Source: an uncultured Candidatus Saccharibacteria bacterium
GTDB taxonomy: Bacteria > Patescibacteriota > Minisyncoccia > Minisyncoccales > GWA2-38-27
NCBI GenBank assembly: GCA_964394985.1
Contig: CAYMZK010000001.1
Coordinates: forward strand, 63,957 to 127,956
Direction of reading: 5' to 3'
DNA: 64,000 nucleotides
Shown: piece by piece, positions 1 through 64,000 of the stretch
Layout of the letters: each line of letters starts with the position of its first letter
Numbering within the stretch: position 1 is the stretch's first letter
Made by a program: the position numbers and the translations under genes
Notes under the pieces: model-generated
Databases searched by the model: none
Told to the model about the DNA's origin: nothing
Seen by the model: the letters and a program-made list of their open reading frames with translations, nothing else

Positions 1-173
1 AAATATTATCCCTTCAAAGAAACTATCCAAAATCTATTGAAAAATTTGAAGAAATAATAGAAAAAGACAGTATCGTCAAAGAATATGCTATTGCTAACTA
101 TATTGAAGTTCTCAATGTCTACATTTACCAAAATCCAAGAAAAACTATTAACGCTACTCCTCGTGGAATAGAA

Positions 174-818
174 TTGTTAAAAGAAGCTTTAGAAATTAGA
201 CCAAAATATACCAGATACTGGCTATTATTAGGAACCTACTATAATTTATTATTAGAAAACTATTCTGAAATTTATCCTGAATTTGTAGAAGAATGGAAAA
301 ATGGAGCCGAAAGTGCTTTTGACAAAGCGGAAGAATTAAGCCCGAACAGACAAGAAACAGTTCTTAGATGGGCCAAAACAAATATCTTTGTTGGCAATTA
401 CGATAAAGCTGAAGAATTAATAAATAGATGTATTGAGATTAATTCTGATCTAGGAGATTGTTATTGGACTAAAGCTTTGTCTAGGTTTAAACAAAACAAA
501 GCCGAAGAGGCTTTAGAGGCTGTAGAGCTAGCCGAAAAAGCAGGTTATCCGGTCTATACCGATGAAGGAACTATGTTAGAATTGCGCAAAATGTATAGTT
601 ATCTAAAAGATTCTAGTAAATATATCCTTAATCTCTGTAAAGTTTATTACGGACTATTAAATAAAAATTTAGATAATCCGGATTATAGCGTTAGAGCTTT
701 AGCTTGCTACATTAAAGAAGGCAAGACAGAAGAAGCCGAAAAACTTGCTAAGTATCTACGAACTTATCATCCCCAAGTCAAGGAAACAGTAAACAACCTA
801 ATGAATCAAATCCAATAA
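174..818 (+). CDS. TPR-like helical repeat protein
   Basis: Composition typical of TPR/helical repeats (LLLGTYYNLL, YWTKALSRF). Convergent with the next gene, with a GC hairpin between them. Confidence 0.5.
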   Translation: MLKEALEIRPKYTRYWLLLGTYYNLLLENYSEIYPEFVEEWKNGAESAFDKAEELSPNRQETVLRWAKTNIFVGNYDKAEELINRCIEINSDLGDCYWTKALSRFKQNKAEEALEAVELAEKAGYPVYTDEGTMLELRKMYSYLKDSSKYILNLCKVYYGLLNKNLDNPDYSVRALACYIKEGKTEEAEKLAKYLRTYHPQVKETVNNLMNQIQ

Positions 819-821
819 GCA

Positions 822-844
822 GTTGCTCGGCTTGGCCGAGCAAC
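822..844. terminator. bidirectional stem-loop between convergent genes
   Basis: Palindrome gttgctcggc-ttg-gccgagcaac directly after the stop at 818 and before the stop at 848. The same palindrome recurs in reverse complement at 34141-34163. Confidence 0.5.
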
Positions 845-847
845 CTG

Positions 848-1903
848 TTATTGTAGTTGGGAGAGATAGATTTGGATTAGTTGGTTTAAGAGATCTATTA
901 TTTGTTGCTGAATAGCCTTTATTTGCTCTTCTAAGAGCTCTTGAGAGCTTTTGGATTCTTCTGGCTCTTCTTCTGGCTCCTCTGGTGTTTCCGGTTCTTT
1001 TGGGGTGTCTGGTTGAGGTGGTTCTGGAGCCTCAACGGTTATCTCTATTTTGTCTCCATTTTCTTCGGTGTTTCCTAGCCAATCTTCTGACTTTGTTTCT
1101 ATGGTATAAGTCCCCTCTTCTATATTATTCCATTGGTATTGCCAGGTAGCATAATTATCTCCGGTTGGCTTTACATCATACCAAGTATCATTTATTTTAA
1201 TTTGAACCCAGGCCGGGGTTGATCCTCCTTGATCTTTGGCTTTTCCTTGAATAGTGATGGTGTCTGATTGAGTTATTTTTTCGGAAGAAAGATTGGTAAT
1301 AACAGATTTTGGCGCAAGATCATCTCTAGAAATAAAATCTCTCAAAGTTTGCTTGCCTGAATTTAAAAGATCTTTGTCGGTTGGTCCATTTTCATCAGCC
1401 ATAAAAATTCCAGTATCTCCAAGATTAAATTTACCATTGTTATTTTTATCATAAAGCTTTGGTATTTTTATTTGAAAATAATTTCCAGCAGTTGCCGATT
1501 CAACTGTTTCGGTACTGATAAAAAATCTTAGCCCACTTTCTGGTGGTTTTACATAAATATCGGTTAAATACCAAGAGTTATTAGTAGAATCATAACTAAA
1601 ATCCCCTATTTTATTATCTTTACCCATTCCTTGAAAACCCTCTTTATCATCATCACTCCACAAGGTTAATTTACTAAAATCATATCTATTTTCAATACTC
1701 CCTTCGTCTTTAATGCTTAAAGAAATTAAATTTCCTTTACTAGGAAGAGTGAAATCTAAAACTAGTTTGTCATATTCTTGAGGATAAAAATAGCTATCTG
1801 GAACTAAATGAAGAGTAACTTCGTCGGCACTAAAACCCAAAGCCACTGTTGGGATTAATAAACAAACGAGTAGTAAAAGTTTACTTATCTGTGACATTGG
1901 CAT
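848..1903 (-). CDS. secreted hypothetical protein with acidic Pro-rich linker and C-terminal coiled coil
   Basis: N-terminal signal-peptide-like hydrophobic stretch (LLLLVCLLIPTVALG). PEPPQPDTPKEPETPEEPEEEPEE linker. Heptad-like C-terminus. Confidence 0.55.
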   Translation of the reverse strand: MPMSQISKLLLLVCLLIPTVALGFSADEVTLHLVPDSYFYPQEYDKLVLDFTLPSKGNLISLSIKDEGSIENRYDFSKLTLWSDDDKEGFQGMGKDNKIGDFSYDSTNNSWYLTDIYVKPPESGLRFFISTETVESATAGNYFQIKIPKLYDKNNNGKFNLGDTGIFMADENGPTDKDLLNSGKQTLRDFISRDDLAPKSVITNLSSEKITQSDTITIQGKAKDQGGSTPAWVQIKINDTWYDVKPTGDNYATWQYQWNNIEEGTYTIETKSEDWLGNTEENGDKIEITVEAPEPPQPDTPKEPETPEEPEEEPEESKSSQELLEEQIKAIQQQIIDLLNQLIQIYLSQLQ

Positions 1904-1904
1904 A

Positions 1905-2579
1905 TTACTTTAGTTTTTCTAGTTCTCTTTGAACCACTTTATTCTCCGGCATTATCTCTAGAGCTGTTTCATAATACTCAATTGCTTTTTGAGCTTGATC
2001 ATTTCTTTGATAGAAGGTCCCTAGCATAATATATAAATCAACTGGGGCATACTCGTTAATATCTGAGCCCTTTTCAATACCATCTAAAAAAATCTGTTCT
2101 ATGCCTGGATGCTTTTCTGGTATATGAAAACGATAAATCTTTTCTAGTTCTCTATAGGCATTCACCCATTTAGGGGTTTTTTCTATAATCGTTAAATACA
2201 TCTCTTCGGCTTTTTGATAATTTTTTTCAATTAGATAAATATTTCCTAGGTTTTGATAAACAAGGATGCTATCTGGATTAATCTCTAGCGCTTTATGATA
2301 TAATTCCTTGGCTCCATCATAATCTTCTAGCTGATATTTAATTCTGGCAATATCAACTATGGCGGTAACATCTTCTGGACTTTCTTTTAATTTTTCTTTA
2401 GCTTCATTAAGAATAGTTCTTTGATCTTCAGTCAAGTTATCATTTTTTAGCAACTCAACAATTTGTTTTTCGGTTGGAGTTTTGGCTAACTCATCTTTAT
2501 TAAAAATCAAATAAAGACCGCCGATTATAATAACAGCGACAACGATTATAGTGATTATCTTTTTAGTTTTATCATTCAT
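1905..2579 (-). CDS. membrane-anchored TPR repeat protein
   Basis: N-terminal TM helix (IITIIVVAVIIIGGLYLIF) followed by several TPR-like repeats (AKELYHKALEINP, AEEMYLTIIEKTP, AIEYYETALEIMP). Confidence 0.6.
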   Translation of the reverse strand: MNDKTKKIITIIVVAVIIIGGLYLIFNKDELAKTPTEKQIVELLKNDNLTEDQRTILNEAKEKLKESPEDVTAIVDIARIKYQLEDYDGAKELYHKALEINPDSILVYQNLGNIYLIEKNYQKAEEMYLTIIEKTPKWVNAYRELEKIYRFHIPEKHPGIEQIFLDGIEKGSDINEYAPVDLYIMLGTFYQRNDQAQKAIEYYETALEIMPENKVVQRELEKLK

Positions 2580-2688
2580 ATGCTCCTACGAATTACGAAT
2601 TTAATCGAATTGCGAATTTAATTAGTATCTTATTTTTAATTATACAAGATTATACCTTTATTGTAACACAACAAAACAAAAAGAAAAG

Positions 2689-2715
2689 ACCCCCGCTTGA
2701 CGGGAGTCCTTTCCA
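2689..2715 (-). terminator. intrinsic terminator of the giant surface-protein gene
   Basis: On the minus strand, gactccc-gtcaagc-gggggtc followed by ttttctttttgtttt, just downstream of the stop at 2740. Confidence 0.5.
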
Positions 2716-2739
2716 GCTGTGTAAAACGAGCTTACGAGA

Positions 2740-5700
2740 TTAGTACTCGAGAGCGCCACCAGTAATTGGTGTGTTATCGGTAATTGTCTCGTCTACATCG
2801 TTACTAGCAGTGTTTTGCCACTCAATACCTGAAGTTGTAGCATTTAAGCTTCCACTAGGGTTCTTCTTAAGCTCAACTTGTAAGGTCTTGGTGCTTGCAG
2901 CGCCGGTAGTATCACCAAACAATTTAACTGTCTTGGTGGTATCTTCAGCGATTTCTATGGTTGTAGTAAATGGTTCAACATTCTTGCCGTTCATTGTGGC
3001 GTAAGTACCTCCTGTTGGGTATTGATCACCAAATGAGAAACAGCTAGAACCATCGGCTACTGGATCCATTGGGTAGTAAGTACCAGCTCCGGCAATTACA
3101 TCCCAGAAAGAATCGTAACCACTTTGAGTTAATGTTGCGTAAGTTGTACTTTCGCTAACATCTTTCAAGGTTACACTGCCTGTACCAGTAACAGCTGTGG
3201 CACTACCAGTTACACAGAATTCCATTTCATTAATAGTAATTCTGTCACCAATAGCTTGTAAGTCTAATCTTAGAACTTCTTTACCAGCACCAGCGGTTTG
3301 TGAACCTGAAGGTGAACTGCTGTTCTTGCTTACAACTAAGATACCTTTGTATACTTTGTGGTTATAGGAAGCAATAATGTTTCCGGCACCAGTACCCAAA
3401 GAGTCAATGTTAGTTGCGGTTAAAGTAGTTCCAGAGTCAACACCTGTAGCAATCATGCCGTAACTTCCGGCAATAGCGCTACCGTCTTGACTTGCCCAAA
3501 CACTATCATCACCAGTATTATCACCTAGACCAATGGCCAAGGTGGTATTGTCAGTGATTTGGTCTTTAGCATTAAAGTCAACTTTAATGCTTAGAGTTGT
3601 CCAAGTGTCTTTAGGAATAACTATTTCACCAGCAGCAAGCTCAACTGTTGCATAACCGGTTTCATTTAGAGCGTATCCTCCATCGGCGCCAACTTGGTCG
3701 CCCTCAAAGTATACTTTTACTCTATTTACAGCAGCTCTTACAGCAGCGTCAGCTGAAACTCCTCCGCCTCCAGCAGCAACGTACAATCTAGTAATAGCGA
3801 CATTCTCATTTGATGCGTACATCTCATAAGTCATCATTTCATTACCATCTGTTCCGGCTACAAATTGTGCTTTTGCTGGTGTATCAGCAGCAGCAACAAT
3901 CTTTAGAGTTCCAGAAGTTGTAACTGTTTGAGCTTGACCAGTTCCATTATACCCTTCGGTAATAGCAGTTCCGGTTGACCAACCAGTTGAAGTAACAGTG
4001 GCCGTTGAGCCATCAATTAAAAACTGGTGAGGTTGTGCATCAGCACTAGCTGTTACATCGGCCTTTAAAGTCAATCTTGCGACTGTTCCCTTCTTAATTT
4101 TTAGAGGGGTCTTAAAGGTAAATGTAGTTATCGCAGTGGATGCTTGTGTTGCAGTAGATGTAGTTGTTTCAAGTTTTACAAACTCATCAACACCATCAGT
4201 AGTGTCTGGGTCGCCCCATAACTCTAAGTTGATAATGTCGTCTTCGTAACTTGTGTTAGCAGCACTACCATCAGAAGTATCTAAAGTTACGATTTGAGTA
4301 ACTTTTACATCTTCTCCAGATGTTGAAGTATCTAGATCGAAGTAAGCAAAAGTGTAATCTTGAGCGTTTCGAACTACATTACTTGCAGCTGGAGTACCAG
4401 CAGTAACAACCGTCAAGGATGGACCTTGAACAGTTTGAGTATTTCCTGTTCTAGCTGCGGTAGGAGGAACAGTATCACCACTTGATGTTGTGTAAGTGGT
4501 TTTTCCTGAACTAGCCCCTTTAGCAGTTACAGAACTGGCAGGAATCTCAAAGTCAACTGTTTCCTCAGCCTCTATAGAGCTTGAAACATTTGCCTTAATA
4601 TGAACAGTATTTGTTCCAATAGGCAAAGTATAAGCATCGGTAAAGGTTAATGTTTCATCAGTGCTTGCAGCTGTTGTTGATCCGTCTTTTGGACCAAAAA
4701 GAATGTTACCGTCATCATCGTAACCGGTGATGTTAGTAAAGTCTTCTGCGCTAGCAGTGGTTGGGTCAATTAATACTTGTGTTGAAGTAATATTAACTGA
4801 TTCACCGTAGACATTAAAGTCAAAAGCGGCAATTTCAACTTGGCTTGCGCCAATGGCAATATAACCAGTAGCTGGAGTTGCAGATGACTTTTGAACTGTT
4901 AAATAGCCTTGGTTGATTGTTTGTGTTTGACATGTACCAGCGGAAGTACAGAAATCACTTCTAGCTGGAGTTAATCCATAACTATAGGTGTTTCCAATTA
5001 CTTCAATGGTATATGCTGTTCCGTCATGAAGATCAAAAGCAACTGTTCTACCAGAGCCAGAATCGTTCATATCGGCAATAACACTTAACTCAACATAGCC
5101 ACCCTTAGCAACAGAAATATTTAAGTCATTAAAGACTGCTCTACCATCAGAGTTAAGAGAGTCAACAGTAGCTAAAGTTTCTCCTGTACCATCGTTAACT
5201 AATCTAATATTGGTTACATCAGAAGAGGCAACAGTACCGTTCTTAACGGCAGTTAGTTGCTTTACAGTAAGACCTTCAGCAGAACCTGCCACAATCTTAA
5301 CTTGGGTAAATCTAATGTCTTTGTCGTTAGGGTCAACCGTTAAGTTGGTTGTGTTCCTTGTTCCTAGTGAACCATTGTCCAGGGTTGCTGTACCAATAGT
5401 TACTGAAGAAGTAAGGGTTAAGTTATTTCCTTTTAAAGCGAAGTTTCCAGCAACTGAAGTTGCATCTGATGCAATATCATCAGCGGATTCAACACCAAAA
5501 GCTAAAACATTACCATCGTAAGAATCAGACTTTGTCATGCTTACTTTTACGGTAATAGTTTCGGTGGTATTAGCTGGAACCTCAATGGAAATGTTGCTGA
5601 AGTTGGCTTTATGGTTTGAACCAATGCTTTGGCTGTTTCCAATTTGATTACCATCTTCATCAAAAATCTTGATGTTATCAACAGCAGCGTCTTCACTAAT

Positions 5701-6441
5701 TCCTGATCTTAAAATCTTTAAGGCAGTAACCTCAACTGGGCCACCGTTTGCAGTAAGATCAAGTTTTATAGCTGGAACATTGTAGGCAGCAGCTGTAGCG
5801 TTAGCTGGGACGGTTGCAGCAGATGGTGTATCGCTAGCAACAGCAACAGTTAAAGATCCCGGTGAAGCTGTTGTGTCGTCACCAGTATCATCATCGCCTG
5901 TGTCATCATCGCCCGTATCGTCGTCACCGGTGTCATCACCAGTGTCGTCATCGCTAGTGCCGCTAGCAAGCAATTCATTTAACTTAGCTCTGGTTGTTGT
6001 TCCAACATAACCAGTTCCTGAAGTTAAACCATATACTGCTAAGACTTCATTAGCGTATTTTTCCTGAAACTTAATAACAGCACTTTTAGTTTTTGGACCA
6101 AAGTAGCTAGTTTCTTGTCCAGGGCTTCCAACGCCGGCTGAAAGTTGTGTGTCTGAATCAGAGTTAAGAACTATTTGTAAGCACTTAACATCTGCTCCAG
6201 ATTCACCGACTTTCAAGTTTCGGTCGAAAGAAGTAATTGTACAACCAGTTACTGTGCCCCCTCCTGATGAATCACCAGTCATATCAGCTAACTGATCTTG
6301 CAAAACGCTCAATTGATCCAATAAGGTATTAATTTGAGCTTGCAATTCAGCAGCTGTCAAAGCTGATGCAGGTACAGGAGCAACAATCATAGCAGCAACT
6401 GCTAATCCAGTAATAGTTGCAATAATTCTCTGTTTTATCAT
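2740..6441 (-). CDS. giant secreted cell-surface protein with peptidoglycan-binding-like domain
   Basis: 1233 aa with an N-terminal signal/TM segment. The segment GADVKCLQIVLNSD...FGPKTKSAVIKFQEKY resembles PG_binding_1. There is an acidic DDTGDD tandem-repeat linker, then a long Thr/Ser/Gly/Ala/Val-rich beta-rich region. Confidence 0.7.
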   Translation of the reverse strand: MIKQRIIATITGLAVAAMIVAPVPASALTAAELQAQINTLLDQLSVLQDQLADMTGDSSGGGTVTGCTITSFDRNLKVGESGADVKCLQIVLNSDSDTQLSAGVGSPGQETSYFGPKTKSAVIKFQEKYANEVLAVYGLTSGTGYVGTTTRAKLNELLASGTSDDDTGDDTGDDDTGDDDTGDDDTGDDTTASPGSLTVAVASDTPSAATVPANATAAAYNVPAIKLDLTANGGPVEVTALKILRSGISEDAAVDNIKIFDEDGNQIGNSQSIGSNHKANFSNISIEVPANTTETITVKVSMTKSDSYDGNVLAFGVESADDIASDATSVAGNFALKGNNLTLTSSVTIGTATLDNGSLGTRNTTNLTVDPNDKDIRFTQVKIVAGSAEGLTVKQLTAVKNGTVASSDVTNIRLVNDGTGETLATVDSLNSDGRAVFNDLNISVAKGGYVELSVIADMNDSGSGRTVAFDLHDGTAYTIEVIGNTYSYGLTPARSDFCTSAGTCQTQTINQGYLTVQKSSATPATGYIAIGASQVEIAAFDFNVYGESVNITSTQVLIDPTTASAEDFTNITGYDDDGNILFGPKDGSTTAASTDETLTFTDAYTLPIGTNTVHIKANVSSSIEAEETVDFEIPASSVTAKGASSGKTTYTTSSGDTVPPTAARTGNTQTVQGPSLTVVTAGTPAASNVVRNAQDYTFAYFDLDTSTSGEDVKVTQIVTLDTSDGSAANTSYEDDIINLELWGDPDTTDGVDEFVKLETTTSTATQASTAITTFTFKTPLKIKKGTVARLTLKADVTASADAQPHQFLIDGSTATVTSTGWSTGTAITEGYNGTGQAQTVTTSGTLKIVAAADTPAKAQFVAGTDGNEMMTYEMYASNENVAITRLYVAAGGGGVSADAAVRAAVNRVKVYFEGDQVGADGGYALNETGYATVELAAGEIVIPKDTWTTLSIKVDFNAKDQITDNTTLAIGLGDNTGDDSVWASQDGSAIAGSYGMIATGVDSGTTLTATNIDSLGTGAGNIIASYNHKVYKGILVVSKNSSSPSGSQTAGAGKEVLRLDLQAIGDRITINEMEFCVTGSATAVTGTGSVTLKDVSESTTYATLTQSGYDSFWDVIAGAGTYYPMDPVADGSSCFSFGDQYPTGGTYATMNGKNVEPFTTTIEIAEDTTKTVKLFGDTTGAASTKTLQVELKKNPSGSLNATTSGIEWQNTASNDVDETITDNTPITGGALEY
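5881..5955 (-). repeat. in-frame tandem repeat encoding (D)DTGDD units
   Basis: Nucleotide repeats gtcatcatcgcc / gtcgtcatc visible at 5881-5955; the protein shows DDTGDDTGDDDTGDDDTGDDDTGDD. Confidence 0.6.
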
Positions 6442-6578
6442 GTTTTATCTATCTTTGTTTAATTATTATTATTTGTTTCGCGACCATTAGTCGACCATAG
6501 TTCTTTGTCTTTTGAGTATAAATATTTAGCAGCCAGCCGAATACTCAAAAAATAAAGAGTTATTAATGACCTCCATTG

Positions 6579-7271
6579 TTATTTCAAGAGCAAAGATTCC
6601 AAAGCTTTGGAATACTCTCCTTGCTCATAGTCCGTTTTTATACTATTTAATAGTTCCTTCTCTTCTTCTGTTAAATCTTTGGCTTCCATCTCTTCAATTT
6701 CCCTTTTTACCATTTCAGCTAAATAATTATCTAATTTCTCATTATGGCTAATTTCTACTCCAAGAGATTTTACTTCTTCTTCTTTCTTTTCTAATTTCAC
6801 TAATTCATTAGCTATCTTTTTTTCTTCTCCTTCTTTTAGTTCGTTTACTACTTTTTCAACACTCTCTTTATACTCATTTATCGCTGAAGCTAACTTATTT
6901 ACATCATTATCTTTTGCTATCTTAGTTAAATCAGTCAATCTCTTGTTAGCTAATTCTAAATTATGTTTTGATTGATCTTCTTCAGAAACAAAAAAACTTT
7001 GACCTCTTTCAGTCATCTTTTTAATTGAATAAAGAGAACCGCCCGGTACAGAGTTTTGAGCAAAACCAAAAACCCCGATAAAAGCAACTAAAACAGCTAA
7101 TGTACTAAAGGCTAATTTATGTCCTCTTAACTGATCTAAAAAGAATAAAAAACCGAACTTCTCTGAAGTCTGGTCTTTTAGAATTTGACTCTTGGTCAAA
7201 GAAACCCAATCACTATCGGGCTTAATTGACTTGAGCTCCTTTAATTTTTCTGTGAGTTGTTTTTCAGTCAT
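6579..7271 (-). CDS. putative anti-sigma factor (single TM, coiled-coil C-terminus)
   Basis: Immediately downstream of an ECF sigma-factor gene, with a central TM helix (LAFSTLAVLVAFIGVFGF). Assignment is by context only. Confidence 0.4.
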   Translation of the reverse strand: MTEKQLTEKLKELKSIKPDSDWVSLTKSQILKDQTSEKFGFLFFLDQLRGHKLAFSTLAVLVAFIGVFGFAQNSVPGGSLYSIKKMTERGQSFFVSEEDQSKHNLELANKRLTDLTKIAKDNDVNKLASAINEYKESVEKVVNELKEGEEKKIANELVKLEKKEEEVKSLGVEISHNEKLDNYLAEMVKREIEEMEAKDLTEEEKELLNSIKTDYEQGEYSKALESLLLK

Positions 7272-7306
7272 GGTGTTATAGTTATGACGAAGAAATAGCG
7301 CTTCTG

Positions 7307-7834
7307 TTACACCTCTTTAACCTCATCTCTTATTGCTTTTAGCGCTCTATAAATTGTTACCCTAATATTACCCTCAGATTTATTTAAAATTTTAGCAATT
7401 TCTGAAACGCTTAAATCTTCTACATAGCGCATCGCTACTATATCTTGATATTCTGGCTTAATATTACTCATGGCCAATTGTATTTGTCCAAGGTCGGACA
7501 TTTCTAAGCTTTCCTCTTCTAATCCCTTGCTATCATCTACTACCGGAAGATTGTCTATTTGAACAGTTTGAACTTTCCCCTTCTCTCTATAGTGATCAGT
7601 AACTAAATTACGAGCTACTTGATAAAGAAAAGCTTGAGGATTGTCTATTTTCTTCTTATTACCTCTAAAATAATCCCAAGCCCGAACAAAAGTTTCCGAA
7701 CATAGGTCTTTGGCAATATCTTCTGAATTTACTTTTAGGAATATAAAGCGGTAAATTCTTTCTATATGATCATCGTATATTTTAGAAAATATCTTCTTTT
7801 GATTCATCTTAAATGATAGGACAAAAAATGTCAA
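7307..7834 (-). CDS. ECF-type sigma-70 family RNA polymerase sigma factor
   Basis: Region-2-like segment (IYRFIFLKV...AKDLCSETFVRAW) and region-4 HTH (LSVSEIAKILNKSEGNIRVTIYRALKAIR); size 175 aa. Confidence 0.75.
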   Translation of the reverse strand: MTFFVLSFKMNQKKIFSKIYDDHIERIYRFIFLKVNSEDIAKDLCSETFVRAWDYFRGNKKKIDNPQAFLYQVARNLVTDHYREKGKVQTVQIDNLPVVDDSKGLEEESLEMSDLGQIQLAMSNIKPEYQDIVAMRYVEDLSVSEIAKILNKSEGNIRVTIYRALKAIRDEVKEV

Positions 7835-7837
7835 TAT

Positions 7838-8365
7838 TTATGTCCGAGGCAGTGTCCTAACTAATTTATAAAAGGTTTTGTTTCTCTCGCCCATTCTTTT
7901 AACTACCCCCTCTTTCAGTAAGTATTCAAAGTCTCTTCTTAGGGTTCTTTTAGAAACATTGGTTAATATTTTGTTTATCTCCCAAACCTGAACTATTTCT
8001 TTTTTCTCTAATATCTTTATTATCTTTTTTTGTCTTTCTGAAATTTTAACTGAACTAGACTTTATTTCTTTTTGAACTATTTTTTCTTCTTTCTTTTCTG
8101 GTAAATTATCTTTTATTTTACCATACTGTTCTTTAAGACTCAATATGTCAAAATAGCTTACCCAATTCTGCCATTTAGCGATTTCAAAATAGCTATCCAT
8201 TAATTCCAAATCCGCCTTTACTGATTCTTTCTTTAAAGAAATGTAGTTTTCTAAAATCCGATTAGCCACCTCTCTCATTTTGTACCTTAAAGGCTCCTTT
8301 TTAGGGAAAAGTAAAGTAAGCTTGTAGAGCTTATTAGCAAGTTCCGTAATTTCTTCTTGATTCAT
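7838..8365 (-). CDS. hypothetical protein with C-terminal winged-helix (DeoR-like) DNA-binding domain
   Basis: C-terminus KRTLRRDFEYLLKEGVVKRMGERNKTFYKLV resembles a wHTH. Confidence 0.4.
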   Translation of the reverse strand: MNQEEITELANKLYKLTLLFPKKEPLRYKMREVANRILENYISLKKESVKADLELMDSYFEIAKWQNWVSYFDILSLKEQYGKIKDNLPEKKEEKIVQKEIKSSSVKISERQKKIIKILEKKEIVQVWEINKILTNVSKRTLRRDFEYLLKEGVVKRMGERNKTFYKLVRTLPRT

Positions 8366-8367
8366 TT

Positions 8368-8823
8368 TTAAGATTGTTGTGTTAACCGCTCTACTTCTTG
8401 AGTTATTCTTTCTACTTCTTTAGAGATTCGATCTATTTGTTCTTTAATTCTTAATAACTCTTGTTCAGAGTTATCCACAACTAAAGGAACTTCTTTTGTT
8501 TTTTCGTCTTCAGAAATAATTACCTCTTCGGTTGGTTCGTTTTTAATTATGGTGTCTAAATTTTCCAAGCCATCATCTTCTTCAACAACTGGATAATCTT
8601 TTTTCTTTTCAGAAAGCAGACTTTCCATGTCTATGCTCGTCATATCTAAATCGGGGTCTTCTTGAGTAAGATTTATTTCTGTGCCCAAGCCAACTATCTT
8701 AGTCTTTAACCAAGAAAAATATTTTTGTCCGGAGTTATTGTCTTGAAACAAGAAGACACCAACAAAAACAACAGCTAAAAAGACTAGGACAAGAAGTTTC
8801 TTTTTTAAGTTCTTAGAGTTCAT
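8368..8823 (-). CDS. membrane-anchored coiled-coil protein
   Basis: N-terminal TM helix and a C-terminal heptad region (RIKEQIDRISKEVERITQEVERLTQ). Confidence 0.45.
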   Translation of the reverse strand: MNSKNLKKKLLVLVFLAVVFVGVFLFQDNNSGQKYFSWLKTKIVGLGTEINLTQEDPDLDMTSIDMESLLSEKKKDYPVVEEDDGLENLDTIIKNEPTEEVIISEDEKTKEVPLVVDNSEQELLRIKEQIDRISKEVERITQEVERLTQQS

Positions 8824-8922
8824 ATGTCAACCTATTGTTAATCTTAATTAATATTTCATTATACATAACCTAATAGGTCGGTCAACCCCGCACCAATTTT
8901 TATCCTAGGATAGCTGTGTTGA

Positions 8923-11900
8923 TTATTCTTGTGGCAAAGGATTTAGACAACCATGACCATCTCTATACAAATTACACCTAGCATTATCGCTAAAGATTAA
9001 ATCATTTAAAGTTGGCTCTTTTTCTCCTGTAATGCTAATTCCGGTTCCTCCATATCTATCTATGCACTTTACTGTTCCAGAAACCGTCACTTTATCTAAA
9101 AGAGATCCTGAATTCCTTAAGACTATTCCATTATATAAACTATCTTTAACAATTGAGCTTGTTAAGGATATATCAGAATTATTAATATCTAAAGCAATCA
9201 TATCAGGAGAACAGGGTGTACCATAACCTCCTCCGGCATATTCAATAATAACATTATTTAATTCTGAATCTTTGCTTGAGGGACTAAAGGTTATTCCACC
9301 CCAACTACCAGGGTGCGGATCTTCAGTTAAGGCGGTAAATTTAACATTGTCTGCTTTTAATGTTCCATCTACATTAACATTAGAATATTTATCTAATCCC
9401 TTGACCACGCTACCAGAGCTTATCTCTAAAAAACCATTTCCAATGACACCTAGATGCCCTCTTAAAATATATGGTAATCCTTGTTGCCAAATAGTCTCTT
9501 GGCTTATTTTCCCAAAAGTAATAACTCCATTAGTTTCATTATTTTCTGCCGTATTATCTTTTTGATTAAAAGAAGAGTTTTTTAGAACAACGGGCGATTT
9601 ATTTTCAGAGAAAACATTATTCTCTATTTTGTTTAAAACATTATCAACAATACTAATTCCTTTATCGTTTTCAATAAAAGAAGAATTGGTAACTTCAAGA
9701 TTGCCACCGATGACAGCTATGGCCGATCCTCCGTAAGTGTCCATGCAGGCTTTGGTGTTTTTAAACTCGGTATTTTCAACTATTAAAGAAGATTCTATAG
9801 ATCGTATTCCATCGTAGTTAATATCTTGGATAACGGAATCTTTAATAACTAAGAAAGAATTATCTATTTCAATAGCAGCCATTTGCGGAGAGCATGGCGT
9901 TCCATATCCCCCGCCAGCGTATTCAATAATAACATTATTTAATTCTGAATCTTTGCTAGTTGGACCAAACTTTAATTTTCCCCAAGCTCCTCGATACGGC
10001 TCTAACCTGTTCGTAGTGAACTTAACTCCAGTTGCCCTTAGAGTTCCTTCAATATTAATCTCGCTATATTTATCGGTGAAATTTAAAGTAACTTCTGGCT
10101 TTATCTCTAAAAGCTTGTCTTCAAGAACATTAATTTTATTTACTGTATATTTGCCGGATTGAGGGTAGATGGTAATTTCATCAAAAAAATCGTAGAGAAG
10201 ACTTCCGATATTAGTTTCTTGGACAACACTATTTTCAGATCCAGGAGTCCCCCAAATAAAGTTATTGTCTGCGTCTCTACCCTTCTTGATAAACAAATTA
10301 TTGTTTCTCCAAACATCTATGTCTTTTTCCATTGAAATCCTTTTATCTTTATCTCCGGCCGGCCATCCAGCAGAAGCATCTATTTTATCTATTACATTAC
10401 CATAATTATCTTTTAACTCTAAAACACCGCCGTCATCATTTAAAGCTCCGGTAAACAAATAATCAGCGGTTACCTCCGATACCGACTGATCGTCCGTTCT
10501 TTCTAAAAGAAAGTGTGACAAACCATCAATCATCGGAGTAGTTGAATTTATTATAGCAAAGGTGTTAATTTTAGGATCGCCTTCGTTAGGAATAAAAACT
10601 AACTGCCAGTCAGTAAGATCTACTGGACTTTCTTCTTGATTGTATAGTTCAATCCATTCATCATTATATGAGGCATTAGTGCCCATCCAAGCAATTTCAT
10701 TGAATGAAATACTAGGGACAATATAGTCTTCGGGTTGATTTGTTTCGGGCTCGGGCTCGGGCTCGAGCTCTGGTTCAGGTTCCGGTTCTGGTTCAGGTTC
10801 CGGTTCAGGTTCGGGTTCCGGTTCAGGTTCGGGCTCCGGTTCAGGTTCCGGCTCCGGTTCCGGTTCAGGCCAAAAAGCAATATCTCTTAAAATACAATGA
10901 TCATCAAAAAGATAAAGAGTTTCTTTATCATTGTTTAGAGCGCCAGTGTATATAAGGTCAGCTGGCTCATCTGGAATTGAAGAATCGTCAGTTCTTTCCA
11001 TTAAAAACATTTTGTCTATCTTTCCATTTAAAATAACTTGGATTTGTTCAGCTTCGTCTAATATCTGCCAACCAGTAATGTCTAATTCCTCATTAGCTTT
11101 ATTTTTAATTCTAATCCATTCATCGTTAGAAGAATTAGCGGTTCCGTTCCACCCTATTTCATCAAAAACCACATCACTTTCTTCAGGAGTCTTTGAACCC
11201 GTTAGGGGGCAATAAGAAGGAAGAGCAGGCCCGCCTGATCGTCTAATATTTTTAACAACGATCTCTTTTTCTTCAGGCTCGGTTTCTTCTTCGGGCTCGG
11301 TTTCTTCTTCGGGCTCGGTTTCTTCCTCGGGCTCGGTTTCTTCTTCGGGCTCGGTTTCTTCTTCGGGCTCTTCTAACTCTTCTGGCTCTTCTTCAGTTTT
11401 TTTATCCGCTTCATTAGAGGTTTGAGCAAGAGCAGACGCCTTTAAAATATCTATAATTTCTTCAATATTGTCTAATGTGTCTTGAATTTTATTTAAATCT
11501 ACTTCTTGATCTTGTTTTTGAGGTTTTTGGGGTTTTTGAGGCTTATCAGGTAAAGGATTTTCCTCTTTTTCATCTTTTTCTTCTAAAATAATACTAGCGG
11601 GTTCTAAAATATTAACATCTTTTCTTTTGCTTACGGTTTCTGATAATGAAGCTTCAAGGGGATTTATTTTAGAAATAGTACTTTTAAGACCATCCCAAAG
11701 AATTTTAGCTCCACTTAAAAACTTATTATATGTCTTTTTGGCGTAATTGGTAACTTTATTTAAGGAAGATTCTATTTTATCTGAAAAAGTGGGCTCTTTA
11801 AACTCAAAACTAGGAACTGTCCTATCAAAATGAATATCTATTTCCGGCCCCTTAGTCCAAGTATACACATGGTCACCTTTATACACCTCCCCCTTTATCT

Positions 11901-12549
11901 CAACAATAAAAGGAGGTAACTCATCAATACCTCCTTCCCATTGCATGTCCATTCTCATTTCTGGTGATTTTATACTTCTTGAAGAATACACGCCAATTAC
12001 TAATCTGCTTTCTCTTCTATTAATCGGATACTCGACAATTATATAAGGAAAAATGCTATTTTCCCACCCACCACTTAAGGCGGGAAATGCAAGCTTTAAA
12101 TTCCCTTTACCGATCTTCATTTTTTCTTGATATAACCAATCTAAAACATGTTCTTTAGCCATATCCACCGAAACGTCCTCGATTTCTTTTATAATTAATC
12201 TTGGATCGGGGTTTATCAACAAATATATCAACTCCAGAGAAGATTTAACAGCTTTTCCACCTAGATCAGAAAGAATATATTCCAAAAAATTAATTTTGAA
12301 ACTTTTACTAAGAATAACTAAAACGGCTTGTTCTTTAACGTTCAAATTGAAAGATGTTGTTTTGTTAATTATGCTGTTTGTTATTTCTTGCGGCAATGAA
12401 CCCAAAATAAACTCCGAATCCTTCTTTTTAATTTCTATTAATTCTTGGTTTTTAACTAATTTTTCAATATCAATTTCAGCAAAAACATTAAAAGGCAAAA
12501 ATAAAACTACCGTTATTAAAATTAAAATAAATTTTTTAATAAAATTCAT
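8923..12549 (-). CDS. giant secreted protein with parallel beta-helix-like repeats, two lamin-tail-like domains and acidic PE tandem repeats
   Basis: 1208 aa with a signal peptide. Two LTD-like segments (FDEIGWNGT...NDEWIRIKN...DITGWQI and [27 protein letters not shown]). (EETEPE)n and (PE)n repeats. Duplicated C-terminal blocks ([18 protein letters not shown] occurs twice). Confidence 0.7.
10735..10870 (-). repeat. tandem 6-nt repeat (ggctcg/ggttcc) encoding (PE)n
   Basis: Seen directly: ggctcgggctcgggctcgagctctggttcaggttccggttc...; the protein shows [10 protein letters not shown]. Confidence 0.7.
11275..11400 (-). repeat. tandem 18-nt repeat encoding (EETEPE)n
   Basis: cggtttcttcttcgggct repeated about six times. 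Confidence 0.7.
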
Positions 12550-13157
12550 TTACCTATCTTTATTGAATTTAAAATAGCTTCAAATTGATTTCTACAATCA
12601 TCTTTGTCTTCTCCAAATAAATAATTTTCTATAATAAAAGCGCTGTTGTTTTTAGAAATTTGTACCCTAATATGTTCTCCAGAAACGTTATCATTATCTA
12701 CAAGAGAAATATGTTTTATTGCATCTTCATTATTAATTTTTATAATTTCGTAATCACATTTTTCAGGTAAATTTTCACACATCTCTATTACTCCTTTTAT
12801 ATATTGAGATGTACTATATGCATCTTCTGATTCTTCTATGGAAAAATTTAAAATACACCCTCTTTTGGGTAATGGCAAAATAGACCCACTTTCTTTATTA
12901 ATCTCAAAGTCTGGACTATCGCAATAAACGCTATTTCCTCCGTCCACAACTTCCCAGTCAGCTGGAATCGTAACCTCAAAACCAGTTTCGGGATGAGAAA
13001 TTAATTTTCCTTCTGATGTTTCTTTTACTTCAAACTCTTCAAACTTAACCATACCTGTTTCTATTTCTGGAGTCTCTCCCCAGGTTTTCCAAATAAAAAC
13101 GCCTAAAACGGCGAGCAATATAATTAGTATAACCCAAAAAACAATCTTTTTCACCAT
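12546..13157 (-). CDS. hypothetical membrane-anchored protein
   Basis: N-terminal TM helix ([19 protein letters not shown]). Start overlaps the upstream gene by 4 nt. Lies downstream of a long structured leader. Confidence 0.5.
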
Positions 13158-13235
13158 AATTTATTTTTTGAGCGAAGCATGGCTTCACCCAAGATTATTA
13201 GTTTATTATGTTATTATACATATTTTTAAAAAACT

Positions 13236-13530
13236 TAACAATAAAAAGTCCGGTAATTTATTTACCGGACATTGTTTTTTGGGCGCACTTTAAGTAACAT
13301 GGAGGCCTCACCCATGGAAAAGTGAGAGGAATTAAAGGAAGGAGTTGCTCAAGTGCGCCGTTAGACTCCCGATTAACGATCTCGGTCAGAGTGTAAATCA
13401 GGAAGTCGAGGCAAAGTATAAAAAGAACAAATAATGAATAGGGGCCTTTTACTATTTTCTAAAAAGGGTTCTAAGGGTTTTTGCATCGGTGTTTTCTAGT
13501 TTTTTCAAAAGACCCCTATTCTTTAATTTT
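13236..13530 (-). ncRNA. candidate ~290-nt structured RNA or long cis-regulatory leader (unclassified)
   Basis: Minus strand shows TTGACA-17nt-TATACT (plus-strand coordinates about 13531-13559). A long-range helix gggcgcactt...aagtgcgcc (13284-13373) encloses nested hairpins. The transcript ends at an intrinsic terminator (hairpin 13248-13270 plus a U-run). No convincing ORF or SD inside. Confidence 0.3.
13241..13270 (-). terminator. intrinsic terminator (bidirectional hairpin)
   Basis: gtccggtaa-attt-atttaccggac flanked by an A-run and a T-run. Confidence 0.55.
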
Positions 13531-13559
13531 AGTATAGTCCTATTTCAAAAATCTGTCAA
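13531..13559 (-). promoter_or_regulatory. sigma70-like promoter (TTGACA / 17 nt / TATACT)
   Basis: Perfect -35 and near-perfect -10 with a 17-nt spacer, read on the minus strand. Confidence 0.5.
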
Positions 13560-13574
13560 TACCCTGCTGACTAG

Positions 13575-15458
13575 TTAACGGCTAAAATAATAATTAAGAA
13601 TTTCATAAGCAGTCGGCAAGGCAGCTGCTTGAAGATCTTTTACATTTTCTATCATTACAACCAAAACTATCTCTGGGTCCTCATAAGGAGCAAAAACTCC
13701 CACCCAGTTATGATAAGAATTATCTATAGGTGTTTCAGCAGTTCCTGTTTTAGCAGCAGCCGAAACTGGCAAAGAGTTTAAAATTGTAGAAGAAGCATGA
13801 GGGCTATTTTGACCAGTAACCCCCCACCTCATTCCTTCTCTAACTATCGCTAAGTTATCTGAATCAATAAAATTGCTCTTTATTACCTCTGACTTAATCT
13901 CTTTAACTAAATTCTTATTTGAATCTATAACCTCTTTAACTATTCTAGGACTGTACAAAGTCCCTCCATTAGCAATGGCTGAATAAGCGGTAGCTAGCTG
14001 AAGAGGAGTTACCCCAATATCTCCTTGACCAATGGATAGGTTATAGGTGTCTCCATCAAACCAAGACTCCCCTTTCTTTTCTTTCTTCCATTCTGGATAA
14101 GGAATAAACCCCTCTGATTCTCCAAGCAAATCAATTCCTGTTTTTGCTCCCCAACCGAAAAGCTCAGTATACTTTTTAAGCCTTGATGGTCCCAATCCTT
14201 CTTGATCCTTATACCCTCCACCAATAGTATAGAAATAGACATTACAAGATTCAGCAATGGCTTTTCTTAAATCTGTCATTCCATGAACTGCCCAATCTTT
14301 AAAATAATAGGTAATATCTGGGTCATACTTGTGAGGAATGCTTATTTGACCACTACAATTTAAATATTTTTTGTAAGAAATAATATCTTCCTCCAGGGCC
14401 CCCAGAGCAACAATCGGCTTAATTGTCGAACCAGTTGGATAAACTCCGGAGATTACTCGATTAAAAAGAGGATTTTGATCATTTTTGAGCAATCTGTCTA
14501 GTTCTTCTTGATTTGATCCTTTATTAAAAAGATTATTATCATAGCTCGGAATATTAGCAAGAGCCATAACTCCTCCCGTTTTAGGATTTAAAGCAATAGC
14601 CACTGCTTTTTTAGACCCGGTTCTTTCTAGAGTTTTTCTAAGAGCTTCGTAGGATTTCTCTTGCAGCTCTGAATCCAACCATAAAACTAAATTATCTCCA
14701 ACTTCAGGATAAGACACTATTTCTTTAGACAAAACATTACCATAAACATCTCTTTCTATCTTAACTTTACCAGAATCTTTTCTTAAAACATCCTCATAAA
14801 CTTTTTCGATGCCATCAATTCCAACAATCTCTTGACCTTCACCTCTTCCGGTATAACCAATAATATGTGAATAATTAGAGCCATCTTTATAGTCACGAAC
14901 AGAGCTATAATTTAAATAAAAACCAGGAAGATCATTTATTCTTGATTCTAGCATTATTAGAGCTTCGTGATCTAGATTTTCTGAAATTAAAAATATCCTT
15001 TCTCCTGTATTTATTTTTTCATTTAATTGATTATAATCAGTTTTCAATAACTCAGACAGCTCTTTTAAAATATTTTCGTTGTCTTTCGGCAATTCTTTTT
15101 TATCTAAAATCAAATCAAAACTCGGCTTATTATAAACTAACTGCTTTCCATTAATATCATAAATCACTCCTCTGTCGGCTTTGATTGATTGAATTACAAA
15201 CTTATTTTTAGTAGATAAAGTATTATATTTATCTTTCTCAATAACATTGTAATAAAAAGTGATGCTAAAAAGAATCAAAAAAACCAAAAAGATAAAAAAA
15301 GCAAAGCCTTTTATTAGGGCATAAGAGAGAGGAACTTCAAATTTCTTTTCAGAAAGACCAAACTCTTCTTCTTTCTTGCGAGCCAGATTGTCTAAAAAAA
15401 CTTCTTGAGGTTCAATATCTTTAATTTTTCTAAATATTTTTAAAGGGGATTTGAACAT
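13575..15458 (-). CDS. mrdA: penicillin-binding protein 2 (peptidoglycan D,D-transpeptidase)
   Basis: SxxK (GSTIKP), SxN (ESCNVYF) and KTG (KTGTA) motifs. N-terminal TM anchor. 627 aa. Lies directly downstream of mreC-mreD. Confidence 0.85.
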   Translation of the reverse strand: MFKSPLKIFRKIKDIEPQEVFLDNLARKKEEEFGLSEKKFEVPLSYALIKGFAFFIFLVFLILFSITFYYNVIEKDKYNTLSTKNKFVIQSIKADRGVIYDINGKQLVYNKPSFDLILDKKELPKDNENILKELSELLKTDYNQLNEKINTGERIFLISENLDHEALIMLESRINDLPGFYLNYSSVRDYKDGSNYSHIIGYTGRGEGQEIVGIDGIEKVYEDVLRKDSGKVKIERDVYGNVLSKEIVSYPEVGDNLVLWLDSELQEKSYEALRKTLERTGSKKAVAIALNPKTGGVMALANIPSYDNNLFNKGSNQEELDRLLKNDQNPLFNRVISGVYPTGSTIKPIVALGALEEDIISYKKYLNCSGQISIPHKYDPDITYYFKDWAVHGMTDLRKAIAESCNVYFYTIGGGYKDQEGLGPSRLKKYTELFGWGAKTGIDLLGESEGFIPYPEWKKEKKGESWFDGDTYNLSIGQGDIGVTPLQLATAYSAIANGGTLYSPRIVKEVIDSNKNLVKEIKSEVIKSNFIDSDNLAIVREGMRWGVTGQNSPHASSTILNSLPVSAAAKTGTAETPIDNSYHNWVGVFAPYEDPEIVLVVMIENVKDLQAAALPTAYEILNYYFSR

Positions 15459-15735
15459 ATTTATTAGTAAGCATTTTAAGAATCAGAGCAATGAGTGATA
15501 AAATTAAAACATTTAAGCCGATTATCCCGCCAGAAAAAATATCTAAAAACAATCCAGCAAAAAAGGATACATAAAACCCATCATTTCTTTTTGGTTTTTC
15601 AAAGAAATTAAGAAGAATAATAAAAAGATAAATTAAATTTGGCGTCATTCCCCAAACAGGGAAATGAATCAAAAAACTAACCTGAAACAAAGCTAAAAAA
15701 TAAACACATAAGATAAGTAGTATTTTTCTAGTCAT
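15430..15735 (-). CDS. mreD: rod shape-determining protein MreD-like small membrane protein
   Basis: 101 aa and multi-TM. Its position between mreC and PBP2 is the classic mreCD-pbpA synteny. Confidence 0.55.
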   Translation of the reverse strand: MTRKILLILCVYFLALFQVSFLIHFPVWGMTPNLIYLFIILLNFFEKPKRNDGFYVSFFAGLFLDIFSGGIIGLNVLILSLIALILKMLTNKYVQIPFKNI

Positions 15736-16528
15736 TAAAATCTGTAATTATTAATAATCTTTCTGATTTCAAATAATCAAAAGCAATTTTAACATCAGCC
15801 TGCTTAAAAGTGCTAGCATCATTTTCTCTTACTCTTTCCACCCAACCAACCAATAATCCTCCCGGAAAAAGTCCGCTCTTGGAGCTGGTTCCAACCAAAT
15901 CGCCCCTTTTAACCTCTTTTTCTTTCGGAATTAAGTCAATTAAAAGAGATTTTTCAGTTCCTTTAGCCACTCCCAAAATTAAATCCTGTTCTGTTAATTC
16001 ATTATCTTCTTTTAAGATTTTAGCATCAAAAGAACTATCTTTATTGGTGATAAGCATTACTTTAGAAAAATTACCATAACTTTCAATGATTCGGCCAACT
16101 AAAACTTCTTCTTCAGTAATAACTGGCATATCCTTTAAGATGCCGTCTTCTGTCCCCTTGTTAATTAAAAGGATCTGATCTTCTTTGCCGGTTATTTTAG
16201 CAAAGCTAAAACTGTACTTTTTATCTAGTCCCGCGCTTATAGCTTCTCTTAAAAAGCTATTTTCTTCTTCAATCTCTTGAAAAGACAAGATTTGAGAAAA
16301 TAATTCTTGATTTTTAAGTTCCAGATAATCATTTCTTTCTTTTAAAGATCCGGAGGCTAGTATTCCCCAAAAGAAATTAGAAGTACTTTTTCCAGCTTTC
16401 CAAAAAGTCTCTTGAATTGGTGACGAAAAATTATAAAAAAACCCTCTCGCTTCGCTTTGAAAAACATTTAATAATAAAAAAATAACAATTAAAGCTATCC
16501 AAATTAAAATTTTCTTTTTATTTCTCAT
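15728..16528 (-). CDS. mreC: rod shape-determining protein MreC
   Basis: N-terminal TM, coiled coil, then a beta-rich C-terminus with an FPGGLLVGWVERV-type motif; synteny with PBP2. Confidence 0.75.
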   Translation of the reverse strand: MRNKKKILIWIALIVIFLLLNVFQSEARGFFYNFSSPIQETFWKAGKSTSNFFWGILASGSLKERNDYLELKNQELFSQILSFQEIEEENSFLREAISAGLDKKYSFSFAKITGKEDQILLINKGTEDGILKDMPVITEEEVLVGRIIESYGNFSKVMLITNKDSSFDAKILKEDNELTEQDLILGVAKGTEKSLLIDLIPKEKEVKRGDLVGTSSKSGLFPGGLLVGWVERVRENDASTFKQADVKIAFDYLKSERLLIITDFND

Positions 16529-16596
16529 TATCTTTTATTCTATCTTAAATTAATCAAAAATTAAAGCCTGCTTTTAGGCAGACTTAAATTTATCCT

Positions 16597-16711
16597 GAAC
16601 ATTGTAAGGGAGCGATCTACTTTCGCGCAAAGCACTATCATCGACCTTAAGAGATTTCACTTCCGTGTTCGGAATGGGAACGGGTGGAGCACTCTCAGTA
16701 TTACCCCCTTA
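16597..16711 (-). rRNA. rrf: 5S ribosomal RNA
   Basis: Minus strand contains CCACCCGUUCCCAUUCCGAACACGGAAGUGAAA. Terminal helix ttgtaaggg/cccttacaa. Confidence 0.8.
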
Positions 16712-16868
16712 CAATATCCACGATAAAAAGAATTACAATTACAATTATTAATTATTAGCCAACAAGTATGACATATTAGTACCACTCGGCTTAACTTGTT
16801 ACCAAGCTTATACCTGTGGCCTATCGCCTCGTAGTCTTCGAGGTGTCTATGAATCTTAATCTTGTGGG

Positions 16869-16902
<34 letters not shown>

Positions 16903-17111
16903 CGTCCCGACTTAGCTACCCAGCAGTGCTCCTGGCGGAACAACTGGTACACCAGAGGTCAGTTCAGTCCAGTCCTCTCGTCAAGTTTCTCTTGTATTTC
17001 TACAAGCTTAGACTATATCTTCTTCCATATTTTGGAAGCCGACGTATTATAATGGGTCTACCACTATCTTCTGTTATATATAACAGAAAGTCGTTACGGG
17101 GACTAATAAGT

Positions 17112-17624
17112 TTATATCTCTACAATTTTTTTAAGATCAGATTCTAATTTTTCTAATCTTTTTAATCCTGATTGATAGCTTTCTTTCCTAGCTTTAAAAA
17201 TTGCAGATGCAATTTTTTTCCGATCCTTTTTATTAAGATCAAAAAGGCTTTTACTAGATTCTAAAATTTTAAGAATCTTTAAAACATACTTAACTTGTTT
17301 TTTCTTAAATTTCAGATAAGGACTCATTGCTTCCAGGATTTTTCTTGTTTGTTGATATCCATTAATTCTTAATTCAGTCATCCCATCGTTACGATGAGAA
17401 ATATATCCAATTCCAAGCCTTCTTTTTATCCAAAAAAGTGGCTTTTCATGTCGAGTATCTTGATAAAAGCATATAGTAAACATTAATCTAAAAGGCCTTG
17501 AATTGTTTTTAACCTTTTTTATCTGAACCATAATACTTCCATCACCATCAAGAAATCCTGAAATATAAGCTAAATCAGTCTTTGCAATTTTAGAGATATT
17601 AATTTCTTTTATTAATCTTCCCAC
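17112..17624 (-). CDS. intron-encoded LAGLIDADG homing endonuclease
   Basis: LAYISGFLDGDGSI motif; located inside the 23S gene. Confidence 0.8.
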   Translation of the reverse strand: MGRLIKEINISKIAKTDLAYISGFLDGDGSIMVQIKKVKNNSRPFRLMFTICFYQDTRHEKPLFWIKRRLGIGYISHRNDGMTELRINGYQQTRKILEAMSPYLKFKKKQVKYVLKILKILESSKSLFDLNKKDRKKIASAIFKARKESYQSGLKRLEKLESDLKKIVEI

Positions 17625-18117
17625 GATATTGCCTTAATATTTTATTGTCCTCAAGTATATTGTACCATTTGAATCTTAGGACTGTAAAGATTAATGGTCA
17701 CTGCAACAATAAAACAATGAAGGTTTCATCGTTATTAGTCGGTTTGTCATCATAGATTGCTCTATGAAGTAGCAATTTCTTACTAAGACCAACTCCACTC
17801 AAGATTCGACGCCTGCAGTAGATAGGGACCAACCTGTCTCACGACGGTCTGACATATTAATCTTGTATTACTACAAGTACGGACTATATCTTTCCTTTTT
17901 TACAAGGACTAGCGTATTGTAATAGTTTGTACCTATTACCTCGTTTTAAAAAACTCAGTCTCTACGGGGACAAATTTATATCTCATTGAATCTGGGATAT
18001 AGAAAATTGTCTTCCCACGATATCATCCATTATTTCATTATATCATGAAATAATTAGGACTTCACCGTTATTAGCTAGTTTTATCTGGGCTCATGTTCAC
18101 TTACCCAGCTCGCGTGA

Positions 18118-18150
<33 letters not shown>

Positions 18151-19046
18151 GCGGTTCCACCCCCAGGATGCGCCGAGCCGACATCGCTGTCTTTGTTTTC
18201 TTCTATTTCTAGAAGGATCGGACTATATCTTCACCCAGTTGCAATCAACAACTTAGGGGCTGACGTATTATAGAAGGTTTAAAATCTTCCATCTGCTCTA
18301 TTTAGAGCAAGTCTCTACGGGGTCATTACCCAATGATGAGTAAGACTTCCCACGGTATTACCCATTATTTTATTATACCATAAAATAATTAGGGCTTCAC
18401 CGTTATAAGTCAGTTTTTTCGTCTCATTATTTAATGAGATATGATGTTACTATCATAGCACCCCGATATGTTAAGGTGCCGAACAGTGCCGTTGATATGG
18501 ACTCTCGGGCACTACTAGCCTGTTATCCCCGGGGTAACTTTTAGCTGATAATCTTCGAATTTTCTAAAAAAATTCGTCGGTTCACTAAGTTCTAGTTTCC
18601 TAACTGCGCAACAAATACGTTTTGCAGTAAAGCTGGCTTATGGCTTTGTCCGACCATTCCGATTTCCATCCGGAATTAGCCAACCTTTAAGCTTCTCCAT
18701 TACACTTTAGGAGAAAAGTGCCCCACTTAAACTACCCATTAAACACTGTCCTCCGAAAAAATCAGAGTTAGAATTAAGCCTTTAAAAGAGTGGTATTTCA
18801 CTGGCGACTCCGCTCCAACCGAAATCGGAGTTTCAAAGTCTCCCACCTATGCTACGCATCTAAAAACAAAACCCAATATCTAACTATAGTAAAGCTCCCG
18901 GGGTCTTTCCGTCTAGCTGCAGGTAACCGGCATCTTTACCGGTATTGCATTTTCACCGAGCGGTTCTTGGAGACAGTCCTCCAGTCGTGAAGCCTTTCAT
19001 GCGGGCCAGAACTTCATGTTAATTCCATTATTTCTAATGGCATAGA

Positions 19047-19511
19047 CTATATCTTCATCTCATTAAAAGAATCAAGAATCTTCTTTTTGTTGTATATTCG
19101 TTTTCCAGAAGAATTCATTACAGATACTAAATCCATAATTTCGATTATCCCTTTTTTAGTTAAATGATCTCCGTTTTTCATCTTTCGGCAAATAATTTCA
19201 AAAGTTTCAAAATCTTTTTGCTTGCTAGATAATAATGGATATCTTTTAAAATGGGGGATAATTTTTGTTAATAGAGCATTAAGATTTCTCGTTTCAAATT
19301 TTAAAGTTTTATCACAAACATTTTTTCTGATAAAGCCACACTTGAAATAATTTTTAATTAATCTTAATACTTCTGCTCTATTTTCATTTTGAGCTACTGA
19401 AAAACCAGCTACAACTTCCCAACGAAGTTTATTCTTATTTCGCGGACGAATAGAGACGCAAAAGCATCCCTCTCCATCTATATATCCGCTAATATATGAT
19501 TCTAAATTCAT
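19047..19511 (-). CDS. intron-encoded LAGLIDADG homing endonuclease
   Basis: YISGYIDGEGCFCVSI motif; located inside the 23S gene. Confidence 0.8.
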   Translation of the reverse strand: MNLESYISGYIDGEGCFCVSIRPRNKNKLRWEVVAGFSVAQNENRAEVLRLIKNYFKCGFIRKNVCDKTLKFETRNLNALLTKIIPHFKRYPLLSSKQKDFETFEIICRKMKNGDHLTKKGIIEIMDLVSVMNSSGKRIYNKKKILDSFNEMKI

Positions 19512-19844
19512 AATAAGAGTCGGCGTTTTATGATGGTTAATTTACTCCCCACCATCTTAACTAGATAGTTAAAGTCGTTACGGGGTCATTTAAGACTTCC
19601 CACGGTATTACCCATTACTTTATTATACCATAAAATAATTAGGGCTTCACCGTTATAAGCCGAATTCCTACTAGAAATCACTTTCTAGACAGGCAATTTC
19701 TTACCTGGCAAGAGATTACGCTACCTTTGGACGGTTATAGTTCATATACCGTATTTCCCTATATCGCTATAAGGCTTGGACTATATCTTCACCCACTCCC
19801 GTGATGGGAGTTAGGGGCTTGACGTGTAGTCTCTGAGGATTCTT

Positions 19845-20360
19845 CTAATAAGAGCTCAAGATTTGTTTCTTGGAGTATTTCCGTTCTCGGCCGACTAGGA
19901 TAAGATCTCTTAACTTTAAGATTTCTTCCATGCCGGTTTTTTTGAGATGTCTCTTCTTTTTAAGTATGTCTGTGATTTTACAAAAAACTTCAAACACTTT
20001 TTTCTTATTCTCTGATAACAGAGGATAATTTCTGAAAAAAGGAATGACAATTTTTATAATATCTTCCAGTTTTCTTGTTTCAAAATAACATATCCCATCC
20101 TTACGATAACGAATTGTTCCACAATTTAAGAATTTCTTAAATATTTCAGGAACCGTATCGTCTTTCTGAGAAATATTGAACGATAATGAAACCTTCCATC
20201 CATACCTATAATCATCTCTTTTGATTAGAGAGACATTAAAACTTCCTTCTCCATCCGCAAATCCACTCAAATAATAACCGAGGCTCTTACTAGCAGTCTT
20301 TCCTGCTGATTGTCCGCAATTGTACATTTTCACTGCCATAATCTTACTATTATTATACAA
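19845..20360 (-). CDS. intron-encoded LAGLIDADG homing endonuclease
   Basis: YLSGFADGEGSFNVSL motif; located inside the 23S gene. Confidence 0.8.
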   Translation of the reverse strand: MYNNSKIMAVKMYNCGQSAGKTASKSLGYYLSGFADGEGSFNVSLIKRDDYRYGWKVSLSFNISQKDDTVPEIFKKFLNCGTIRYRKDGICYFETRKLEDIIKIVIPFFRNYPLLSENKKKVFEVFCKITDILKKKRHLKKTGMEEILKLRDLILVGRERKYSKKQILSSY

Positions 20361-21822
20361 GATAACGGCGAGTAGTACAATATGCCCGGAGTTTCCAGCA
20401 TATGGTCAAGTTATTTTTTCTAAGAATTACTTCTTAGTGCGGCAACTTTCTTACCGCCGACGTTCACTGGCGCTTCGAGCAGTCAGCCCAAGTGATAAAT
20501 CACTAGGACCGCCACTGTTAACGTTCCAGCACTGGTCAGGCCTCAACCCCTATACATCTTCTTACGAATTAAGCAGGGATCTGTGTTTTTGATAAACAGT
20601 CGCCAGAGGTCTTTCGCTGCGGCCTCGCTTAAGCGAGGCAAGGCATATCCCGAAGTTACGCCTGCTGTTTTGCCGAGTTCCTTCAAGAACTTTCACTCGT
20701 TCACCTTAGTACACTAATACCAACCCACCTGTGTCGGTTTGCGGTACGGATTTCATATCCCTAACTTTTAAGAACTTTTCCAGGTAGCTTGATCACACAA
20801 GTTTGCTTCATCCGAAGAATCAGCTCAACTGCAAATCCAATAATGCACCTTGTTTCACAAACTACGTCATCCTTAAAAAAAGATATGAAAGGGCCGGAAT
20901 ATTAACCGGCTGTCCATCCCTTACTACCCTTCGGTAGCAAAGTTAGGACCGCCTAACCCTTGGCTGATTGCCATTGCCAAGGAAACCTTGGGTTTTCGGT
21001 GTGCGGGGCTTTCACCCGCATTGCGGTTACTCATGCCAACATTCTCTCTTCTTAACGCTCCACCAAACCTCACGATTTAGCTTCAGTGCATTAAGAATGC
21101 TCCCCTACCGATTATTGTAAACAATAATCCCTTATCTTCGGCATATAACTTGAGTCCCGTAAATTTTTGGCGCAAAATTCCTTAGCTAGTAAGCTGTTAC
21201 GCACTTTTTGAAAGATAGCTGCTTCTAAGCTAACTTCCTAGCTATCAATGGAGTTTCACTTCCTTCAAAACACTTAGTTATAATTTAGGGGCCTTAGATG
21301 AAGATCTGGGCTGTTTCCCTTTCGACCATGGAGCTTAGCCCCCACAGTCTAACTGTTTGTAAACATTTTCCGGCATTCGGAGTTTGATTGGAAGATCCGA
21401 GCGAAAGCCCAAGAAATTCCATTCAGTGCTCTACCTCCAGAAAACTATATACAAATGCTAGCCCTAAAGCTATTTCGGGGAGAACCAGCTATTACCAAGC
21501 TCGATTAGCTTTTCACTCCTTACCACAACTCATCCCAGAGTATTGCACGGCTCAAGGGTTCGGGCCTCCTTCTATCTTTCGATAGAGTTCACCCTGGTCA
21601 TGGCAAGCTCGCTTGGCTTCGGGTCTTAAGCATTCTCTCAATTGTTCGCGCTTTTAACACTCGCTTTCGCTACGCCTCAATCCCGGAAGGATTCAGACAA
21701 AGAAAACACTTAAACTCGTTGGCTCATTCTTCAATAGGCACGCCATCACCCCGCTAAAAGCGGAGCTCTGACTCCTTGTAAGCAAAATGGTTTCAGGTAC
21801 TATTTCACCGCCCTCACCGGGC

Positions 21823-21862
<40 letters not shown>

Positions 21863-22602
21863 AGATATCGTAGTATTTAGCCTTGGCCGATTAGTCCGGC
21901 CTGTTTCCTACAGGGTTTTCTTTCCCCATAGTACTCAAGTAAAATAACAAGGAGCACGAATAAATTTTTAAGTACAGGACTATTACCTTCTATGGTCACC
22001 CTTTCCAGGGATGTTCCTCTAACCTATTCGCCTTTTTATTCTCCCTCGGCAAACATTCTATTTCCCAAAAAGAGAAATAGAATACTCCCGACGTTATTCC
22101 CTTACAACCCCACATTAAAAAATATGGTTTGGGCTTTTCCCTTTTCGCTCGCCGCTACTTGGGGAATAAAATTATTTTTCTTTTCCTCCGCTTACTGGGA
22201 TGTTTCACTTCAGCGGGTTCGCCATCCGACATACATCGGATTAATATGGGTTTACCATATTGCGTTTACGCATTCGGAAATCTCCGGGTCAAAGGTTGCT
22301 AAACACCTCACCGAAGCTTATCGCAGTCACGCCACGTCCTTCATCGCCTTGATATCCCTAGGCATCCACCATTTGCTCTTAATAATGTTGGCTAATAATT
22401 AATAATTGTAATTGCTAGACAGTATTCAATTGACAACGTTCTTACCCATTCAGGATAAATAAAAAACCGCTTGGGGAGCGATTATTCGGACATACTATAA
22501 AATTCAGACTATATCCTACTCCCTTAGTTTTTTATATTTTATTTTCTTTATCATTGCACTATCAATCTTAACAAAACCAAGAAAGAGTGTCAATAGCAAA
22601 AA

Positions 22603-22635
22603 GAAAACCGCTTGAATTGTTCAAGCGGTTTTTTG
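22603..22635. terminator. bidirectional intrinsic terminator
   Basis: aaaaccgcttgaa-ttg-ttcaagcggtttttt is a perfect hairpin with A/T runs on both sides. It lies just downstream of the minus-strand gene ending at 22638. Confidence 0.6.
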
Positions 22636-22637
22636 TC

Positions 22638-23222
22638 TCAAGACCTACAAGACCTATCAGAAGCAATTAGCCAGCTGCCAATTGCTTTCCAAAAAGACAG
22701 AGAGAATAAATATTTAAGTCCGGCTGCTAGCCCGCATACTAGTCCGTATACTAGTCCAACTGCTAGTCCGTATACTAGTCCGGCTGCTAGTCCGTATACT
22801 AGTCCGGCTGCTAGTCCGTATACTAGTCCGGCTGCTAGTCCGTATACTAGTCCGAATGCTAGTCCGGCTACTAGTCCGAAGGCTAGTCCGAATGCTAGTC
22901 CGAATGCTAGTCCGAATGCTAGTCCGACTGCTAGTCCGACTGCTAGTCCGACTACTAGTCCGACTGCTATATTTTCATTATCCATAATCTTGCTGGTAAA
23001 CAACCAAACAAAAATTATAGAAAAGATGGGTCCTATGAGAATATCCCACCAACGGGAAACCTCAAAGGGGAGCTGAATAATTACTTGTTCGTTCCACTGG
23101 ATTTGAGCGACCGAAGGAACACTCCCAGCCACCAAATACCAGATTGCCCAAAAAAGAGCAATTAGCACTGCCGAAACCAGAGAGAATCGGCACATCATTG
23201 AAATCCTTCTTTCTTTTTCCAT
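22638..23222 (-). CDS. small membrane protein with (GLAx)n repeats
   Basis: N-terminal TM helices plus a GLAVGLAVGLAFGLAFGL... repeat. A terminator lies downstream. The plus-strand ORF 22612-23076, which encodes ASPYTSP repeats, is the mirror of the same repeat and overlaps the terminator, so the minus ORF is preferred. Confidence 0.45.
   Translation of the reverse strand: MEKERRISMMCRFSLVSAVLIALFWAIWYLVAGSVPSVAQIQWNEQVIIQLPFEVSRWWDILIGPIFSIIFVWLFTSKIMDNENIAVGLVVGLAVGLAVGLAFGLAFGLAFGLAFGLVAGLAFGLVYGLAAGLVYGLAAGLVYGLAAGLVYGLAVGLVYGLVCGLAAGLKYLFSLSFWKAIGSWLIASDRSCRS
22729..22960. repeat. 12/24-nt periodic tandem repeat (gctagtccg...)
   Basis: Seen directly: actagtccggctgctagtccgtatactagtccg repeated. 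Open frames exist on both strands. Confidence 0.65.
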
Positions 23223-23355
23223 GATTAACTCCTTTCTTCTTGTATTGCTTATTAGTAAAGAACCAATTTGATTATATATTAAATATTATTATTTGTCAAT
23301 AGCAAAAAAAGAAGCCCTTGATAAAAAGGGCTCCTTTTTCTTTTCTAAGATCAAA

Positions 23356-24036
23356 CTAGGAAAGTTTGTCTTTTAAGTCTTTAACAATTTCACCAGCAAC
23401 TTCCTTTCCGCCAAGTCCAAACGCAAGACCAACAGCAATAACAATCATGGCAACAATTCCTTTGAATAGATCAGCCATAAACACAGCTCCAATTCCAAGT
23501 TGGTGTAAAATAGTCAAAATAGCAAAAATTAAGATAGACCACTTTATAATGAGTCCCACCATTCCACCGTATCCAGATTTTACGCCTTCTACGGATGCCC
23601 TTACTACCTTCTCTAAAATGTCAGCAATAACTACTGCTACAACGAAAATGAAAGCAGCAACCACTACATTAGGAAGATATGGGAGAACGTCTGCCGTTAA
23701 GAAAACTGTTAACTGATTAAAGCCAAGTATTTCAATAGCTGCAGCTATAAAGACAATCAATAAAACCCATTTAATGATTGACCCTACAAATTCAGATGCA
23801 TCTACTTTAATATCTGCTTTCTCTAGAGCTGATTTCCATCCTCCTCTTTCAAAAATCTGATTAAATCGAATTTTCTTTAAAACTTCAGCAACAACCTTTC
23901 CAACAGCCAAAGCTATTAACCATCCAATAACAAAAACTATTAAAGCTCCGATTAAACTTGGGATGAAATCAATAAAACCAATCCAAAGATTACTTAAAGC
24001 ATCAAAAGTAGTATCAAGCCAATTTGTTAAAATCAT
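23356..24036 (-). CDS. multi-TM membrane protein built from repeated TM-helix units (possibly mechanosensitive-channel related)
   Basis: Four or five hydrophobic helices of similar composition (IGALIVFVIGWLIALAVGKVVAEVLKK / VAAFIFVVAVVIADILEKVV). Confidence 0.45.
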   Translation of the reverse strand: MILTNWLDTTFDALSNLWIGFIDFIPSLIGALIVFVIGWLIALAVGKVVAEVLKKIRFNQIFERGGWKSALEKADIKVDASEFVGSIIKWVLLIVFIAAAIEILGFNQLTVFLTADVLPYLPNVVVAAFIFVVAVVIADILEKVVRASVEGVKSGYGGMVGLIIKWSILIFAILTILHQLGIGAVFMADLFKGIVAMIVIAVGLAFGLGGKEVAGEIVKDLKDKLS

Positions 24037-24149
24037 ATTTATTTGCTTTTTGCTTTATGTTTATATTAACGACCTTTTTAATTGTTCTTTATTTAATTAT
24101 ACCAAAATCAAGAAGATTAAACACTATACAACTGTGGATAACCTTAAAC

Positions 24150-24440
24150 CTACTTTTTTAATATAATCTTATAAAAACTTTCCAAAAAATCTCCGCCGGC
24201 ATAAGCAGCAATTAAAGCAATAGCTGGAGTTAAAGGAATAGCTAAATGATCAGGTCCTACTTCGTTTAAAGCGCTGGCAATAATTACACCGATAGTTCCA
24301 GAAATAAAAGTCATCGCTAAAAAATACTTTAAATCAAAGCCAACATTTTTATAAGAATACTGATGTTTGATGAAGCCCAAAAGTCCCCTAATAGCTCCTC
24401 CCCCAAACCCTGCTATTAAAATAGCTACATAATAGCTCAT
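24150..24440 (-). CDS. small hypothetical membrane protein
   Basis: 96 aa with two or three TM helices. Confidence 0.4.
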   Translation of the reverse strand: MSYYVAILIAGFGGGAIRGLLGFIKHQYSYKNVGFDLKYFLAMTFISGTIGVIIASALNEVGPDHLAIPLTPAIALIAAYAGGDFLESFYKIILKK

Positions 24441-24471
24441 AATACTTTTTAATTATTATCTTTTGATTAAA

Positions 24472-24948
24472 TTAATTTAAAAGCCAAATGGAATAATTTA
24501 AATAAATAGCAAGGCTGACCCATAAAAGATAGGGCAAAAGCAATATTGCTGACCACTTAGAAACTCTAAAGAAATAAATAATTGTTAACAATATTGCCAA
24601 CCAAAAAATGATTATTTCTACTAAGGCCAGGCCCGGATTTTGCGAGCCAAAAAAGATTATAGACCATAAAGAATTTAAAACTAACTGAAGCGCAAAAAAT
24701 AAAAGACCGATTTTTGAATCTCTTTCTTTAAATCCCCTTTTCCAAACTAAAAATAAAGCAATCCCCATAAGTAAATACAAAAGAGTCCAAACTGGACCAA
24801 AAACCCAACCAGGCGGATTTATCTCTGGCTTTACTAGACCCGCATACCAGCTACTAATTGCTGGTGCCGTGAAAAAAGAACCAACAACACCTGCTAGCTC
24901 ACAAATTCCGATAGAAATAAATAATTTTACAATATTTTTTTTACTCAT
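24472..24948 (-). CDS. TspO/MBR family (tryptophan-rich sensory protein)
   Basis: WYAGLVKPEINPPGWVFGPVWTLLYLLMGIALFLVW matches the conserved TspO N-terminal signature; five-TM, 158 aa. Confidence 0.7.
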   Translation of the reverse strand: MSKKNIVKLFISIGICELAGVVGSFFTAPAISSWYAGLVKPEINPPGWVFGPVWTLLYLLMGIALFLVWKRGFKERDSKIGLLFFALQLVLNSLWSIIFFGSQNPGLALVEIIIFWLAILLTIIYFFRVSKWSAILLLPYLLWVSLAIYLNYSIWLLN

Positions 24949-25152
24949 ATTATATTAATTATACAAATTAATTACCAATATTTCAAGTAATTAATCTCTT
25001 TTTATACTCTTTTAATATTTTAAAACTAGGAAAGAATACTGGTTTTTTATTTCTCGTTCCAATCCTTTCTCTCTCCTTCTCTTTGAGCTTCTTTTAAATC
25101 CATATTCTTATACTTAGATTAACATTTTAGACACAAAAAAACAATTTATTTT

Positions 25153-25929
25153 TTATTTTTGAGAATTAAGTGTTGCACTTGAAGATTGAATGCAGCGTAC
25201 CTTTAATTCTATTCCAATAGGAATCTTTTTAAATCTATTGATTGTTTTTTGCTTTGTTAGTTCAGCTGTGGCCCTTCCTAATTTATCAGCTAAGATAAAT
25301 CCTGATTTTCTCTCAACGTGAGTAAGAATATGTTGTCTATCTTTTCCTAGGATAGTATCTCCTTCCCAGTCTCCAATTCTTGCCCTTTGATTTACAATCT
25401 CTGGTCGAGTATCAATTCTTCTCTTTTTAAGCTTCTCTCGCTCTTTCTCACGTATTCTAGTGCCATATCTACGTCGATACTTACCTTTTTGACATCTCAA
25501 ATATTTAACCAGATCTTTTCTTTCATTGTAGATATATTTGTAAATAGTATCTTTCCCAATATATTTCTTTTTATGGTTTTCATTCCATTTGCCAGCTATT
25601 TGATCCGGAGACCAATATTTCTTTAATTTCCTAATAATGTATTTTCTTAAAGATTTATCATTCTCTATCTTTCTAAATCTAGCATTAGCTTCAAGTCTTT
25701 TCTCTTTAGCTAATCTTTTAGATTTACTTACATAATACTTTCCATTTATTCCTTCTCCTCGTTTACGTTCTCGCCAGAGAGTAGTCCGACTTTTTCTTAA
25801 AAGCTTAGCTATTTCTTTCTTCTTTGCTTTAGTTCTTAACAGAACAGATAGCTGATTTTTCTGTTCTGGGGTAAAATGTTTGTAGGGCATGTTGTTTATC
25901 AAGTTAGTTATTAATTCCTTAATAATCAT
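25153..25929 (-). pseudogene. IS30-family transposase, C-terminally truncated (DDE domain largely missing)
   Basis: HTH region plus RIGDWEGDTILGK, an IS30-type motif. The protein stops about 40 aa later, so most of the catalytic domain is absent. The likely true start is MIIKE at 25929. The ORF-track extension to 26154 is hydrophobic junk. Confidence 0.65.
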
Positions 25930-25983
25930 TTTACTTGAAAACACTTGCCCTTTTAAGTTACCTTGATGTTTCACTTCGGAGTA

Positions 25984-26052
25984 GAATGTACCTACAAAAG
26001 ATTGACAAATCAAGAAAAAAGATGTAAGTTTGTATATTAACAGGAAATAGTT
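25984..26052. repeat. left copy of a ~65-bp inverted repeat (partner at 29072-29133)
   Basis: acaaaagattgacaaatcaagaaaaaagatgtaagtttgtatattaacaggaaatag matches the reverse complement of 29072-29133 with about 5 mismatches. Contains TTGACA-17nt-TAAGTT reading toward the flanked genes. Confidence 0.7.
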
Positions 26053-26098
26053 TCTTATTAAAAACAGTACTTTAACAAATAAATAGGAGGTATAAGCT

Positions 26099-26368
26099 AT
26101 GCAACGATCTTCAAAAGAGATTAAAGCACGGTGTGCTTGCATCCTCAGCAGCAAGAGTATTGTTACTCTTGTGGAAGCAAGCAGTAGTCCATCGGCTGCC
26201 TATGAGATGGTTTTTGCGGAAAGCAAAGACATTTTAATGGCAAAAGCTAGCAGATGGCTTGCGGTATTGCGTCGGAATTACCCCACCGAGTATCGTAGAC
26301 TCGTTCCAGCCCAACTCGGCCACGTCAGTAATGACACGGTACAGACAGAAAAGGAGACAAGGTTATGA
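26099..26368 (+). CDS. small hypothetical protein, translationally coupled to the PheRS-like gene
   Basis: AGGAGG sits 8 nt upstream of the ATG. The stop overlaps the next start (ATGA). GC-rich like the rest of the cassette. Confidence 0.4.
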   Translation: MQRSSKEIKARCACILSSKSIVTLVEASSSPSAAYEMVFAESKDILMAKASRWLAVLRRNYPTEYRRLVPAQLGHVSNDTVQTEKETRL

Positions 26369-27480
26369 AAAAGGAAGTCATGTCAGCAGAACGTCTGGAG
26401 GCCTCATTGGCAATACCAGACCTAACCGATCCCAAGAATGGGGTCCATGCCATCAATATTGTTGTCTATAACATTATGACGGCATTGCAGAGGGCGTATC
26501 CCGGAACGGCAGTTGAAGAAGTCCGACTGAACCCCGAGGTGTCCGTCAAAGAGAACTTCGACGACCTACTCTTCCCATCAGATAATGCTGGGAGGTCGTC
26601 TCGCTACACGAGATACGTCACCGAGAACACCGTCTTGAGAACCCACACTTCTTCCGCGATTCCGGGATGGCTCAAGAAAGTATCCCAAAACAGTGTCAAG
26701 GATACAATCGTCGTTTTGCCGGGTATGTGCTATCGCCGTGATGTGGTCGACAAGACACATTGTGGTGAACCGCACCAGATGGATGTGTGGCGAATCAAAT
26801 GTGGTCAACCACACTTCACCAGAAAAGACCTGATCTCTCTGGTGGAAACAATTCTTAACTGCATTGTTCCGGGTTGTGAATACCGGGCCAACGAGGTCAA
26901 ACATCCATACACCCTGAACGGCCTCGAGGTGGAAGTTTTGATGAATAGATCATGGCTGGAGATTCTGGAGTGCGGTGAGGCTCATCCAACCGTACTCAAA
27001 AACGCCGGTCTTGATTCGGAAGAATACTCCGGGCTTGCACTGGGCATGGGGCTGGATCGTCTCGTCATGATCATCAAGGGAATTGATGATATTCGAGTTC
27101 TGAGATCGGACGATGCGCGAATTAAAAGCCAAATGACAAATCTGGAGAAGTTCACCACCGTATCCGATCAGCCTGCGACCAAAAGGGTCCTCTCATATTC
27201 CACTTCGGTTGAAAAAACCGAGGAGGATATTTGCGAAGAAATTCGCGACGAGTTAGGTCCTGACGCTGTCTTTATTGAAAAGATCAAATACTCAGAGATT
27301 CCCTATGAACAGCTATCAGAGAAGGCTCGAACCAACCTTGGCATTCATCCTGACCAGAAAAATGTGGTGGCAACACTGACATTCCGATCGCTGAAAGGAT
27401 CTCTTCCTCGAACGATGGTCAACGATTGGATGCAACGTCTCTACCCGAAGTTAAACAGAGGGAGTCGAGGCTATATGTAA
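26365..27480 (+). CDS. PheRS alpha-like class-II aaRS paralog (catalytic core plus C-terminal FDX-ACB-like domain), divergent
   Basis: LRTHTSSAIPGW as motif 1. CYRRDVVDKTHCGEPHQMDVW as motif 2, with Pro replacing the usual Phe. GLALGMGLDRLVMIIKGIDDIRVL as motif 3. C-terminal ~100 aa resembles the ferredoxin-fold anticodon-binding domain. GC content is clearly higher than the flanks. Confidence 0.6.
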   Translation: MKKEVMSAERLEASLAIPDLTDPKNGVHAINIVVYNIMTALQRAYPGTAVEEVRLNPEVSVKENFDDLLFPSDNAGRSSRYTRYVTENTVLRTHTSSAIPGWLKKVSQNSVKDTIVVLPGMCYRRDVVDKTHCGEPHQMDVWRIKCGQPHFTRKDLISLVETILNCIVPGCEYRANEVKHPYTLNGLEVEVLMNRSWLEILECGEAHPTVLKNAGLDSEEYSGLALGMGLDRLVMIIKGIDDIRVLRSDDARIKSQMTNLEKFTTVSDQPATKRVLSYSTSVEKTEEDICEEIRDELGPDAVFIEKIKYSEIPYEQLSEKARTNLGIHPDQKNVVATLTFRSLKGSLPRTMVNDWMQRLYPKLNRGSRGYM

Positions 27481-27551
27481 TTGCCTGCTTATGCGGTAAA
27501 CTACATCATGAGGTTATGGACAAAAAATGTCTGTAGCCTCTTTTTTAATAT

Positions 27552-27585
27552 TAAAACCCCGTGTCAGTTTCCTGACACGAGGTTA
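27552..27585. terminator. bidirectional terminator between convergent aaRS-like genes
   Basis: aaaaccccgtgtcag-tttc-ctgacacgaggtt. Confidence 0.5.
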
Positions 27586-27587
27586 AG

Positions 27588-29036
27588 TTAAAATACTGGG
27601 AAAAGTTCGACATCCCTTATATCCTTTGCGTTAAGCAAAAGCATAAGAAGACGTTCCATCCCCATGCCAATTCCTCTGCAAGGAGGAAGCCCAAATTTCA
27701 TCGCTTCGATGATATCTTTGTTAATATCTCTATTCTGATCATCTCTGCGATAAGATAGCTGTTCCTCCATTCGGTGTTTGATAACCCTAGGATCACGCTC
27801 CGGGTTAACTAAGTCAGCAACCAGCATTCCATTAATTACAAGCAAGGTCTCATCGATAGTTGAACCATCGTCATTGACTTTGAAAAGCGGAGATTGGGCT
27901 GCCGGCAAATTTCTTAGAAAAACAGGTCCAGTGATGTTGGACATCATATGCGCATACAGTGACGTAGTCACTGTATACTTGTTCAACTTTGCGGGATGAG
28001 TAATTCCTGCTTTGTCTAGTAGATGCACGAGTTCTTCGATAGGACGTGATTCGTCATACCGGAGACCTGTGCATTTTTCGAGCTCATCATTAAAGTCACA
28101 TGATGGCCATTCGCCAGTGCAGTCAATCGACCCTTCAGTAGTTGGAATCGATATTGAACCGTAAAGTTGGACAAGAATTTCACATATCATGTCCCGCATC
28201 AGATTCTCCATTTCTTCCCTCGTCGCATATGCTCGATACAGCTCAAGAATCGTGAACTGGGGAAGCATGTCTGCAGTTGCACCCTGATTCCTGAATGATT
28301 TGCCGATCTCAAATACTTTTGAAAAACCAGCAATAATCAGTTTTCTAAGAAACAACTCGGACGTCAACCTCAGATACATATCCTTGTCATGTTCGGTCAC
28401 GTGCGTAACAAAAGGATCAGCCAACCCTGCTTCAAAGCTTTCCTGAAGCAATGTCATACTTAGCTCCTCATAGCCGTTGCTATAGAGGAACTGACGGATC
28501 ACTCTGAAGACTGTTGAACATTTGCGAAAGTGCAGAATCTTTTCTCGGTCTCGGATCATTTGAAGATGTCGATGAGCATACAAATTTGACCTCTTACAGA
28601 AATCGATATTGCTGTCATAGACATCTCCTGTTGCTTTGGAAAGTAACAAGACTTTCTCGCCAAGAAAAACATCGCCATTGGCTGTGCCAATCTTCACACC
28701 GTTCAACACCACGATGTCTCCATAATGAATCATGAAGTTTACCATGTTAATGTTTTTGGGTGTTCGAACAAGAAATGCCGGGATGGATGAACCGTTTCCT
28801 TCAATCCTTTCGAAATTGATGACTTCTTTGTCATACAGCTTGCTGAATACTCCGAGTTTGGAGATTTTACCAGTATTATCGGAAAGCATCAACCTCCCGA
28901 CAAGTGTAGCTCTTTCACCATTCCGAAGATTACCAAATGCATCGACTTCGATTGATCCCCTTGGTGCCTCGCGGCGATACGCAAAAGAATCATTTTCGAG
29001 GGCAAAAACCCTCTTTCTCTCGCTTTTTTTGGCCAT
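27588..29036 (-). CDS. class-II lysyl-tRNA synthetase-like protein with divergent active-site residues
   Basis: N-terminal OB-fold-like segment. The segment DMYLRLTSELFLRKLIIAGFSKVFEIGKSFRNQGATADMLPQFTILELYRAY aligns to LysS motifs 1/2; GLPPCRGIGMGMERLLMLLL..IRDVELFP aligns to motif 3. Several normally invariant residues are substituted. GGAGGTG SD. GC-rich. Confidence 0.7.
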   Translation of the reverse strand: MAKKSERKRVFALENDSFAYRREAPRGSIEVDAFGNLRNGERATLVGRLMLSDNTGKISKLGVFSKLYDKEVINFERIEGNGSSIPAFLVRTPKNINMVNFMIHYGDIVVLNGVKIGTANGDVFLGEKVLLLSKATGDVYDSNIDFCKRSNLYAHRHLQMIRDREKILHFRKCSTVFRVIRQFLYSNGYEELSMTLLQESFEAGLADPFVTHVTEHDKDMYLRLTSELFLRKLIIAGFSKVFEIGKSFRNQGATADMLPQFTILELYRAYATREEMENLMRDMICEILVQLYGSISIPTTEGSIDCTGEWPSCDFNDELEKCTGLRYDESRPIEELVHLLDKAGITHPAKLNKYTVTTSLYAHMMSNITGPVFLRNLPAAQSPLFKVNDDGSTIDETLLVINGMLVADLVNPERDPRVIKHRMEEQLSYRRDDQNRDINKDIIEAMKFGLPPCRGIGMGMERLLMLLLNAKDIRDVELFPVF

Positions 29037-29071
29037 AAGACACCTCCTCTGATTGGTTTGTTAATGAACTA

Positions 29072-29133
29072 TTTATAACAAAAACCTATTTCCTATTAAT
29101 ATACAAACCTACATCTTTTTTCTTGATTTGTCA
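29072..29133. repeat. right copy of the ~65-bp inverted repeat
   Basis: Reverse complement matches 25984-26052; sits immediately upstream of the minus-strand LysRS-like start. Confidence 0.7.
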
Positions 29134-29146
29134 ATCTTTTGTTGGC

Positions 29147-29686
29147 CTAATTCTTTTTAAAAATATCGTATTTAAAATCCTTGTATGTCATAGATGGACG
29201 CGGCCCAGTGCTATTTTGATATTTTCCCTCGTATAAAACTATGTCACCCAAGGGAACCCAAAAACTTACTTGGGCTATCAGCATGCCCGGGTATAACCTG
29301 ACAGGAAGAGTTGCATACAATTGGAATGTTGTAACTCCATGAGAGCCTATATCAATTAGGTCAGCGGTGACATGAACAAATAAACCCATTCTTGCCGTGC
29401 CAGATTTACCATGTATTAAGGGAACATAGAAATCACTACCTATACTCTCTCTGGAATGTCCCAACACAAAATCACCGGCATTAAGTACTAACCCATCCTC
29501 AGGAATAGTTATCTCTTCATAAGATGCTTGGCGTTTCGGATCAATTATGTCTTGTTTGTACCGAACAATTGTGTTTCCAAGTGATAAATCGTATGAATTA
29601 GTCGTTACACGGATTTTGTCAAATGGATCGATGTCAATTTTTCTTTTTTTAACTTCTACTATTATTTTTTTACCAGTGAGTATCAT
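29147..29686 (-). CDS. dCTP deaminase/dUTPase-superfamily paralog, probably catalytically degenerate
   Basis: Same fold signature as the upstream paralog (GMLIAQVSFW; HGKSGTARMGLFVHVTADLID). The conserved Arg/Ser of GRSS and the Glu of LEF are replaced (GKSGTAR; FQLYA). Confidence 0.55.
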   Translation of the reverse strand: MILTGKKIIVEVKKRKIDIDPFDKIRVTTNSYDLSLGNTIVRYKQDIIDPKRQASYEEITIPEDGLVLNAGDFVLGHSRESIGSDFYVPLIHGKSGTARMGLFVHVTADLIDIGSHGVTTFQLYATLPVRLYPGMLIAQVSFWVPLGDIVLYEGKYQNSTGPRPSMTYKDFKYDIFKKN

Positions 29687-30201
29687 ATACTTTGGTGTTT
29701 GATTAACGGTACGTAAGATTCTTGTGGGTGATTGAGATGTCCATATCTTCCGTCATATTTTCTCACTGTTCCAAAATTCTTCCAGAAAGATACCTGCCCA
29801 ATGATCATTCCTGGGTATAATTTAATTGGTATTGCGGCAACAATTTCCAATGTCCATTTATGCTCGGAAGTCGTATGACCAAGATTGGCTGATGCCTGCA
29901 AAAATAAACCGTATCTACCCATAGAGCTTCTTCCGATTAGAGACATAGCATATTTTGAACTGCCAATCACTTCTTTGGTGGTAGCCAGGTACATTTTTCT
30001 TGGTTCCAAAACATACCCATCTTCGGGCATTTTTACTTCCTTAAATAGAGCTTTTTTACCATCAAACCCATTAAAGACCTTAATAGTTGAATCGAGTCGG
30101 TAATTGTAACTATTTGGATTAACCTGATTTTGGGAAAACGGCTCAATAACAATATTTCTAGAATTAATCTCTTCTTTGATTTTACTTCCGGTTAAAATCA
30201 T
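29683..30201 (-). CDS. dCTP deaminase (Dcd) family protein
   Basis: MILTGSKIKEE...IEPF N-terminus. GRSSMGRYGL, TLEIVAA and PGMIIGQVSFW align to the Dcd catalytic region. 4-nt overlap with the next gene. Confidence 0.65.
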   Translation of the reverse strand: MILTGSKIKEEINSRNIVIEPFSQNQVNPNSYNYRLDSTIKVFNGFDGKKALFKEVKMPEDGYVLEPRKMYLATTKEVIGSSKYAMSLIGRSSMGRYGLFLQASANLGHTTSEHKWTLEIVAAIPIKLYPGMIIGQVSFWKNFGTVRKYDGRYGHLNHPQESYVPLIKHQSI

Positions 30202-30203
30202 AA

Positions 30204-31028
30204 TTAAAATAATTCAACAAATCTGTTGGGATATACATTTTTTCTATACCTTAAAACCAAGACGCTATACATCTGATATGGACGCAGATCATTCGACATT
30301 TTTTTGACTTCATAAAGTCTGTTATACATGGTTTTATAAACATCCTTGTCTTCAATTTTTAACATCTTACATGCACGGTCTATTGTACTTTTACAGTAAT
30401 AATGAAGCTCATCCTCTGTTTCTTGAACTAGATCATTTCGCTCTTCGAATACAACCTCAAGCTTGTTGTACAATTTCATAATCTCTTTGTATGGAACGGA
30501 TGTCGGTGTAATTTCAAATACTTTTTGTGCTATCTTGATCAATGCTTCTGGCATCGGTTTTGTCACATAAAAAGGCGATGCTAAAATATAACCACCATCG
30601 GTCAGCATACTTATGCATTTTTCTAGCATTTTTACAGGATCAGGAAAGAATCCAAGTGATGCCCCAACCACTATATGAGTAAATTGTTTTTTTGTTTCGA
30701 ATTTGTAGCCGTCCGCAACTTTATAGGAAAGATTTATATTAGGAGCATATTTTTCTTTATTATAATTAGCCATTTTTACAGACTTTACCGAAAGGTCAAA
30801 ACCTTCTCCCTTACACCCTGAAAGCAATGCCAGCTCTCGCGAAGAAAAACCAGTAGTACAGGCTATTTCTAATAAATTAGATTTTTTATTCAGATCGGAA
30901 AAGCGAGCCCATTTTGAAAGAGTGACGTACGATCCAGGCAAGACATTCCATTGATTAATTAAACCGACAAAATCCGTGTAAGAAAGATTTTTGATGTAAT
31001 CTGGTGTAATCGATGATTCTTTTTTCAT
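30204..31028 (-). CDS. class I SAM-dependent methyltransferase-fold protein (MccD-like by size and context)
   Basis: Motif I LLEIACTTGFSS, acidic post-I residue (GFD), motif LTDGGYIL; 274 aa. Confidence 0.55.
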   Translation of the reverse strand: MKKESSITPDYIKNLSYTDFVGLINQWNVLPGSYVTLSKWARFSDLNKKSNLLEIACTTGFSSRELALLSGCKGEGFDLSVKSVKMANYNKEKYAPNINLSYKVADGYKFETKKQFTHIVVGASLGFFPDPVKMLEKCISMLTDGGYILASPFYVTKPMPEALIKIAQKVFEITPTSVPYKEIMKLYNKLEVVFEERNDLVQETEDELHYYCKSTIDRACKMLKIEDKDVYKTMYNRLYEVKKMSNDLRPYQMYSVLVLRYRKNVYPNRFVELF

Positions 31029-31106
31029 AATTTTATTAAATTATAATTTGTATACCGGTGGTATTGGTTGAATAAAATTCTGTGCCAGAGAATATGTGAG
31101 TGCACC

Positions 31107-32279
31107 TTAATTTGGCACAACGATAAAATCACTCTCCCTTATTTTTTTAGAGTAGCAACCATAACCCCAGATATCCCAAGTCGTGCATAGATTGCCCCAC
31201 ATATTACACCCGATTTCTTTTTTTGAAGGGTTAGATATGTTAACCAGCGGAAAGTATTCATATTCAAAACGTTGCCAGCCCACCATATTTACTCCACCAT
31301 CTAGAACCACATTGTTATCATCTTTCCTATCTGCAACTGATAAAACTACAAACATAGAATCATTACAAATAATTCTTCCTGGTTCTGAGTAATACGTGGT
31401 ATCTAAAATCGGGCTTAAATAGGTTCGAATTGCCGTGCCTATCCTTTTTGCATATGCTTCAATCTTTATAGCATTACGGACCAGATAATCATGTCCTTGT
31501 TTAGTTTTTTTTATGATGCCCTCCGATTCGTAGACTTCGAATCCTCCTCCAAAATCAATATACTTAATCTTTCTCAGATCGTCCGTTTTAATCTTATTCT
31601 TAAGATAGATACCAAGCTCTTTGATAGTATTCTCGTAAAAAGAAGCGTCCTTATTTCTCGACATATGAAAATGTATTCCGCTGAGATCGATAAAAGGATA
31701 TTTTTTGGCTCTTTCCCAGAACTTTTTTAGATTTGTTATATGAATGCCATATTTTTTCCAGTCTCCAGATAAATCCGTATGCACTCTGATTCCTGCTTTG
31801 ATCTTGTTTTTAAGATGATTGGTTAATCTACCAAGTTTATCCAACTCACTAAAACTATCCATATTGATGGTAATGACTGATGAGTATTTTAGGGCATGCT
31901 TTAAATCATCCTCTGTTTTACCAGGACTAAAATACAAGATATCCTTACATCCAGCCTCAATGGCCATATCTATCTCTCTAGGACTACCAACATCCAAACC
32001 AAGACCTTTTTCTACGACATATTTAATGATGAAAGGATGATGATTAATCTTCATGGCGTAATAAGCATTGAATGAGGGTAATTCTTTTTTGAAAGAATTT
32101 AAAAACAAGTCGGTGGAATCATTAAGAGTTTTTTCGTCAAAAACGTAGAAAGGGGTCTTATATTTATTGGTCAGATTTAAAATGCCTCTTTTATTTTTGA
32201 GGACGCAACTGACTACATGATAAAGTTTATTTTCTTTATTGGACAGTATTTTATTTGATTTTATGCCGGTATTTTTCAT
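31107..32279 (-). CDS. fold-III PLP-dependent decarboxylase (Orn/DAP/carboxynorspermidine decarboxylase family; MccE N-domain-like)
   Basis: TPFYVFDEKTL...NAYYAMKINHHPFIIKYVVEKGLGLDVGSPREIDMAIEAG matches the N-terminal TIM-barrel signature with the PLP-binding Lys in YAMK. FGGGFEV glycine-rich loop. Confidence 0.7.
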   Translation of the reverse strand: MKNTGIKSNKILSNKENKLYHVVSCVLKNKRGILNLTNKYKTPFYVFDEKTLNDSTDLFLNSFKKELPSFNAYYAMKINHHPFIIKYVVEKGLGLDVGSPREIDMAIEAGCKDILYFSPGKTEDDLKHALKYSSVITINMDSFSELDKLGRLTNHLKNKIKAGIRVHTDLSGDWKKYGIHITNLKKFWERAKKYPFIDLSGIHFHMSRNKDASFYENTIKELGIYLKNKIKTDDLRKIKYIDFGGGFEVYESEGIIKKTKQGHDYLVRNAIKIEAYAKRIGTAIRTYLSPILDTTYYSEPGRIICNDSMFVVLSVADRKDDNNVVLDGGVNMVGWQRFEYEYFPLVNISNPSKKEIGCNMWGNLCTTWDIWGYGCYSKKIRESDFIVVPN

Positions 32280-32297
32280 ATGTCGTTTAGTAGTCAG

Positions 32298-33305
32298 CTA
32301 TACTACAGCTTTTTTGAAAGTTATTCGTTTTTCTTTTGTGTTAATTTCGGCAATTCCTCCATTTGGTATAGTTATCAAAGGATCAGAATGTCCAAAATCT
32401 ACGTTATAAAACACTGGAAACTTAGCGTCAGAAAAATACTCTTTAAACATATCTTTCAGAGAATCCTCTGGCGAGAAACTGGATTGTTCGGTAAATCTCC
32501 CCACAACTAAACCTGCGATTTTATCGAACCACCCGAGCTGCTTGCATTGACAAAGAAACCTATCAATATGAGATGGCGTACTTGTTTCATCCTCTTCAAT
32601 AAAAAGGATTTTACTCGTCATATCGGGTAAATACTGAGTTCCTTGTAAAATCAATAAAGTTTGAAGGTTGCCAACAACCACCTCACCGATCGCATCCCCC
32701 TGATTAAATACCTTTATACCCTGGTTAGCTTTTTTAATGCGATGATCATTGTCTTTTCTTAAGAAATAAAGGTCGTCAGCGTATTCTTTAGATGGTTCAA
32801 TCGTTATGTCTTCTCGAGGCTCAATACACATTTTTTCAAAATAATCCCATGTGTAATCGAATGGTTCTGGTTTTGCGAAAGAAATAACCCCGGGTCCGGA
32901 GAATGTGATCAATCCCGTTTTAGTTGTAATGGCGGTTGTTAATGCTGTCACATCAGAATAACCAATAAAAATTTTTGGATTCTTCTTGATTAGTTCATAA
33001 TCTAATTGATCAAGAAGTTGATTGGTATTAAAACCACCCCAGAAAGCCATAATACATCCTATGTCATCTCTCTTTGCGAAATTATGAATATCCTCAATTC
33101 TAAAAGAGGCTGTTCCGGCTGTATGTTTTTGTGTGAGCAGTTTTACGGAACGACCTTCGACAATTGAAAATCCTTTACTTTTTAAATACTCATAACCTCT
33201 TTTAATAGTATTTTCGGGACACACGCCAGCGACAGGATCAGCCGGAGCAATAATGCCCATCGATTTATTTTTATCAAGCCTTGGAGGTAATATTTTTTTC
33301 ATCAT
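32298..33305 (-). CDS. S66 family LD-carboxypeptidase-like serine peptidase (LdcA/MccF family)
   Basis: MGIIAPADPV start, FWGGFNTNQLL, and IFIGYSDVTAL with the nucleophilic Ser in a GxSD context; 335 aa. Confidence 0.7.
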   Translation of the reverse strand: MMKKILPPRLDKNKSMGIIAPADPVAGVCPENTIKRGYEYLKSKGFSIVEGRSVKLLTQKHTAGTASFRIEDIHNFAKRDDIGCIMAFWGGFNTNQLLDQLDYELIKKNPKIFIGYSDVTALTTAITTKTGLITFSGPGVISFAKPEPFDYTWDYFEKMCIEPREDITIEPSKEYADDLYFLRKDNDHRIKKANQGIKVFNQGDAIGEVVVGNLQTLLILQGTQYLPDMTSKILFIEEDETSTPSHIDRFLCQCKQLGWFDKIAGLVVGRFTEQSSFSPEDSLKDMFKEYFSDAKFPVFYNVDFGHSDPLITIPNGGIAEINTKEKRITFKKAVV

Positions 33306-33536
33306 ATTTTTAATTCACTAATTCATTAATTAAAATATATAGTGCTACATAATTTATAATTAGACGCATTAACCCTATTAGTCATAAAACACATTTTCGT
33401 TTGCTTTTTTCTGTTCTGTGTTTTTCAGCATAAAACTTATTATTTTAGAATACCATTATTAGACAAAAAATCAACTTTTATTTACAAAAAAGCCCATTCT
33501 TTGATGATATAAAAATGGGCTATAATTTTTAGAGAT

Positions 33537-33848
33537 TTATTTTACTTCAATTATCGGTTCCGTATTTATTGGATAGCAGTAGCTAAGTTTAATTTCCACG
33601 TATTCGCCTTCAAGATTTTTTGCTTTCGCTATAACTATTGTCGTGCTACTACTAACCCACACATCTTGATCACGGTTACTTTTTGTCTCTTTATTGATAA
33701 TTTCTATGTCAGTATATCCTTTTTCTTGAAGAGTTTTTATTACATTGGGCTCATCTGGAATACTAGCCACGAAAGAAACAATAAAAAACACAAAGATAAT
33801 CAAAATAATCACACCAGATAATACTTTACGCATAATCATCCCTTTCAA
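33537..33848 (-). CDS. hypothetical membrane-anchored small protein
   Basis: N-terminal TM helix; 103 aa. Confidence 0.4.
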   Translation of the reverse strand: MKGMIMRKVLSGVIILIIFVFFIVSFVASIPDEPNVIKTLQEKGYTDIEIINKETKSNRDQDVWVSSSTTIVIAKAKNLEGEYVEIKLSYCYPINTEPIIEVK

Positions 33849-33862
33849 TTATTAAATTGTTA

Positions 33863-34043
33863 AAACTGAGAAATCTCAGCACTGTCTGCACTATAGCAAT
33901 AATTATCTCAAAAGTCAAATTTCTGTACTAGTCCATATGATATGATACACCAAAAGACCCTTGAAAAACATAAAGACCGACGCATCGAAGACCATCTTCG
34001 ACACATAGTTCAGTTAAATGTATGAAGGTTCAACCTTCATACT
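33863..34043. repeat. copy 1 of a ~180-bp intergenic repeat (identical copy at 53688-53868)
   Basis: Identical read-through ttaaaactgagaaatctcagcactgtctgcactatagc...gtatgaaggttcaaccttcata. Three internal palindromes: ctgagaaatctcag, tcgaagaccatcttcga, tatgaaggttcaaccttcata. Confidence 0.8.
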
Positions 34044-34315
34044 AAAAATAGTCCCATGGATCGGTCAATCGAACAAAATCAGATGTGTAATATCTATCTG
34101 AACCTAGTTCTGAATCTAGACACCCCTCGTTAGGTTGCTCGGCCAAGCCGAGCAACCTAGTTACAAACGTAAGAAACTAACTAAGTGTATCATACGTATC
34201 TGAACCTAGACATTACTTTCTTGTGGTTATGCTAAAAATTTGCCATAATAGCTAGTATAAATATCTTCTTAAAAAGAGCGATCGTTTTACTAATTAAGCG
34301 GTCTGAAAAGTATTA

Positions 34316-35458
34316 TTATCGTAAGATCGCATTTAAGTCCTTTTTTGTTTTCTCGCGGATTCTATCCTGAATTTTATTGATTTCCTCGCTAGTCAAAGTC
34401 CTTTCAAATGAACGGTACATAATCCGAAATGTATAAGATTTTTTATTTTTACCAAATTTATTTTCATCCTCATATTCGTCCAGCAACTTTACTTCTTCAA
34501 TTAAGTTGTCGGCAAAATCTCTTACAATTTCGTAATAATTGTTTATATTTATATCTTTATCGATTATAAAAGAAATATCTCTTGACGTTACAGGGTATTT
34601 ACTAACTTCTTCATACTTGCTATTGATGTCTTTAAACTGTTTGGTTATCCGCGGATCGTCCGACCATAAAATTCTTATATCAGGAATGCCCATTTTTATC
34701 ATGGCTAATCTGTCGCCAAACCCAAAGGCCCAGCCGTTGTAAATTTTTGGATCTAATCCAAAATTTTTAAGACATTGGGGGTGCACAAGACCAGCTCCAT
34801 TTACTTCCATCCATTCACCGTTAAATTTAATATCCATTTCTAGGCTTTCGGTTGTATAGGGGAATTTGTCAGGAATAAATTTCCATTCAATATCGGGACC
34901 AAAAATTCCTTTTGCTAGTTTAACCTGTACGTCTTTTAAATCTTCTTGTGTAATTGTTTTTTTTGACTTTTCACATATTAATAAACCATCAATTTGATGA
35001 AAAGCTGGGTAATGATTTCTATCAATTTCATCTTTTCTAAAAACAATCCCATAGGATAACGCTTTTATTTCTCCGTCCTTTTTTAATCTTTCTAAAACTT
35101 CTGAGTCTTTCAAATAAAAAGACCAAAAAGCTGTTGTGTGTGTACGCAAAAGATGAATATCATCTAAATAATAGGTATCTGTCTCTCGTCTAGCAGAATG
35201 GTTTTTTGGCATATTCAAAAGATCAAAACATTCCTCAATAGTTACAATTTTAGGAAAGTCAACAAGATCAAAATCTTTAAACATCGGTAGGTTTATTATT
35301 TGATCAAATAAAATTTTTACAGGAGATTTTTCTTTTTTTGTTAAGTCTGGAAGTGCTAAAAATCTCTTGATGCGCTCTGCCTTAACATCTTTTCTTTTAT
35401 TCAACTCTTCTAGCAAAAGCTTTTTATTCTTATTTTTTATTATAATTTTTCTATTCAT
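34316..35458 (-). CDS. PheRS alpha-like protein with C-terminal FDX-ACB-like domain (monomeric, mitochondrial-type architecture)
   Basis: HSARRETDTYYLDDIHLLRTHTTA as motif 1. YGIVFRKDEIDRNHYPAFHQIDGLLI as motif 2. GWAFGFGDRLAMIKMGIPDIRIL as motif 3. C-terminus YPVTSRDISFIID...KKSYTFRIMYRSFERTLTSEEINKI resembles the anticodon-binding domain found at PheT and mitochondrial PheRS C-termini. Short N-terminus without the bacterial PheS coiled coil. Confidence 0.65.
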   Translation of the reverse strand: MNRKIIIKNKNKKLLLEELNKRKDVKAERIKRFLALPDLTKKEKSPVKILFDQIINLPMFKDFDLVDFPKIVTIEECFDLLNMPKNHSARRETDTYYLDDIHLLRTHTTAFWSFYLKDSEVLERLKKDGEIKALSYGIVFRKDEIDRNHYPAFHQIDGLLICEKSKKTITQEDLKDVQVKLAKGIFGPDIEWKFIPDKFPYTTESLEMDIKFNGEWMEVNGAGLVHPQCLKNFGLDPKIYNGWAFGFGDRLAMIKMGIPDIRILWSDDPRITKQFKDINSKYEEVSKYPVTSRDISFIIDKDININNYYEIVRDFADNLIEEVKLLDEYEDENKFGKNKKSYTFRIMYRSFERTLTSEEINKIQDRIREKTKKDLNAILR

Positions 35459-35603
35459 GAATTTTTATTTATAATTTTATTTGAAAATCATTTTTCTTTT
35501 ATCCTTGTCACAACAAAAATATTAACGTTAAACACGGTACATTCAACTTATGAGTGCAACGCTTGGCATTAATGCATTAATATTAACACGACTATTGATA
35601 AGT

Positions 35604-35645
35604 TTCAATTCTTTTCTTTCCACTACAACCTCCCATGCTTTTTCT
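35604..35645 (-). pseudogene. remnant of a HAD-hydrolase gene 3' end
   Basis: Minus-strand translation AKEKAWEVVVERK matches the C-terminus of the HAD gene at 53865-54566 (AKEKGWEVVVERK); the nucleotide match is ~40 bp. Confidence 0.5.
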
Positions 35646-35776
35646 TTTGCCCACTAATTACCCGCCAAAAGGGGACGGCCAAAGGGGGACGCATCACTTT
35701 TAAACGGGGTTTTAGGCTTTTTGTATTTTTCCCTTAATTTTTCGGTTCAACTTCCCTACCTTCGTATTTTTAATTT

Positions 35777-36364
35777 TTAATTTGATTTAAATATTTCTTC
35801 TCCTTTTTTTAATTGAACCTCCAATTCAAAAACTATCTCACTCTTTAATCTTTCTTTCAAAACCTTAAATACATTTTTGTGAAACTCCATTCTTTGCTCA
35901 ATAGAAGAATTAAATTTATTGAAAGCCGACAATCCCCTTTCTTTATACGCTTCAATCATGGAATTTATATTATGTATTTTATCCGCCGCACAAACCATTA
36001 AAGATTCTTGACTGTCAGTTTTTAATCTTTCAACGTAATTATTCTTTCTATCTTTCCAAGACTCTTTTTCATCTTTATTTTCATTATTTGGATCATTTTC
36101 TTCTGAAACTCCTTTCACTATTTCTGTTATCTTCTCTCCAAAATCCCTAATCATATCTGATTCATAATAATTAGGAACATCTTCCAAGACATCGTGAAGC
36201 AAAGCACCAATAATAACATCTTCATCGTCAGTGTAATTAGACACAATCATAGCCACTGAATAAGGATGAACAATAAAAGGAACATCCCCTTCTTTTCTTT
36301 CCTGATCTTTATGTAAGACAGCAGCTTTAATTATCGCTTTTTGAATATTTTTTGTTAATTTCAT
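35777..36364 (-). CDS. HD-domain hydrolase resembling the (p)ppGpp-hydrolase domain of RelA/SpoT (small alarmone hydrolase-like)
   Basis: AAVLHKDQERKEGDVPFIVHPYSVAMIV...ALLHDVLEDV aligns with the SpoT HD domain (H...HD...D); 195 aa. Confidence 0.6.
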   Translation of the reverse strand: MKLTKNIQKAIIKAAVLHKDQERKEGDVPFIVHPYSVAMIVSNYTDDEDVIIGALLHDVLEDVPNYYESDMIRDFGEKITEIVKGVSEENDPNNENKDEKESWKDRKNNYVERLKTDSQESLMVCAADKIHNINSMIEAYKERGLSAFNKFNSSIEQRMEFHKNVFKVLKERLKSEIVFELEVQLKKGEEIFKSN

Positions 36365-36384
36365 ATATTTATTTTTTTACTTTA

Positions 36385-36675
36385 TTATTCTTTGGGTAAT
36401 TTTTCACAAGCCCTGTAAAGGCAAGAATGACTATTATCGTAAACTCTAACATCGTAAGTTCCGCCTTCAATCCATTCTTCTTGAGTTTTTGATAAAGGAT
36501 TAAAAGCCCAAAATAATCTATCCGCCATAGCAACAACAGTTTCATAACTATCATATGGGTATGGCCCTCCAGTTAGCCAGGCATACCTCCATTCTTCCCC
36601 ATAAACATCGGCAAAATGATAATTAACAAGAAACATGTCTATAATAGCTATTTTATATGTTTTTTTCTTTTTCAT
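36385..36675 (-). CDS. hypothetical small protein
   Basis: 96 aa ORF immediately downstream of the HD gene; no recognisable motif. Confidence 0.35.
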   Translation of the reverse strand: MKKKKTYKIAIIDMFLVNYHFADVYGEEWRYAWLTGGPYPYDSYETVVAMADRLFWAFNPLSKTQEEWIEGGTYDVRVYDNSHSCLYRACEKLPKE

Positions 36676-37007
36676 ATATTTAATTTATTATTTATTATTT
36701 ATAATTCGACCTTAAATAAAAAAAGTGACCAGAAGATTACACCCAAGAATTATACCTCTTGAGGGGTGAAATCTTCCAATCACTTTATGATTAGTCGCTT
36801 ATTTCATATGGTTAACCACAGATTTCCTAGTTTGCCTATCCGCCAAGGCGGAAGAAATAAACGGTTTGTCTTAATTATGCGCACAAACGAACGCTATTCA
36901 ATTATTAATTTTCTAAAAAATCTCTTCTCTATTATCTATATTTCTATTATAGCACAAAATTTCCGAAACTCCAAATCCAATAAAAAACATGAAAATTAAA
37001 CTTTTAT

Positions 37008-37066
37008 AACTGCCATGGATTTATTACCTCATCTTGTTTGGCGAAATCAGTATTAAGGAAATGTGA
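37008..37066. repeat. copy 1 of a 57-bp direct repeat (copy 2 at 39781-39838 is the 3' end of an HD gene)
   Basis: actgccatggatttattacctcatcttgtttggcgaaatcagtattaaggaaatgt is nearly identical to 39781-39838. Copy 1 is therefore a gene-end remnant. Confidence 0.7.
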
Positions 37067-37438
37067 AACATCTCTTGGATCTTTTCTCTTTCCTCAACCG
37101 TTAAATGTATATATTTCATAGCACCTTGATAATACATTATTATGTATCATTTAATCAAAGTGTTGCACTTCGGAGTAGAATGTACCTTTTCCCACTTAAC
37201 AGGTGTTCGTTATTTATATACACTGAGTATGTAGAAGAAATTCCACTAATCACGCGGTCCCGCCCTTGGCGGGATTTTCTTTTTTAATTAGGTGTTAGAC
37301 GTCCAGCGTCTAACACTTCGTCTACAATTTGGCTCGCTTAGCGAGACAAAGTATAATTCCTTGACTAGAAGTGAAGTGTCCTCTTTTTATCCGACTTTTT
37401 TTATTTGATTTTATTATACTCTCGTATTATTATAAAGA

Positions 37439-38314
37439 ATGAACCATTTTAAAGGAGAAAATTGTGGTTTGGAAGAAACAATACAAACATTAAAGAAAAA
37501 AGGTTTCAGTATTGGTATTATAATTCCTACCTATAATGAAGAGAAAACTATAAGTAAAATTATTTTTACTTTTTTATCTTCAGAATTAGTCAGCAATGTG
37601 TATATAATTGATGATGGTAGTCATGATAATACAATTATGAGAGCTAGGTCGGCCGGAGCGATAACATTTAATAGAAAAAGGGGAGGTGAGCCGAAATACA
37701 GAAAATATAATGGGAAGGGATTTGCTATTTGGGAAGCCTTGGCGCTTGCGAAGGAAGACATTCTTATTGTCTATGATGGTGACATACAAAACCCCGATAT
37801 AAATCATATAATTGAATTAACTTTCCCCTTGATAAATAATCCAAACATAATTTTAACCAAGGCAAGTTTTGACAGAAATTTATATTTACAAAATCATTCA
37901 TTAAAAAGAGAAGGAGGAAGGATAACAGAACTTCTCGTAAAACCTTTATTGGGTTTTCTATTCCCCGAATTAATACTATTTGAACAACCAACTGGAGGAA
38001 TTTACGGAATAAAGAAAGAGCGGTTGTTAGAAATTGAAATTCTTGGAGAAACGGGAGCAGATATTTCAATACTTATAAATTTATATAAGAAAAATGGTTT
38101 AAGTAGTTTATGTGAAGTATATCTTGGAGAAATAATACATAATAATAAAGACCTTAAAAACTTATCTAAAATAACATTCAAACTAATCCAATCTATATTT
38201 TTTCTATATAATAATAAAATTAGTGATTTTGAAAAATATTCATATCTTTCATTTGGTAAGAAAATGGATGTTAATTCCCCATTAATAATTCTAAAACCGA
38301 GAAATTTTAAATAA
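37439..38314 (+). CDS. GT2-like glycosyltransferase resembling glucosyl-3-phosphoglycerate synthase (GpgS-like)
   Basis: IIIPTYNEEKTI...YIIDDGSHDNT. The segment GGRITELLVKPLLGFLFPELILFEQPTGGIYGIKKERL...GADISILINL resembles the GpgS core. Confidence 0.55.
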   Translation: MNHFKGENCGLEETIQTLKKKGFSIGIIIPTYNEEKTISKIIFTFLSSELVSNVYIIDDGSHDNTIMRARSAGAITFNRKRGGEPKYRKYNGKGFAIWEALALAKEDILIVYDGDIQNPDINHIIELTFPLINNPNIILTKASFDRNLYLQNHSLKREGGRITELLVKPLLGFLFPELILFEQPTGGIYGIKKERLLEIEILGETGADISILINLYKKNGLSSLCEVYLGEIIHNNKDLKNLSKITFKLIQSIFFLYNNKISDFEKYSYLSFGKKMDVNSPLIILKPRNFK

Positions 38315-38321
38315 TTAAAAT

Positions 38322-38744
38322 ATGTATAAACACACTGATGTCTCTAAAATAATAATTTACAATAACAGCAAGGAGTTTTTATTACAATTAAGGGATAATA
38401 ATCCGAACATTGAATTCCCCCTTCATTGGAATCTTTTGGGTGGTGTTATTGAGGAAAATGAAGATCCAAAAAAAACTATTGTCAGAGAATTAAAAGAAGA
38501 ATTAGGAATCAAGGTTGAAAATATTAATTTATTTAAAGTATATGAAAGTAATGGTATAAAACAATATATTTATTTTTTAAATATGGAATTAGATCCTAAT
38601 AAGATTGATTTAAAAGAAGGGCTATCATTAAAATGGTTTAATGTTTTAGAAATAGACGGTCTAAAAATAGGATTTAATTACTATCAGATATTAAAGGAGT
38701 TTCAGAATGATAACGGGAATAATTTTAGCGGCAGGTCAGAGTAA
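38322..38744 (+). CDS. NUDIX hydrolase
   Basis: Nudix box GGVIEENEDPKKTIVRELKEELGI; 140 aa. Confidence 0.7.
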   Translation: MYKHTDVSKIIIYNNSKEFLLQLRDNNPNIEFPLHWNLLGGVIEENEDPKKTIVRELKEELGIKVENINLFKVYESNGIKQYIYFLNMELDPNKIDLKEGLSLKWFNVLEIDGLKIGFNYYQILKEFQNDNGNNFSGRSE

Positions 38745-39396
38745 AAGATATGATTCAAAAAATAAGCATGGCAAGTGTTTCACCAGAATCAATGAAAGGC
38801 TTCTTATTAATTACCCTGTTTGCACATTAAAAAATATCGGCATTAGTCCTATAATAATTGGTGTCAATGCTAAAAGCGAATCGATTGCAAAGTCTGTTTT
38901 TCGCGGACTAAAGAATGTTGAAATAAGGATTAGCTCATCAAAAGGAACAGCTGGGTGTTTAAGGGATGTTCTCTCTCCAGAGATAACTAGAGGTATAGTT
39001 CTTTACGGTGACACTGTATACCTAGATTCTATTGCAGAGTTCGGAAAAACACTATCAATGATAAAAAGAGGTTGGGCAGTTATTGGTGTTCAACAAACCA
39101 ATAATCTTCAAAAATATATGGCTATAGTACAGACCGGTAAAGGATATGATCCAATAATAAAACCCCACTATTTAAAAAAGGGGCTGGCCTATATAGGATT
39201 ATTCGGCTTCAATGATCCTTTAATCTTAAACAAAATTTCTAATTTGATTTCCTCAAAAAGAAACGAATTGGAATTAACAGATCTGATTAAAAAATACGCA
39301 GAGTTAAACAGATTAAGACTAGGGTTTTATCGCTCTAAGTTTATAGATTGCAATACCAAAGAAAGAATTTCAGAACTTAAAGATCTTTTAAAATAG
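38707..39396 (+). CDS. nucleotidyltransferase (MobA-like NTP-transferase fold)
   Basis: N-terminal GIILAAGQSKR signature of sugar/cofactor nucleotidyltransferases; overlaps the NUDIX gene. Confidence 0.55.
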   Translation: MITGIILAAGQSKRYDSKNKHGKCFTRINERLLINYPVCTLKNIGISPIIIGVNAKSESIAKSVFRGLKNVEIRISSSKGTAGCLRDVLSPEITRGIVLYGDTVYLDSIAEFGKTLSMIKRGWAVIGVQQTNNLQKYMAIVQTGKGYDPIIKPHYLKKGLAYIGLFGFNDPLILNKISNLISSKRNELELTDLIKKYAELNRLRLGFYRSKFIDCNTKERISELKDLLK

Positions 39397-39419
39397 AAAA
39401 CTAATAGCACTTATTAAAA

Positions 39420-39450
39420 ACCCTTATACTATGATATAAGGGTTTTTTAA
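39420..39450 (+). terminator. intrinsic terminator
   Basis: aaaacccttatactatgatataagggtttttt. Confidence 0.6.
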
Positions 39451-39772
39451 ATTAAAGTCTATATTATTGGATATTGGACATCGGATGTTTGATATTTTTG
39501 TGATTTTTAACTTATTTTTCTTTGTTTATTTTATTTACCATTAATTCGCTTCAACAAAAAATCGCTGAAAAGGCGATTTTTTGACGAGAACTATTTTTTT
39601 AAAATTAAAAACCACAAAAATTCACAAATTTACGAAAGCTCAATCTTCGTATTTAAGCCCTCGTATATGTTCAAGCTAGTCTACCGAGGCGTAGCCTCGG
39701 CAGACTGGTAATTAGCTTTTAATTGGTACTGTTTAAAAGTGATGCGTCCCCTTTTCCCTACTATATGGTTAA

Positions 39773-40249
39773 TCAATACTGCCATAGATTTATTACCTCA
39801 TCTTGTTTGGCGAAATCAGTATTAAGGAAATGTTTATGAGGCATAATGCCAACTCTCCATAAGTCAAGCCTATCTGCATCCCAGCAGGTTTGTATAGTGA
39901 TATCCTTACTTTTTATATTTGAGTTGTTGTGATATTCGCAAGCAAATAACAACCTATCTAATTGACTCTTTGAGATATGAAACAACTTTTTATTATATAA
40001 TTCTTTAATAAAAACACTTGCTCTTTTGCCATGCCACAGATCATCGCTTTCATTTTCTCTTTTTGAATCATGAAGAAAAGCAAAAAAATTTATAACTTCA
40101 ATGTCCGCCTTTGTTTCTTTAGCTAAATAATTACCAATTTCCCTTACTCTGCGCCAGTGTTTTATTCCGTGGACTGTATTAATATCTAATTTAAATTGGT
40201 TTATTATTAAATTAATAAGATTTAAATGTTTTGATTCAAATTTCTCCAT
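39773..40249 (-). CDS. HD-domain phosphohydrolase
   Basis: HGIKHWRRV...FFAFLHDSKR...CWDADRLD (H..HD..D pattern); 158 aa. Confidence 0.5.
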   Translation of the reverse strand: MEKFESKHLNLINLIINQFKLDINTVHGIKHWRRVREIGNYLAKETKADIEVINFFAFLHDSKRENESDDLWHGKRASVFIKELYNKKLFHISKSQLDRLLFACEYHNNSNIKSKDITIQTCWDADRLDLWRVGIMPHKHFLNTDFAKQDEVINLWQY

Positions 40250-40502
40250 GGCATTTCTTTTGTCTTTATCTCGTGGTATCCTTTTTTCTCGGTAAAAGCA
40301 ACATAATTTTTAACCAAAGCCGTAACCTTAAAAATATATTTTTTATCCATTTCTCTGGCTTTAATCACACGCATATTATTATTTCAATTATTATTTTAAT
40401 TATTATTTATTGCTTAAATTCTCCATATTTTTATTTTATATTTTTTTTATTAATTCTTGTTGACGCATTTTAAATTTTTCGTATTTTCCGTATTTTTTTT
40501 GT

Positions 40503-41363
40503 TTATTCATAGGGATCAAGTGAATTATAAGGTTTTTGATTTAGTTGTTTCTTTTGCCTTTCTTGAAAATCTAAATCCCAATGTAATTGCTCTCGAAGTA
40601 ATTTAATATCTCTGTTTTCTAAATCTTGTAAAAATGAATCTAATTTGTCAAAACCCACTATATCAATTAAAAAATACTTTGACACATCTATTGGAGTGCC
40701 ATCATTTTTTAATTGCTTATAAGAGTAATCTACCTCTTGCTGAAATGGTTCACTAATAACAACATGTCCATTCTCAACATCGCGCTTATGTATGTTCTGA
40801 AATGAATCAGTAATAATAATAGGAAAATCAATAGTATAATAATCACTACTTTTATCGGCAAAGAAAATAAGCCCATTGAGACATTGATTTATCGCTTTAA
40901 AAAAATCATCACGATTTCCGCTCTTATCAGATATCTTTGCAACTTGAATATTATCTGCATAATGATGTTTCGCCGATGCTTGATTCTGACTAATATAATA
41001 ATCTTGTTTATCTAATAAAATATTATTATCCTTTGCTAATTTCATCGCAGATAACATATTTTTCTCCATAAACCAAAATACTACCGGGTCTTTAATGTGT
41101 TTACATTCAATAAATAATCGAATAACAAGTTCACCTAGCTGATAATCTCCGAAAGCGTCTTTTATCGGCCATTTACGAGAAGCAATAATATCGATTTCTC
41201 TCGGTTTTCCTGTTGCTGGATCGTTATAATAAGGACTGACAGATGTTTCCCACTCATGACTATTCAAATAGTCAATAACTTTAAATTGCAAATCGTTTCC
41301 GCTTTTATTTATTATATCTTGAACCTTATCTTTTTTTGAATTAAATTTTGGCATATCTTTCAT
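40503..41363 (-). CDS. hypothetical protein co-transcribed with the type III res gene; possible PD-(D/E)xK nuclease
   Basis: REIDIIASRKW...LFIECKH can be read as a D...E.K nuclease motif. Only a 19-nt gap separates it from res. Confidence 0.35.
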   Translation of the reverse strand: MKDMPKFNSKKDKVQDIINKSGNDLQFKVIDYLNSHEWETSVSPYYNDPATGKPREIDIIASRKWPIKDAFGDYQLGELVIRLFIECKHIKDPVVFWFMEKNMLSAMKLAKDNNILLDKQDYYISQNQASAKHHYADNIQVAKISDKSGNRDDFFKAINQCLNGLIFFADKSSDYYTIDFPIIITDSFQNIHKRDVENGHVVISEPFQQEVDYSYKQLKNDGTPIDVSKYFLIDIVGFDKLDSFLQDLENRDIKLLREQLHWDLDFQERQKKQLNQKPYNSLDPYE

Positions 41364-41382
41364 ATTAAATTTTATTCATAAT

Positions 41383-44058
41383 CTATGTTTTACTAAAATT
41401 TTTCACCAATTCCTCAAAATTCTTCGGGGCGTATTTTTCATAGTCCTCTTGTTTGATATAAAGAGCGGTGAATTTAACTTTATTTTGTACGGAATTTATA
41501 TCATCGCACCATTGATAAAGGCGTTTTATCTTCTCTACATCGTCTAAGTCTTCTCGCCCTTTTGTTTCCACGATATAAATTTCCTTTTCGGAAACTTTTA
41601 CAAAAAAGTCGGGATAATAATCTTTGATATTTCCGTCCGCGTCTTTGTAATCAATCTTGAAATGCACCGCAAAATAATTTTTGGCGTAGGAAACTATGTC
41701 ATCGCATTCTTCAAGAAAATTGGCAAACTGAAGCTCAAAATAGCTGTCGCCAACAATTTTATTGAACACGCTCTTTTTCGGCACAATAAAACCTTGTTCC
41801 TTAATAACAAATGGCCTTGATTTGCTGATTTTTATGTAGTCTTTTATTTCCGCTTCGCCTTTATCAACAACAGTCAGATCGTTAATTTCTTTTTTGAAAG
41901 TTTCAATAATCGTTTTTGTCGCTTCAAGCTCCGACAAATTCCGCAAGATATTCAAGTCTTCTAAATCAACCTTCTTATCAAAAAGATGATTGGTTACAAA
42001 CTCTTTTACTTTTTCATACAAAATATCATGTCCACCAACTAAGCGAAGCTCTTTTCTGATTATTTGTGCAAAGTAACCAACAACACTTTGATAATTGGGC
42101 ACAAAATCACTATCAAGCTCAGTGGTATGCGTTACTTCACCAGAAGCTATGTCCCGAAAAACAATTTCCTTTTTTTCCTTTTCGCTAAATTCTTTTATTT
42201 TCAGTTTCTTATGATTAAAACTTGCGGTGTTAAGCTCTGAAATATTTTTATATTCGCGATAAATCCTAGGGGTTAAAATCGGGATTTGAATATCTAGGCT
42301 CTCAATATCTTTTTTGGTATTTTCTTTATCCACTTCAACCACCAACGGAGCTTTTGGCTCTGTTCCTTCGCCCATTTTCTTTTTCTCAAGTTCAACGCCC
42401 TCGTTCTTAATAGACTCTACAAAATCCATAAAAGCGTCCGTTCCAACCACGCTTACATATTCCGTAACATCTGAAGTTCTATACATACGCCTCAAACCTC
42501 GTCCCAAAGTCTGTTCCGGCAAGATATTGCTCTTTGACGAATAAGGACGCAAGCCGACAATCGTAGTTACATTTTTTACATCCCAACCCTCTTTAAGCAT
42601 TAAAACCGAAACAATCGCTTTGTGCGGGCTTTCCCAATTATCAATCTCATTTGAGGCTTTTCTAAGCTCTTTTAATTCTTCCTCTTTTTTACCTGTTACT
42701 GTTTCCGAAATCTCACCATTATTTTTTGTGTGAATAGTTAAAACAGCGTCTTTAAATTCTGGATAGGTATTTTGCAGATATTCATTTACGTCATCACAGT
42801 TTTTTGTGTCGTCGGTCATTACGAAAAATACCGCTTTCTTGCCGAGTTTTTTATGTTCATCATAAACTTTTTTCCATTCAAGATAACCGAGATGAATATA
42901 ATCCTTGTATTTTTCCGTGAACTTTGCGCTTTTATGTTCTTGTAATTTGGCACGACTGGCAGAATCTGGAAGCACAGGGTGTTTTACAACGTCCTGATAA
43001 ATTGCCTCAACGAGTGGATAATCAGAAATTGTTTGTACAAAAATTGATCCGTTGTTGTGTTTTGGCGTGGCAGTAACATCAATCTGTAAAGATAAAAAAT
43101 TGTCTTTCATCTTCATTCTGTTGCTAATGTCTTCAATTGACTTAAACCACGCCAAACGCTCATCGTGGATATGATGTGCTTCGTCGTTTAGTACCATAAG
43201 TTCATCAACATCCCTCACAATTTCACCAATATTAACTTTTGAGTCGCTTGTCTTGGCAACGGGCTTATCTCCCAAAAAATAATCCATTGTATTTTCATCG
43301 TCAAAACTTGGAATATTATCTTTGCTGTTATAGACGCGATGAATATTGGTCAAAAAAATGTTTCCGGTTTTGCGAACAGTATTTATGTCGTCCTGCATAT
43401 GAATAGTAATTTGGAAATCATCTTTCCAGTTTTGTCCGCCGAAACCGTTATCAGGCAAGATCGGATCATCATAAAATATTTTAAGCCCTGTAAAGTCGGT
43501 TTTGATACGATCTAACACAATAATATTTGGAGTGATCAATAAAAAGTTTCTTGCCAGTTTTGAATCTTCTTCATACATTTTATGGAAATAACTCCAAGCT
43601 ATGAGCAAGCTCATCACTTTTGTTTTTCCGCTTCCTGTCGCCATTTTAATAACCAACCTAAGCCAGTCTTCCGGAAACATACTTGAAGAAACCGCACCGG
43701 AGCTGTCATAGCGAATAAGATCATACTTATCTTTTACTCCTGCAACTTCATAGAGATAAATGACTGTTTCAATCGCTTCTCTTTGCGCGAAGTAGTATTG
43801 AAAATTAACCATTCCGTCCGGTGTTTCCGTTGGGTGTTCAGTTTGAAACCACCATTGCAATAAAGCACGAGAAGTATCACTTACGCCTTCATAATTATTA
43901 TCACGCCATTTTTTTATTTCTTGCCGTAGCGTATGCACAAGAGGCGGAAGCAGTTTTTCATACCCCTTTTCCCGCAATGCTTCATCAGCCGGAAACCAAC
44001 GGATTTTTGGGTCAAGTATTGCATGCGGTGATTTTGGAAAATTTTTATGTAGTGCCAT
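41383..44058 (-). CDS. type III restriction enzyme Res subunit (SF2 helicase-nuclease)
   Basis: Walker A MATGSGKTKV and DEAH box LNDEAHHIHD; 891 aa. Confidence 0.8.
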   Translation of the reverse strand: MALHKNFPKSPHAILDPKIRWFPADEALREKGYEKLLPPLVHTLRQEIKKWRDNNYEGVSDTSRALLQWWFQTEHPTETPDGMVNFQYYFAQREAIETVIYLYEVAGVKDKYDLIRYDSSGAVSSSMFPEDWLRLVIKMATGSGKTKVMSLLIAWSYFHKMYEEDSKLARNFLLITPNIIVLDRIKTDFTGLKIFYDDPILPDNGFGGQNWKDDFQITIHMQDDINTVRKTGNIFLTNIHRVYNSKDNIPSFDDENTMDYFLGDKPVAKTSDSKVNIGEIVRDVDELMVLNDEAHHIHDERLAWFKSIEDISNRMKMKDNFLSLQIDVTATPKHNNGSIFVQTISDYPLVEAIYQDVVKHPVLPDSASRAKLQEHKSAKFTEKYKDYIHLGYLEWKKVYDEHKKLGKKAVFFVMTDDTKNCDDVNEYLQNTYPEFKDAVLTIHTKNNGEISETVTGKKEEELKELRKASNEIDNWESPHKAIVSVLMLKEGWDVKNVTTIVGLRPYSSKSNILPEQTLGRGLRRMYRTSDVTEYVSVVGTDAFMDFVESIKNEGVELEKKKMGEGTEPKAPLVVEVDKENTKKDIESLDIQIPILTPRIYREYKNISELNTASFNHKKLKIKEFSEKEKKEIVFRDIASGEVTHTTELDSDFVPNYQSVVGYFAQIIRKELRLVGGHDILYEKVKEFVTNHLFDKKVDLEDLNILRNLSELEATKTIIETFKKEINDLTVVDKGEAEIKDYIKISKSRPFVIKEQGFIVPKKSVFNKIVGDSYFELQFANFLEECDDIVSYAKNYFAVHFKIDYKDADGNIKDYYPDFFVKVSEKEIYIVETKGREDLDDVEKIKRLYQWCDDINSVQNKVKFTALYIKQEDYEKYAPKNFEELVKNFSKT

Positions 44059-44059
44059 A

Positions 44060-44248
44060 TTATTTATTGTTAAGCAATTCTAATATCTGATCTTGTTGCT
44101 TGATAATTAATTCCTGATTCTGCTTGTTTTGATCAAGTAGCTCCTGGTTTGTTTTTTGTATCATCTCAATCGATTTAGTTTTTTGAGAATATTCTTTATA
44201 TATCGCAGAATTTATATGAAAAGAATCAATGATTAAAGTAGCTACCAT
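44060..44248 (-). CDS. small hypothetical membrane protein
   Basis: 62 aa with one TM helix; sits between mod and res. Confidence 0.3.
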   Translation of the reverse strand: MVATLIIDSFHINSAIYKEYSQKTKSIEMIQKTNQELLDQNKQNQELIIKQQDQILELLNNK

Positions 44249-44383
44249 TACTACTAAAATTACAATAACACTAAGTAAAATAAAATTTACATCTTTAAAT
44301 CTAGAGTCTGTCTCTTTTTTAGTTCGGGTGCGGTAACGCCTCCGCTCTCAGGTATTTCAATTTGTGGTCTCTCTTTTTCCATA

Positions 44384-44596
44384 TCAATATATTCCAGTTA
44401 TGACATAGATATCATTTTCCACTCTTACCTCTAAATCTCTACCAATTAACACGGATGAATTTATGCCACCAAAGGAAACATTATTAAATCTAGCGCCGGG
44501 CCCAAATTGAACACCGCCAATTCTTATGGTTTTTTCTTTAGACGAAATACTACCATCCGAATGTACATTAAAGATTTGATGAAAATTTATACGCAT
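44384..44596 (-). CDS. small hypothetical protein
   Basis: 70 aa ORF between mod and res. Confidence 0.3.
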   Translation of the reverse strand: MRINFHQIFNVHSDGSISSKEKTIRIGGVQFGPGARFNNVSFGGINSSVLIGRDLEVRVENDIYVITGIY

Positions 44597-44599
44597 ATT

Positions 44600-46750
44600 T
44601 TAAATATTAACTTCAATTACTTTCATTGTATCATTTCCAAAAATGTCCACGACTTTAACGGCAATTTTACGCCGTCCTTTCTCGCATTCGCGGGAAACGC
44701 TTTTCAGTTCAATGGAGCGGTCTTTTTTCGTTCGGAAAGACTGCCACTCATTCTCAAAAATATAATTTCCCGTCCACGCTTCCTCAATTTCTCCGTTTTC
44801 TTTTTTTACGCGGACAAGCTCTTTTTTACTTTCAAAATCAAAATCAACCGCCCAATAGTCAATCCAATCCGTCCATTTTTTAGTCAAAACCTCTCGCTTT
44901 ACAATTCCGTCTTTGTCTTTGGAAATTTTAATGATATTGCCTTGTTCAACTAAAACTTTATCAGAGCCTTTTTTGAGACTGGCAATAACATTGTCAACAA
45001 TATCCTGATTATAATAAACGGAAAAATCAGTCAGCTCTATTGCCACTGTTCCGGGTGTTCGCTTTCCGGCAGATTTGATATGCGGTTTAACTTCTATATA
45101 GCTCACATCATGAAATTGAATTTGATTTTTCTCAATCGCTCGCTTATCAAAAACTTCTCGTGGAATATGCTTAAGGGCTAAATCAATTCCTTTTGCTTTG
45201 GCTTCTTCCTGGATTTTCGGAAACAACCCCATTTCATATTCAAAAGAAAGAATATCAACTTTGGTGATCTGTTTTTCAATACACTCTTTGATTACTTCCT
45301 CTACAAAAAGCCGTGAAGCGGGTAAGTTTATTGGTCCAATAGCCACCAATCGCCCCGCTTTTTTAGCGGCAAAAGTTTTGAAATTATTTGTGCTTTCCGC
45401 TTTATACGCTTTGACAATCAGCTTTACAAAATCAGTTTCTTTTTTAGCAAGCTGTTTTTGCTTTTGTTCTTCTCGTAAGTCAGGATTGACACCAATATAA
45501 TGTTGGCGTTCGTATTTACCAAGGTTCAGTATTTCAAAGGCTCGGAAATCTGTTCCCGTTTTCTTCATTTCACGCTGGACGCTGATCATTCTTTTTCGCG
45601 TGGTGTGAATAGAAAATTTACCAAGATCAGAACCAATCCATTTTCTGCCTAGTTTTTCCGCAACAGCAAGTGTCGTTCCTGAACCGCAAAAAAAATCAGC
45701 AACAAGATCGCCCTCATTGGAAGAAGCTTTTATTATGCGTTCAAGGAGTTTTTCTGGCTTTTGGGTTGGATAATTAAGTATTTCTGGAGAATTAACAATC
45801 GTCTGAAAATTTGCTATATCATTCCACACGTCAGAAACGGGCACGCCTTTTGACTCATCCAAATAAACCCTTCTTGTTTTTGTTATGGGTTTATATCGCC
45901 TTCCGTCTTCATCAACTTTTGTAAACCTCTTTAATTGTGCCTCCGAATAGTCTTCAAATGGCTTGTTAAAAATTATATCTTCTGATGATTTAGAGTAGTA
46001 AAGAATATTTTCATGTCCTCTTACATAATTTTGCACCATACCTTTATATCCAGACGCAGCAGACATTGTCCAAACAATATTTCTTCTGAAATTATCTTTT
46101 CCAAAAACCTCATCCAAAACCAATCTCATATATCCACTAACGCGCCAATCACAATGCACATAAATACTGCCGTCATCGGCAAGTAAATCTTTCATCAAAC
46201 TTAGTCGTTCATAAATCATGGCGATAAAACTATCCGCACCCTTGCCCCAAGTGTCGCGATAAGCAAGCTCCTCCAATACATTCGGCTTTTTGGTTAGTTC
46301 ATCTTCGCCAATTTCCACTTTCATTGAAAAATCTGCACCCACATCAAACGGCGGATCAATATAAATAAGTTTTAGACCGCCTTCTTTTTCAATTTCCTCA
46401 CGCAATACACCGCTTTTTAAACTGGATAAAATAAGTTTGTTGTCTCCCCAAATCAGCTTGTTTGTCCAACCAGCAATTTGCCTACCTCTGTCATCAAAAT
46501 CAAAAAGCATTTGCTGGGCTTGTTTTTTGGTATCTTTTGTATTTTCCGCTCTTGGCTCATCAACCATTTCAATTGTTTGAAAGGGTAAGACAACATTAGA
46601 CACTTCAGAACTTTTCTCATTCCATACAAGCTCAACCTCTTTTTTATCCGCAAAAAGCAAAAAACGAAATTTGTCCGGAAGTGGCTTCCCGGATTCAATA
46701 TATTTGATAATATCTCGTTTCTCGTTTTCGGTTAGATTAATTTTATCCAT
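44600..46750 (-). CDS. type III R-M Mod subunit (beta-class N6-adenine or N4-cytosine DNA methyltransferase)
   Basis: Motif [12 protein letters not shown] precedes motif [25 protein letters not shown], the beta-class order. 716 aa. Confidence 0.8.
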
Positions 46751-46847
46751 AATTTTATTTTATTAATCGCCAATCAACTATTTTCATTGCTTTTGTTTAG
46801 AATACTTTTTTCTTGGTCTAAAATCAAGGAATTAATAAGATTTAAAA

Positions 46848-46870
46848 TGGCCAACACTCAGTGTTGGCCA
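46848..46870 (-). terminator. intrinsic terminator
   Basis: ggccaacact-cag-tgttggcc followed by a T-rich run on the minus strand. Confidence 0.55.
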
Positions 46871-46874
46871 CTTA

Positions 46875-47261
46875 TTATTTTAATTCTTTTTTGAGGATTT
46901 CCACTAATTGAGTGGGGGTGTGTTGAGATTTGGTGAGACACTTTTGGTTTCCGAGATCGTAGCCCAACTTTTTAAGTTCGGTATCAGTGTTATTGCTTAA
47001 AACAATAAGTTTAATGTTTTTAGTTTTCTCGTTTTCTTTGATTTGTTTCAATAAATCTGTTCCGTTAATATCCGGGAGAACGATGTCTAATAAAATTAAA
47101 TCTGGAGCTTTGGTTTTTCCAGATTGAATCTCTTGTATCTTATTTAACATAGATTGACCATCGCTTAAAGTTTCTACATTAAACCCCGCGGCCTTAAAAG
47201 CTATTTGATAAATATCAATGATAGCGGAATCATCTTCTACTAATAATATATTTTTAGGCAT
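46875..47261 (-). CDS. response-regulator receiver-domain protein (CheY-like, standalone)
   Basis: DD acidic pocket (LLVEDDSAII), phospho-acceptor Asp in ILLDIVLPD, conserved Lys in KLIVLSN; 128 aa. Confidence 0.75.
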   Translation of the reverse strand: MPKNILLVEDDSAIIDIYQIAFKAAGFNVETLSDGQSMLNKIQEIQSGKTKAPDLILLDIVLPDINGTDLLKQIKENEKTKNIKLIVLSNNTDTELKKLGYDLGNQKCLTKSQHTPTQLVEILKKELK

Positions 47262-47265
47262 ATAT

Positions 47266-49497
47266 TTATGTTATTGGTAATTGAATAAAGAAAGATGAGC
47301 CCTTATCTTGGCCTTGAGATTCAGCCCAGATCTTTCCGTTGTGTGCTTCAATTATTAAGGTGGACATAAACAAACCGATTCCTCTTCCGGTGGCATAAAA
47401 TTTATCTGCTTTCTCTCCCCTTTCAAACAACTTCTTAAAGATAAGTTTGAGATTTTTTTGAGGAATTCCTCTTCCAGTGTCTTTAATTTCTATTTGAATA
47501 TTATTATTTACTACTGAAGGAATAATAGTTACTCCTCCTTTGGTGGTATATTTAACGGCGTTATCAACTATATTGAAAATGGCTGTTTTAAGTTTTTCGG
47601 GGTCGGCGTTAATTTTAGGCAATGCTCTCCCTTTCTCTAATTTAATAGTTAATTTTTTTCTTTCAGCCTCTATACTAACTTCTTCTATAATCTCATCTAA
47701 GAGAGAATCTACTTCTATCTCTGGAACTATAGCCACCACTTTTCTTCCCAGTTGAAGTTGAGATATATCTAAAAATTCATCAATTAATCTAGATAATACT
47801 TTTGTGGCTGATTGAAGTTTTTCTAATCCCTCTTTCATTTTTTTAGATACTTTTCCAAAACTTCCCCCAAGCATTAAATCTAAATATCCAGACATCCCCG
47901 AAACCGGAGTTCTTAAATGATGTTGAGTAGCTAGTATAAACTGATCTTTAGCTTTATCTAACTTTTTTAATTCTTCATGGGCTTTCTTTTCTATTTCATA
48001 TGCTTTTTGAATCTCTTCTTTTTGTTGCTTTATTTCCGCAGTTTGTTCATTTACTTTTTGTTTTAAAGTTTTATTAAAATTCCGAACCTGATTATACAAT
48101 TTAGCATTTTCTATGGCAACAGCAGCTTGACTTGAAAGCATTTCTAATAATTGAAGGTCTTCTTTACTATATGCGTCACCTGAGTTTTTAGAACCTAAAA
48201 CAACTATCCCAATCAATCTAGAAGCAGAGATTAGAGGCAAACACAAAGAAGCTTCTATTTTTTCTAAATTCTTAGCTAGTTTTTCAAAACTCTTTTTCTC
48301 TTCTTGATTTTTAAATTCTTTAGCTAATATATGTAACTCCTCTCTAATTAACGCTTTTTTAGTTTTTTCTAAATATCTCGTTAGAAAACTATCTTGAACC
48401 AAACTAATTCCATTTGACTCATTAAAACCAATAACCTTGGCTATTTTATAGTGAATCTTTTCTTTTTCTTTGCTTATTAATAAAACCCCGGCTCTATTTA
48501 AATTCATTGTTTCTTTAATGGTGTCCACAATAGAATCAACTATTTTGTTTAAATCTATACTAGCACTTAATTCTTTGGCTAATTTATTAATTGCTTCTTG
48601 ATAGTTATACAAATCATAAAAAAGATACCTACTGGTAATTTTTTTAAACCACTTATTTATTAAAATAAATATTGCAACAAAAACAGGAGCAACTGCCAAA
48701 CCCACAACATATGTTTTTACAGTATATGCTCCTCCCAAAAAACTATTGTAGAACCAAAGCAAAAGATAAAAGAATCCATATACTAAACCAGCCATTATTA
48801 CATAAAAAACAAATTTTCTTATTATAATCCTGATATCCATTAATCTATATTTTAAGATTGCGTAAGATATCATTAATACTGCGATAAATATTGTTCCATT
48901 CCAAACAGGATAAATTGATTCTATTCCATAAACAGGAGGATAAGAAGTAACTCCACCCGAAAAACCAATAAAAAGAGCTAATATTAAATATTTTATTTGA
49001 GTTCTTATTATTCCTTTGCTCCTCTCATAAACTCTATTCAATTCGTATATCGCATAAATAACAGCTAAAACAAAAAATAATATAAGAGCAGTATAAAAAG
49101 GAGTACCTTTTATATAATAAAACTGATTGAATGCAAAATATAAATCATGTATTAAATAGTTTGTGAATAAGTCTAAATAAATAAAAAACGCCCCTATTAA
49201 ATAAGAAGCGAATAAAAGGATTTTTCTTTTTAATCCCAAAAATGCTATAACGAAATGAATTAAAAATACTGGAATCAAAATAACTCCAACTTCTGCAATC
49301 CGCCACCAAAAAAGAGATTTTTCGAGAGTTACACTTGTGGAGACCTTAAACATACCAATTCCCCAAATCACGACTGAAGCTAAAAAGGCAGACCAGGCTA
49401 GATGAACTTTTTTTCTACCTTTTAATAAGCAAAAAATTCCCAATATAGCAGATGGGATGGCCACAAAAAATAATCCCGTAATACCAAATCCATTCAT
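47266..49497 (-). CDS. membrane sensor histidine kinase with GAF domain
   Basis: About eight N-terminal TM helices, a GAF-like middle region, H-box QHHLRTPVSGMSGY, and HATPase motifs (N-box, DTGRGIP, GRGIGL). Confidence 0.8.
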   Translation of the reverse strand: MNGFGITGLFFVAIPSAILGIFCLLKGRKKVHLAWSAFLASVVIWGIGMFKVSTSVTLEKSLFWWRIAEVGVILIPVFLIHFVIAFLGLKRKILLFASYLIGAFFIYLDLFTNYLIHDLYFAFNQFYYIKGTPFYTALILFFVLAVIYAIYELNRVYERSKGIIRTQIKYLILALFIGFSGGVTSYPPVYGIESIYPVWNGTIFIAVLMISYAILKYRLMDIRIIIRKFVFYVIMAGLVYGFFYLLLWFYNSFLGGAYTVKTYVVGLAVAPVFVAIFILINKWFKKITSRYLFYDLYNYQEAINKLAKELSASIDLNKIVDSIVDTIKETMNLNRAGVLLISKEKEKIHYKIAKVIGFNESNGISLVQDSFLTRYLEKTKKALIREELHILAKEFKNQEEKKSFEKLAKNLEKIEASLCLPLISASRLIGIVVLGSKNSGDAYSKEDLQLLEMLSSQAAVAIENAKLYNQVRNFNKTLKQKVNEQTAEIKQQKEEIQKAYEIEKKAHEELKKLDKAKDQFILATQHHLRTPVSGMSGYLDLMLGGSFGKVSKKMKEGLEKLQSATKVLSRLIDEFLDISQLQLGRKVVAIVPEIEVDSLLDEIIEEVSIEAERKKLTIKLEKGRALPKINADPEKLKTAIFNIVDNAVKYTTKGGVTIIPSVVNNNIQIEIKDTGRGIPQKNLKLIFKKLFERGEKADKFYATGRGIGLFMSTLIIEAHNGKIWAESQGQDKGSSFFIQLPIT

Positions 49498-49583
49498 TAA
49501 TATATTATACTATTAATAAAAATAAAATAAAAGCGATCTGCTGATGTAAAAAAGCCGTTTCTTTTTGCGAAACGGCTTTCGTA

Positions 49584-50741
49584 TTAGGCTTTGTAGTCTA
49601 TAGCCCTAACGTTTTCTTCTTTCTGATTATACTTAGTAAAAACCTTATTCTTAATAGGGACTAATCTCAGTCCATTCGGAACAGTTCTTCCAGGAGCAAT
49701 AATGATTCCTGAACCAAGATATACTCCATGGCCCAAACATGAACCGAGAAAAAGATTTCCCGAATCTTCCCTACAACTATTGCTCTCTACAAGAACATTC
49801 TTTCTATCGAAGCGAAAATCAGTCAAGCTAACATTTGCCCCGATAAAAACATTCTTTCCTGTTAGGGTGGCCGAAACAAATCCCGTCACAGAGAAAGTCT
49901 CAGGATAAAGGGCCGAGAAAAGAATGTGCCCATGCAAAATTTTACAACCAGCTCCTATGACTGATTCTTCAACAACAACTCTGTTGCCAATATGAGCATT
50001 GTCGCCAATCACAGAGGCCCTAATGACTGCACCGGCCTCAATTGTGACATTCCTACCGACAATGCTAGCCTCTACAACAGCTGATTTGTGAATTTTGCAG
50101 TTTTTCCCCACCTTGTTAAGATTTCGGAAAACTTTCCACGGCAGAAGCACCACCTTAGACATTTTCTTAATCCTAGCAAGATTTGCCAAGGTAAATAGCA
50201 CATTCGCCACCCACAAGTTAACCCAGTGATTAATCAGGATAGCAAATATATCAGTCATCGGCACCGCATATCCATTATGATCGCCACACATATGATGCGG
50301 CGCAGGAACCCGGCAATCAAACTGATCGCAATCAATCACTACCACAGCTTCCACTTTTTTGCCACTTTTCGACGGAAAATACCATAATGGCATTTCTATA
50401 GAATCTTCACAGTCTTTTGTTTCCTGCAGAGAAGCTGCCGTTCGTAGCGTAGTTATTCCCTTTTTTAATCGGCACACAACAGGACCTCGCAATAACCTTG
50501 CTTTGACTATAAATTGCGACAGAAATTCTGGAGTAAAACACAAACACTCACTAAAAACAATACACTCTTCCTCAAAATCACCGCTAGGAAAATCCATGAC
50601 TACATTAAAATCAATACCCAATTTAAATAAGGTTTCTTTTTGATAATCATACAATTTCCTGTTTCCAACTAGGCATTCTCTGGGATGTTCTCCAAACGGC
50701 TCGATCTTCTTATCCAAATCAACTAACAGATATGCTTTCAT
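49584..50741 (-). CDS. left-handed beta-helix (hexapeptide-repeat) protein, GlmU-like nucleotidyl/acyltransferase family
   Basis: Many [LIV]G..x..[LIV] hexapeptide turns (IGNRVVVEESVIGAGCKILHGHIL...). GC content above neighbours. Confidence 0.5.
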   Translation of the reverse strand: MKAYLLVDLDKKIEPFGEHPRECLVGNRKLYDYQKETLFKLGIDFNVVMDFPSGDFEEECIVFSECLCFTPEFLSQFIVKARLLRGPVVCRLKKGITTLRTAASLQETKDCEDSIEMPLWYFPSKSGKKVEAVVVIDCDQFDCRVPAPHHMCGDHNGYAVPMTDIFAILINHWVNLWVANVLFTLANLARIKKMSKVVLLPWKVFRNLNKVGKNCKIHKSAVVEASIVGRNVTIEAGAVIRASVIGDNAHIGNRVVVEESVIGAGCKILHGHILFSALYPETFSVTGFVSATLTGKNVFIGANVSLTDFRFDRKNVLVESNSCREDSGNLFLGSCLGHGVYLGSGIIIAPGRTVPNGLRLVPIKNKVFTKYNQKEENVRAIDYKA

Positions 50742-50775
50742 TTTTTATCTCCTAAATCAATAGTTATTCAATTGT

Positions 50776-50827
50776 TTAAGTGCTATCAACACTATACTAA
50801 AATATTAATTTAAAGTCAAATTTTTGG
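50776..50827. repeat. copy 1 of a ~52-bp direct repeat (copy 2 at 52421-52472)
   Basis: ttaagtgctatcaacactatactaaaatattaatttaaagtcaaatttt against ttaagtactaccaatactatactaaaatattaatttaaagtcaaatttt. Confidence 0.75.
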
Positions 50828-50859
50828 CAAAAACTGATATTTTTTGGTAATATGAATGA

Positions 50860-51483
50860 ATGAAGGTTACCAATAAATTATTGTTCGACAAAAAGGAAAT
50901 CGGGAAAATAATTTTTGATTCGAATGATTTTTGTATTTCCAAAATAAAAAAACAGATAAACAGAAGCATATCAGAATTAAATAAATTTTATAAAATAAAA
51001 ATTCCAAAAATAAATATTGAATTAATTTATTCCAAGACCAAATTCGATGAGATAATAAAAAGAAAGTCTCCAAATTGGCTTGTGGGAATTACTATTAAGA
51101 ATAAGATATACATATTCAGCCCGCTCTGTATGGAAAAATACACCTCGCACAATAAAAAAGATTTTAACAAAAATTTAAACCATGAAATTTGTCATCTTTT
51201 TAACATGGCTATAAATAAAAAACTACCAACATGGATAGATGAGGGCTCAGCCCTATACTTATCAAAACAAAAAAAGAATCATAGTTTTAATAAATCCGAC
51301 TGGCTGTTTTTTATAAATAAATTGAATAGCAGAATGACTATAAAGACATTCACGGATCATAATGGCTATAAAATAGCATATCATATGACCGATAAAATAG
51401 TTAAAAAAAGGGGGCTAAAATATTTACTGAAATTAATAAAAGAGCCTTCTCGTCTTGGACGAGAAGGCTTGTTTGAAAGCTAG
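50860..51483 (+). CDS. hypothetical HExxH (zinc-metallopeptidase-motif) protein
   Basis: NHEICHLFNMA contains HExxH with a downstream Glu (IDEGSALY); 207 aa; very AT-rich. Confidence 0.45.
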   Translation: MKVTNKLLFDKKEIGKIIFDSNDFCISKIKKQINRSISELNKFYKIKIPKINIELIYSKTKFDEIIKRKSPNWLVGITIKNKIYIFSPLCMEKYTSHNKKDFNKNLNHEICHLFNMAINKKLPTWIDEGSALYLSKQKKNHSFNKSDWLFFINKLNSRMTIKTFTDHNGYKIAYHMTDKIVKKRGLKYLLKLIKEPSRLGREGLFES

Positions 51484-51599
51484 CTGTTGTCGCATCCGCG
51501 ACAATCACAACTAACTCCACTAGTTGAAACAGACTTGGGAACTGGTTTTGTTAAACGATTCCAGCCCTTGCGTCGTTTCAATACGACTTTTGCCTTCAT
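51480..51599 (-). CDS. 39-aa Cys-containing peptide (candidate RiPP precursor), absent from the ORF track
   Basis: Hand translation of the minus strand gives MKAKVVLKRRKGWNRLTKPVPKSVSTSGVSCDCRGCDNS. AGGAGGTG SD with a 6-nt spacer. Lies immediately downstream of the SPASM-domain ORF. Confidence 0.45.
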   Translation of the reverse strand: MKAKVVLKRRKGWNRLTKPVPKSVSTSGVSCDCRGCDNS

Positions 51600-51616
51600 T
51601 GATATCACCTCCTTTC

Positions 51617-52438
51617 TTATTGTATAAAGGTTGCAGGGTCAAAATGTGTCCACAATAAAGGGCAACCACCTATACAGGTTCCCCAATATTTGCATTTCAT
51701 ACATTTCTCAACCGGATAGCGCCAAAGATCTTTTCTAAATTCAAATGGAACGCTATCAGGGTTATTCCATTCCTTAAGAAAATCATTTTTTAGAAAGAAA
51801 TTTCCATTTCTTCCTCTAACATTATTAATTAATGGAGCATCGGAAAAGTGAGTGCATGGGAGAATAGACCCGTTTGTGTCAAAAACCGCACCTTCTCCTT
51901 CGTACATATGGCATCCCACAGATATCCATTTCAAAGCAATCATTTCATTCAAAACATCTTTATCTATAAGACATATAGGAAATGTTGCGTTTAGATGAAA
52001 GGATAAATTTGCGACTCTAGCCTTACGAAATAAAGAGGTGACTGTCTCGCCCAATTCTTTCGGAGATAAGCACTGGTCAGCAAAAACTCCTTTCTCGGAA
52101 ACTACTGGTATAGCACAGTTAAAAACACTTTTTTCAACTCCTAGTTTCTGAGTTAATCTTACAATATCTAACAAATGATGATAGTTATTCTTGGTTATTG
52201 TCGTTAAAGAGCTGACAGACCCAACAACAGAACAGTTTTTGATTCCTGCCAACGTTTCTGCGAAACTACCATAGCAACAAGTCGCCATGTCATGCTCTTC
52301 GGAGCTGGCTGATATCAAGGAAATAGTCAACTTATTCAACCCGCACCGGAAAATGTCTCGAGCAAAAACCGGATTGGAAAATTTTCTTCCGTTACTCACA
52401 ATTCGTTGTCGGTTATTCAATTGGTTAAGTACTACCAA
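51617..52438 (-). pseudogene. radical-SAM/SPASM protein fragment (SPASM half only; no CxxxCxxC cluster)
   Basis: C-terminus CMKCKYWGTCIGGCP is a textbook SPASM CxxCx5CxGGC motif. The ORF begins with TTG directly after an upstream terminator and the 52-bp repeat, and has no radical-SAM Cys triad. Confidence 0.55.
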
Positions 52439-52513
52439 TACTATACTAAAATATTAATTTAAAGTCAAATTTTACTAAAATAAAAGGCGGTGAAGATTGT
52501 TTTCTTTTGGAGA

Positions 52514-53650
52514 TTAAATCTTCACCGCTTTGAGCTTTTGCTCTTTTCTGCCAAAGTCAACTGACTTAGCATACTTTAGTATTTTGGCAAGAAATGCCTC
52601 GTTAATGTCTGGGAGCCATTCATATTCTCCCAAAAGGGTTTGAGGGGCGTTCACTACCTGAAATTGGCATTCGTGAGTTATGTACGGAACATATTGAGCT
52701 GTAGCTCTGTCAAAGATTCTTTGTAACTTGCTCAACAAAGATCTTGAGCTGTAGTCAGCTGAATCGCCGTAGTAAAAACCCTTAATGCCAAGATGCTTTA
52801 GGGAGATATCGTTAATCCAGCGAATACACTTGGGTCTGGGATGAACAACATGAAATGCTTGGTTGGTTGACGGAACGTCAATCAGCTTAGTTAAAGTTCT
52901 TCCTGCCCAGTCAATTGGCACTATGTTCAGAGTAGAAGTTGGAGAAAGACCAATATAGATTGGCAATGTAAGCATTCCATCGGAGTCAAAGAAGACTCCT
53001 TCTATCTTATATTTTTCTAGTTCCTGTCTACTTTTGGCGAGTAAACTTTGCCTTAAGTGCCACAACGCACCCTCAAACGCATAATACCCATCAAAAGAGG
53101 ATATATGGCCCGTTTTAGAGTCGCCCACCATAATGGCTAAGCGATAAATAGAATAGCTTCCGTTCTTCCGTGCTCTGACTAATCGTTCAGCTTCTTTCTT
53201 TGTTCTTTCATAGACATTGCGACATGTCTGACCTTTGTCAAAGTCATCTTCCGCGAAGAAAGAAGAATCTCCTGCCACATAAGCCGTGCTAACTTGATGG
53301 AATTCTTCAATCCCCAACTCTTCTGCTAAATGCAAAAGGTTTTTAACTCCACCAACATTAACTTTGCTTATCTGCTCGGCTAAAGATTCCTTAAACTTGA
53401 TTGAAGCTGCGCAATTAACAAGCTTGTCAATTTTTCCTTTCCACAAATCCCTTTGAGAAAGAAGCACCCCGCAATTAGGCAAAGTTACATCACCTTGCCA
53501 AGCAACATTTCCTGCTAAAATACGCTCTTTGGCCTGCTGGCCGTTTTTGGCTCTGGTTAGACAAATAATCTTGTGCCCTCTCTTTTCTAAGAGAGGAGCA
53601 AGAGTAGAGCCGACTGTTCCAGTAGCCCCAGTTAACAGAATGGTTGACAT
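52514..53650 (-). CDS. NAD(P)-dependent SDR-family reductase/epimerase (thioester-reductase-like)
   Basis: Rossmann LLTGATGTVGSTL, catalytic YxxxK (YERTK); 378 aa. Terminator hairpin gcggtgaagat...atcttcaccgc overlaps the stop. Confidence 0.6.
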   Translation of the reverse strand: MSTILLTGATGTVGSTLAPLLEKRGHKIICLTRAKNGQQAKERILAGNVAWQGDVTLPNCGVLLSQRDLWKGKIDKLVNCAASIKFKESLAEQISKVNVGGVKNLLHLAEELGIEEFHQVSTAYVAGDSSFFAEDDFDKGQTCRNVYERTKKEAERLVRARKNGSYSIYRLAIMVGDSKTGHISSFDGYYAFEGALWHLRQSLLAKSRQELEKYKIEGVFFDSDGMLTLPIYIGLSPTSTLNIVPIDWAGRTLTKLIDVPSTNQAFHVVHPRPKCIRWINDISLKHLGIKGFYYGDSADYSSRSLLSKLQRIFDRATAQYVPYITHECQFQVVNAPQTLLGEYEWLPDINEAFLAKILKYAKSVDFGRKEQKLKAVKI

Positions 53651-53687
53651 AATACACCTCTCTTTCTATTCTTGCCTTATTATATTT

Positions 53688-53868
53688 TTAAAACTGAGAA
53701 ATCTCAGCACTGTCTGCACTATAGCAATAATTATCTCAAAAGTCAAATTTCTGTACTAGTCCATATGATATGATACACCAAAAGACCCTTGAAAAACATA
53801 AAGACCGACGCATCGAAGACCATCTTCGACACATAGTTCAGTTAAATGTATGAAGGTTCAACCTTCAT
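53688..53868. repeat. copy 2 of the ~180-bp intergenic repeat
   Basis: Identical to 33863-34043. Confidence 0.8.
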
Positions 53869-54566
53869 ATATTTGAGTTTAGATAAATAACGTCTTTTCT
53901 TTCCACTACAACTTCCCATCCTTTTTCTTTTGCATGATCATATAGCTTCTGATTTGGATTAAAGCAAATTGGCCTTTCTACTATTTCTAAAAAGGGAATG
54001 TCACTTTCGGTATCACCCATGCCAATTGATTCCTTCAAGCTAAGTTTTTCTTTTTCAATCGCCCTTCTTAAAACCTCCGCTTTATCTTCAATAAAATCAA
54101 GATAAAGAACTTCTCCAGTAAGCTTTTTTTGATTGTCTATTTCAAGTATTCGGCCATATGATTTATCAAAGCCCATTTTCTCACAAAATTCTTCAACTAA
54201 TATTTTGGGAGAATGAGAAATAGCTAAAAGATAATAGTTTTTCTTTTTTAATTCCTCTATAAAATCTCTGGAGTATTTATAAACCCGGTTTCCGTGAAAA
54301 GAAATAACCTTTTTAGATATTTCTAAAAAATCATCATATTTAACTCCCTTAATGTTTTCTATAAAAGCAGTAATAACCGCATGAATATAATTATCATAAG
54401 AACCGCTTCTGTTGAGCCAGTTATTATATGCTTCTTGGTATGACTCTTTTGTTTCTTTAGAAAAAATCCCCTCTTGAATAAGAGCATCTGTTAACTCTAT
54501 TAATAGACTAGATCTAAAGATAGTCCCGTCAATATCAAAAATAGCCACCTTCTTCTTTTCTTCCAT
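53865..54566 (-). CDS. HAD-superfamily hydrolase
   Basis: Motif I VAIFDIDGTIF; 233 aa. Confidence 0.7.
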   Translation of the reverse strand: MEEKKKVAIFDIDGTIFRSSLLIELTDALIQEGIFSKETKESYQEAYNNWLNRSGSYDNYIHAVITAFIENIKGVKYDDFLEISKKVISFHGNRVYKYSRDFIEELKKKNYYLLAISHSPKILVEEFCEKMGFDKSYGRILEIDNQKKLTGEVLYLDFIEDKAEVLRRAIEKEKLSLKESIGMGDTESDIPFLEIVERPICFNPNQKLYDHAKEKGWEVVVERKDVIYLNSNI

Positions 54567-54890
54567 AAATTTAATTATTTATTTTTATCCTCTAGAAATT
54601 TTTCAAAAGACCGGTCGTAGGTCTTTTCTGCTTCTTTTGAAAAATAGCAACCCGGCAACTCCCCTCTTTCCCGATGATATTTCACACACTCACAACAAAG
54701 CCCTTTCCTCTCACAAGGATAACTACAATTACAATTATTTAAATTTTCCTCTCTTCTGCACTCCATAATTTTTTATTATTTGAGTAAAGCCGGACTTCAC
54801 CCAAGACTTACTTTCTTTAAGATTAACACTTTAGATGCCAAAAAACAACTTACCTACTTCTTTTTATTTTTTTACTCCTGACCCCTTTTT
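54560..54890. repeat. ~330-bp exact duplication unit (copy 2 at 60487-60825)
   Basis: Identical sequence including the Cys-rich ORF and the upstream leader with the ctcctgacccc motif. Confidence 0.8.
54575..54766 (-). CDS. 63-aa Cys-rich small protein (8 Cys); identical duplicate at 60502-60693
   Basis: [42 protein letters not shown]... Gene and ~130 bp of upstream sequence are duplicated exactly. Confidence 0.55.
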
Positions 54891-55134
54891 ACTTTTTTAT
54901 ATAATTTCTGTTTAAATAGACATTTGCGACTTCTGGTAACTATTTTGACTGCTTGGATCTTCCGGTAATTTTAAATATTTTGACGCCCAATTTTTCATGA
55001 AAAAGTATATCTTCTGGTCTTATTATGCTTGCTTTTAAAATTTCTCTTGGTTACATTAATTTTTTATTTTTATTAAAAAAACCTGAAGCAATAGGAGTTT
55101 GCTCATCAGTAAAATTATTACCGAAAAAATAAAA

Positions 55135-55165
55135 GGGCCGTAGTTTTTTTACTACGGCCTTTGAT
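55135..55165 (-). terminator. intrinsic terminator
   Basis: ggccgtagt-ttttttt-actacggcc with a U-run on the minus strand. Confidence 0.55.
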
Positions 55166-55182
55166 CGAACACTAGATACAAT

Positions 55183-56349
55183 TTAGAAAAATCCGGTTAT
55201 TTCACGATATTGATGCTGCTCTAAAATGTGAAGGATACGTTCGTTGTCAAAAATAACGACAACAATCATAGAACGAAACCGATTAGGATGTTTAAAGTTT
55301 CGCAAACGACTTATGTCCAAATATCGTCTACCCAAACCATCTTCACAAAAAATACTATAAGCGGGAGAAGTAGACATAAGCATGCCATTTTTTGTCCACG
55401 GACGCTCTAATGATATTTCAAAAACTCGTAAAGCTGTGTCGCCATTACTATTCTTGGCATACTTCACAAAAGGAAGCCAGTGCATCCATTCCCCTATTTT
55501 TTCTCCGTTAGAAAGGATAAAACCAACGGGACCATAACCTTTTTGTAGTTCCGAAAGATAAAGCACTCTTGGAGGGCCAGGAGGTTCTGAATGATGAAGA
55601 AAGTTACTTGGATTATCTATAAAAATCATACTATCTTCAAAATTTTCCTTATAACCGCTCTTGCCCAAAAAAGTTACAAAGTGCCTACATTCGTCAAACG
55701 AATAGCCAAGCTCCTTAGAGCTAATAAAGCACAAGGAGTTTCCTTTCTTAATGATTTCGGACAAAGTAACTTCTTCGCTTTTAACGGAGGCAAATTCCTC
55801 AAACTGATACCAGTATATTCCGGTATCCGAAGCTACAAAAATAACTGCCGTTATGTAGTTAAAAATAACGGAAAAAACCACTTCTCCTTTTCTAACACAG
55901 GTGATAGAGCCAGTAGCTCCCGTTATAGAAACAGGTGATTCAAACATCTCCTCCCAGAGGGTTTCAGCATCGCAATCCTTCAGAAGATCCCCTACTTTTG
56001 CCAACTGATTTCCATCGGAGACCTTTTCAAGAAATAATTTAAGTTGCTTAGATCTGTCAGTAGGATCAGAAAAAAACATTAATGGTTGTCTGGTAGGATC
56101 TGCCCCTGTTGGCCAACGTTTGTGAGCGAACTCATCCAGTTCTTCGGTTATAAGAATGCTGTGACGATCAAAATCTCGAAGACGTTCAGAAATAACAAGC
56201 TCTGGTATAGCATCAAGCCCAAGAGTATCTCCTTTTCCGTAATTAACCTTACGTAAAGTTTCAGCACAATCAACATCCATTAATTCTTGCCAAGCCCTTA
56301 AAAGAGCTTTAATGCAAACATCACAATACTGTCTTTCTATTCCTTGCAT
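55183..56349 (-). CDS. hypothetical protein (388 aa), GC-richer than surroundings
   Basis: Long ORF with SD. A weak IMPase-like signal (ITEEL...FSDPTDRS) is not enough for a call. Confidence 0.45.
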   Translation of the reverse strand: MQGIERQYCDVCIKALLRAWQELMDVDCAETLRKVNYGKGDTLGLDAIPELVISERLRDFDRHSILITEELDEFAHKRWPTGADPTRQPLMFFSDPTDRSKQLKLFLEKVSDGNQLAKVGDLLKDCDAETLWEEMFESPVSITGATGSITCVRKGEVVFSVIFNYITAVIFVASDTGIYWYQFEEFASVKSEEVTLSEIIKKGNSLCFISSKELGYSFDECRHFVTFLGKSGYKENFEDSMIFIDNPSNFLHHSEPPGPPRVLYLSELQKGYGPVGFILSNGEKIGEWMHWLPFVKYAKNSNGDTALRVFEISLERPWTKNGMLMSTSPAYSIFCEDGLGRRYLDISRLRNFKHPNRFRSMIVVVIFDNERILHILEQHQYREITGFF

Positions 56350-56520
56350 GATATATTCTCCTTTCTATTTTTTATTGTAAAGGTTCTTTATTCTACCAAC
56401 TTAAGATTAGCTCAATAAAAAGAAAATTTCAAGTTTAATTTGAGAAAATAGCATCAACTCTGATTTTCCTAATATAAAAAAGCTCCTGACCCCTTTTTCT
56501 GCAAAAATTAATCTATTAAA

Positions 56521-56560
56521 AAGGCCGTAGCGGAATAATTTCCGAAACGGCCATAGCGAA
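56521..56560 (-). terminator. intrinsic terminator
   Basis: ggccgtagcggaaat-a-atttccgaaacggcc. Confidence 0.5.
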
Positions 56561-56573
56561 TTAATTCGCATTA

Positions 56574-56774
56574 TCATTTATTGCCGATAATGCGACCATC
56601 GACATCCCGGATAAAAACTGGATTTCGAGATGAATCGAACACAGCGTGTCCGCCACGATCACCCGGCAAACCCGTTCTCACAATCTTGAGATCTGTCTTT
56701 CCATCAGAGCGATTGCGATGGATCAGTGTCTCGCCACTGCGAGAATTGTGAAAAACAACATCACCTTTACTCAT
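56574..56774 (-). CDS. small hypothetical protein (66 aa), GC-rich
   Basis: AAGGAG SD; no Cys. Pattern KGDVVFHNSRSGETLIH resembles small Tudor/SH3-like DUF proteins (low-confidence guess). Confidence 0.4.
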   Translation of the reverse strand: MSKGDVVFHNSRSGETLIHRNRSDGKTDLKIVRTGLPGDRGGHAVFDSSRNPVFIRDVDGRIIGNK

Positions 56775-57053
56775 TTTTCTACTCCTTAATTAGTAATGAC
56801 ATCTTTCAACCGAAAACAATTTTCGGTTTTTGTGCTATTTTTAGTATAGCAAATAACAATGCTTTTTTCAACATTTCATATTAACTCATAAAATTCAGAG
56901 TTGACACCATTTTTTGAGCCCGGTCCTCTTCATTATACCTCACCTCAATATCAATATAATTTAAACAAAAAATGTGCTTAACCCGGTTAAGCACATTTTG
57001 TATAAAAGACGGATCCCTAGCTTAAAAAAGCTCCTGGCCCCTTTTACTCCCTT

Positions 57054-57725
57054 TTACGCTCCCCTTTTACACTTCTTTATAATTGTATTTAGAGAATTAA
57101 CTAAACTTATTATTTTAAAATCACTTATTATTTTTTTTAAATCATAGCCCCCTAACCACATCTTTTCAATTATTTCTCTAATTTCTTGATGAACTTGATA
57201 CCCCCTATCTTCAATATTTTTGAATTCTGAATTATTAATTACTGTAAGGACTTCTTTTAATTCCTGAATTCCATTATTTGTATAGCCTAATTTTTTGCAA
57301 AAATCCATCCATTTGTCTAAAAAGGCAATATGAGAAAATTCATGTATAATTGTGCTAGGGATGGGGTTAGAAAAATTATAAGAAGAAGCTTTTACCGAAA
57401 GCAAAATGCATTTCTTCTCAAGATATATGGCCGATGTTTTGGTAGTAACGATATAACACTTAAGGATTTCTGGGAGATTGTATTCATAAATTTTAAAAAT
57501 AGTTTTCTTAAGATCCTCATCTCTATTCCATAAAGTATAATATTCTAGAATTTTTTCTTGGGCTATTTTTTTATCTTCTTCTGTAATAGAAATCTTATCT
57601 GGAAATTTCTTCCCAAACATTTCTTTATATTTTAGAGTTGATTCCCAAGCCCTCTTATTTATTTGTTCATCATATTTAAAATCCATAAAATTAGAAGGGT
57701 GGACCATCAATGCTTGACAGTCCAC
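57054..57725 (-). CDS. hypothetical HExxH (zinc-metallopeptidase-motif) protein
   Basis: TIIHEFSHIAF contains HExxH; 223 aa. Sits directly downstream of the candidate precursor peptide and the radical-SAM maturase. Confidence 0.5.
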   Translation of the reverse strand: MDCQALMVHPSNFMDFKYDEQINKRAWESTLKYKEMFGKKFPDKISITEEDKKIAQEKILEYYTLWNRDEDLKKTIFKIYEYNLPEILKCYIVTTKTSAIYLEKKCILLSVKASSYNFSNPIPSTIIHEFSHIAFLDKWMDFCKKLGYTNNGIQELKEVLTVINNSEFKNIEDRGYQVHQEIREIIEKMWLGGYDLKKIISDFKIISLVNSLNTIIKKCKRGA

Positions 57726-57742
57726 CCCTTGCTAAGAAGGGC

Positions 57743-57868
57743 AAGGCATAAGTTAAACGCAACCGTCACAGTTGCATTCGTAACATGGGGAAGGACAACC
57801 ATCATTGGATGTCCTTATTCCTTGCGGAATTTCGCTGAGCACCTCAGTAATCTTCAGCATTTTAATTA
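57743..57868 (-). CDS. 41-aa Cys-rich peptide, candidate RiPP precursor, absent from the ORF track
   Basis: Hand translation of the minus strand gives MEELIKMLKITEVLSEIPQGIRTSNDGCPSPCYECNCDGCV. GGAG lies 8 nt upstream of the ATG. It is 22 nt downstream of the rSAM/SPASM stop. Local GC is above background. Confidence 0.5.
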
Positions 57869-57889
57869 ATTCTTCCATGATACTTTCTC

Positions 57890-58936
57890 CTACTCAATAA
57901 ATGGTTTTACAATGTCTTCTGGGTTATCGATCGCCCATCTTAAAGGACATCCTCCGCCACAATCTTGATACATTATACAATCTCTACACTTGAACGAAGG
58001 ATATGATCCTACCTGGTTGTAATAACCCAACACAGTTTCTGAATTTATCCACTGCCTTAATGAATCAGCGTTAACAAAATCGGTTCCGTAATGCCCTATT
58101 GGATAACCAAATAGAGCGTTACACATTAAAATACTTCCACGCTCGTCCCATATCAAGCCCTTACCCTTCCTAAGCTGACATACGCTAATGATTTGATCTT
58201 TTTTCTTAAGCTGTTTGATAAATTCACGTTCGAAGAGACAAAAAGGAATCATCATTTCAAACACTAACTTGCCTTTTGTAATTTTATCCAACTCAGGATA
58301 ATCCCTCATAATATTGGATGCCAACTCACGAGAGGGAACCATGTAAGTTGAGTCTGGCTTATTGTCCGTAAAAGTCGTGGAACAAAAATTAATCTGAACT
58401 CCTTTCGCTCCACAATCCATTGCAAATTGAACCATCTCCGGAAGACTGCCACAGTAGAAAGAATTATAGGTAATTGCGATTTGGCAATAAAACGCAACAC
58501 AAGCTCTTTCTACCCCTTTTTTCATTTTGTCAAAATCAGCTGAGCCAGAAACTTCTTTAAATTGTTGTGGACCCCAAGCTTTGAGGGAAAGCCCCATTTT
58601 GTCATTTGGATTTCTTTGATATTCTTCCCAAAATTCATCATCTCCAAAACGAAGAGCGTTTGTTACTAAAATACTCTTTATCCCTATCTCTTTACAGAAA
58701 CGATTATATTTAGGAAGAGCATCCCACAAAGTAGGCTCTCCCCCAATAGGAAGCATCCCTTCAACCCCTATTTCTTTTGACAAGAGCGTTAAATCTCTTG
58801 CCAACTGAAAAGACATTTCGTTTGCCTGATAATCTGTCCCTTCAGCATAGCACCAACGACATCTCAGATTACATCTCCTGTTAACTGTAAGCCAAGACAT
58901 TTTTGGTTCAATTCTATTCTTCTTTCCTTCAAACAT
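57890..58936 (-). CDS. radical SAM enzyme with C-terminal SPASM domain (RiPP-maturase-like)
   Basis: CNLRCRWCY is the CxxxCxxC radical-SAM cluster. C-terminal CRDCIMYQDCGGGCP is the SPASM CxxCx5CxGGC motif. 348 aa. Confidence 0.8.
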   Translation of the reverse strand: MFEGKKNRIEPKMSWLTVNRRCNLRCRWCYAEGTDYQANEMSFQLARDLTLLSKEIGVEGMLPIGGEPTLWDALPKYNRFCKEIGIKSILVTNALRFGDDEFWEEYQRNPNDKMGLSLKAWGPQQFKEVSGSADFDKMKKGVERACVAFYCQIAITYNSFYCGSLPEMVQFAMDCGAKGVQINFCSTTFTDNKPDSTYMVPSRELASNIMRDYPELDKITKGKLVFEMMIPFCLFEREFIKQLKKKDQIISVCQLRKGKGLIWDERGSILMCNALFGYPIGHYGTDFVNADSLRQWINSETVLGYYNQVGSYPSFKCRDCIMYQDCGGGCPLRWAIDNPEDIVKPFIE

Positions 58937-59092
58937 TCTACACCCTACCTTTCTTATTTTAAAGAGCTAAGGAGCTAAAAATATTCTTTAGCTATTACCT
59001 TAATTTAACCACATTTTAAGAGCAATTGCAAACCATCCGGACTGGGTTCAAGGAATTAACGCACAATCAGACTAGTGGTATAGTAAGAGTAT

Positions 59093-59401
59093 ATGAAAAA
59101 GAAATACCACCGTCTAACTCTAGCTGATCGAGTTCCTAGGGGAGAGCTTAAGAAGGAATTAATGAGAGGATTAAGAAGAGAAAGAAGATTAAGACAGAGT
59201 AGAAAATATGCTCATTATCGCAAACAGAGAATTAAAGACATAGTAAGCATCTCTGAAAGGCCTAAAGAAGTAAAAGATAGAATTGTTCCTGGACACTGGG
59301 AAGGAGACCTAATAGTGGGAAAACAACACAGTAGCGCACTAGGAACATTGGTAGAAAGGACCACTAGATTAACTCTTTCTACGAGAAGTTTTATCAATTA
59401 A
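59093..59401 (+). pseudogene. IS30-family transposase fragment
   Basis: [12 protein letters not shown], the IS30 signature. Only 102 aa, with no DDE domain. Confidence 0.6.
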
Positions 59402-59514
59402 TTACTGGTCGGAAATGTGCACTAGAAACTTAAGTTCAGCTCCTGACCCTTTTTTCCCAATTAATAATATTTTATTTTTCTAAGAAAAAAAACTCCTGAC
59501 CCCTTTTTTCAAAT

Positions 59515-60489
59515 TTAAATATTTGGGTTTAATATTTTTTCGGCTGGAGAAATTCCTCCCAAAACCTTGTGAGGGAAATAATTCCAGACATCGTTTATTA
59601 AGTATAACATTCTTTCAAATTCTTCCGGACTTTGATTTTGATCAAGCTTTTTTACTATTTCATCTAATTCTTTATGGCTTTTTTCATTATAAATAATTTC
59701 TTTAATCTCATCTATAGTTATATTCGCTTTATATTTTTTGATTAAAGCCAGAAGGTTTTTTTCTATTTCTTTTCTTTTTTTAGCGATACTTTCTTTTGTC
59801 TCTTTTTTCACCGATTTTGCCATATCTGGATATACAAACATTTTGTCATCAAGACCGCTCATTTCAAGCTCATCCATCAACTCATTAGCAATATCGCCCT
59901 TAATACCCTCTTCTCTCCCAAAATTTTTTTCTAAGGCAGCAAGTCGCATCTGCTTTCTGGTTTCTGGGTTATTCTTTTCTTTTTTTATTTTTTCTTGCTC
60001 TTTTTTACTTAAATTTAAAAAGGATTTTTTTGTTTCTTGAGCAACCTCATAATTTTTTTTAACAAACTCACTTCCTAAACTTAGGCTTTTCGCTCGATTT
60101 ATCCACGCAAGACCTTCTTCAAAATCAAATTCACTAATATAACTACTGCCTAAATCAAGATATGCCTTGTAATCCATTAAATTTAAATTTACAGCATTTC
60201 TTAAATCCTTTCTTCCTTCCTCTGTCTTTCCTAGCATAATTTTTGTCCAGCCCAAACTTCTAATAACTTCCGGGTGATTAGGATCTAATCTATCTGCCTC
60301 TAAAAAAGATTTTTCTGCCAAAGAGAATAACCCTGTTTTTAATCTGGCGACTCCTAAAAGATAATACCCATAGGCATTATTTGGAAATTTTTTAATAATT
60401 TTTTTCAAAGCCAAAATTGCTTCAATAAATTTATTTTCATTCATTAAAGAATCTACTTCTTCAATATATTTTTCAAAATCTTTTTTCAT
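59515..60489 (-). CDS. TPR repeat protein
   Basis: Multiple TPR-like units (AYGYYLLGVARLKTGLFSLAEKSFLEADRLDPNH...). Confidence 0.6.
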   Translation of the reverse strand: MKKDFEKYIEEVDSLMNENKFIEAILALKKIIKKFPNNAYGYYLLGVARLKTGLFSLAEKSFLEADRLDPNHPEVIRSLGWTKIMLGKTEEGRKDLRNAVNLNLMDYKAYLDLGSSYISEFDFEEGLAWINRAKSLSLGSEFVKKNYEVAQETKKSFLNLSKKEQEKIKKEKNNPETRKQMRLAALEKNFGREEGIKGDIANELMDELEMSGLDDKMFVYPDMAKSVKKETKESIAKKRKEIEKNLLALIKKYKANITIDEIKEIIYNEKSHKELDEIVKKLDQNQSPEEFERMLYLINDVWNYFPHKVLGGISPAEKILNPNI

Positions 60490-60501
60490 AAGTTTACTTA
60501 T

Positions 60502-60693
60502 TTATTTATTTTTATCCTCTAGAAATTTTTCAAAAGACCGGTCGTAGGTCTTTTCTGCTTCTTTTGAAAAATAGCAACCCGGCAACTCCCCTCTTTCCCG
60601 ATGATATTTCACACACTCACAACAAAGCCCTTTCCTCTCACAAGGATAACTACAATTACAATTATTTAAATTTTCCTCTCTTCTGCACTCCAT
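60502..60693 (-). CDS. 63-aa Cys-rich small protein (duplicate)
   Basis: Identical to 54575-54766. Confidence 0.55.
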
Positions 60694-60836
60694 AATTTTT
60701 TATTATTTGAGTAAAGCCGGACTTCACCCAAGACTTACTTTCTTTAAGATTAACACTTTAGATGCCAAAAAACAACTTACCTACTTCTTTTTATTTTTTT
60801 ACTCCTGACCCCTTTTTTATTTGTGTAGTGCCATGG

Positions 60837-61973
60837 TTATTTAATAAAAATATTAATGTAATTCTTGTATGCATAACTTCTGTCGTATGTTCCTTTCTCG
60901 TCTTGTGCATACAAAATTCCTATCTTTATAAACCTATCTATAACTTTTTGAGCCCCTGCACGAGTAAAACCTGTCCAATCCATGACTTTTTTTGTATTCA
61001 CAATTGGTGAACCAAAAAGTTTTTGCAATACCAAAACGCCACTCTCAGATTCTCTTTTTGCAAGAGTTTGTATTTTAAGTATATCGATATCTCTTAGTTT
61101 CCTAATCTGACTTGTTATTTCTATTGATTCTTCTGCCGTTTCAATAACACCATCAAGGAAGAAATCTGCCCAGCTCTCAACATTACCATCATGATAATCA
61201 TCAAGTTTTTGATAATACACCTTTTGGTGTTTTTTAAAATAAGAAGACAGAAACAAGACAGGGTTCTCCAATAGATTCCTATGACATAATAAAAGTGTTA
61301 TCAGCAAACGCCCGGTTCTTCCGTTACCATCCAAAAATGGATGTATGGTTTCAAATTGTGCGTGCATAATTCCAATGTGTAATAACGGGAGTACTTTTTC
61401 CTCTTCATGAAGAAACCTTTCCAAATCATTTAGCGTGCGTTGCATTTCATCAACAGGAGACGGAACAAAATGTGCGTTATCCGGTCTTGTGCCCCCGATC
61501 CAATTTTGAGTTTTTCTAAATTCACCTGGATCAGAAAAATGTGTAGCTCGCGCCCCGGTCATCAGCTCTTTATGTATTTCTCTTATTAATCGCAGAGACA
61601 GCGGTAAATCCTTAAGACGACTTAAACCGTAATTCATTGCTTTTATATAATACAAAATGTCATCAGCATCTGTATCGTCTACACTAATACCCGCGTCCTT
61701 TTCAAGAGCATCAATGATGGTCGCCTTTGTCCCTTCTATCTGCGCTGAAGAAGTCGCGTCTTTCGCCACGAACATTTTCAAAAAGAAATCAACATCAGGA
61801 AGAGCACTTTCTGTAGTAGTTCCATCAAGCTTACCTACCAAACGGTCTGCTTTAGCGATTTTTAGTAAAATGTTTTGAGGTATTTCAAAAAGTCCTTTTG
61901 GAGGGAAAGGATTAGGAATAAGAGCTGAATACCCTTCTTTTTGCTTTATTTTTTTACCTATTTCTGTATTCAT
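60837..61973 (-). CDS. Fic/DOC family protein
   Basis: Fic motif HPFLDGNGRTGRLL; 378 aa. Confidence 0.8.
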   Translation of the reverse strand: MNTEIGKKIKQKEGYSALIPNPFPPKGLFEIPQNILLKIAKADRLVGKLDGTTTESALPDVDFFLKMFVAKDATSSAQIEGTKATIIDALEKDAGISVDDTDADDILYYIKAMNYGLSRLKDLPLSLRLIREIHKELMTGARATHFSDPGEFRKTQNWIGGTRPDNAHFVPSPVDEMQRTLNDLERFLHEEEKVLPLLHIGIMHAQFETIHPFLDGNGRTGRLLITLLLCHRNLLENPVLFLSSYFKKHQKVYYQKLDDYHDGNVESWADFFLDGVIETAEESIEITSQIRKLRDIDILKIQTLAKRESESGVLVLQKLFGSPIVNTKKVMDWTGFTRAGAQKVIDRFIKIGILYAQDEKGTYDRSYAYKNYINIFIK

Positions 61974-62044
61974 ATACTTAGTATCTATTGTCTTTATAGA
62001 TATATACTATCTTACATTATAGTATATATTTCGTCAATACATAC

Positions 62045-62093
62045 ATACTATCTCTCAAAACTTCATTCTCAAAAATATAATTTCCCGTCCACG
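62045..62093 (-). other. 43-bp remnant identical to part of the type III mod gene (44748-44795)
   Basis: cattctcaaaaatataatttcccgtccacgcttcctcaatttc is identical in both places. Translated on the minus strand it encodes [15 protein letters not shown], as in Mod. Confidence 0.55.
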
Positions 62094-62104
62094 CTTCCTC
62101 AATT

Positions 62105-63502
62105 TCATAATTTTATTTTTAGCTCGGATAATTTGCTCACGATCCATTTTTTCGCTTCTTGTTCGTCTTTTTCAATCGCCATTTCCACGCCTCGCTTGGC
62201 AATTTCAAGTAAAAATTTTGATAATTTTCTATCATTAAACGATTTTTCAATTAACTTTTTGATTTCTTTTTGTTTATCTACTTTTAAAATAGGAATTAAG
62301 GTTGCTTTTACTTGATCTGGTCTCCAATGGTTGATAATTGATCCGCCAGCGTCACGCTCAATTTGTTTCTGCACGATTACGGAATTTAAAACAAGTGTTA
62401 AGTACTCTGGTATTATCTGTTTGTTATCCATTTTTAATCTCAAAATACCACCAGATACAATCATTTTTTGCGGTTCTTCGTTCAAAAAATAGGCCGTGCC
62501 GGGCGTTGCGTCTTTTGAAAGCAGAATTTCACCTTTCTTTGGCTGATGTGTTTTTAATGTTTCGTATATTTCTTTGGATAAAAATTGCTGATTATTGGTA
62601 GAAAGCTCAAATTTTGAAAGATTGCTCACGCGGACAAAGGGCACACCGTTTTCTTGATATGCTTCGCTTCCCGGTTCAACACTCTTTTTCACTTTTACCA
62701 AATTTCCCAGCTCATCAAATCCGCTCTTGTATTTTTTCACCGCTTTAACGATTTCGTCATATTTCGGCTGAAAATATTCTGCGTCAAAACGATCTGATTC
62801 TTTGGTGTTGGAAAAGTTTTTGACAAAAGCGAGTTCGTGTTTTGGCTTCCAGCTTAAAAGTCTGAGTTCGGAAAGGAGTAATTGCTCGGCTTGGGAATAG
62901 AGATAGTCTGATTCTAAAACTAACTTGCAACATTGAGAAACTATTTTGTTTAATATTTCTCTTAACGCCAAAATATTTTTAGGTATCGGTAAATTTAATA
63001 AATCGTGTTCTTGAAATCTTGGGTGCTGAGTTCCGCCCTGTCCCCAAAATAAAATCTTTTGAACAAACTTGGTTAATAAAAAGGGAGTCAAGAAAGATAT
63101 ATTACCTTTATCCTTACCTCTCAATACAAAAAATTCAGTTGTTAAATATGCTTTATTAAGAAAGGTTGGTATGTATGCGATTTGTTTTAAATACGGTCTA
63201 AGTCTTGAGATTATGACATCTCCGCTTTTCGCCCTTCTTTTTAGGCTAATTCTTTCCTCTGTTTGTGCAAGATTCTTTGTAAGAATATGTGAAAATGCTG
63301 CTCCTGTATCATAAATTTCAACATTAGAATCTTTTGGAATTTCGTTTTTTTTAATACTTAAGATAATATCACTCAAAGAAATATTTGAGTTATCTTTTAA
63401 AATTCTGAGAGTATCCAGCTTTTCCGGATGATAATATTCCGAATCAATTCTAAAATCAGAATTTTCTTTTACCGTTTTATAATTTACAACTGAATATTGC
63501 AT
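62105..63502 (-). CDS. restriction-modification specificity subunit (HsdS-like, two target-recognition domains)
   Basis: Two internally similar halves (DFRIDSEYYHPEKLD against DRFDAEYFQPKYDE) and a conserved central spacer (PIPKNILALREILNKIV); 465 aa. Confidence 0.55.
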   Translation of the reverse strand: MQYSVVNYKTVKENSDFRIDSEYYHPEKLDTLRILKDNSNISLSDIILSIKKNEIPKDSNVEIYDTGAAFSHILTKNLAQTEERISLKRRAKSGDVIISRLRPYLKQIAYIPTFLNKAYLTTEFFVLRGKDKGNISFLTPFLLTKFVQKILFWGQGGTQHPRFQEHDLLNLPIPKNILALREILNKIVSQCCKLVLESDYLYSQAEQLLLSELRLLSWKPKHELAFVKNFSNTKESDRFDAEYFQPKYDEIVKAVKKYKSGFDELGNLVKVKKSVEPGSEAYQENGVPFVRVSNLSKFELSTNNQQFLSKEIYETLKTHQPKKGEILLSKDATPGTAYFLNEEPQKMIVSGGILRLKMDNKQIIPEYLTLVLNSVIVQKQIERDAGGSIINHWRPDQVKATLIPILKVDKQKEIKKLIEKSFNDRKLSKFLLEIAKRGVEMAIEKDEQEAKKWIVSKLSELKIKL

Positions 63503-63504
63503 AG

Positions 63505-63927
63505 TTATTTTTGAGTATTACCTAAAAAAATTTCCAAATCACAGATAGTCTGATAATTCGGGTTTCTTAATTCATAATCAAACCAAAAGTAGCTACTTAT
63601 ACGTAGCTTTTTTATTATAGTTCCCAGATTTTTTATATAATCATCCTTTAAATACAAATCTGTAGCACCTGCAGCATCGCTAAGATGTTTATTTTTGTGT
63701 GCCGCTGATTGATGACGAATTTTATGAAAATTATTTTGTTCAAATTCATTTTTTATTTTCTCTAACTTCTCTAAGCCCGACTGTCTTTTTTTCTTACGAA
63801 TATCTGCCAAAATATCACCGATTAGCCTTTCATCGTTATCAGAAAGAAAAGTATATAAAAAATAATCAGGGCAAGGGTAATCTTCGGATATTTTTTTAAC
63901 AAATTCATCAATCTTTTTATCTTCCAT
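63505..63927 (-). CDS. hypothetical protein
   Basis: 140 aa ORF, 3-nt gap to hsdS. Confidence 0.35.
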   Translation of the reverse strand: MEDKKIDEFVKKISEDYPCPDYFLYTFLSDNDERLIGDILADIRKKKRQSGLEKLEKIKNEFEQNNFHKIRHQSAAHKNKHLSDAAGATDLYLKDDYIKNLGTIIKKLRISSYFWFDYELRNPNYQTICDLEIFLGNTQK

Positions 63928-64000
63928 TGAAACACTAATAGATTTTTCTTTGTTAATTATTCCCCCAAGAAGTGGCTTTATTATTAACTCTTCTTTTTTG

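What the first reader, a model, noticed from the sequence alone, without database searches (positions are those of the whole stretch)
25984..29133. GC-rich two-gene cassette of divergent aaRS paralogues bounded by a 65-bp inverted repeat that carries a promoter-like element
The segment between the repeats is visibly GC-richer (around 45-50%) than the ~30% GC host DNA. It holds convergent genes for a class-II LysRS-like protein and a PheRS-alpha-like protein, separated by a bidirectional terminator. Each copy of the inverted repeat lies just upstream of one gene and contains TTGACA-17nt-TAAGTT oriented toward that gene. A truncated IS30 transposase sits immediately outside the left repeat. This looks like a horizontally acquired module in which one duplicated promoter/5'-UTR drives both genes. 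Alternatively the repeats are ends of a non-autonomous mobile element. Extra aaRS copies on mobile DNA are classically self-resistance or biosynthetic (aminoacyl-adenylate-forming) enzymes.
Basis: partly seen in the sequence, partly recalled or inferred. Interest (0 to 1): 0.8.

Follow-up and report, generated by a model that had tools for sequence, protein, structure and literature searches.

The report
Co-regulated tRNA-synthetase paralogues in antibiotic-like cluster
Two divergent copies of tRNA-charging enzymes, one of them built almost without phenylalanine, share a duplicated promoter and leader. They belong to a conserved gene block of tiny Patescibacteria that resembles clusters for antibiotics mimicking activated amino acids, so this is probably a new self-protection or toxin-making module rather than a jumping element.

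Summary
A 100-nt inverted repeat (25991-26090 / 29046-29145, 86% identical) flanks convergent GC-rich genes (43-49% GC against 35% for the window). A truncated IS30 gene lies just outside it.

The repeat arms are not element ends. Each arm is a promoter plus 5' leader, and relatives show the same layout upstream of both genes.

The PheS-like gene belongs to NCBIfam SrmL ('PheS-related mystery ligase'). It folds like single-chain mitochondrial PheRS. An overlooked 89-codon ORF precedes it.

The LysRS-like gene defines a Patescibacteria-only family. SrmL lies convergent next to it in 21 of 22 loci.

The pair is one end of a conserved 7.3-kb block (25994-33345). That block also holds homologues of MccD/AgnB1, the MccE N-terminal domain and MccF/AgnC5. 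These are tailoring and immunity genes of the aminoacyl-adenylate-mimic antibiotics microcin C and agrocin 84. There is no MccB or MccC.

SrmL proteins are nearly Phe-free: 6 of 371 residues here and zero in many relatives. The lineage's ordinary single-chain PheRS, which lies at 34316-35458, has about 23.

My best reading is that SrmL is a backup or immune PheRS. The LysRS-like protein would be either the warhead ligase or a second immune copy. Function is inferred, not shown.

The parts
25991..26090 (+). Left arm of the inverted repeat. It is the promoter and 5' leader of ORF89-srmL: -35 at 26002-26007, -10 at 26025-26030, a weak hairpin at about 26039-26059, the box GTACTTTAACAA at 26067-26078, and the Shine-Dalgarno AGGAGG at 26085-26090.
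   Evidence: conserved architecture in relatives
26099..26368 (+). ORF89, a conserved small protein of unknown function. Its stop overlaps the srmL start codon (ATGA).
   Evidence: Homologues were found upstream of srmL in 14 loci, with conserved cores SSSPSAAxEMxFA and KAGRWLAVLRRDY. It is fused in frame to SrmL in L074. No Pfam, NCBIfam or PADLOC match.
26365..27480 (+). srmL, a PheS-related single-chain class II ligase: a catalytic core plus a ferredoxin-fold C-terminal domain. It is Phe-poor (6 F in 371 aa).
   Evidence: NF051887 scores 400 bits against a cutoff of 300. The AF2 model has pLDDT 89.8, and its best PDB match is full-length human mitochondrial PheRS 3CMQ at TM 0.76.
27510..27540 (+). 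Terminator-like hairpin plus T-run after srmL.
27555..27584 (-). Terminator-like hairpin after the LysRS-like gene.
27588..29036 (-). LysRS-like class IIb paralogue (OB-fold plus catalytic core) with a remodelled adenylate site. The family is specific to Patescibacteria.
   Evidence: It falls below all lysS cutoffs (264 against 468; 220 against 427.6). The family is set off by a sharp gap from true LysRS. The AF2 model has pLDDT 77.8 and its top Foldseek hits are LysRS.
29046..29145 (-). Right arm of the inverted repeat. It is the promoter and 5' leader of the LysRS-like gene: -35 at 29134-29129, -10 at 29111-29106, and the box GTTCATTAACAA at 29069-29058.
29147..30201 (-). Two tandem dCTP-deaminase-like genes (29147-29686 and 29683-30201) inside the conserved block. 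Their role is unresolved.
   Evidence: PF22769; TIGR02274 scores 98.8 (above cutoff) and 74.5 (below cutoff). They are syntenic in all clusters of the window type.
30204..31028 (-). MccD/AgnB1-like SAM-dependent transferase.
   Evidence: 29% identity over 264 aa to E. coli MccD, E 6e-35. 25% identity to AgnB1, E 9e-22. Only 46 of 72,556 plasmids hold a homologue; most listed hits are enterobacterial mcc plasmids, with pAgK84-type plasmids next.
31107..32279 (-). PLP-dependent decarboxylase of the Orn/DAP/Arg fold, similar to the N-terminal domain of MccE.
   Evidence: Pfam PF02784 and PF00278. 24% identity over 202 aa to the MccE N-terminal region, E 5e-8.
32298..33305 (-). S66 peptidase of the MccF clade.
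   Evidence: PDB sequence search gives MccF-like BA_5613 213 bits and E. coli MccF 150 bits, against LdcA-type enzymes at 57-101 bits. 31% identity to AgnC5, E 9e-45.

Best explanation
The two genes are the aaRS-paralogue arm of a conserved 7.3-kb Patescibacterial gene block (window 25994-33345). The block is built from the same kinds of genes as clusters for aminoacyl-adenylate-mimic 'Trojan-horse' antibiotics (microcin C, agrocin 84). It has an MccD/AgnB1-like SAM transferase, a decarboxylase and an MccF/AgnC5-like hydrolase. It lacks the MccB adenylyltransferase and the MccC exporter.

The inverted repeat is a duplicated promoter plus 5' leader, so ORF89-srmL and the LysRS-like gene are switched on together.

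Inferred mechanism:
- SrmL is a single-chain PheRS substitute. Because it contains almost no phenylalanine, it can still be translated when charging of tRNA-Phe is blocked. That makes it an immunity or 'reboot' enzyme, analogous to the resistant LeuRS AgnB2.
- The LysRS-like protein keeps a lysine-type pocket but has a rebuilt ATP/Mg site. It is either the ligase that builds the aminoacyl-nucleotide (the role proposed for AgnA) or a second inhibitor-insensitive target copy.

Shown: the anatomy, family membership, synteny, shared leader, homologies and Phe depletion. Inferred: every enzymatic activity, the existence of a product, and its target.
For: Family and fold. SrmL scores 400 bits against NF051887. 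Its model matches full-length mitochondrial PheRS, including the anticodon-binding domain. Motif-2 and motif-3 arginines, LRTHTS and the Q..D pair are kept.

Phe avoidance. The window copy has 6 F in 371 aa. The median is 5 F in 120 Patescibacterial cluster representatives. Cyanobacterial, Gemmatimonadota and Myxococcus copies have 0 F in 337-393 aa. Of 68 full-length 50%-identity representatives, 23 have no F. Other ORFs in the fetched loci have median Phe contents of 3.3-4.7%, and the housekeeping-type PheRS family has a median of 23 F. Phe positions conserved in the E. coli PheS and window PheRS alignments, including the FPF pocket motif, are substituted. The principle of cognate-amino-acid depletion is described in PMC4209129.

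Ordinary PheRS present. The gene at 34316-35458 has the core plus FDX-ACB domains. The search found 3,503 homologues at E <= 1e-20, and the best 120 are 78-90% identical.

Linkage. The LysRS-like gene has srmL convergent next to it in 21 of 22 distinct loci. An MccF-like gene is linked to the pair in four different gene arrangements.

Homology to antibiotic-cluster genes. MccD 29% over 264 aa, E 6e-35; MccE N-terminal domain E 5e-8; MccF/AgnC5 31-32%. In the plasmid collection, homologues of the MccD-like gene occur in only 46 of 72,556 records, and most listed hits are mcc plasmids, followed by pAgK84-type plasmids.

Second cluster variant (L072/L010/L077). It carries an AgnA orthologue-level protein (32% over 340 aa, E 5e-46), an AgnB1-like protein (E 3e-48), a pyruvoyl AdoMetDC-like decarboxylase in place of the PLP enzyme, a carbamoyltransferase and an MccF-like protein. 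These are followed by the LysRS-like gene, with srmL convergent.

Literature. The roles of MccD, MccE1, MccF, AgnA and AgnB2, and the occurrence of aaRS genes as immunity genes in such clusters, are described in PMC8323819.

Shared leader. It is conserved across loci. The hairpins of relatives fold better than shuffles, with z from -1.7 to -3.3 in 16 of 16.
Against: - No enzyme activity, metabolite or target is known. NCBI itself calls SrmL a 'mystery ligase'.
- The window-type block has no AgnA-like, MccB-like or exporter gene, so its biosynthetic core is not identified.
- The LysRS-like protein lacks both Mg-ligand glutamates and the motif-2 loop Arg/His of LysRS. This argues against ordinary tRNA charging. 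It also shows no lysine avoidance.
- A Phe-type immune enzyme paired with a Lys-type ligase is not an obvious match.
- SrmL outside the Patescibacteria stands alone, with no conserved partner.
- SrmL-like paralogues with normal Phe content also carry the HPY motif, so that motif is not merely a product of Phe purging.
- The window's own leader hairpins are weak.
- The MccE-N similarity is modest, and decarboxylase, AdoMetDC and AguB-like genes could instead point to polyamine chemistry.
- Whether the genome holds a canonical lysS is unknown.
Confidence: 0.45

Rival explanations
1. Both paralogues are biosynthetic ligases that never charge tRNA for translation. Each activates an amino acid (Lys-like, Phe-like) and joins it to a nucleotide or amine acceptor. 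Together they replace MccB/AgnA as the core of an aminoacyl- or dipeptidyl-nucleotide pathway. The MccD-like enzyme and the decarboxylase then tailor the product, and the MccF-like enzyme protects the producer.
For: The window-type block has no other candidate for the coupling step. AgnA is itself a class II aaRS-like adenylating enzyme proposed to make the phosphoramide bond. The LysRS-like adenylate site is remodelled. Near srmL in other Patescibacterial loci lie a radical SAM/SPASM gene (four loci) and, in one or two loci each, GNAT, AsnB-like or PLP-decarboxylase genes.
Against: Both proteins keep complete anticodon-binding domains, whereas the AgnA-like protein of the L072 variant is a catalytic core only (350 aa). 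Family-wide Phe avoidance in stand-alone srmL genes of cyanobacteria, Pseudomonas and others is not explained by a biosynthetic role.
Confidence: 0.22
2. The block is not an antibiotic cluster. The paralogues serve another process: dinucleoside-polyphosphate or alarmone synthesis (LysRS and PheRS are, from my own knowledge, the classical Ap4A synthetases), aminoacyl-polyamine or cell-envelope modification, or tRNA modification.
For: Polyamine-type enzymes are present: an Orn/DAP decarboxylase fold, an AdoMetDC-like protein and an AguB-like CN hydrolase. An MTase-fold aminopropyl/acp transferase is present. NUDIX genes lie near srmL in several loci and in the window at 38322-38744. A TilS-like PP-loop neighbour occurs in L014 and L023.
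Against: Homologues of the MccD-like gene are rare in the plasmid collection and concentrated in mcc and agn-type plasmids. The S66 enzyme is of the MccF clade rather than the LdcA clade. The AgnA and AgnB1 homologues lie in the same operon, two genes apart, in the second variant.
Confidence: 0.15
3. The inverted repeats are the ends of a non-autonomous mobile element or of an invertible DNA segment that carries the two genes.
For: A long inverted repeat flanks a compositionally distinct segment next to an IS30 remnant. A public Logan contig (L001, 3143 bp) ends inside both arms. L080 and L072 differ as if the two-gene unit had been inverted relative to the MccF-like gene.
Against: Homology to relatives passes through the right arm into the next genes and stops only at the left arm. 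The arms are promoter/leader regions whose shared parts in distant relatives are only regulatory motifs. There is no target-site duplication, and the only transposase-related gene nearby is the truncated IS30 fragment. The cassette co-diverges with its neighbours. The contig break is what a de Bruijn assembler does at an inverted repeat (inference). Because both promoters point inward, inversion would not switch expression.
Confidence: 0.05
4. These are simply the organism's housekeeping LysRS and PheRS.
For: Both have full aaRS architecture. No canonical lysS is seen among the window ORFs that were scanned.
Against: A conserved, ordinary single-chain PheRS lies at 34316-35458. Both proteins fall far below the curated lysS and pheS cutoffs. 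The LysRS-like family exists only in a subset of Patescibacteria and lacks conserved catalytic residues. SrmL also occurs in Nostocales and Pseudomonas, which (from established knowledge) have pheST.
Confidence: 0.04

Closest known systems
NCBIfam NF051887, 'PheS-related mystery ligase SrmL'
   Same: The window protein scores 400 bits against a cutoff of 300 over the whole profile, so it is a member.
   Different: The family has a name but no function that I could find: no paper in the searched library mentions it. Its pairing with a LysRS-like gene, the MccD/MccF-like context and the Phe avoidance were found here and did not turn up in my literature searches.
Mitochondrial-type single-chain PheRS (human FARS2, PDB 3CMQ)
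   Same: The architecture and fold are the same: a class II core plus a C-terminal ferredoxin-fold anticodon-binding domain (TM 0.76 over 381 columns). The ATP-binding arginines are kept.
   Different: Identity is only 23%. It scores below the pheS_mito cutoff (131 against 258). The pocket motif FPF is HPY. It is almost devoid of Phe.
Inhibitor-resistant second aaRS copies in antibiotic clusters (AgnB2 LeuRS of agrocin 84; AbmK SerRS of albomycin)
   Same: These are extra aaRS genes with full architecture sitting beside AgnB1-like and MccF-like genes. In the L072 variant the LysRS-like gene sits downstream of the AgnA- and AgnB1-like genes in the same operon, as agnB2 does in pAgK84.
   Different: Resistance has not been tested. 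There are two paralogues of different specificity. The LysRS-like one lacks residues thought essential for adenylation.
Microcin C (mcc) biosynthetic cluster
   Same: Homologues of MccD, the MccE N-terminal decarboxylase domain and MccF lie contiguously in one strand run.
   Different: No MccB (ThiF-like) or MccC (exporter) homologue was found in the window or any fetched locus. No precursor-peptide gene was identified. aaRS paralogues occupy the place of the core.
Agrocin 84 (agn) cluster of pAgK84
   Same: It shares AgnB1-like and AgnC5 (MccF-like) homologues. It shares an AgnA orthologue-level protein in the second Patescibacterial variant. aaRS-related proteins act there as proposed synthetase and as immunity.
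   Different: The window-type block lacks AgnA and most other agn genes. The host is a different phylum. Any product is unknown.
Class II LysRS and its paralogues (EpmA/GenX, AsnA)
   Same: The fold is an OB-fold plus class IIb core. LysRS pocket residues E240, E278 and Y280 and the motif-2 and motif-3 arginines are conserved.
   Different: E264 is Q. The loop R269-H270-N271 is D-M-L. E414 and E421 are both L. All of these are invariant or nearly invariant in the family. Unlike EpmA and AsnA, it keeps the N-terminal OB domain. It scores below every curated cutoff.
Cognate bias, and stress-specific duplicated aaRS
   Same: Depletion of the cognate amino acid in proteins needed when that amino acid or its charged tRNA is scarce is described in PMC4209129. 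A duplicated ThrRS used under stress in Anabaena is described in PMC4787780.
   Different: Near-total absence of the cognate residue from an aaRS-like protein did not turn up in my literature searches.

Membership tests
SrmL (NCBIfam NF051887) | Whole-protein score at or above the curated cutoff (300 bits) | tested here: met
   400 bits, covering profile positions 2-349 of 349
SrmL (NCBIfam NF051887) | Single-chain PheS-like core plus a C-terminal ferredoxin-fold domain | tested here: met
   The AF2 model has pLDDT 89.8 and matches full-length 3CMQ. More distant members hit PF03147.
Canonical PheRS (alpha subunit or mitochondrial type) | Score above the TIGR00468 or TIGR00469 cutoffs | tested here: not met
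   116 against 237, and 131 against 258
Canonical PheRS (alpha subunit or mitochondrial type) | Aminoacylation of tRNA-Phe | not testable with these tools
   Needs biochemistry or complementation.
Class II lysyl-tRNA synthetase | Score above the curated lysS cutoffs | tested here: not met
   NF001756 264 against 468; TIGR00499 220 against 427.6
Class II lysyl-tRNA synthetase | N-terminal OB-fold plus class IIb catalytic core | tested here: met
   The AF2 model shows a beta-barrel at residues 40-133 plus the core. Foldseek top hits are full-length LysRS.
Class II lysyl-tRNA synthetase | Conserved ATP/Mg residues (E. coli LysU E264, R269/H270, E414, E421) | tested here: not met
   They are replaced by Q, D/M, L and L, invariant or nearly invariant across 25 family members. 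The LysU numbering was derived from memory of the sequence.
EpmA/GenX (EF-P lysine aminoacylase) | Curated cutoff, and a core-only architecture | tested here: not met
   115 against 287 bits. The protein has an OB domain, which EpmA lacks.
Microcin C-type (mcc) cluster | MccB ThiF-like adenylyltransferase | tested here: not met
   tblastn with E. coli MccB gave no hit in the window or any locus.
Microcin C-type (mcc) cluster | MccC exporter | tested here: not met
   No hit.
Microcin C-type (mcc) cluster | MccA precursor peptide ending in Asn | not tested
   Seven-codon ORFs cannot be recognised reliably. ORF89 ends in ...ETRL.
Microcin C-type (mcc) cluster | Accessory genes MccD, MccE1 and MccF | tested here: met
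   E 6e-35, 5e-8 and about 1e-41 respectively
Agrocin 84-type (agn) cluster | AgnA (AsnA-like synthetase) | tested here: not met
   Absent from the window and from window-type loci. Present in the L072 variant (E 5e-46).
Agrocin 84-type (agn) cluster | AgnB1-like and AgnC5 (MccF-like) genes | tested here: met
   E 9e-22 and 9e-45
Agrocin 84-type (agn) cluster | Inhibitor-resistant aaRS as immunity | not testable with these tools
   aaRS paralogues are present, but resistance is unmeasured.
Transposable element bounded by terminal inverted repeats | Target-site duplication, own transposase, and occurrence at unrelated sites | tested here: not met
   The outer flanks, gtagaatgta and cctaattctt, are not repeats. 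No intact transposase lies next to the cassette; the only one nearby is the truncated IS30 fragment. The same neighbours flank the right arm in all relatives.
Known cis-regulatory RNA (T-box, riboswitch) | Match to an Rfam model | tested here: not met
   No relevant hit even at E <= 10.
Known anti-phage defence systems | Match to PADLOC models | tested here: not met
   Only a generic methyltransferase-domain hit.

The most novel reading that the evidence does not exclude
SrmL is an 'emergency' phenylalanyl-tRNA synthetase that evolution has stripped of phenylalanine, so that a cell can rebuild Phe-tRNA charging from zero after its normal PheRS is poisoned. In Patescibacteria it is paired and co-regulated with a rewired LysRS-like ligase. 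Together they form the core of a previously unrecognised, MccB-independent route to aminoacyl-nucleotide antibiotics.
Probability: 0.25. Interest if true: 0.9.

Novelty: new variant of a known kind. Interest (0 to 1): 0.75.

Why it matters
It gives the first testable functional leads for a widespread 'mystery' enzyme family, found in Patescibacteria, Nostocales, Pseudomonas, Gemmatimonadota and Myxococcus. Near-total avoidance of the enzyme's presumed cognate amino acid points to a role when Phe-tRNA is unavailable.

It also suggests that ultra-small, host-dependent Patescibacteria carry gene blocks related to microcin C and agrocin 84 chemistry, but built around aaRS paralogues instead of MccB. 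That would widen the known routes to aaRS-targeting natural products and to resistance against them.

The shared leader is a candidate new cis-regulatory element.

Tried and rejected
- A dedicated tRNA next to the pair: none in 35 of 36 loci. The exception is a tRNA-Phe beside a distant SrmL-like gene in L031.
- A known RNA family in the leaders: none.
- Defence-system models: none.
- The GNAT beside srmL in L006 as an MccE2 homologue: no similarity.
- Conserved partners of srmL in cyanobacteria, Pseudomonas, Gemmatimonadota and Myxococcus: none. The apparent clusters 1 and 2 were antisense shadow ORFs.
- Lysine avoidance in the LysRS-like family, as a counterpart to Phe avoidance: not seen.
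- Recent separate transfer of the two-gene cassette: rejected, because synonymous-site identity equals that of the neighbours.
- Direct repeats flanking the 7.3-kb block in the window: none, although L065 and L066 have them.
- An XRE regulator gene, present upstream of the MccF-like gene in several relatives: absent from the window.
- Literature on SrmL or on single-chain PheRS in Patescibacteria: nothing found.

Full report
**1. The observation**

A 100-nt inverted repeat (25991-26090 and 29046-29145, 86% identical) flanks 2,955 nt. Its 41-nt core occurs exactly twice in the window, and none of 100 shuffles gave a match.

Each arm carries TTGACA, a 17-nt spacer and TA(A/G)GTT, pointing inward. 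The -10 hexamers are weak, which is why the generic scan missed them.

The enclosed genes are GC-rich. ORF89 is 47% GC, the PheS-like gene 48.7% and the LysRS-like gene 43%. The window is 35%, and third-position GC is 0.44-0.54 against 0.20-0.39 elsewhere.

Two face-to-face terminator hairpins separate the convergent genes. The ORF outside the left arm is an IS30 transposase truncated after position 186 of the 267-position profile.

Its stop overlaps the PheS-like start codon.

**2. Host**

The window carries a 23S rRNA gene that spans 4.36 kb for a 2.9-kb model, and a 5S gene 1.3 kb away from it. The best relatives of its proteins come from Patescibacteria; the ordinary PheRS is 87% identical to a Candidatus Wolfebacteria protein. 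Some related contigs are labelled Thermotogota, Hyphomicrobium or Gammaproteobacteria. I take these to be mis-binned metagenome contigs.

**3. The two proteins**

*The PheS-like protein.* It is a member of NCBIfam NF051887, 'PheS-related mystery ligase SrmL' (400 bits, cutoff 300). It falls below the pheS and pheS_mito cutoffs.

An AlphaFold model (pLDDT 89.8) superposes on full-length human mitochondrial PheRS (3CMQ, TM 0.76), including the C-terminal ferredoxin-fold anticodon-binding domain. The ATP-binding arginines, LRTHTS and the Q..D pair are conserved. The pocket motif FPF is HPY.

*The LysRS-like protein.* It defines a tight family: about 75 clusters, 51-92% identical, all about 482 aa, and the few that carry a taxon name are Patescibacteria. 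A sharp gap separates it from true LysRS, where the next hits are 31% identical.

Its model has the OB-fold plus the class IIb core, and the best structural matches are LysRS. Lysine-pocket residues E240, E278 and Y280 (E. coli LysU numbering, from my memory of the sequence) and the motif-2 and motif-3 arginines are kept. Four other sites are changed, and the changes are invariant or nearly invariant in the family: E264 to Q, R269-H270-N271 to D-M-L, and E414 and E421 both to L.

**4. A housekeeping PheRS is present**

At 34316-35458 (-) lies a 380-aa single-chain PheRS with a PF01409 core and a PF03147 FDX-ACB domain. It has host-like GC (31%) and normal Phe content.

Its family is very large. 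The search found 3,503 homologues at E <= 1e-20, and the best 120 are 78-90% identical. The homologues that carry a taxon name are Patescibacteria. It is therefore the likely ordinary PheRS, and the finding's own refutation criterion is not met for Phe. A canonical lysS could not be looked for outside the window.

**5. The repeat is a duplicated promoter and leader, not an element end**

I collected about 30 distinct upstream regions from relatives. In them, both genes carry TTGACA-17-TAnnnT, usually a hairpin, a box G[TC][AT]CnTT[ACT]ACAA, 8-15 nt, then AGGAGG. The hairpin sequence varies while pairing is kept. The box occurs only at these two places in the 64-kb window. No Rfam family matches.

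The hairpins of 16 relatives all fold better than their shuffles (z from -1.7 to -3.3). The window's own two hairpins are weak (z 0.0 and -0.6).

In distant relatives the two arms share only these motifs. The near-identity in the window and its closest relatives therefore looks like concerted evolution of two regulatory regions.

Several results argue against a mobile cassette:
- Nucleotide homology to L002, L063 and L066 runs from 25994-26001, at the outer edge of the left arm, through the cassette and the right arm. It reaches about 33345 in L002 and 33311 in L066, and the end of the contig in L063.
- There is no target-site duplication and no internal transposase.
- Synonymous-site identity of the two genes equals that of the neighbouring genes in every comparison.

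A 3,143-bp public contig (L001) that ends inside both arms is most simply an assembly break at the inverted repeat (inference).

**6. The pair is part of a conserved 7.3-kb block**

In more than 15 loci the order is: [XRE regulator in some] - S66 peptidase - PLP decarboxylase - SAM transferase - two dCTP-deaminase-like genes - LysRS-like, then convergent srmL - ORF89. Of 22 distinct loci with the LysRS-like gene, 21 have srmL convergent next to it. srmL also occurs without it, both in other Patescibacteria and in other phyla.

The S66 enzyme is of the MccF clade. It scores 213 bits to the B. anthracis MccF-like protein and 150 bits to E. coli MccF, against 57-101 bits to LdcA-type enzymes. It stays linked to the pair in four different gene arrangements.

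The SAM transferase is a full-length homologue of E. coli MccD (29% over 264 aa, E 6e-35). The decarboxylase resembles the MccE N-terminal domain (E 5e-8).

Across 72,556 plasmids, homologues of the transferase occur in only 46 records. Most listed hits are enterobacterial mcc plasmids, followed by pAgK84-type plasmids, where the hit is AgnB1, next to agnA.

A second Patescibacterial cluster variant (L072, L010, L077) strengthens the link. It has this order: an AgnA orthologue-level AsnA-like core (32% over 340 aa, E 5e-46), a pyruvoyl AdoMetDC-like decarboxylase, an AgnB1/MccD-like enzyme (E 3e-48), a CN hydrolase, a carbamoyltransferase, an MccF-like enzyme, and the LysRS-like gene with srmL convergent. 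Thus a MccD-like enzyme, a decarboxylase of either of two unrelated folds, an MccF-like enzyme and both aaRS paralogues recur together.

MccB and MccC homologues are absent everywhere.

According to the review PMC8323819, MccD and MccE1 install the aminopropyl group of microcin C, and MccF hydrolyses the toxic aminoacyl-nucleotide. AgnA, with an aaRS-type adenylation domain, is proposed to make the phosphoramide bond of agrocin 84. AgnB2 is an inhibitor-insensitive LeuRS, and some mcc-like clusters carry aaRS genes as presumed immunity.

**7. Phenylalanine avoidance**

| Group | Phe content |
|---|---|
| SrmL in the window | 6 F in 371 aa (1.6%) |
| 120 Patescibacterial SrmL cluster representatives | median 5 F (range 0-9) |
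| Nostocales, Gemmatimonadota and Myxococcus copies | 0-1.6%, several with 0 F in 337-393 aa |
| Pseudomonas copies | 0.3-1.3% |
| Other ORFs in the fetched loci | medians 3.3-4.7% by group |
| Ordinary single-chain PheRS family | median 23 F (6.0%) |

Among 68 full-length representatives from an exhaustive HMMER search, 23 have no Phe at all. The chance of zero Phe in 337 residues at background frequency is about 5e-6.

Phe positions conserved in the E. coli PheS and window PheRS alignments, including the FPF pocket motif, are replaced by Y, P, H, L and M. The LysRS-like family shows no comparable bias.

Depletion of a cognate amino acid is the known signature of proteins that must be made when that amino acid or its charged tRNA is scarce (PMC4209129). 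Some SrmL-like paralogues with normal Phe content also exist, sometimes beside a Phe-poor copy.

**8. Interpretation**

Shown: the anatomy, the family assignments, the shared leader, the conserved block, its homologies and the Phe avoidance.

Inferred: the block handles or makes an aminoacyl-adenylate-mimic compound. SrmL is a PheRS substitute that can be synthesised when Phe-tRNA charging fails, giving immunity or a way to restart. The LysRS-like protein is either the warhead-forming ligase or a second insensitive target.

Weaknesses: the window-type block has no identified coupling enzyme other than the paralogues, and no exporter. The Lys/Phe pairing is unexplained. The polyamine-type enzymes allow other readings.

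The elevated GC of srmL (46-49% wherever flanks are 35-44%, despite saturated synonymous sites) also remains unexplained.

**9. Verdict**

The promoter-duplication and 'resistance or biosynthetic aaRS' ideas are supported in outline. The mobile-cassette idea is not supported.

The locus is a new variant of known kinds: extra aaRS copies in aaRS-inhibitor clusters, and mcc/agn-like tailoring and immunity genes. It has one feature that I found in no paper I searched: an aaRS paralogue nearly free of its presumed cognate amino acid.

Noticed in passing
window 34316-35458 (-): A 380-aa single-chain PheRS (class II core plus FDX-ACB domain, mitochondrial type) with host-like GC. Its family is very large and highly conserved, and the members that carry a taxon name are Patescibacteria, so this lineage appears to use a monomeric PheRS as its ordinary enzyme. 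I found no paper describing this.
   Followed up: partly
SrmL family: window 26365-27480; L017-L059; P0001-P0120; P0361-P0510: SrmL proteins are almost or completely free of phenylalanine across five phyla. Of 68 full-length 50%-identity representatives, 23 have zero Phe. The ordinary PheRS family has about 6% Phe.
   Followed up: yes
window 18026-22387 (-) and 16604-16711 (-): The 23S rRNA match spans 4.36 kb for a 2.9-kb model, so it holds about 1.4 kb of insertions. ORFs lie inside it (19047-19511, 19845-20360). The 5S rRNA gene lies 1.3 kb away, with an ORF (17112-17624) in between. These may be rRNA introns or homing-endonuclease genes.
   Followed up: no
L065 (428-568 and about 8617-8758); L066 (2000-2097 and about 9910-10007): Direct repeats of 98-144 nt (90-99% identical) flank the whole 7.3-kb block in two relatives. 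The repeat sequences differ between the two genomes. Outer flanks of the block are mostly unrelated between genomes, which hints at block-level mobility or at a hotspot for repeat insertion.
   Followed up: partly
L074 about 3389-3568, compared with L076: In L074 the N-terminal 60 residues of ORF89 are fused in frame to SrmL, whereas the nearly identical locus L076 has two genes. This is either a real fusion, which would hint at physical interaction, or an assembly error.
   Followed up: no
L008 (4089-5204 and 6778-7998); L011 (5938-7113 and 7252-8379): A second SrmL-family paralogue with normal Phe content (3-4%) lies next to the Phe-poor SrmL. In L006, L007, L008 and L016 a NirJ/AhbD-like radical SAM/SPASM gene is adjacent, comparable to agnC7 of pAgK84.
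   Followed up: partly
L031 5878-7152 (+) and 7196-7268 (-): A distant SrmL-like gene (45% identical, normal Phe content) has a tRNA-Phe(GAA) gene 44 nt downstream. This is the only tRNA gene found beside any family member.
   Followed up: no
window 29147-30201 (-): Two tandem dCTP-deaminase-like genes, 38% identical to each other, are conserved inside the block. Only the first passes the dCTP deaminase cutoff. They do not match PADLOC defence models.
   Followed up: partly
window 41383-46750 (-): An 891-aa protein with a ResIII helicase domain and a TnsA-like endonuclease domain lies next to a 716-aa N6/N4 DNA methylase. This is probably a restriction-modification or related system.
   Followed up: no
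window 22612-23222, both strands: A low-complexity repeat region reads as (ASPxTSP)n on one strand and as (GLAxGLV)n, in a membrane-protein-like ORF, on the other.
   Followed up: no
window 2740-6441 (-), 8923-12549 (-), 60837-61973 (-): There are two very large ORFs: one of 1233 aa with no Pfam match, and one of 1208 aa with lamin-tail domains. A Fic-domain protein is also present. None is related to the finding.
   Followed up: no
L066 2237-2449; also L068, L069, L075, L076 and the end of L002: A 70-aa XRE-family HTH gene sits directly upstream of the MccF-like gene in several relatives. It is absent from the window, where a small membrane-protein ORF occupies the space (33345-34316).
   Followed up: partly

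What the first reader, a model, noticed from the sequence alone, without database searches (positions are those of the whole stretch)
27588..29036. LysRS-like protein keeps the class-II fold and motifs but has substitutions at normally invariant ATP/lysine-contact positions
The alignment to LysS is unmistakable across motifs 1-3 and the OB-fold. FRNEG reads FRNQG. HNPEFT reads MLPQFT. EYPAEVSPLA reads NLPAAQSPLF. The lysine-pocket block GGREIGNGFSELND reads NGMLVADLVNPERD. These replacements in the adenylate and amino-acid pocket suggest an altered substrate or a non-canonical role rather than a simple housekeeping duplicate. Possible roles include resistance to an aminoacyl-adenylate mimic, amino-acid transfer to a non-tRNA acceptor, or a pseudo-enzyme. 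This is exactly what would be expected if the cassette is an immunity or biosynthesis module.
Basis: partly seen in the sequence, partly recalled or inferred. Interest (0 to 1): 0.65.

Follow-up and report, generated by a model that had tools for sequence, protein, structure and literature searches.

The report
Rewired LysRS paralogue in Patescibacteria cassette
This is a strongly conserved copy of lysyl-tRNA synthetase that kept its lysine pocket but lost the residues needed to use ATP, and that always travels in a mobile gene cassette of ultra-small (Patescibacteria) bacteria next to relatives of the enzymes that decorate and detoxify the antibiotic microcin C; its job is unknown and probably not tRNA charging.

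Summary
ORF 27588-29036 (- strand, 482 aa) is a full-length class II LysRS paralogue.

The changes are one-sided. The residues that hold lysine, the alpha-phosphate and the adenine ring are invariant. The Mg2+/triphosphate residues are replaced, mostly by hydrophobic residues.

The gene is under purifying selection (dN/dS 0.13). The family is a small isolated clade, about two 50%-identity clusters among 1.84 billion representatives.

In 13 of 13 readable loci the gene ends an operon that also encodes MccD-like and MccF-like proteins and a decarboxylase. No MccB or MccC homologue is present. The operon converges on the PheRS-like "mystery ligase" SrmL.

Two cassette types exist. Only five LysRS-like columns separate them, and all five lie in the former ATP/Mg half of the pocket.

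Best reading: a non-adenylating, lysine-type ligand-binding or transfer component of a cassette that handles an aminopropylated aminoacyl-nucleotide-like compound. A drug-resistant housekeeping LysRS is unlikely. The chemistry itself is unproven.

The parts
27588..29036 (-). LysRS-like protein (482 aa): an N-terminal modified OB fold plus a class II core. The lysine half of the pocket is kept and the ATP/Mg half is replaced.
   Evidence: dN/dS is 0.135 against the L006 orthologue.
27555..27584 (-). Terminator-like hairpin (13-bp stem, 7 G-C pairs) immediately after the LysRS-like stop codon.
27510..27540 (+). Terminator-like hairpin (13-bp stem followed by a T run) after the convergent SrmL gene.
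26365..27480 (+). SrmL, a PheS-related 'mystery ligase' (371 aa), convergent with the LysRS-like gene. It resembles monomeric mitochondrial-type PheRS, and close homologues carry a C-terminal FDX-ACB domain.
   Evidence: NCBIfam NF051887 scores 400 bits against a cut-off of 300. FDX-ACB appears in homologues. It is adjacent to the LysRS-like gene in 12 of 13 loci. No residue is fixed-different between cassette types.
26099..26368 (+). Conserved small ORF (89 aa, no Pfam family) that overlaps the SrmL start codon by 4 nt.
   Evidence: Copies at 55-71% identity lie upstream of SrmL in L004, L006, L007, L008, L013, L075 and the cassette-less L078.
29147..29686 (-). DCD2, a dCTP deaminase-like protein. 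The catalytic Glu is replaced by Gln, while the 'LIDIG' motif and the C-terminal lid motif are kept.
29683..30201 (-). DCD1, a dCTP deaminase-like protein. The catalytic Glu, Ser-Ser and Arg are kept, but the 'IDPG' motif is lost. Its changes are complementary to those of DCD2.
30204..31028 (-). MccD-like class I SAM-dependent transferase, predicted to transfer a 3-amino-3-carboxypropyl group.
   Evidence: Its best hits in 72,556 plasmids are the mccD genes of E. coli mcc operons. It is 29% identical to MccD over the full length, E 6e-35. A homologue is present in every cassette locus examined.
31107..32279 (-). PLP-dependent Orn/DAP-type decarboxylase, the counterpart of the MccE N-terminal decarboxylase domain.
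   Evidence: Pfam PF02784 and PF00278. It is 24% identical to MccE residues 26-218, E 5e-8. In type B cassettes an AdoMet_dc protein takes its place.
32298..33305 (-). S66 serine peptidase of the MccF type and first gene of the operon. The catalytic triad S117/E237/H306 is conserved.
   Evidence: PDB matches: MccF-like BA_5613 at E 4e-62, MccF at about 1e-45, LdcA at 1e-14 to 7e-28. It is 32% identical to E. coli MccF.
25153..26154 (-). IS30-family transposase at the SrmL end of the island, marking its boundary and mobility.
   Evidence: NCBIfam NF033563 scores 114.8 bits against a cut-off of 80. An IS30 fragment lies at the same side in L006.

Best explanation
The ORF encodes a re-tooled paralogue of class II lysyl-tRNA synthetase that no longer activates lysine with ATP. 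It uses the old active site as a binding or transfer pocket.

What the pocket looks like:
- The half that grips lysine's alpha-amino group (E227), its side-chain amine (E265, Y267, plus a shifted acid E413), the carboxyl/alpha-phosphate (R249) and the base-stacking Phe (F261) is invariant.
- The half that holds Mg2+ and the beta/gamma phosphates has been replaced, mostly by hydrophobic residues.

Where it sits:
- It is the last gene of a mobile Patescibacteria operon.
- Other products of that operon are relatives of the microcin C tailoring and immunity enzymes. These are the MccD-like aminocarboxypropyl transferase with a decarboxylase (together giving aminopropylation) and an MccF-like hydrolase that cleaves aminoacyl-nucleotide amide bonds.
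- In this type A cassette there is also a complementary pair of dCTP deaminase-like proteins.

Proposed working:
1. The operon makes or processes an aminopropylated aminoacyl-nucleotide-like small molecule.
2. The LysRS-like protein holds a lysine or lysine-like aminoalkyl moiety in the conserved half-site and the cassette-specific phospho/nucleotide moiety in the remodelled half-site.
3. It then either couples the two, with the activated amino acid coming from elsewhere (for example Lys-tRNA or another ligase), or retains the product.

Shown here: the fold, the selective residue loss and retention, purifying selection, the obligate linkage, and the cassette-type-specific pocket residues.

Inferred: the absence of adenylation, the identity of the ligand, and the cassette chemistry.
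For: 1. One-sided remodelling fixed across 73 members, at positions invariant in 46 real LysRS.
2. Purifying selection: dN/dS 0.135, and nearly all members are 481-486 aa.
3. An isolated clade. An exhaustive HMMER search of 1.84e9 representatives finds 2 full-length clusters, then scores fall from 370 to 191 bits at ordinary LysRS.
4. Scores lie below all LysRS and EpmA cut-offs.
5. In every locus with readable flanks the gene follows MccD-like and S66 genes and a decarboxylase. These loci have unrelated flanks: 10 are type A and 3 are type B.
6. MccD and MccF homology was tested directly. The functions of these enzymes come from the review PMC8323819.
7. Non-orthologous replacement supports aminopropylation as the conserved step. 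Type A has a PLP decarboxylase and type B has a pyruvoyl AdoMet_dc, each next to an MccD-like gene.
8. Only 5 of 482 LysRS-like columns are fixed-different between type A and type B: V400I, L405P, D408T, G457A and R462H. All five lie in the former Mg/phosphate/motif 3 half-site. The chance of this is roughly 2.5e-7 for 25 pocket positions.
9. Some A-A pairs (55% identity) are more diverged than A-B pairs (68%), so the five differences are not simply a deep split.
10. By contrast, SrmL has no fixed A/B difference.
Against: - No biochemical data exist and no ligand has been identified.
- The cassette has no MccB-type nucleotidyl transferase, no recognisable precursor peptide and no exporter. A microcin-like product is therefore an analogy.
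- An invariant new Arg (R414) and invariant acids (D395, E396, E413) lie near the pocket. They could in principle support a different, still catalytic, nucleotide chemistry.
- The AlphaFold model has low confidence exactly in the motif 2 loop and the 194-208 loop, so no 3D mapping was possible.
- The upstream enzymes also resemble polyamine and murein-peptide enzymes at low score.
- I could not establish whether the host genomes carry a normal lysS.
Confidence: 0.4

Rival explanations
1. It is still an active ligase, but with altered chemistry. It would use a different nucleotide or a metal-sparing mechanism, for example an arginine in place of Mg2+ as in HisRS. It would attach lysine or an analogue to a non-tRNA acceptor such as an amine on the cassette's nucleotide intermediate or a small protein, in the manner of EpmA or AsnA.
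For: - The motif 2 Arg, the stacking Phe and, in type A, the motif 3 Arg are kept.
- The residue that in class II enzymes reads adenine N6 (E264; from my own knowledge) is uniformly Gln, which could suit another base.
- New invariant residues R414, E396 and E413 flank the pocket.
- The cassette carries two (d)CTP-binding-type proteins.
- The partner SrmL is named a ligase by NCBIfam curators.
Against: - Both near-universal class II Mg ligands are Leu or Pro.
- Positions 398, 405 and 408 vary within the family.
- The motif 3 Arg is His in all type B members. Loss of that Arg is not expected in an NTP-using class II enzyme.
Confidence: 0.2
2. It is a non-catalytic pseudo-synthetase. It would act as a decoy that sequesters a lysyl-adenylate-like toxin (stoichiometric immunity), or as a regulatory or specificity subunit in the manner of HisZ.
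For: - Catalytic residues are lost while ligand-holding residues are retained.
- It is co-encoded with an MccF-type immunity hydrolase.
- The pocket is tuned to cassette type.
Against: - The whole 482-aa length, including the N-terminal domain, is strictly conserved, which is more than a simple decoy would need.
- No partner enzyme for regulation has been identified.
- Stoichiometric sequestration is costly for cells with tiny genomes.
Confidence: 0.2
3. The cassette has nothing to do with aminoacyl-nucleotides. It would be a polyamine or murein-peptide/lysine salvage module. In that reading the S66 protein is an LD-carboxypeptidase, the PLP enzyme is a DAP/ornithine decarboxylase, and AdoMet_dc with CN-hydrolase in type B are classical polyamine enzymes. 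The LysRS-like protein would be a lysine or diamine sensor or carrier.
For: - NCBIfam best names are lysA (128 bits), muramoyltetrapeptide carboxypeptidase (125 bits) and, in type B, SAM decarboxylase and an AguB-like amidase.
- The lysine pocket is conserved.
- There is no exporter.
Against: - All of those scores are far below their family cut-offs.
- The S66 protein is much closer to MccF and MccF-like proteins than to LdcA.
- The methyltransferase-fold protein matches MccD over its full length, including the C-terminal extension, in both cassette types. Nothing in these searches pointed to an aminopropyl (spermidine-type) transferase.
- The DCD pair has no place in such a pathway.
Confidence: 0.12
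4. It is a drug-insensitive but functional LysRS that keeps translation going while the cassette's product, or a neighbour's toxin, blocks the housekeeping enzyme. This is the classical self-resistance synthetase.
For: Clusters for synthetase inhibitors often carry a resistant copy of the target (general knowledge; review PMC8323819). The domain order is full-length LysRS.
Against: - Residues needed for adenylate formation are missing in all members.
- The motif 1 Pro is lost, an invariant OB-fold Arg is charge-reversed, and there is a 15-aa insertion in the anticodon-binding fold.
- Scores reach about half of the LysRS cut-offs.
Confidence: 0.05

Closest known systems
Class II lysyl-tRNA synthetase (E. 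coli LysS/LysU, G. stearothermophilus LysRS 3a74)
   Same: It has the same domain order (N-terminal beta-barrel plus class II core). The motif 2 Arg, stacking Phe, lysine-binding E240/E278/Y280 equivalents and the GxGxGxxR motif 3 frame are shared. It is the best sequence and fold match.
   Different: Identity is only about 30%. E264, H270, N271, R412, E414, E421, N424, F426 and E428 are all replaced. The motif 1 Pro is lost and the OB fold is altered. NCBIfam scores are 264 against 468 and 220 against 427.6.
EpmA/PoxA/GenX (LysRS paralogue that lysylates EF-P)
   Same: It is a LysRS-derived paralogue with a non-tRNA role.
   Different: EpmA lacks the N-terminal domain. To my knowledge (not checked here) it keeps the catalytic residues. 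The window protein scores 115 bits against a cut-off of 286.9 and has the N-terminal domain.
Microcin C (mcc) operon: MccD, the MccE N-terminal domain and MccF
   Same: The operon encodes full-length homologues of MccD and MccF and a decarboxylase of the MccE1 fold. Type B adds a carbamoyltransferase, as MccY does in some mcc-like clusters.
   Different: There is no MccB (ThiF-type), no MccC exporter and no GNAT domain. A precursor peptide was not searched for. Instead the cassette holds class II synthetase paralogues and DCD-like proteins.
Catalytically inactive class II synthetase paralogues (HisZ, the PheRS beta-subunit catalytic-like domain)
   Same: The class II fold is retained while residues needed for adenylate formation are lost.
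   Different: Those proteins have defined partner enzymes. Here the amino-acid pocket stays strictly conserved and the pocket co-varies with the operon type.
Cyclodipeptide synthases (class I synthetase-like enzymes that lack ATP motifs and use aminoacyl-tRNA)
   Same: They are a conceptual parallel: a synthetase fold that keeps the aminoacyl pocket, drops ATP binding and works in secondary metabolism.
   Different: They belong to a different structural class (Rossmann fold, class I). No evidence here shows that aminoacyl-tRNA is used.
SrmL, PheS-related 'mystery ligase' (NCBIfam NF051887)
   Same: It is the convergent neighbour and a member of this curated but uncharacterised family (400 bits against a cut-off of 300). 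It travels with the LysRS-like gene and shares its raised G+C content.
   Different: It is a different synthetase lineage (PheRS-like). It also occurs without the cassette (L076, L078) and is not tuned to cassette type.

Membership tests
Class II lysyl-tRNA synthetase (LysS/LysU) | Scores at or above the curated NCBIfam cut-off for lysine--tRNA ligase | tested here: not met
   NF001756 scores 264.2 against 468, TIGR00499 scores 220 against 427.6, and NF009101 scores 149.5 against 1026.
Class II lysyl-tRNA synthetase (LysS/LysU) | Class II catalytic fold with motif 2 and motif 3 arginines | tested here: met
   Pfam PF00152 matches at E 2e-49. Foldseek top hits are all LysRS. R249 is present in 73/73 and R462 in 59/73 (His in type B members).
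Class II lysyl-tRNA synthetase (LysS/LysU) | ATP/Mg2+ site residues: E264, H270, N271, E414, E421 | tested here: not met
   They read Q251, M257, L258, L398 and L405 in the window protein. None is retained in any of the 73 members, while E264, H270 and E421 are 45-46 of 46 in real LysRS.
Class II lysyl-tRNA synthetase (LysS/LysU) | Lysine pocket residues: E240, E278, Y280, N424, F426, E428 | tested here: inconclusive
   E227, E265 and Y267 are invariant. N424 becomes D/T, F426 becomes V, and E428 becomes P/A with an invariant Glu one residue later (E413). The pocket is kept but reshaped.
Class II lysyl-tRNA synthetase (LysS/LysU) | N-terminal OB-fold anticodon-binding domain (PF01336) | tested here: inconclusive
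   Pfam does not detect PF01336. AlphaFold predicts a beta-barrel at residues 42-133. There is a 15-aa insertion and an invariant R77-to-D53 change.
Class II lysyl-tRNA synthetase (LysS/LysU) | Charges tRNA-Lys with lysine | not testable with these tools
   This needs ATP-PPi exchange and aminoacylation assays.
EpmA/PoxA/GenX | Scores above the TIGR00462 or NF006828 cut-off and has core-only architecture without the N-terminal domain | tested here: not met
   Scores are 115 against 286.9 and 110.9 against 264. The protein has a 150-aa N-terminal domain.
Self-resistance synthetase of an aaRS-inhibitor gene cluster | Catalytically competent synthetase (all adenylation residues intact) | tested here: not met
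   Mg ligands and the motif 2 loop residues are replaced in all members.
Self-resistance synthetase of an aaRS-inhibitor gene cluster | Located in a cluster that makes an inhibitor of the same synthetase | not testable with these tools
   The cluster has McC-type tailoring and immunity homologues, but its product is unknown.
Microcin C-type (mcc) biosynthetic cluster | MccB ThiF-type peptide nucleotidyl transferase | tested here: not met
   tblastn of E. coli MccB against the window and 16 cassette loci gives no hit at E <= 1e-3. No ThiF domain appears in the Pfam scans of the cassette genes.
Microcin C-type (mcc) biosynthetic cluster | MccC MFS exporter | tested here: not met
   tblastn of MccC gives no hit.
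Microcin C-type (mcc) biosynthetic cluster | MccA short precursor peptide ending in Asn | not tested
   A 7-aa ORF cannot be called reliably, and no search was attempted.
Microcin C-type (mcc) biosynthetic cluster | MccD aminocarboxypropyl transferase homologue | tested here: met
   It is 29% identical over 264 of 267 residues, E 6e-35. mccD is the best hit among all plasmids. A homologue is present in all 17 sequences searched.
Microcin C-type (mcc) biosynthetic cluster | MccF S66 hydrolase homologue with the catalytic triad | tested here: met
   It is 32% identical, E 7e-47, with S117/E237/H306 aligned to MccF S118/E243/H311. PDB ranks MccF-like and MccF proteins above LdcA. The adenine-stacking W186 is not conserved in the alignment.
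Microcin C-type (mcc) biosynthetic cluster | MccE1-type PLP decarboxylase | tested here: inconclusive
   It has the same fold family and is 24% identical over about 200 aa, E 5e-8. tblastn recovers it in only 2 loci.
SrmL (NF051887), for the neighbouring gene 26365-27480 | Scores at or above the curated cut-off | tested here: met
   It scores 400 bits against a cut-off of 300.

The most novel reading that the evidence does not exclude
Patescibacteria carry a family of modular cassettes built on an MccD-like enzyme, a decarboxylase and an MccF-like hydrolase. These are combined either with a DCD pair or with an AsnRS-like core, a carbamoyltransferase and a CN-hydrolase. The cassettes would make aminopropylated aminoacyl-nucleotide synthetase poisons without a ribosomal peptide and without MccB. 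Disabled synthetase paralogues (LysRS-like here, divergent AlaRS-like in other cassettes) would serve as the templating enzymes. Each would bind an already activated amino acid (aminoacyl-tRNA or an adenylate) in the retained amino-acid half-site and a modified nucleotide in the remodelled half-site, then join them into a stable adduct. This would be a biosynthetic counterpart of 'reaction hijacking' and a class II analogue of cyclodipeptide synthases.
Probability: 0.12. Interest if true: 0.9.

Novelty: new variant of a known kind. Interest (0 to 1): 0.68.

Why it matters
- Synthetase paralogues that have left translation (EpmA, AsnA, HisZ, cyclodipeptide synthases) have repeatedly revealed new chemistry.
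- This paralogue is a clean natural experiment. Half of the LysRS active site is frozen, the other half is rebuilt, and five residues track the type of operon it sits in.
- It is tied to homologues of the only known enzymes that aminopropylate and hydrolyse aminoacyl-nucleotide antibiotics. It occurs in organisms (Patescibacteria/CPR) whose secondary metabolism and host interactions are almost unknown.
- If the cassette makes a synthetase-directed nucleotide compound, it would be a peptide-independent route to microcin C-like warheads and a possible weapon or currency of episymbiosis.
- If it does not, it still defines an uncharacterised, mobile, eight-gene system. One component is already flagged as a 'mystery ligase' by NCBI curators.

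Tried and rejected
- PADLOC defence models gave nothing except a weak methyltransferase hit (mad2).
- Rfam at gathering threshold found only 23S and 5S rRNA. There is no T-box or riboswitch near the cassette.
- ARAGORN found no tRNA in the window and no conserved tRNA next to the cassettes. tRNA-Ile(UAU) lies in the flanks of only 2 of 12 loci. A dedicated tRNA as in the pyl system is therefore rejected.
- The viral contig scan found no relative, so this is not a phage cargo gene.
- Literature searches for SrmL, for CPR plus microcin C, and for LysRS-like paralogues returned nothing relevant.
- Two searches for a citable list of LysU contact residues failed.
- My first dN/dS run for the LysRS-like gene was out of register because I trimmed the wrong end of a minus-strand gene. 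It was corrected.
- I tried to judge whether SrmL and the AlaRS-like partners keep their ATP sites. SrmL keeps the motif 2 and 3 arginines but changes the stacking Phe to Pro and gains acidic pocket residues ('ECGE'). The AlaRS-like protein is too diverged to tell. Both results are inconclusive.
- The idea that the 380-aa PheS-like gene at 34316-35458 is simply the housekeeping PheRS could not be confirmed, because it is below both relevant cut-offs.
Model coordinates are not exposed, and the motif 2 loop is predicted with low confidence.
Full report
**1.

The finding's coordinates are exactly one ORF, 27588..29036 on the minus strand, 482 aa.
- Pfam places residues 153-480 in the class II D/K/N synthetase family at E 2.4e-49.
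- The closest solved proteins are bacterial LysRS, led by 3a74 at E 4.5e-52.
- An AlphaFold model built on 31 family sequences has pLDDT 76 and pTM 0.64. It shows a beta-barrel at residues 42-133 followed by a class II core. All top Foldseek matches in the PDB are LysRS (E about 3e-34, TM about 0.6).

**2. The substitutions are fixed in a family, and they are one-sided**

A homologue search found about 75 proteins of 41-92% identity, nearly all 481-486 aa. Scores then fall sharply to ordinary LysRS at about 31% identity. An exhaustive HMMER pass over 1.84 billion cluster representatives found only two full-length 50%-identity clusters and four fragments before scores dropped from 370 to 191 bits.

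I aligned 73 members with E. coli LysU and 45 other LysRS. Numbers are LysU mature numbering followed by the window protein's number.

| Group | Positions |
|---|---|
| Invariant in both | E240/E227, R262/R249, E278/E265, Y280/Y267, G473/G455 |
| Conserved in both (>= 98%) | F274/F261 (F in 72/73 family, 45/46 real LysRS) |
| Invariant or nearly so in real LysRS, replaced in every family member | E264 to Q251 (73/73), H270 to M/T/K, R412 to E396 (73/73, a charge reversal), E421 to L/P, N424 to D/T, E428 to P/A |
| Also replaced | E414 to L, N271 to L, F426 to V, G216 to A |
| New in the family | L429 becomes an invariant Glu (E413), one residue after the lost E428 |
| Partly lost | Motif 3 Arg (R480/R462) is His or Leu in 14 of 73 |

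From what I know of the LysU/LysS structures, the retained residues hold lysine's alpha-amino and epsilon-amino groups, the carboxylate/alpha-phosphate and the adenine ring. The replaced residues hold Mg2+ and the beta/gamma phosphates and read adenine N6. I could not retrieve a paper to cite for these roles.

- The motif 1 proline is gone.
- The OB fold has a 15-residue insertion and an invariant Arg-to-Asp change.
- Pfam does not detect the anticodon-binding domain.
- NCBIfam LysRS models reach only about half of their cut-offs, and the EpmA models even less.

**3. It is a working gene**

Against the 92%-identical orthologue in L006, dN/dS is 0.135. The other cassette genes give 0.06-0.15.

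**4. It never occurs alone**

Contexts came from metagenome and genome collections. Wherever the flanks can be read, the LysRS-like gene is the last gene of an operon, and the surrounding genes differ from locus to locus.

Ten loci, including the window, are type A:
1. S66 peptidase
2. PLP Orn/DAP-type decarboxylase
3. class I methyltransferase-fold protein
4. DCD-like protein
5. DCD-like protein
6. LysRS-like protein

Three loci (L009, L083, L084) are type B:
1. AsnRS/AsnA-like core
2. AdoMet_dc
3. methyltransferase-fold protein
4. CN-hydrolase
5. NodU-type carbamoyltransferase
6. S66 peptidase
7. LysRS-like protein

In 12 of 13 loci a convergent PheS-like gene follows. It is a member of NCBIfam NF051887, 'PheS-related mystery ligase SrmL' (400 bits against a cut-off of 300). 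In the window the 107-bp convergent spacer holds two 13-bp-stem terminator hairpins, one for each gene.

Family members sit in Saccharibacteria, Andersenbacteria, Uhrbacteria and other Patescibacteria MAGs. A few occur on short contigs binned elsewhere. None occur on viral contigs.

**5. What the neighbours are**

- The methyltransferase-fold protein's best matches among 72,556 plasmids are the mccD genes of E. coli microcin C operons. Identity is 29% over the full length, E 6e-35. The type B version matches MccD equally well, E 2e-36.
- The S66 protein is 32% identical to MccF with the Ser/Glu/His triad aligned. In the PDB it ranks MccF-like BA_5613 (E 4e-62) and MccF (about 1e-45) far above murein LD-carboxypeptidases (1e-14 to 7e-28).
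- The PLP decarboxylase matches the MccE N-terminal domain only weakly, 24% identity, E 5e-8.

According to the review PMC8323819:
- MccE1 decarboxylates that group to aminopropyl.
- MccF cleaves the aminoacyl-nucleotide amide bond.
- Some mcc-like clusters carry a carbamoyltransferase (MccY).

In type B a pyruvoyl AdoMet_dc stands where type A has the PLP decarboxylase. This non-orthologous replacement points to aminopropylation as the conserved step.

There is no MccB or MccC homologue in the window or in 16 related loci, so this is not a canonical mcc cluster.

The two DCD-like proteins are complementary in eight loci.
- DCD1 keeps the deaminase Glu, Ser-Ser and Arg but loses 'IDPG'.
- DCD2 has Gln for the Glu but keeps 'LIDIG' and the C-terminal lid motif.
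- This suggests a hetero-oligomer.

The MccD-like plus DCD-DCD core also occurs with other synthetase paralogues, namely divergent AlaRS-like cores in L080, L081 and L082. The system is therefore modular with respect to its synthetase-like partner.

**6. The pocket tracks the cassette type**

Among the 13 LysRS-like proteins with known context, only five of 482 columns are fixed-different between type A and type B:

| Window residue change (A to B) | LysU position |
|---|---|
| V400I | 416 |
| L405P | 421 |
| D408T | 424 |
| G457A | 475 |
| R462H | 480 |

All five lie in the two strands and the motif 3 segment that form the former Mg/phosphate half-site. If about 25 positions are counted as that half-site, five of five by chance is roughly 2.5e-7.

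The split is not just old divergence. The type B L009 protein is 68% identical to the window protein, whereas the type A L014 protein is 55% identical.

The lysine half-site is identical in both types. SrmL, in contrast, has no fixed A/B difference. A cassette-less SrmL (L078, next to canonical pheS and pheT) is 78% identical to the window copy.

I read this as evidence that the LysRS-like pocket is functional. It would bind a constant lysine-like moiety and a cassette-specific moiety.

**7. Interpretation**

The most economical reading is a non-adenylating LysRS paralogue. It would act as the lysine-type recognition or transfer component of an operon that makes or processes an aminopropylated aminoacyl-nucleotide-like compound. 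I put my confidence in this reading at 0.4.

Rivals:

| Rival reading | Confidence | Main point |
|---|---|---|
| Still-active ligase with altered nucleotide or metal use | 0.2 | New invariant R414, E396 and E413 lie near the pocket |
| Pure decoy or regulatory pseudo-enzyme | 0.2 | Catalytic residues lost, ligand-holding residues kept |
| Polyamine or murein-peptide salvage module with a lysine sensor | 0.12 | Neighbours resemble such enzymes only at sub-threshold scores |
| Functional drug-resistant LysRS | 0.05 | The adenylation residues are missing |

**8. Novelty**

NCBI annotates the family only as 'amino acid--tRNA ligase-related protein', and its neighbour as a 'mystery ligase'. I found no paper on either, nor any linking Patescibacteria to microcin C-type enzymes.

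It is a new variant of a known kind, the synthetase paralogues recruited outside translation. The rewiring pattern is unusually informative and the operon context has not been described.

Noticed in passing
window 26365-29036; also L004, L006, L007, L008: The LysRS-like and SrmL genes are compositionally distinct from the rest of their own cassette. Their G+C is 0.43 and 0.49 (GC3 0.44 and 0.54), against 0.34-0.37 (GC3 about 0.30) for the five upstream genes. SrmL stays at about 0.46-0.49 G+C whatever the host flank (0.30-0.55). The cassette-only L014, which lacks SrmL, has a low-GC LysRS-like gene. This suggests the two-gene module has a separate transfer history.
   Followed up: partly
window 26099-26368 (+): An unannotated 89-aa ORF overlaps the SrmL start codon by 4 nt. 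It has a conserved 'SSSPSAAYEMVF...RWLAVLRR.YP.EY' core and no Pfam family. It is conserved upstream of SrmL in seven other loci, including one without the cassette. It may be a partner or substrate of SrmL.
   Followed up: partly
window 29147-30201 (-); L001, L002, L004, L075, L080-L082: The tandem dCTP deaminase-like genes have complementary active-site losses. DCD1 keeps the catalytic Glu but lacks 'IDPG'. DCD2 has Glu replaced by Gln but keeps 'LIDIG' and the C-terminal lid. This suggests an obligate hetero-oligomer with non-deaminase or partial chemistry.
   Followed up: partly
window 34316-35458 (-) and 35777-36364 (-): A second monomeric PheRS-like gene (380 aa, PheS core plus FDX-ACB domain, mitochondrial-type architecture) scores just below both the pheS_mito cut-off (237 against 258) and the SrmL cut-off (256 against 300). 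Its motif 3 is one residue short ('GFGDRL'). It sits next to a RelA/SpoT-type HD_4 hydrolase, as the cassette-less SrmL in L078 does. It is unclear whether this is the housekeeping PheRS.
   Followed up: partly
window 18026-22387 (-), ORFs 19047-19511 and 19845-20360: The 23S rRNA gene spans 4,362 bases against a 2,925-position model. It carries insertions that encode two LAGLIDADG homing endonucleases (Pfam E 4.5e-25 and 1.2e-22). A 5S rRNA lies at 16604-16711. This is typical of Patescibacteria.
   Followed up: yes
L080 6922-10976; L081 5659-15140; L082 5067-9849: The MccD-like plus DCD-DCD core occurs with other synthetase paralogues in place of the LysRS-like and SrmL pair. These are very divergent AlaRS-core-like proteins (360-402 aa), with or without a radical-SAM-like protein, an extra methyltransferase or a carbamoyltransferase. 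Together they form a modular family of cassettes.
   Followed up: partly
L009 4139-5191; L083 2319-3371; L084 3120-4241: Type B cassettes begin with a core-only AsnRS/AsnA-like class II protein (asnS model 176 bits). By eye it keeps the motif 2 Arg/Glu, the Mg-binding Asp/Glu and the motif 3 Arg. It is a plausible adenylating enzyme for that cassette type.
   Followed up: partly
window 25153-26154 (-); L006 7921-8064: An IS30-family transposase abuts the SrmL end of the island, with a 5' extension of unclear coding status. A fragment of the same element lies at the same position in the 92%-identical L006 locus.
   Followed up: no
window 41383-46750 and 60837-61973; L014 3103-4161; L082 4028-4897; L075 14923-16759; L084 12220-13668: Restriction-modification genes (ResIII helicase plus an N6/N4 methylase in the window; Type ISP or HsdM genes elsewhere) and Fic-domain genes recur within about 10-30 kb of the cassette in several genomes. 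This may reflect an island of mobile or defence genes. The association was not tested statistically.
   Followed up: no
protein P0112 (481 aa): Another divergent LysRS-like protein keeps FRNEG and HNPEFT but changes the second half-site differently ('ERAWLFAGGIFFADIYSDLTD'; E414 to W, E421 to F, N424 to D, E428 to D). It appears to be an independent case of LysRS pocket remodelling.
   Followed up: no
L004 1419-1494; L008 198-272: A tRNA-Ile with a UAU anticodon lies a few kb upstream of the cassette in two of twelve loci. This is probably coincidence.
   Followed up: no
window 22612-23222, both strands: Just beyond the 23S rRNA gene, a 194-aa ORF on the - strand contains a long run of GLA/VYGLAAGL-type repeats. 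Its + strand mirror reads as 'SPAASPYT' repeats. It has no Pfam family.
   Followed up: no

What the first reader, a model, noticed from the sequence alone, without database searches (positions are those of the whole stretch)
29147..33305. MccD/MccE/MccF-like trio plus tandem dCTP-deaminase paralogues: candidate aminoacyl-nucleotide (microcin-C-like) tailoring and immunity operon next to the aaRS cassette
The operon reads, in the minus-strand direction of transcription, S66 peptidase, fold-III PLP decarboxylase, SAM-methyltransferase-fold protein, then Dcd and a Dcd-like protein with 4-nt overlaps. In the E. coli microcin C system, a SAM-dependent MccD plus the PLP-decarboxylase domain of MccE install the aminopropyl group on the peptidyl-adenylate. 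The S66 peptidase MccF hydrolyses the aminoacyl-nucleotide as self-immunity. All three folds occur here as separate adjacent genes. Two dCTP-deaminase-family genes could supply or modify a cytidine-type nucleotide. Divergent aaRS paralogues (adenylate-forming enzymes) lie immediately adjacent. No ThiF-like MccB or heptapeptide gene is visible, so if this makes a Trojan-horse-type aminoacyl-nucleotide the route would be non-canonical. The alternative is an unrelated polyamine (carboxynorspermidine decarboxylase-like) plus murein-recycling operon that happens to have the same folds.
Basis: inference. Interest (0 to 1): 0.75.

Follow-up and report, generated by a model that had tools for sequence, protein, structure and literature searches.

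The report
Aminoacyl-nucleotide antibiotic-like gene cassette
A tiny symbiotic bacterium carries a mobile seven-gene cassette whose parts match the toolkits that make and disarm microcin C, agrocin 84 and ascamycin (antibiotics that mimic charged amino acids), plus an odd split pair of dCTP-deaminase-like proteins, and the same cassette recurs across ultrasmall bacteria and archaea without having been described.

Summary
The methyltransferase-fold protein is a true MccD relative (PDB 5fcd E=7.7e-30, full length). It also matches AgnB1 of the agrocin 84 cluster. The S66 peptidase groups with MccF/AgnC5, not LdcA. The PLP enzyme is an intact fold-III decarboxylase below the LysA and NspC cut-offs, in the same grey zone as E. 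coli MccE's own N-domain.

The two Dcd-like proteins are not ordinary paralogues. DcdA keeps the catalytic Glu but lost Asp119; DcdB keeps Asp119 but has Glu129→Gln/Met. This holds in all 39 DcdA and 43 DcdB sequences aligned.

Of 28 related loci with enough flank, 27 carry DcdB and 27 carry an aaRS-like gene. 21 carry an S66 peptidase and none carries a BLAST-detectable MccB. The loci come from CPR bacteria, DPANN archaea, Paenibacillus, Burkholderia and Roseateles. The adjacent LysRS-like protein has lost the canonical ATP/Mg/lysine residues, and SrmL has a mitochondrial-PheRS architecture.

Best reading: a horizontally spread, MccB-independent biosynthesis-plus-immunity cassette for an aminoacylated, aminopropylated pyrimidine nucleotide. 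The product is inferred, not shown. I found no description of it in the papers searched.

The parts
32298..33305 (-). S66 serine peptidase, MccF/AgnC5-like; first gene of the operon; candidate self-immunity or maturation hydrolase
   Evidence: Pfam Peptidase_S66 plus S66C. PDB best hits are MccF-like BA_5613 at 4e-62 and MccF at about 1e-43 to 1e-45, against 1e-14 to 7e-28 for LdcA types. It is 32% identical to E. coli MccF (E=2e-46) and 31% to AgnC5 (E=7e-46). The Ser/Glu/His triad aligned to MccF S118/E243/H311 is intact. MccF R246 is replaced by Glu, as in AgnC5; K247 by Thr, N220 by Gln and W186 by Leu.
31107..32279 (-). Fold-III PLP-dependent decarboxylase; candidate decarboxylase turning a 3-amino-3-carboxypropyl group into aminopropyl
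   Evidence: Pfam Orn_Arg_deC_N 4e-30. lysA scores 127.7 bits (cut-off 297.9) and nspC 42.8 (cut-off 409). Identity to the MccE N-domain is only 24% over 199 aa, but MccE-N itself scores lysA 103.6. K77, DFGGGF, EPGR and CxxxD motifs are present. A PLP decarboxylase is present in 12 of 28 related loci.
30204..31028 (-). MccD/AgnB1-like class I SAM-dependent transferase with the MccD-type C-terminal helical region; candidate 3-amino-3-carboxypropyl transferase
   Evidence: PDB 5fcd 'MccD' 7.7e-30 over residues 4-259, with the next hit at 6e-4. It is 29% identical over 264 aa to E. coli MccD (E=3e-35) and 25% over 261 aa to AgnB1 (E=5e-23). There are 523 homologues at E<=1e-5; the top 120 are 65-94% identical and the named ones are CPR.
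29683..30201 (-). DcdA: Dcd-fold protein that keeps the deaminase Glu but lacks the conserved Asp and His
   Evidence: Pfam DCD 4e-29; TIGR02274 74.5 bits, below the 92.8 cut-off. In M. tuberculosis Dcd numbering, S102, R106, A115 and E129 are kept, while H112 is Gln, D119 is His/Gln and D33 is Asn in 38-39 of 39 family members.
29147..29686 (-). DcdB: Dcd-fold protein with an intact nucleotide, triphosphate and lid motif set but no deaminase Glu (Glu129 replaced by Gln)
   Evidence: Pfam DCD 1e-33; TIGR02274 98.8 bits, above the 92.8 cut-off. S102, R106, H112, D119 and Y171 are kept in 43 of 43 members, and T114, A115 and K170 in 42 of 43. E129 is Gln (33) or Met (10). It overlaps DcdA by 4 nt. 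The same Gln-type domain occurs fused to PPDK_N/PEP-utilizers or to a methyltransferase, and in single-chain triple-Dcd proteins.
27588..29036 (-). LysRS-like paralogue (OB domain plus class II core) lacking canonical ATP/Mg/lysine-binding residues; candidate aminoacyl transferase
   Evidence: PRK00484 264 bits against a cut-off of 468. In B. stearothermophilus LysRS numbering, E255 is Gln, H261 Met, N262 Leu, E404 Leu, E411 Leu and E418 Pro. E255, E404 and N414 are changed identically in all 9 orthologues; the other positions are also non-canonical, with minor variation. The motif 2 and motif 3 arginines are kept. It forms a discrete family of 51-92% identity, then drops to 27-33% against true LysRS. 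The AF2 model aligns to full-length LysRS. It is conserved downstream of DcdB in L003, L009, L011, L012, L015, L018, L020 and L021. GC3 is 0.435 against about 0.25 background.
26365..27480 (+). SrmL, the NCBIfam 'PheS-related mystery ligase'; single-chain mitochondrial-PheRS-like architecture; candidate amino-acid activating or tRNA-charging enzyme of the cassette
   Evidence: NF051887 400 bits against a cut-off of 300. Motif 2 YRRD and motif 3 GMGLDRL are kept. The AF2 model (pLDDT 86) best matches human mitochondrial PheRS over its full length, TM 0.68-0.74. It is convergent with the LysRS-like gene in the same relatives. GC3 is 0.54.
27510..27584 (.). Pair of facing terminator-like hairpins between the convergent LysRS-like and SrmL genes
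   Evidence: Two 13-bp stems, on the + strand at 27510-27540 and on the - strand at 27584-27555.
25153..26154 (-). IS30-family transposase flanking the cassette (context; mobility)
   Evidence: NF033563 114.8 bits against a cut-off of 80.
34316..35458 (-). Single-chain PheRS-like protein with FDX-ACB domain (context; not shown to belong to the cassette)
   Evidence: tRNA-synt_2d plus FDX-ACB. pheS_mito 236.9 bits against a cut-off of 258. It is about 33% identical to SrmL. It is separated from the operon by a small membrane-protein ORF and hairpins and is not conserved beside the cassette in relatives.

Best explanation
The operon S66, PLP decarboxylase, MccD-like, DcdA, DcdB, together with the adjacent LysRS-like and SrmL genes, is a horizontally mobile cassette. 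I read it as the biosynthesis-plus-immunity genes for an aminoacylated, SAM-alkylated pyrimidine nucleotide. That product would be an aminoacyl-adenylate mimic of the microcin C / agrocin 84 / ascamycin kind, made without a ThiF-like MccB.

Proposed route (all steps inferred):
1. The DcdA/DcdB pair, probably a hetero-oligomer, binds a cytosine or uracil (deoxy)nucleoside triphosphate. DcdA can deaminate. DcdB cannot, but it keeps the dUTPase-type Asp and the triphosphate-lid residues. It therefore acts at the alpha-phosphate by hydrolysis or transfer, or simply holds the nucleotide.
2. SrmL, whose class II ATP motifs are intact and which has an anticodon-binding-type domain, activates an amino acid or charges a tRNA. 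The LysRS-like protein has the LysRS fold but has lost the ATP/Mg/lysine residues. It transfers the aminoacyl group to an amine on the nucleotide scaffold, as AcmF does in ascamycin synthesis.
3. The MccD-like enzyme transfers 3-amino-3-carboxypropyl from SAM, as MccD does. The PLP enzyme then decarboxylates it to aminopropyl, as the MccE N-domain does.
4. The S66 peptidase cleaves the aminoacyl-nucleotide amide bond, protecting the producer or maturing a prodrug.

In relatives the ligase module is swapped for AlaRS-catalytic-like proteins. In some of those relatives a full LeuRS, SerRS, AlaRS or TrpRS is also linked, as AgnB2 is in the agrocin cluster. This suggests different amino-acid warheads and resistant or tRNA-charging synthetase copies.
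For: Shown by tools:
- The MccD relationship is specific and full length.
- The agrocin 84 cluster on pAgK84 combines the same three protein families with a resistant LeuRS. These are AgnA (class II tRNA-synt_2 catalytic-like), AgnB1 (MccD-like, E=5e-23) and AgnC5 (S66, E=7e-46).
- The S66 peptidase is MccF-like, with an intact triad and the AgnC5-like change of R246 to Glu.
- Of 28 loci with at least 4 kb of flank, 27 have DcdB and 27 have an aaRS-like gene. 21 have DcdA, 21 have S66, 12 have a PLP decarboxylase and 0 have MccB.
- The loci come from CPR bacteria, DPANN archaea, Paenibacillus baekrokdamisoli, Burkholderia lata, Roseateles and Aquimonas.
- In free-living bacteria the module sits in typical antibiotic-cluster settings. 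Roseateles has an NRPS (C-A-T-C-A-T), then MccD-like, LeuRS, DcdB and a PLP decarboxylase. Burkholderia has DcdB, MccD-like, an MFS transporter and LeuRS.
- The linked LeuRS, SerRS, AlaRS and TrpRS genes pass equivalog cut-offs, as AgnB2 does.
- The Moranbacteria relative L007 carries a near-canonical AlaRS fragment plus a divergent one, mirroring AcmD/AcmF. AcmF is a truncated AlaRS-like, aa-tRNA-dependent N-aminoacyl transferase, and AcmE reverses its reaction (PMC12945691).
- The LysRS-like family has lost the ATP/Mg/lysine residues but keeps the fold and the OB domain.
- The Dcd signatures are complementary and family-wide. The genes are tightly coupled. Fusions and triple-Dcd single chains support a hetero-oligomer that partners with transferases.
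- Mobility: GC3 is 0.54 and 0.435 for SrmL and the LysRS-like gene against about 0.25 background, and an IS30 transposase is adjacent.
- No anti-phage family fits.
Against: - No product, activity or target has been observed. Every chemical step is inference from homology and gene context.
- The window cassette contains no exporter, no precursor peptide and no clearly redundant canonical aaRS.
- The decarboxylase is only 24% identical to MccE-N and is missing from more than half of the relatives, so aminopropylation is not universal.
- Whether the MccD-like enzyme transfers aminocarboxypropyl rather than methyl cannot be read from sequence. The role of AgnB1 in agrocin 84, which has no aminopropyl group, is itself unknown (PMC8323819).
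- Dcd-fold proteins have no documented role in natural-product pathways: a full-text search returned no paper combining the terms.
- The very high conservation (65-94% across named CPR lineages) and the prevalence in reduced genomes could instead indicate a cell-intrinsic function.
- The absence of MccB rests on BLAST with one query at E<=1e-6 and could miss remote ThiF relatives.
- Some MAG taxon labels on short contigs are probably binning errors.
Confidence: 0.55

Rival explanations
1. A cell-intrinsic RNA or nucleotide modification pathway of ultrasmall symbionts. The MccD-like enzyme would put an aminocarboxypropyl or methyl group on a tRNA, rRNA or nucleotide cofactor. The aaRS-like proteins would bind tRNA, and the Dcd pair would adjust the pyrimidine pool.
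For: Both ligase-like proteins keep anticodon-binding-type domains: an OB fold in the LysRS-like protein and an FDX-ACB-like domain in SrmL. Conservation is very high across named CPR lineages, and the cassette is also present in DPANN archaea. The window cassette has no exporter or precursor peptide.
Against: The distribution is patchy and crosses domains, with deviant GC3 and an adjacent transposase. The same module lies next to an NRPS, an MFS transporter and extra LeuRS copies in free-living Proteobacteria. An MccF/AgnC5-type peptidase has no role in RNA modification. The ligase modules are swapped between relatives.
Confidence: 0.15
2. A defence or conflict system that depletes or poisons the nucleotide pool on phage attack, for example through a dCTP-targeting Dcd pair plus a modified-nucleotide synthase. 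The S66 peptidase and aaRS-like proteins would act as regulators.
For: The Dcd fold is involved. The cassette is mobile and patchily distributed. A restriction-modification-like gene pair lies 8-13 kb away in the window, and a ResIII/restriction endonuclease gene lies near the cassette in L007. Gln-type Dcd domains are fused to PPDK-like phosphotransferases elsewhere.
Against: PADLOC gives no specific hit for any cassette protein. The only hit is a generic methyltransferase match of 44.7 bits. DcdB lacks the deaminase Glu. The specific similarities are to antibiotic biosynthesis and immunity proteins. NRPS, MFS and LeuRS contexts fit secondary metabolism.
Confidence: 0.1
3. A resistance-only island. 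The host makes nothing but detoxifies aminoacyl-nucleotide antibiotics made by neighbours, using S66 hydrolysis, alkylation or decarboxylation, nucleotide breakdown, and insensitive aaRS-like decoys.
For: Stand-alone MccF homologues confer microcin C resistance (PMC8323819). The LysRS-like protein has lost catalytic residues and could act as a decoy binder.
Against: MccD and MccE-N homologues are biosynthetic tailoring enzymes in the known systems. The strict coupling of MccD-like, DcdA and DcdB, and the NRPS linkage in Roseateles, point to synthesis.
Confidence: 0.07
4. Unrelated housekeeping genes that happen to be adjacent: murein LD-carboxypeptidase, DAP or carboxynorspermidine decarboxylase, a methyltransferase, and two dCTP deaminases.
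For: The generic family names (LdcA-like, LysA-like, Dcd) fit the folds.
Against: All equivalog cut-offs are missed by wide margins except for DcdB, and DcdB lacks the catalytic Glu. The gene set is conserved as a unit with aaRS-like genes across bacteria and in DPANN archaea. As general knowledge, DPANN archaea lack murein. The MccD match is specific.
Confidence: 0.03

Closest known systems
Agrocin 84 (agn) cluster of pAgK84, Rhizobium rhizogenes K84
   Same: It combines a class II (D/K/N-type) aaRS-catalytic-like protein (AgnA), an MccD-like SAM enzyme (AgnB1, 25% identical, E=5e-23) and an MccF-like S66 peptidase (AgnC5, 31% identical, E=7e-46, sharing the R246 to Glu change). It has no ThiF-like MccB. 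A canonical aaRS (AgnB2, LeuRS) is linked as immunity, and relatives of the window cassette likewise carry LeuRS, SerRS, AlaRS or TrpRS.
   Different: The agn cluster has no Dcd-like genes and no fold-III decarboxylase. The window has no BLAST-detectable AgnC1 or AgnC7 homologue, and the other agnC, agnD and agnE genes were not searched for. AgnA lacks the OB domain that the window's LysRS-like protein keeps. Agrocin 84 is an adenine nucleotide, whereas the Dcd pair here points to a pyrimidine. The agrocin pathway itself is unresolved (PMC8323819).
Microcin C (mccABCDEF) of E. coli
   Same: MccD (29% identical, full length), MccF (32% identical) and a fold-III PLP decarboxylase placed next to the MccD-like gene. 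This is the two-step aminopropylation logic plus S66 immunity (PMC8323819).
   Different: There is no MccB, no recognisable MccA peptide, no MccC exporter and no GNAT domain. The decarboxylase is only 24% identical to MccE-N. The S66 specificity residues R246 and K247 are replaced. aaRS-like ligases and the Dcd pair are present instead.
Ascamycin AcmD/AcmF/AcmE module (Streptomyces)
   Same: It pairs an aaRS with a catalytically degenerate aaRS-like protein that N-aminoacylates a nucleoside analogue from aa-tRNA, and adds a hydrolase that reverses the step (PMC12945691). The window's LysRS-like and SrmL pair, and the two AlaRS-like genes in L007, fit this pattern.
   Different: The enzyme families differ: LysRS and PheRS types in the window rather than AlaRS type, and an S66 peptidase rather than an alpha/beta hydrolase. 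There are no sulfamate genes. tRNA dependence here is untested.
dCTP deaminase / bifunctional Dcd-Dut (M. tuberculosis, M. jannaschii)
   Same: Same fold, with the Ser102/Arg106 core in both proteins. DcdB also keeps the KYQ lid motif.
   Different: The catalytic equipment is split between two paralogues. Glu129 is present only in DcdA and Asp119 and His112 only in DcdB. The pair is always coupled to an MccD-like gene. Gln-type domains also occur fused to PPDK-like or methyltransferase domains.

Membership tests
Microcin C (mcc) cluster | ThiF/E1-like MccB nucleotidyltransferase | tested here: not met
   No tblastn hit to E. coli MccB in the 64-kb window. No BLASTP hit at E<=1e-6 in any of the related loci. 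The test used a single query, so remote ThiF relatives could be missed.
Microcin C (mcc) cluster | Short MccA precursor peptide gene | tested here: inconclusive
   Small ORFs were listed only in the 1-kb gap upstream of S66, and none looks like MccA. Seven-codon genes cannot be called reliably.
Microcin C (mcc) cluster | MccD-type SAM-dependent 3-amino-3-carboxypropyl transferase | tested here: met
   Homology is met: PDB 5fcd 7.7e-30, and 29% identity over 264 aa with E=3e-35. The transferred group (aminocarboxypropyl or methyl) cannot be tested in silico.
Microcin C (mcc) cluster | MccE N-domain decarboxylase | tested here: inconclusive
   The fold and catalytic motifs are present. Identity to MccE-N is only 24% over 199 aa. 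Both proteins fall in the same sub-threshold LysA/FslC zone.
Microcin C (mcc) cluster | MccF S66 immunity peptidase | tested here: met
   32% identity with E=2e-46 and an intact triad. The substrate-recognition residues R246, K247, N220 and W186 differ.
Agrocin 84-type (agn) cluster | Class II aaRS-catalytic-like AgnA next to MccD-like AgnB1 | tested here: met
   The LysRS-like protein belongs to the same Pfam family (tRNA-synt_2) and matches AgnA at E=3.5e-10, 22% identity. AgnB1 matches at E=5e-23. The two genes are in the same operon region.
Agrocin 84-type (agn) cluster | Linked resistant canonical aaRS (AgnB2) | tested here: inconclusive
   No cassette aaRS in the window passes an aaRS equivalog cut-off. 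SrmL passes only its own NF051887 model, and the PheRS-like gene at 34316-35458 scores 237 against 258. Relatives carry canonical LeuRS, SerRS, AlaRS or TrpRS.
Agrocin 84-type (agn) cluster | AgnC1-C7, AgnD and AgnE tailoring genes | tested here: not met
   Only AgnC5 (S66) has a counterpart. AgnC1 and AgnC7 give no tblastn hit in the window. The other agnC, agnD and agnE genes were not used as queries. Some relatives carry radical SAM genes.
dCTP deaminase (TIGR02274) | Catalytic Glu (E129 in M. tuberculosis, E138 in E. coli) with the Ser/Arg/Asp core | tested here: not met
   DcdB has Glu129 replaced by Gln although it scores 98.8, above the 92.8 cut-off. DcdA keeps the Glu but scores 74.5, below the cut-off, and lacks D119 and H112.
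LdcA murein LD-carboxypeptidase | Equivalog-level similarity to LdcA | tested here: not met
   PRK11253 scores 125 bits against a cut-off of 378. PDB LdcA-type chains are 15 to 45 orders of magnitude weaker than MccF types.
LysA / NspC decarboxylases | Equivalog-level similarity | tested here: not met
   lysA scores 127.7 against 297.9, and nspC 42.8 against 409.
Lysyl-tRNA synthetase class II | ATP/Mg2+ and lysine-binding residues, equivalog score | tested here: not met
   The score is 264 against 468. E255, H261, N262, E404, E411 and E418 are all replaced in all 9 orthologues. The family is separated from true LysRS by a gap from 51% down to 33% identity, apart from one 41% outlier.
SrmL (NF051887, 'PheS-related mystery ligase') | Score above the curated cut-off | tested here: met
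   400 bits against a cut-off of 300. The family's function is unknown by its own name.

The most novel reading that the evidence does not exclude
Ultrasmall episymbionts (CPR bacteria and DPANN archaea) widely share, by horizontal transfer, a previously unrecognised class of gene cluster. It would make aminoacyl-pyrimidine-nucleotide inhibitors of aminoacyl-tRNA synthetases by an MccB-independent route. In that route a split DcdA/DcdB hetero-oligomer supplies or activates the nucleotide, aaRS-derived transferases install interchangeable amino-acid warheads, and an MccD-like enzyme alkylates the product. This would be both a new biochemical use of the Dcd fold and a candidate chemical weapon or signal in symbiont-host interactions.
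Probability: 0.35. Interest if true: 0.85.

Novelty: new variant of a known kind. Interest (0 to 1): 0.72.

Why it matters
[quoted passage not shown] A conserved, mobile cassette built from microcin C, agrocin 84 and ascamycin-type parts would give a concrete, testable candidate for a small-molecule effector. It also bears on other open points:
- It offers a possible function for NCBI's 'mystery ligase' SrmL.
- It points to a new role for the Dcd fold, with catalytic residues split between two paralogues.
- It shows a modular way of swapping aaRS-derived ligases, and perhaps targets.
- It gives cultured entry points (Paenibacillus baekrokdamisoli, Burkholderia lata) for finding new aaRS-targeting nucleotide antibiotics.
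- It may help resolve the still-unknown role of AgnB1 in agrocin 84 synthesis.

Tried and rejected
- **Anti-phage system:** PADLOC gave only a generic methyltransferase hit.
- **MccB, MccC, LeuRS, SerRS and AlaRS-like genes in the window:** none found by tblastn.
- **A Dcd-like gene in pAgK84:** the 191-aa ORF upstream of agnA is unrelated.
- **Rosetta-stone link:** the methyltransferase half of the Dcd-methyltransferase fusion P0376 is not MccD-like. It therefore supports only a general Dcd-transferase partnership.
- **S66 pocket and ligase type:** residues at the MccF R246/K247 positions do not track the ligase type (LysRS-like or AlaRS-like). Nearly all are acidic at position 246, so no amino-acid specificity could be read out.
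- **Source of the window:** exact-sequence look-ups found only 3-4 kb Logan contigs from SRR7048227, so the genome could not be checked for second aaRS copies.
- **Literature:** searches for SrmL, MccD/MccE with Patescibacteria, dCTP deaminase with MccF or nucleoside antibiotics, and CPR biosynthetic clusters with aaRS found nothing on this cassette.
- **RNA elements:** the Rfam gathering scan of the window found no riboswitch or T-box near the operon.
- **Precursor peptide:** the 1-kb gap upstream of S66 holds only a small membrane-anchored ORF and hairpins.

Full report
**Observation**

The five minus-strand ORFs are exactly at the reported coordinates, and their folds are as stated:
- S66 peptidase, 32298-33305
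- fold-III PLP decarboxylase, 31107-32279
- class I methyltransferase fold, 30204-31028
- two Dcd-fold proteins, 29683-30201 and 29147-29686

Only the two Dcd genes overlap by 4 nt; the other junctions are 2, 18 and 78 nt. A LysRS-like gene (27588-29036) follows 110 nt downstream on the same strand. A gene that NCBIfam calls 'PheS-related mystery ligase SrmL' (26365-27480, 400 bits against a cut-off of 300) is convergent with it, and facing terminator-like hairpins lie between the two. An IS30 transposase flanks SrmL. A single-chain PheRS-like gene (34316-35458) lies about 1 kb upstream of the operon, behind a small membrane-protein ORF and hairpins.

The window looks like a CPR/Patescibacteria genome. 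Its overall GC is 0.35. Its 23S rRNA gene carries group I introns with a LAGLIDADG endonuclease, and there is no 16S or tRNA gene in 64 kb. The closest named protein relatives are from Moranbacteria, Uhrbacteria, WWE3 and other Patescibacteria.

**The three microcin-like proteins**

*MccD-like.* The methyltransferase-fold protein matches one PDB entry specifically: 5fcd 'MccD', E=7.7e-30 over residues 4-259. The next hit is at 6e-4. Against the E. coli plasmid-borne mcc operon (L001) it is 29% identical to MccD over 264 aa (E=3e-35).

*S66.* The peptidase is 32% identical to MccF (E=2e-46). Its best PDB hits are the MccF-like BA_5613 and Lmo1638 (4e-62 and 7e-59). LdcA-type chains score 1e-14 to 7e-28, and the NCBIfam LdcA model gives 125 bits against a cut-off of 378.

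*PLP enzyme.* It has the catalytic-type motifs K77, DFGGGF, EPGR and CxxxD. It scores far below the LysA cut-off (127.7 against 297.9) and the NspC cut-off (42.8 against 409). It is only 24% identical to the MccE N-domain over 199 aa. MccE's N-domain itself falls in the same grey zone (FslC 111.8, lysA 103.6).

Orthology of the decarboxylase to MccE is not shown either.

**The Dcd pair**

I aligned both proteins to M. tuberculosis Dcd:Dut and to 39 DcdA and 43 DcdB sequences from related loci. The two proteins carry complementary, family-wide signatures.
- DcdA keeps S102, R106, A115 and the deaminase Glu129. H112 is Gln, D119 is His or Gln, and D33 is Asn.
- DcdB keeps S102, R106, H112, T114, A115, D119 and the K170-Y171-Q172 lid. 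Glu129 is Gln (33) or Met (10).

The member that passes the TIGR02274 cut-off (DcdB, 98.8 against 92.8) is therefore the one that cannot deaminate. Burkholderia and Roseateles carry only the DcdB type.

An exhaustive search with DcdB found Gln-type Dcd domains in three other settings:
- fused to PPDK_N/PEP-utilizer phosphotransferase modules (about 820 aa);
- fused to a methyltransferase that is not MccD-like;
- as single chains of three divergent Dcd domains.

One PPDK fusion is again preceded by a second Dcd gene (L061). These facts fit a hetero-oligomeric nucleotide-handling module that hands its substrate to a transferase. The exact reaction is unknown.

**Comparative genomics**

The MccD-like protein has 523 homologues at E<=1e-5. 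The top 120 are 65-94% identical. A scan of GTDB species representatives returned 51 loci. They come from:
- Patescibacteria, including Saccharibacteria, Uhrbacteria, Magasanikbacteria, Dojkabacteria and Paceibacterota;
- DPANN archaea (Woesearchaeota, Nanoarchaeota, Nanobdellota);
- Paenibacillus baekrokdamisoli, Burkholderia lata, Roseateles and Aquimonas;
- several proteobacterial MAGs, some of which are probably mis-binned short contigs.

Mapping ORFs against reference proteins gave these counts among the 28 loci with at least 4 kb on both sides:

| Feature within 8 kb | Loci (of 28) |
|---|---|
| DcdB | 27 |
| any aaRS-like gene | 27 |
| DcdA | 21 |
| S66 peptidase | 21 |
| PLP decarboxylase | 12 |
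| MccB (BLAST-detectable) | 0 |

MccD-like, DcdA and DcdB are almost always contiguous and translationally coupled.

The ligase module varies. The window's clade has the LysRS-like gene plus SrmL. Most others have a 345-440-aa AlaRS-catalytic-like protein, and some have two. Canonical LeuRS (5 loci), SerRS (5), a short AlaRS (Paenibacillus) or TrpRS are also linked, all passing equivalog cut-offs. Radical SAM, carbamoyltransferase, extra methyltransferase, ATP-grasp and Fic genes come and go.

In Roseateles the module sits behind a two-module NRPS. In Burkholderia it sits with an MFS transporter and a LeuRS.

That test was run, and the data contradict it.

**Link to agrocin 84**

The plasmid search with the MccD-like protein also hit pAgK84. 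In the agn cluster (L060), agnA is a class II tRNA-synt_2 catalytic-only protein. It is followed directly by agnB1, the MccD-like protein (25% identical, E=5e-23), and then by agnB2, the agrocin-resistant LeuRS. agnC5 is an MccF-like S66 peptidase (31% identical, E=7e-46), and agnC7 is a radical SAM protein.

AgnC5 and almost all cassette S66 proteins share an acidic residue where MccF has R246.

The review PMC8323819 states that the agrocin pathway is unknown. It says AgnA is proposed to make the N-P bond, and that actinobacterial agn-like clusters carry a MetRS as putative immunity. The agn cluster has no Dcd gene.

**The aaRS-like proteins**

The LysRS-like family is a discrete group of 51-92% identity, named 'amino acid--tRNA ligase-related protein' by NCBI. 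Apart from one 41% outlier, identity then drops to 27-33% against true LysRS. All nine orthologues examined lack canonical residues at LysRS positions E255, H261, N262, E404, E411 and E418. They keep the motif 2 and motif 3 arginines and the residues that hold the alpha-amino group. The AF2 model (pLDDT 75) has an N-terminal OB barrel and aligns to full-length LysRS structures.

SrmL keeps class II motifs 2 and 3. Its model (pLDDT 86) matches human mitochondrial PheRS over the full length, including the C-terminal FDX-ACB-type domain.

This pairing of one apparently competent synthetase-like protein with one that has lost its activation residues resembles AcmD/AcmF of ascamycin. There, AcmF is a truncated AlaRS-like protein lacking ATP/alanine-activation residues. 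It transfers alanine from Ala-tRNA to the sulfamoyl nitrogen of a nucleoside, and the hydrolase AcmE reverses the step (PMC12945691). The Moranbacteria relative L007 has just such a pair: an AlaRS fragment scoring 436.5 against a cut-off of 457, and a divergent one at 175 bits.

**Mobility**

SrmL has GC3 0.54 and the LysRS-like gene 0.435. The five operon genes have 0.30-0.33. Most surrounding genes lie at about 0.20-0.28. A transposase is adjacent.

**Interpretation**

The most economical reading is a mobile biosynthesis-plus-immunity cassette for an aminoacyl-nucleotide mimic. It would belong to the same functional class as microcin C, agrocin 84 and ascamycin, but with a new composition: no MccB, aaRS-derived ligases or transferases, an MccD-like alkyl transferase (with a decarboxylase in this clade), a split Dcd pair that points to a pyrimidine nucleotide, and an S66 hydrolase.

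What is shown:
- the homologies;
- the active-site states;
- the conserved linkage;
- the cluster contexts.

What is inferred:
- the substrate of each enzyme;
- the order of steps;
- tRNA dependence;
- that the product inhibits an aaRS;
- that the linked canonical aaRS genes are resistant or supplier copies.

I put 0.55 on this general reading. Less likely alternatives are a cell-intrinsic RNA or nucleotide modification pathway (0.15), a defence or nucleotide-depletion system (0.10), a resistance-only island (0.07) and unrelated housekeeping genes (0.03).

**Novelty**

No paper in the searchable library describes this cassette, and NCBI's own name for SrmL admits ignorance. I rate it a new variant of a known kind. 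It is of high interest because of its spread in CPR and DPANN organisms, the unusual Dcd pair, and the existence of cultured carriers that make it testable.

Noticed in passing
window 18026-22387 (-), with 16604-16711 (-): The 23S rRNA gene spans 4362 nt against a 2925-nt model. Group I introns lie at 18199-18483 (58.5 bits, above the family threshold), 19757-19991 and 19024-19138 (both below threshold). The ORF at 19845-20360 is a LAGLIDADG homing endonuclease (PDB 4lq0, 1.8e-37), and the ORF at 19047-19511 is probably another. A 5S gene is present, but there is no 16S and no tRNA gene in 64 kb.
   Followed up: partly
window 34316-35458 (-): A 380-aa single-chain PheRS-like protein with an FDX-ACB domain, the mitochondrial-type architecture, in a bacterium. 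It scores TIGR00469 237 against a cut-off of 258 and is about 33% identical to SrmL. Whether it is this lineage's housekeeping PheRS or a resistance or supplier copy for the cassette is unresolved.
   Followed up: partly
L061 1-4691 and proteins P0365, P0372, P0378, P0381, P0390, P0398: Gln-type (Glu129 to Gln) Dcd domains fused to PPDK_N plus PEP-utilizer phosphotransferase modules (about 820 aa). In L061 the fusion gene is preceded by a second Dcd gene and followed by a GT2 glycosyltransferase. This is a separate, undescribed Dcd-pair system. Single-chain triple-Dcd proteins (P0369, P0374, P0413) also exist.
   Followed up: partly
window 41383-46750 (-): A BPTD_3080-family restriction-endonuclease-like protein (891 aa) next to an adenine-specific DNA methyltransferase (716 aa). 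A ResIII/RE_endonuc gene also lies near the cassette in the Moranbacteria relative L007.
   Followed up: no
window 35777-39396: An HD-domain protein resembling the RelA/SpoT hydrolase domain, a GpgS-like GT2, a Nudix hydrolase and a sugar-1-phosphate nucleotidyltransferase lie 2.5-6 kb upstream of the operon. The agrocin 84 cluster also carries two Nudix genes. Any link is untested.
   Followed up: no
L046 1213-17388 (Roseateles NZ_OZ253537.1): A two-module NRPS (2116 aa), an unknown 770-aa protein, MccD-like, LeuRS (982 aa), an N-terminally extended DcdB (293 aa) and an extended PLP decarboxylase (669 aa). This is a candidate peptide-carried ('Trojan horse') version of the same chemistry in a free-living bacterium.
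   Followed up: partly
window 8923-12549 (-) and 2740-6441 (-): Two very large ORFs (1208 and 1233 aa) with no NCBIfam assignment apart from one weak, sub-threshold match.
   Followed up: no
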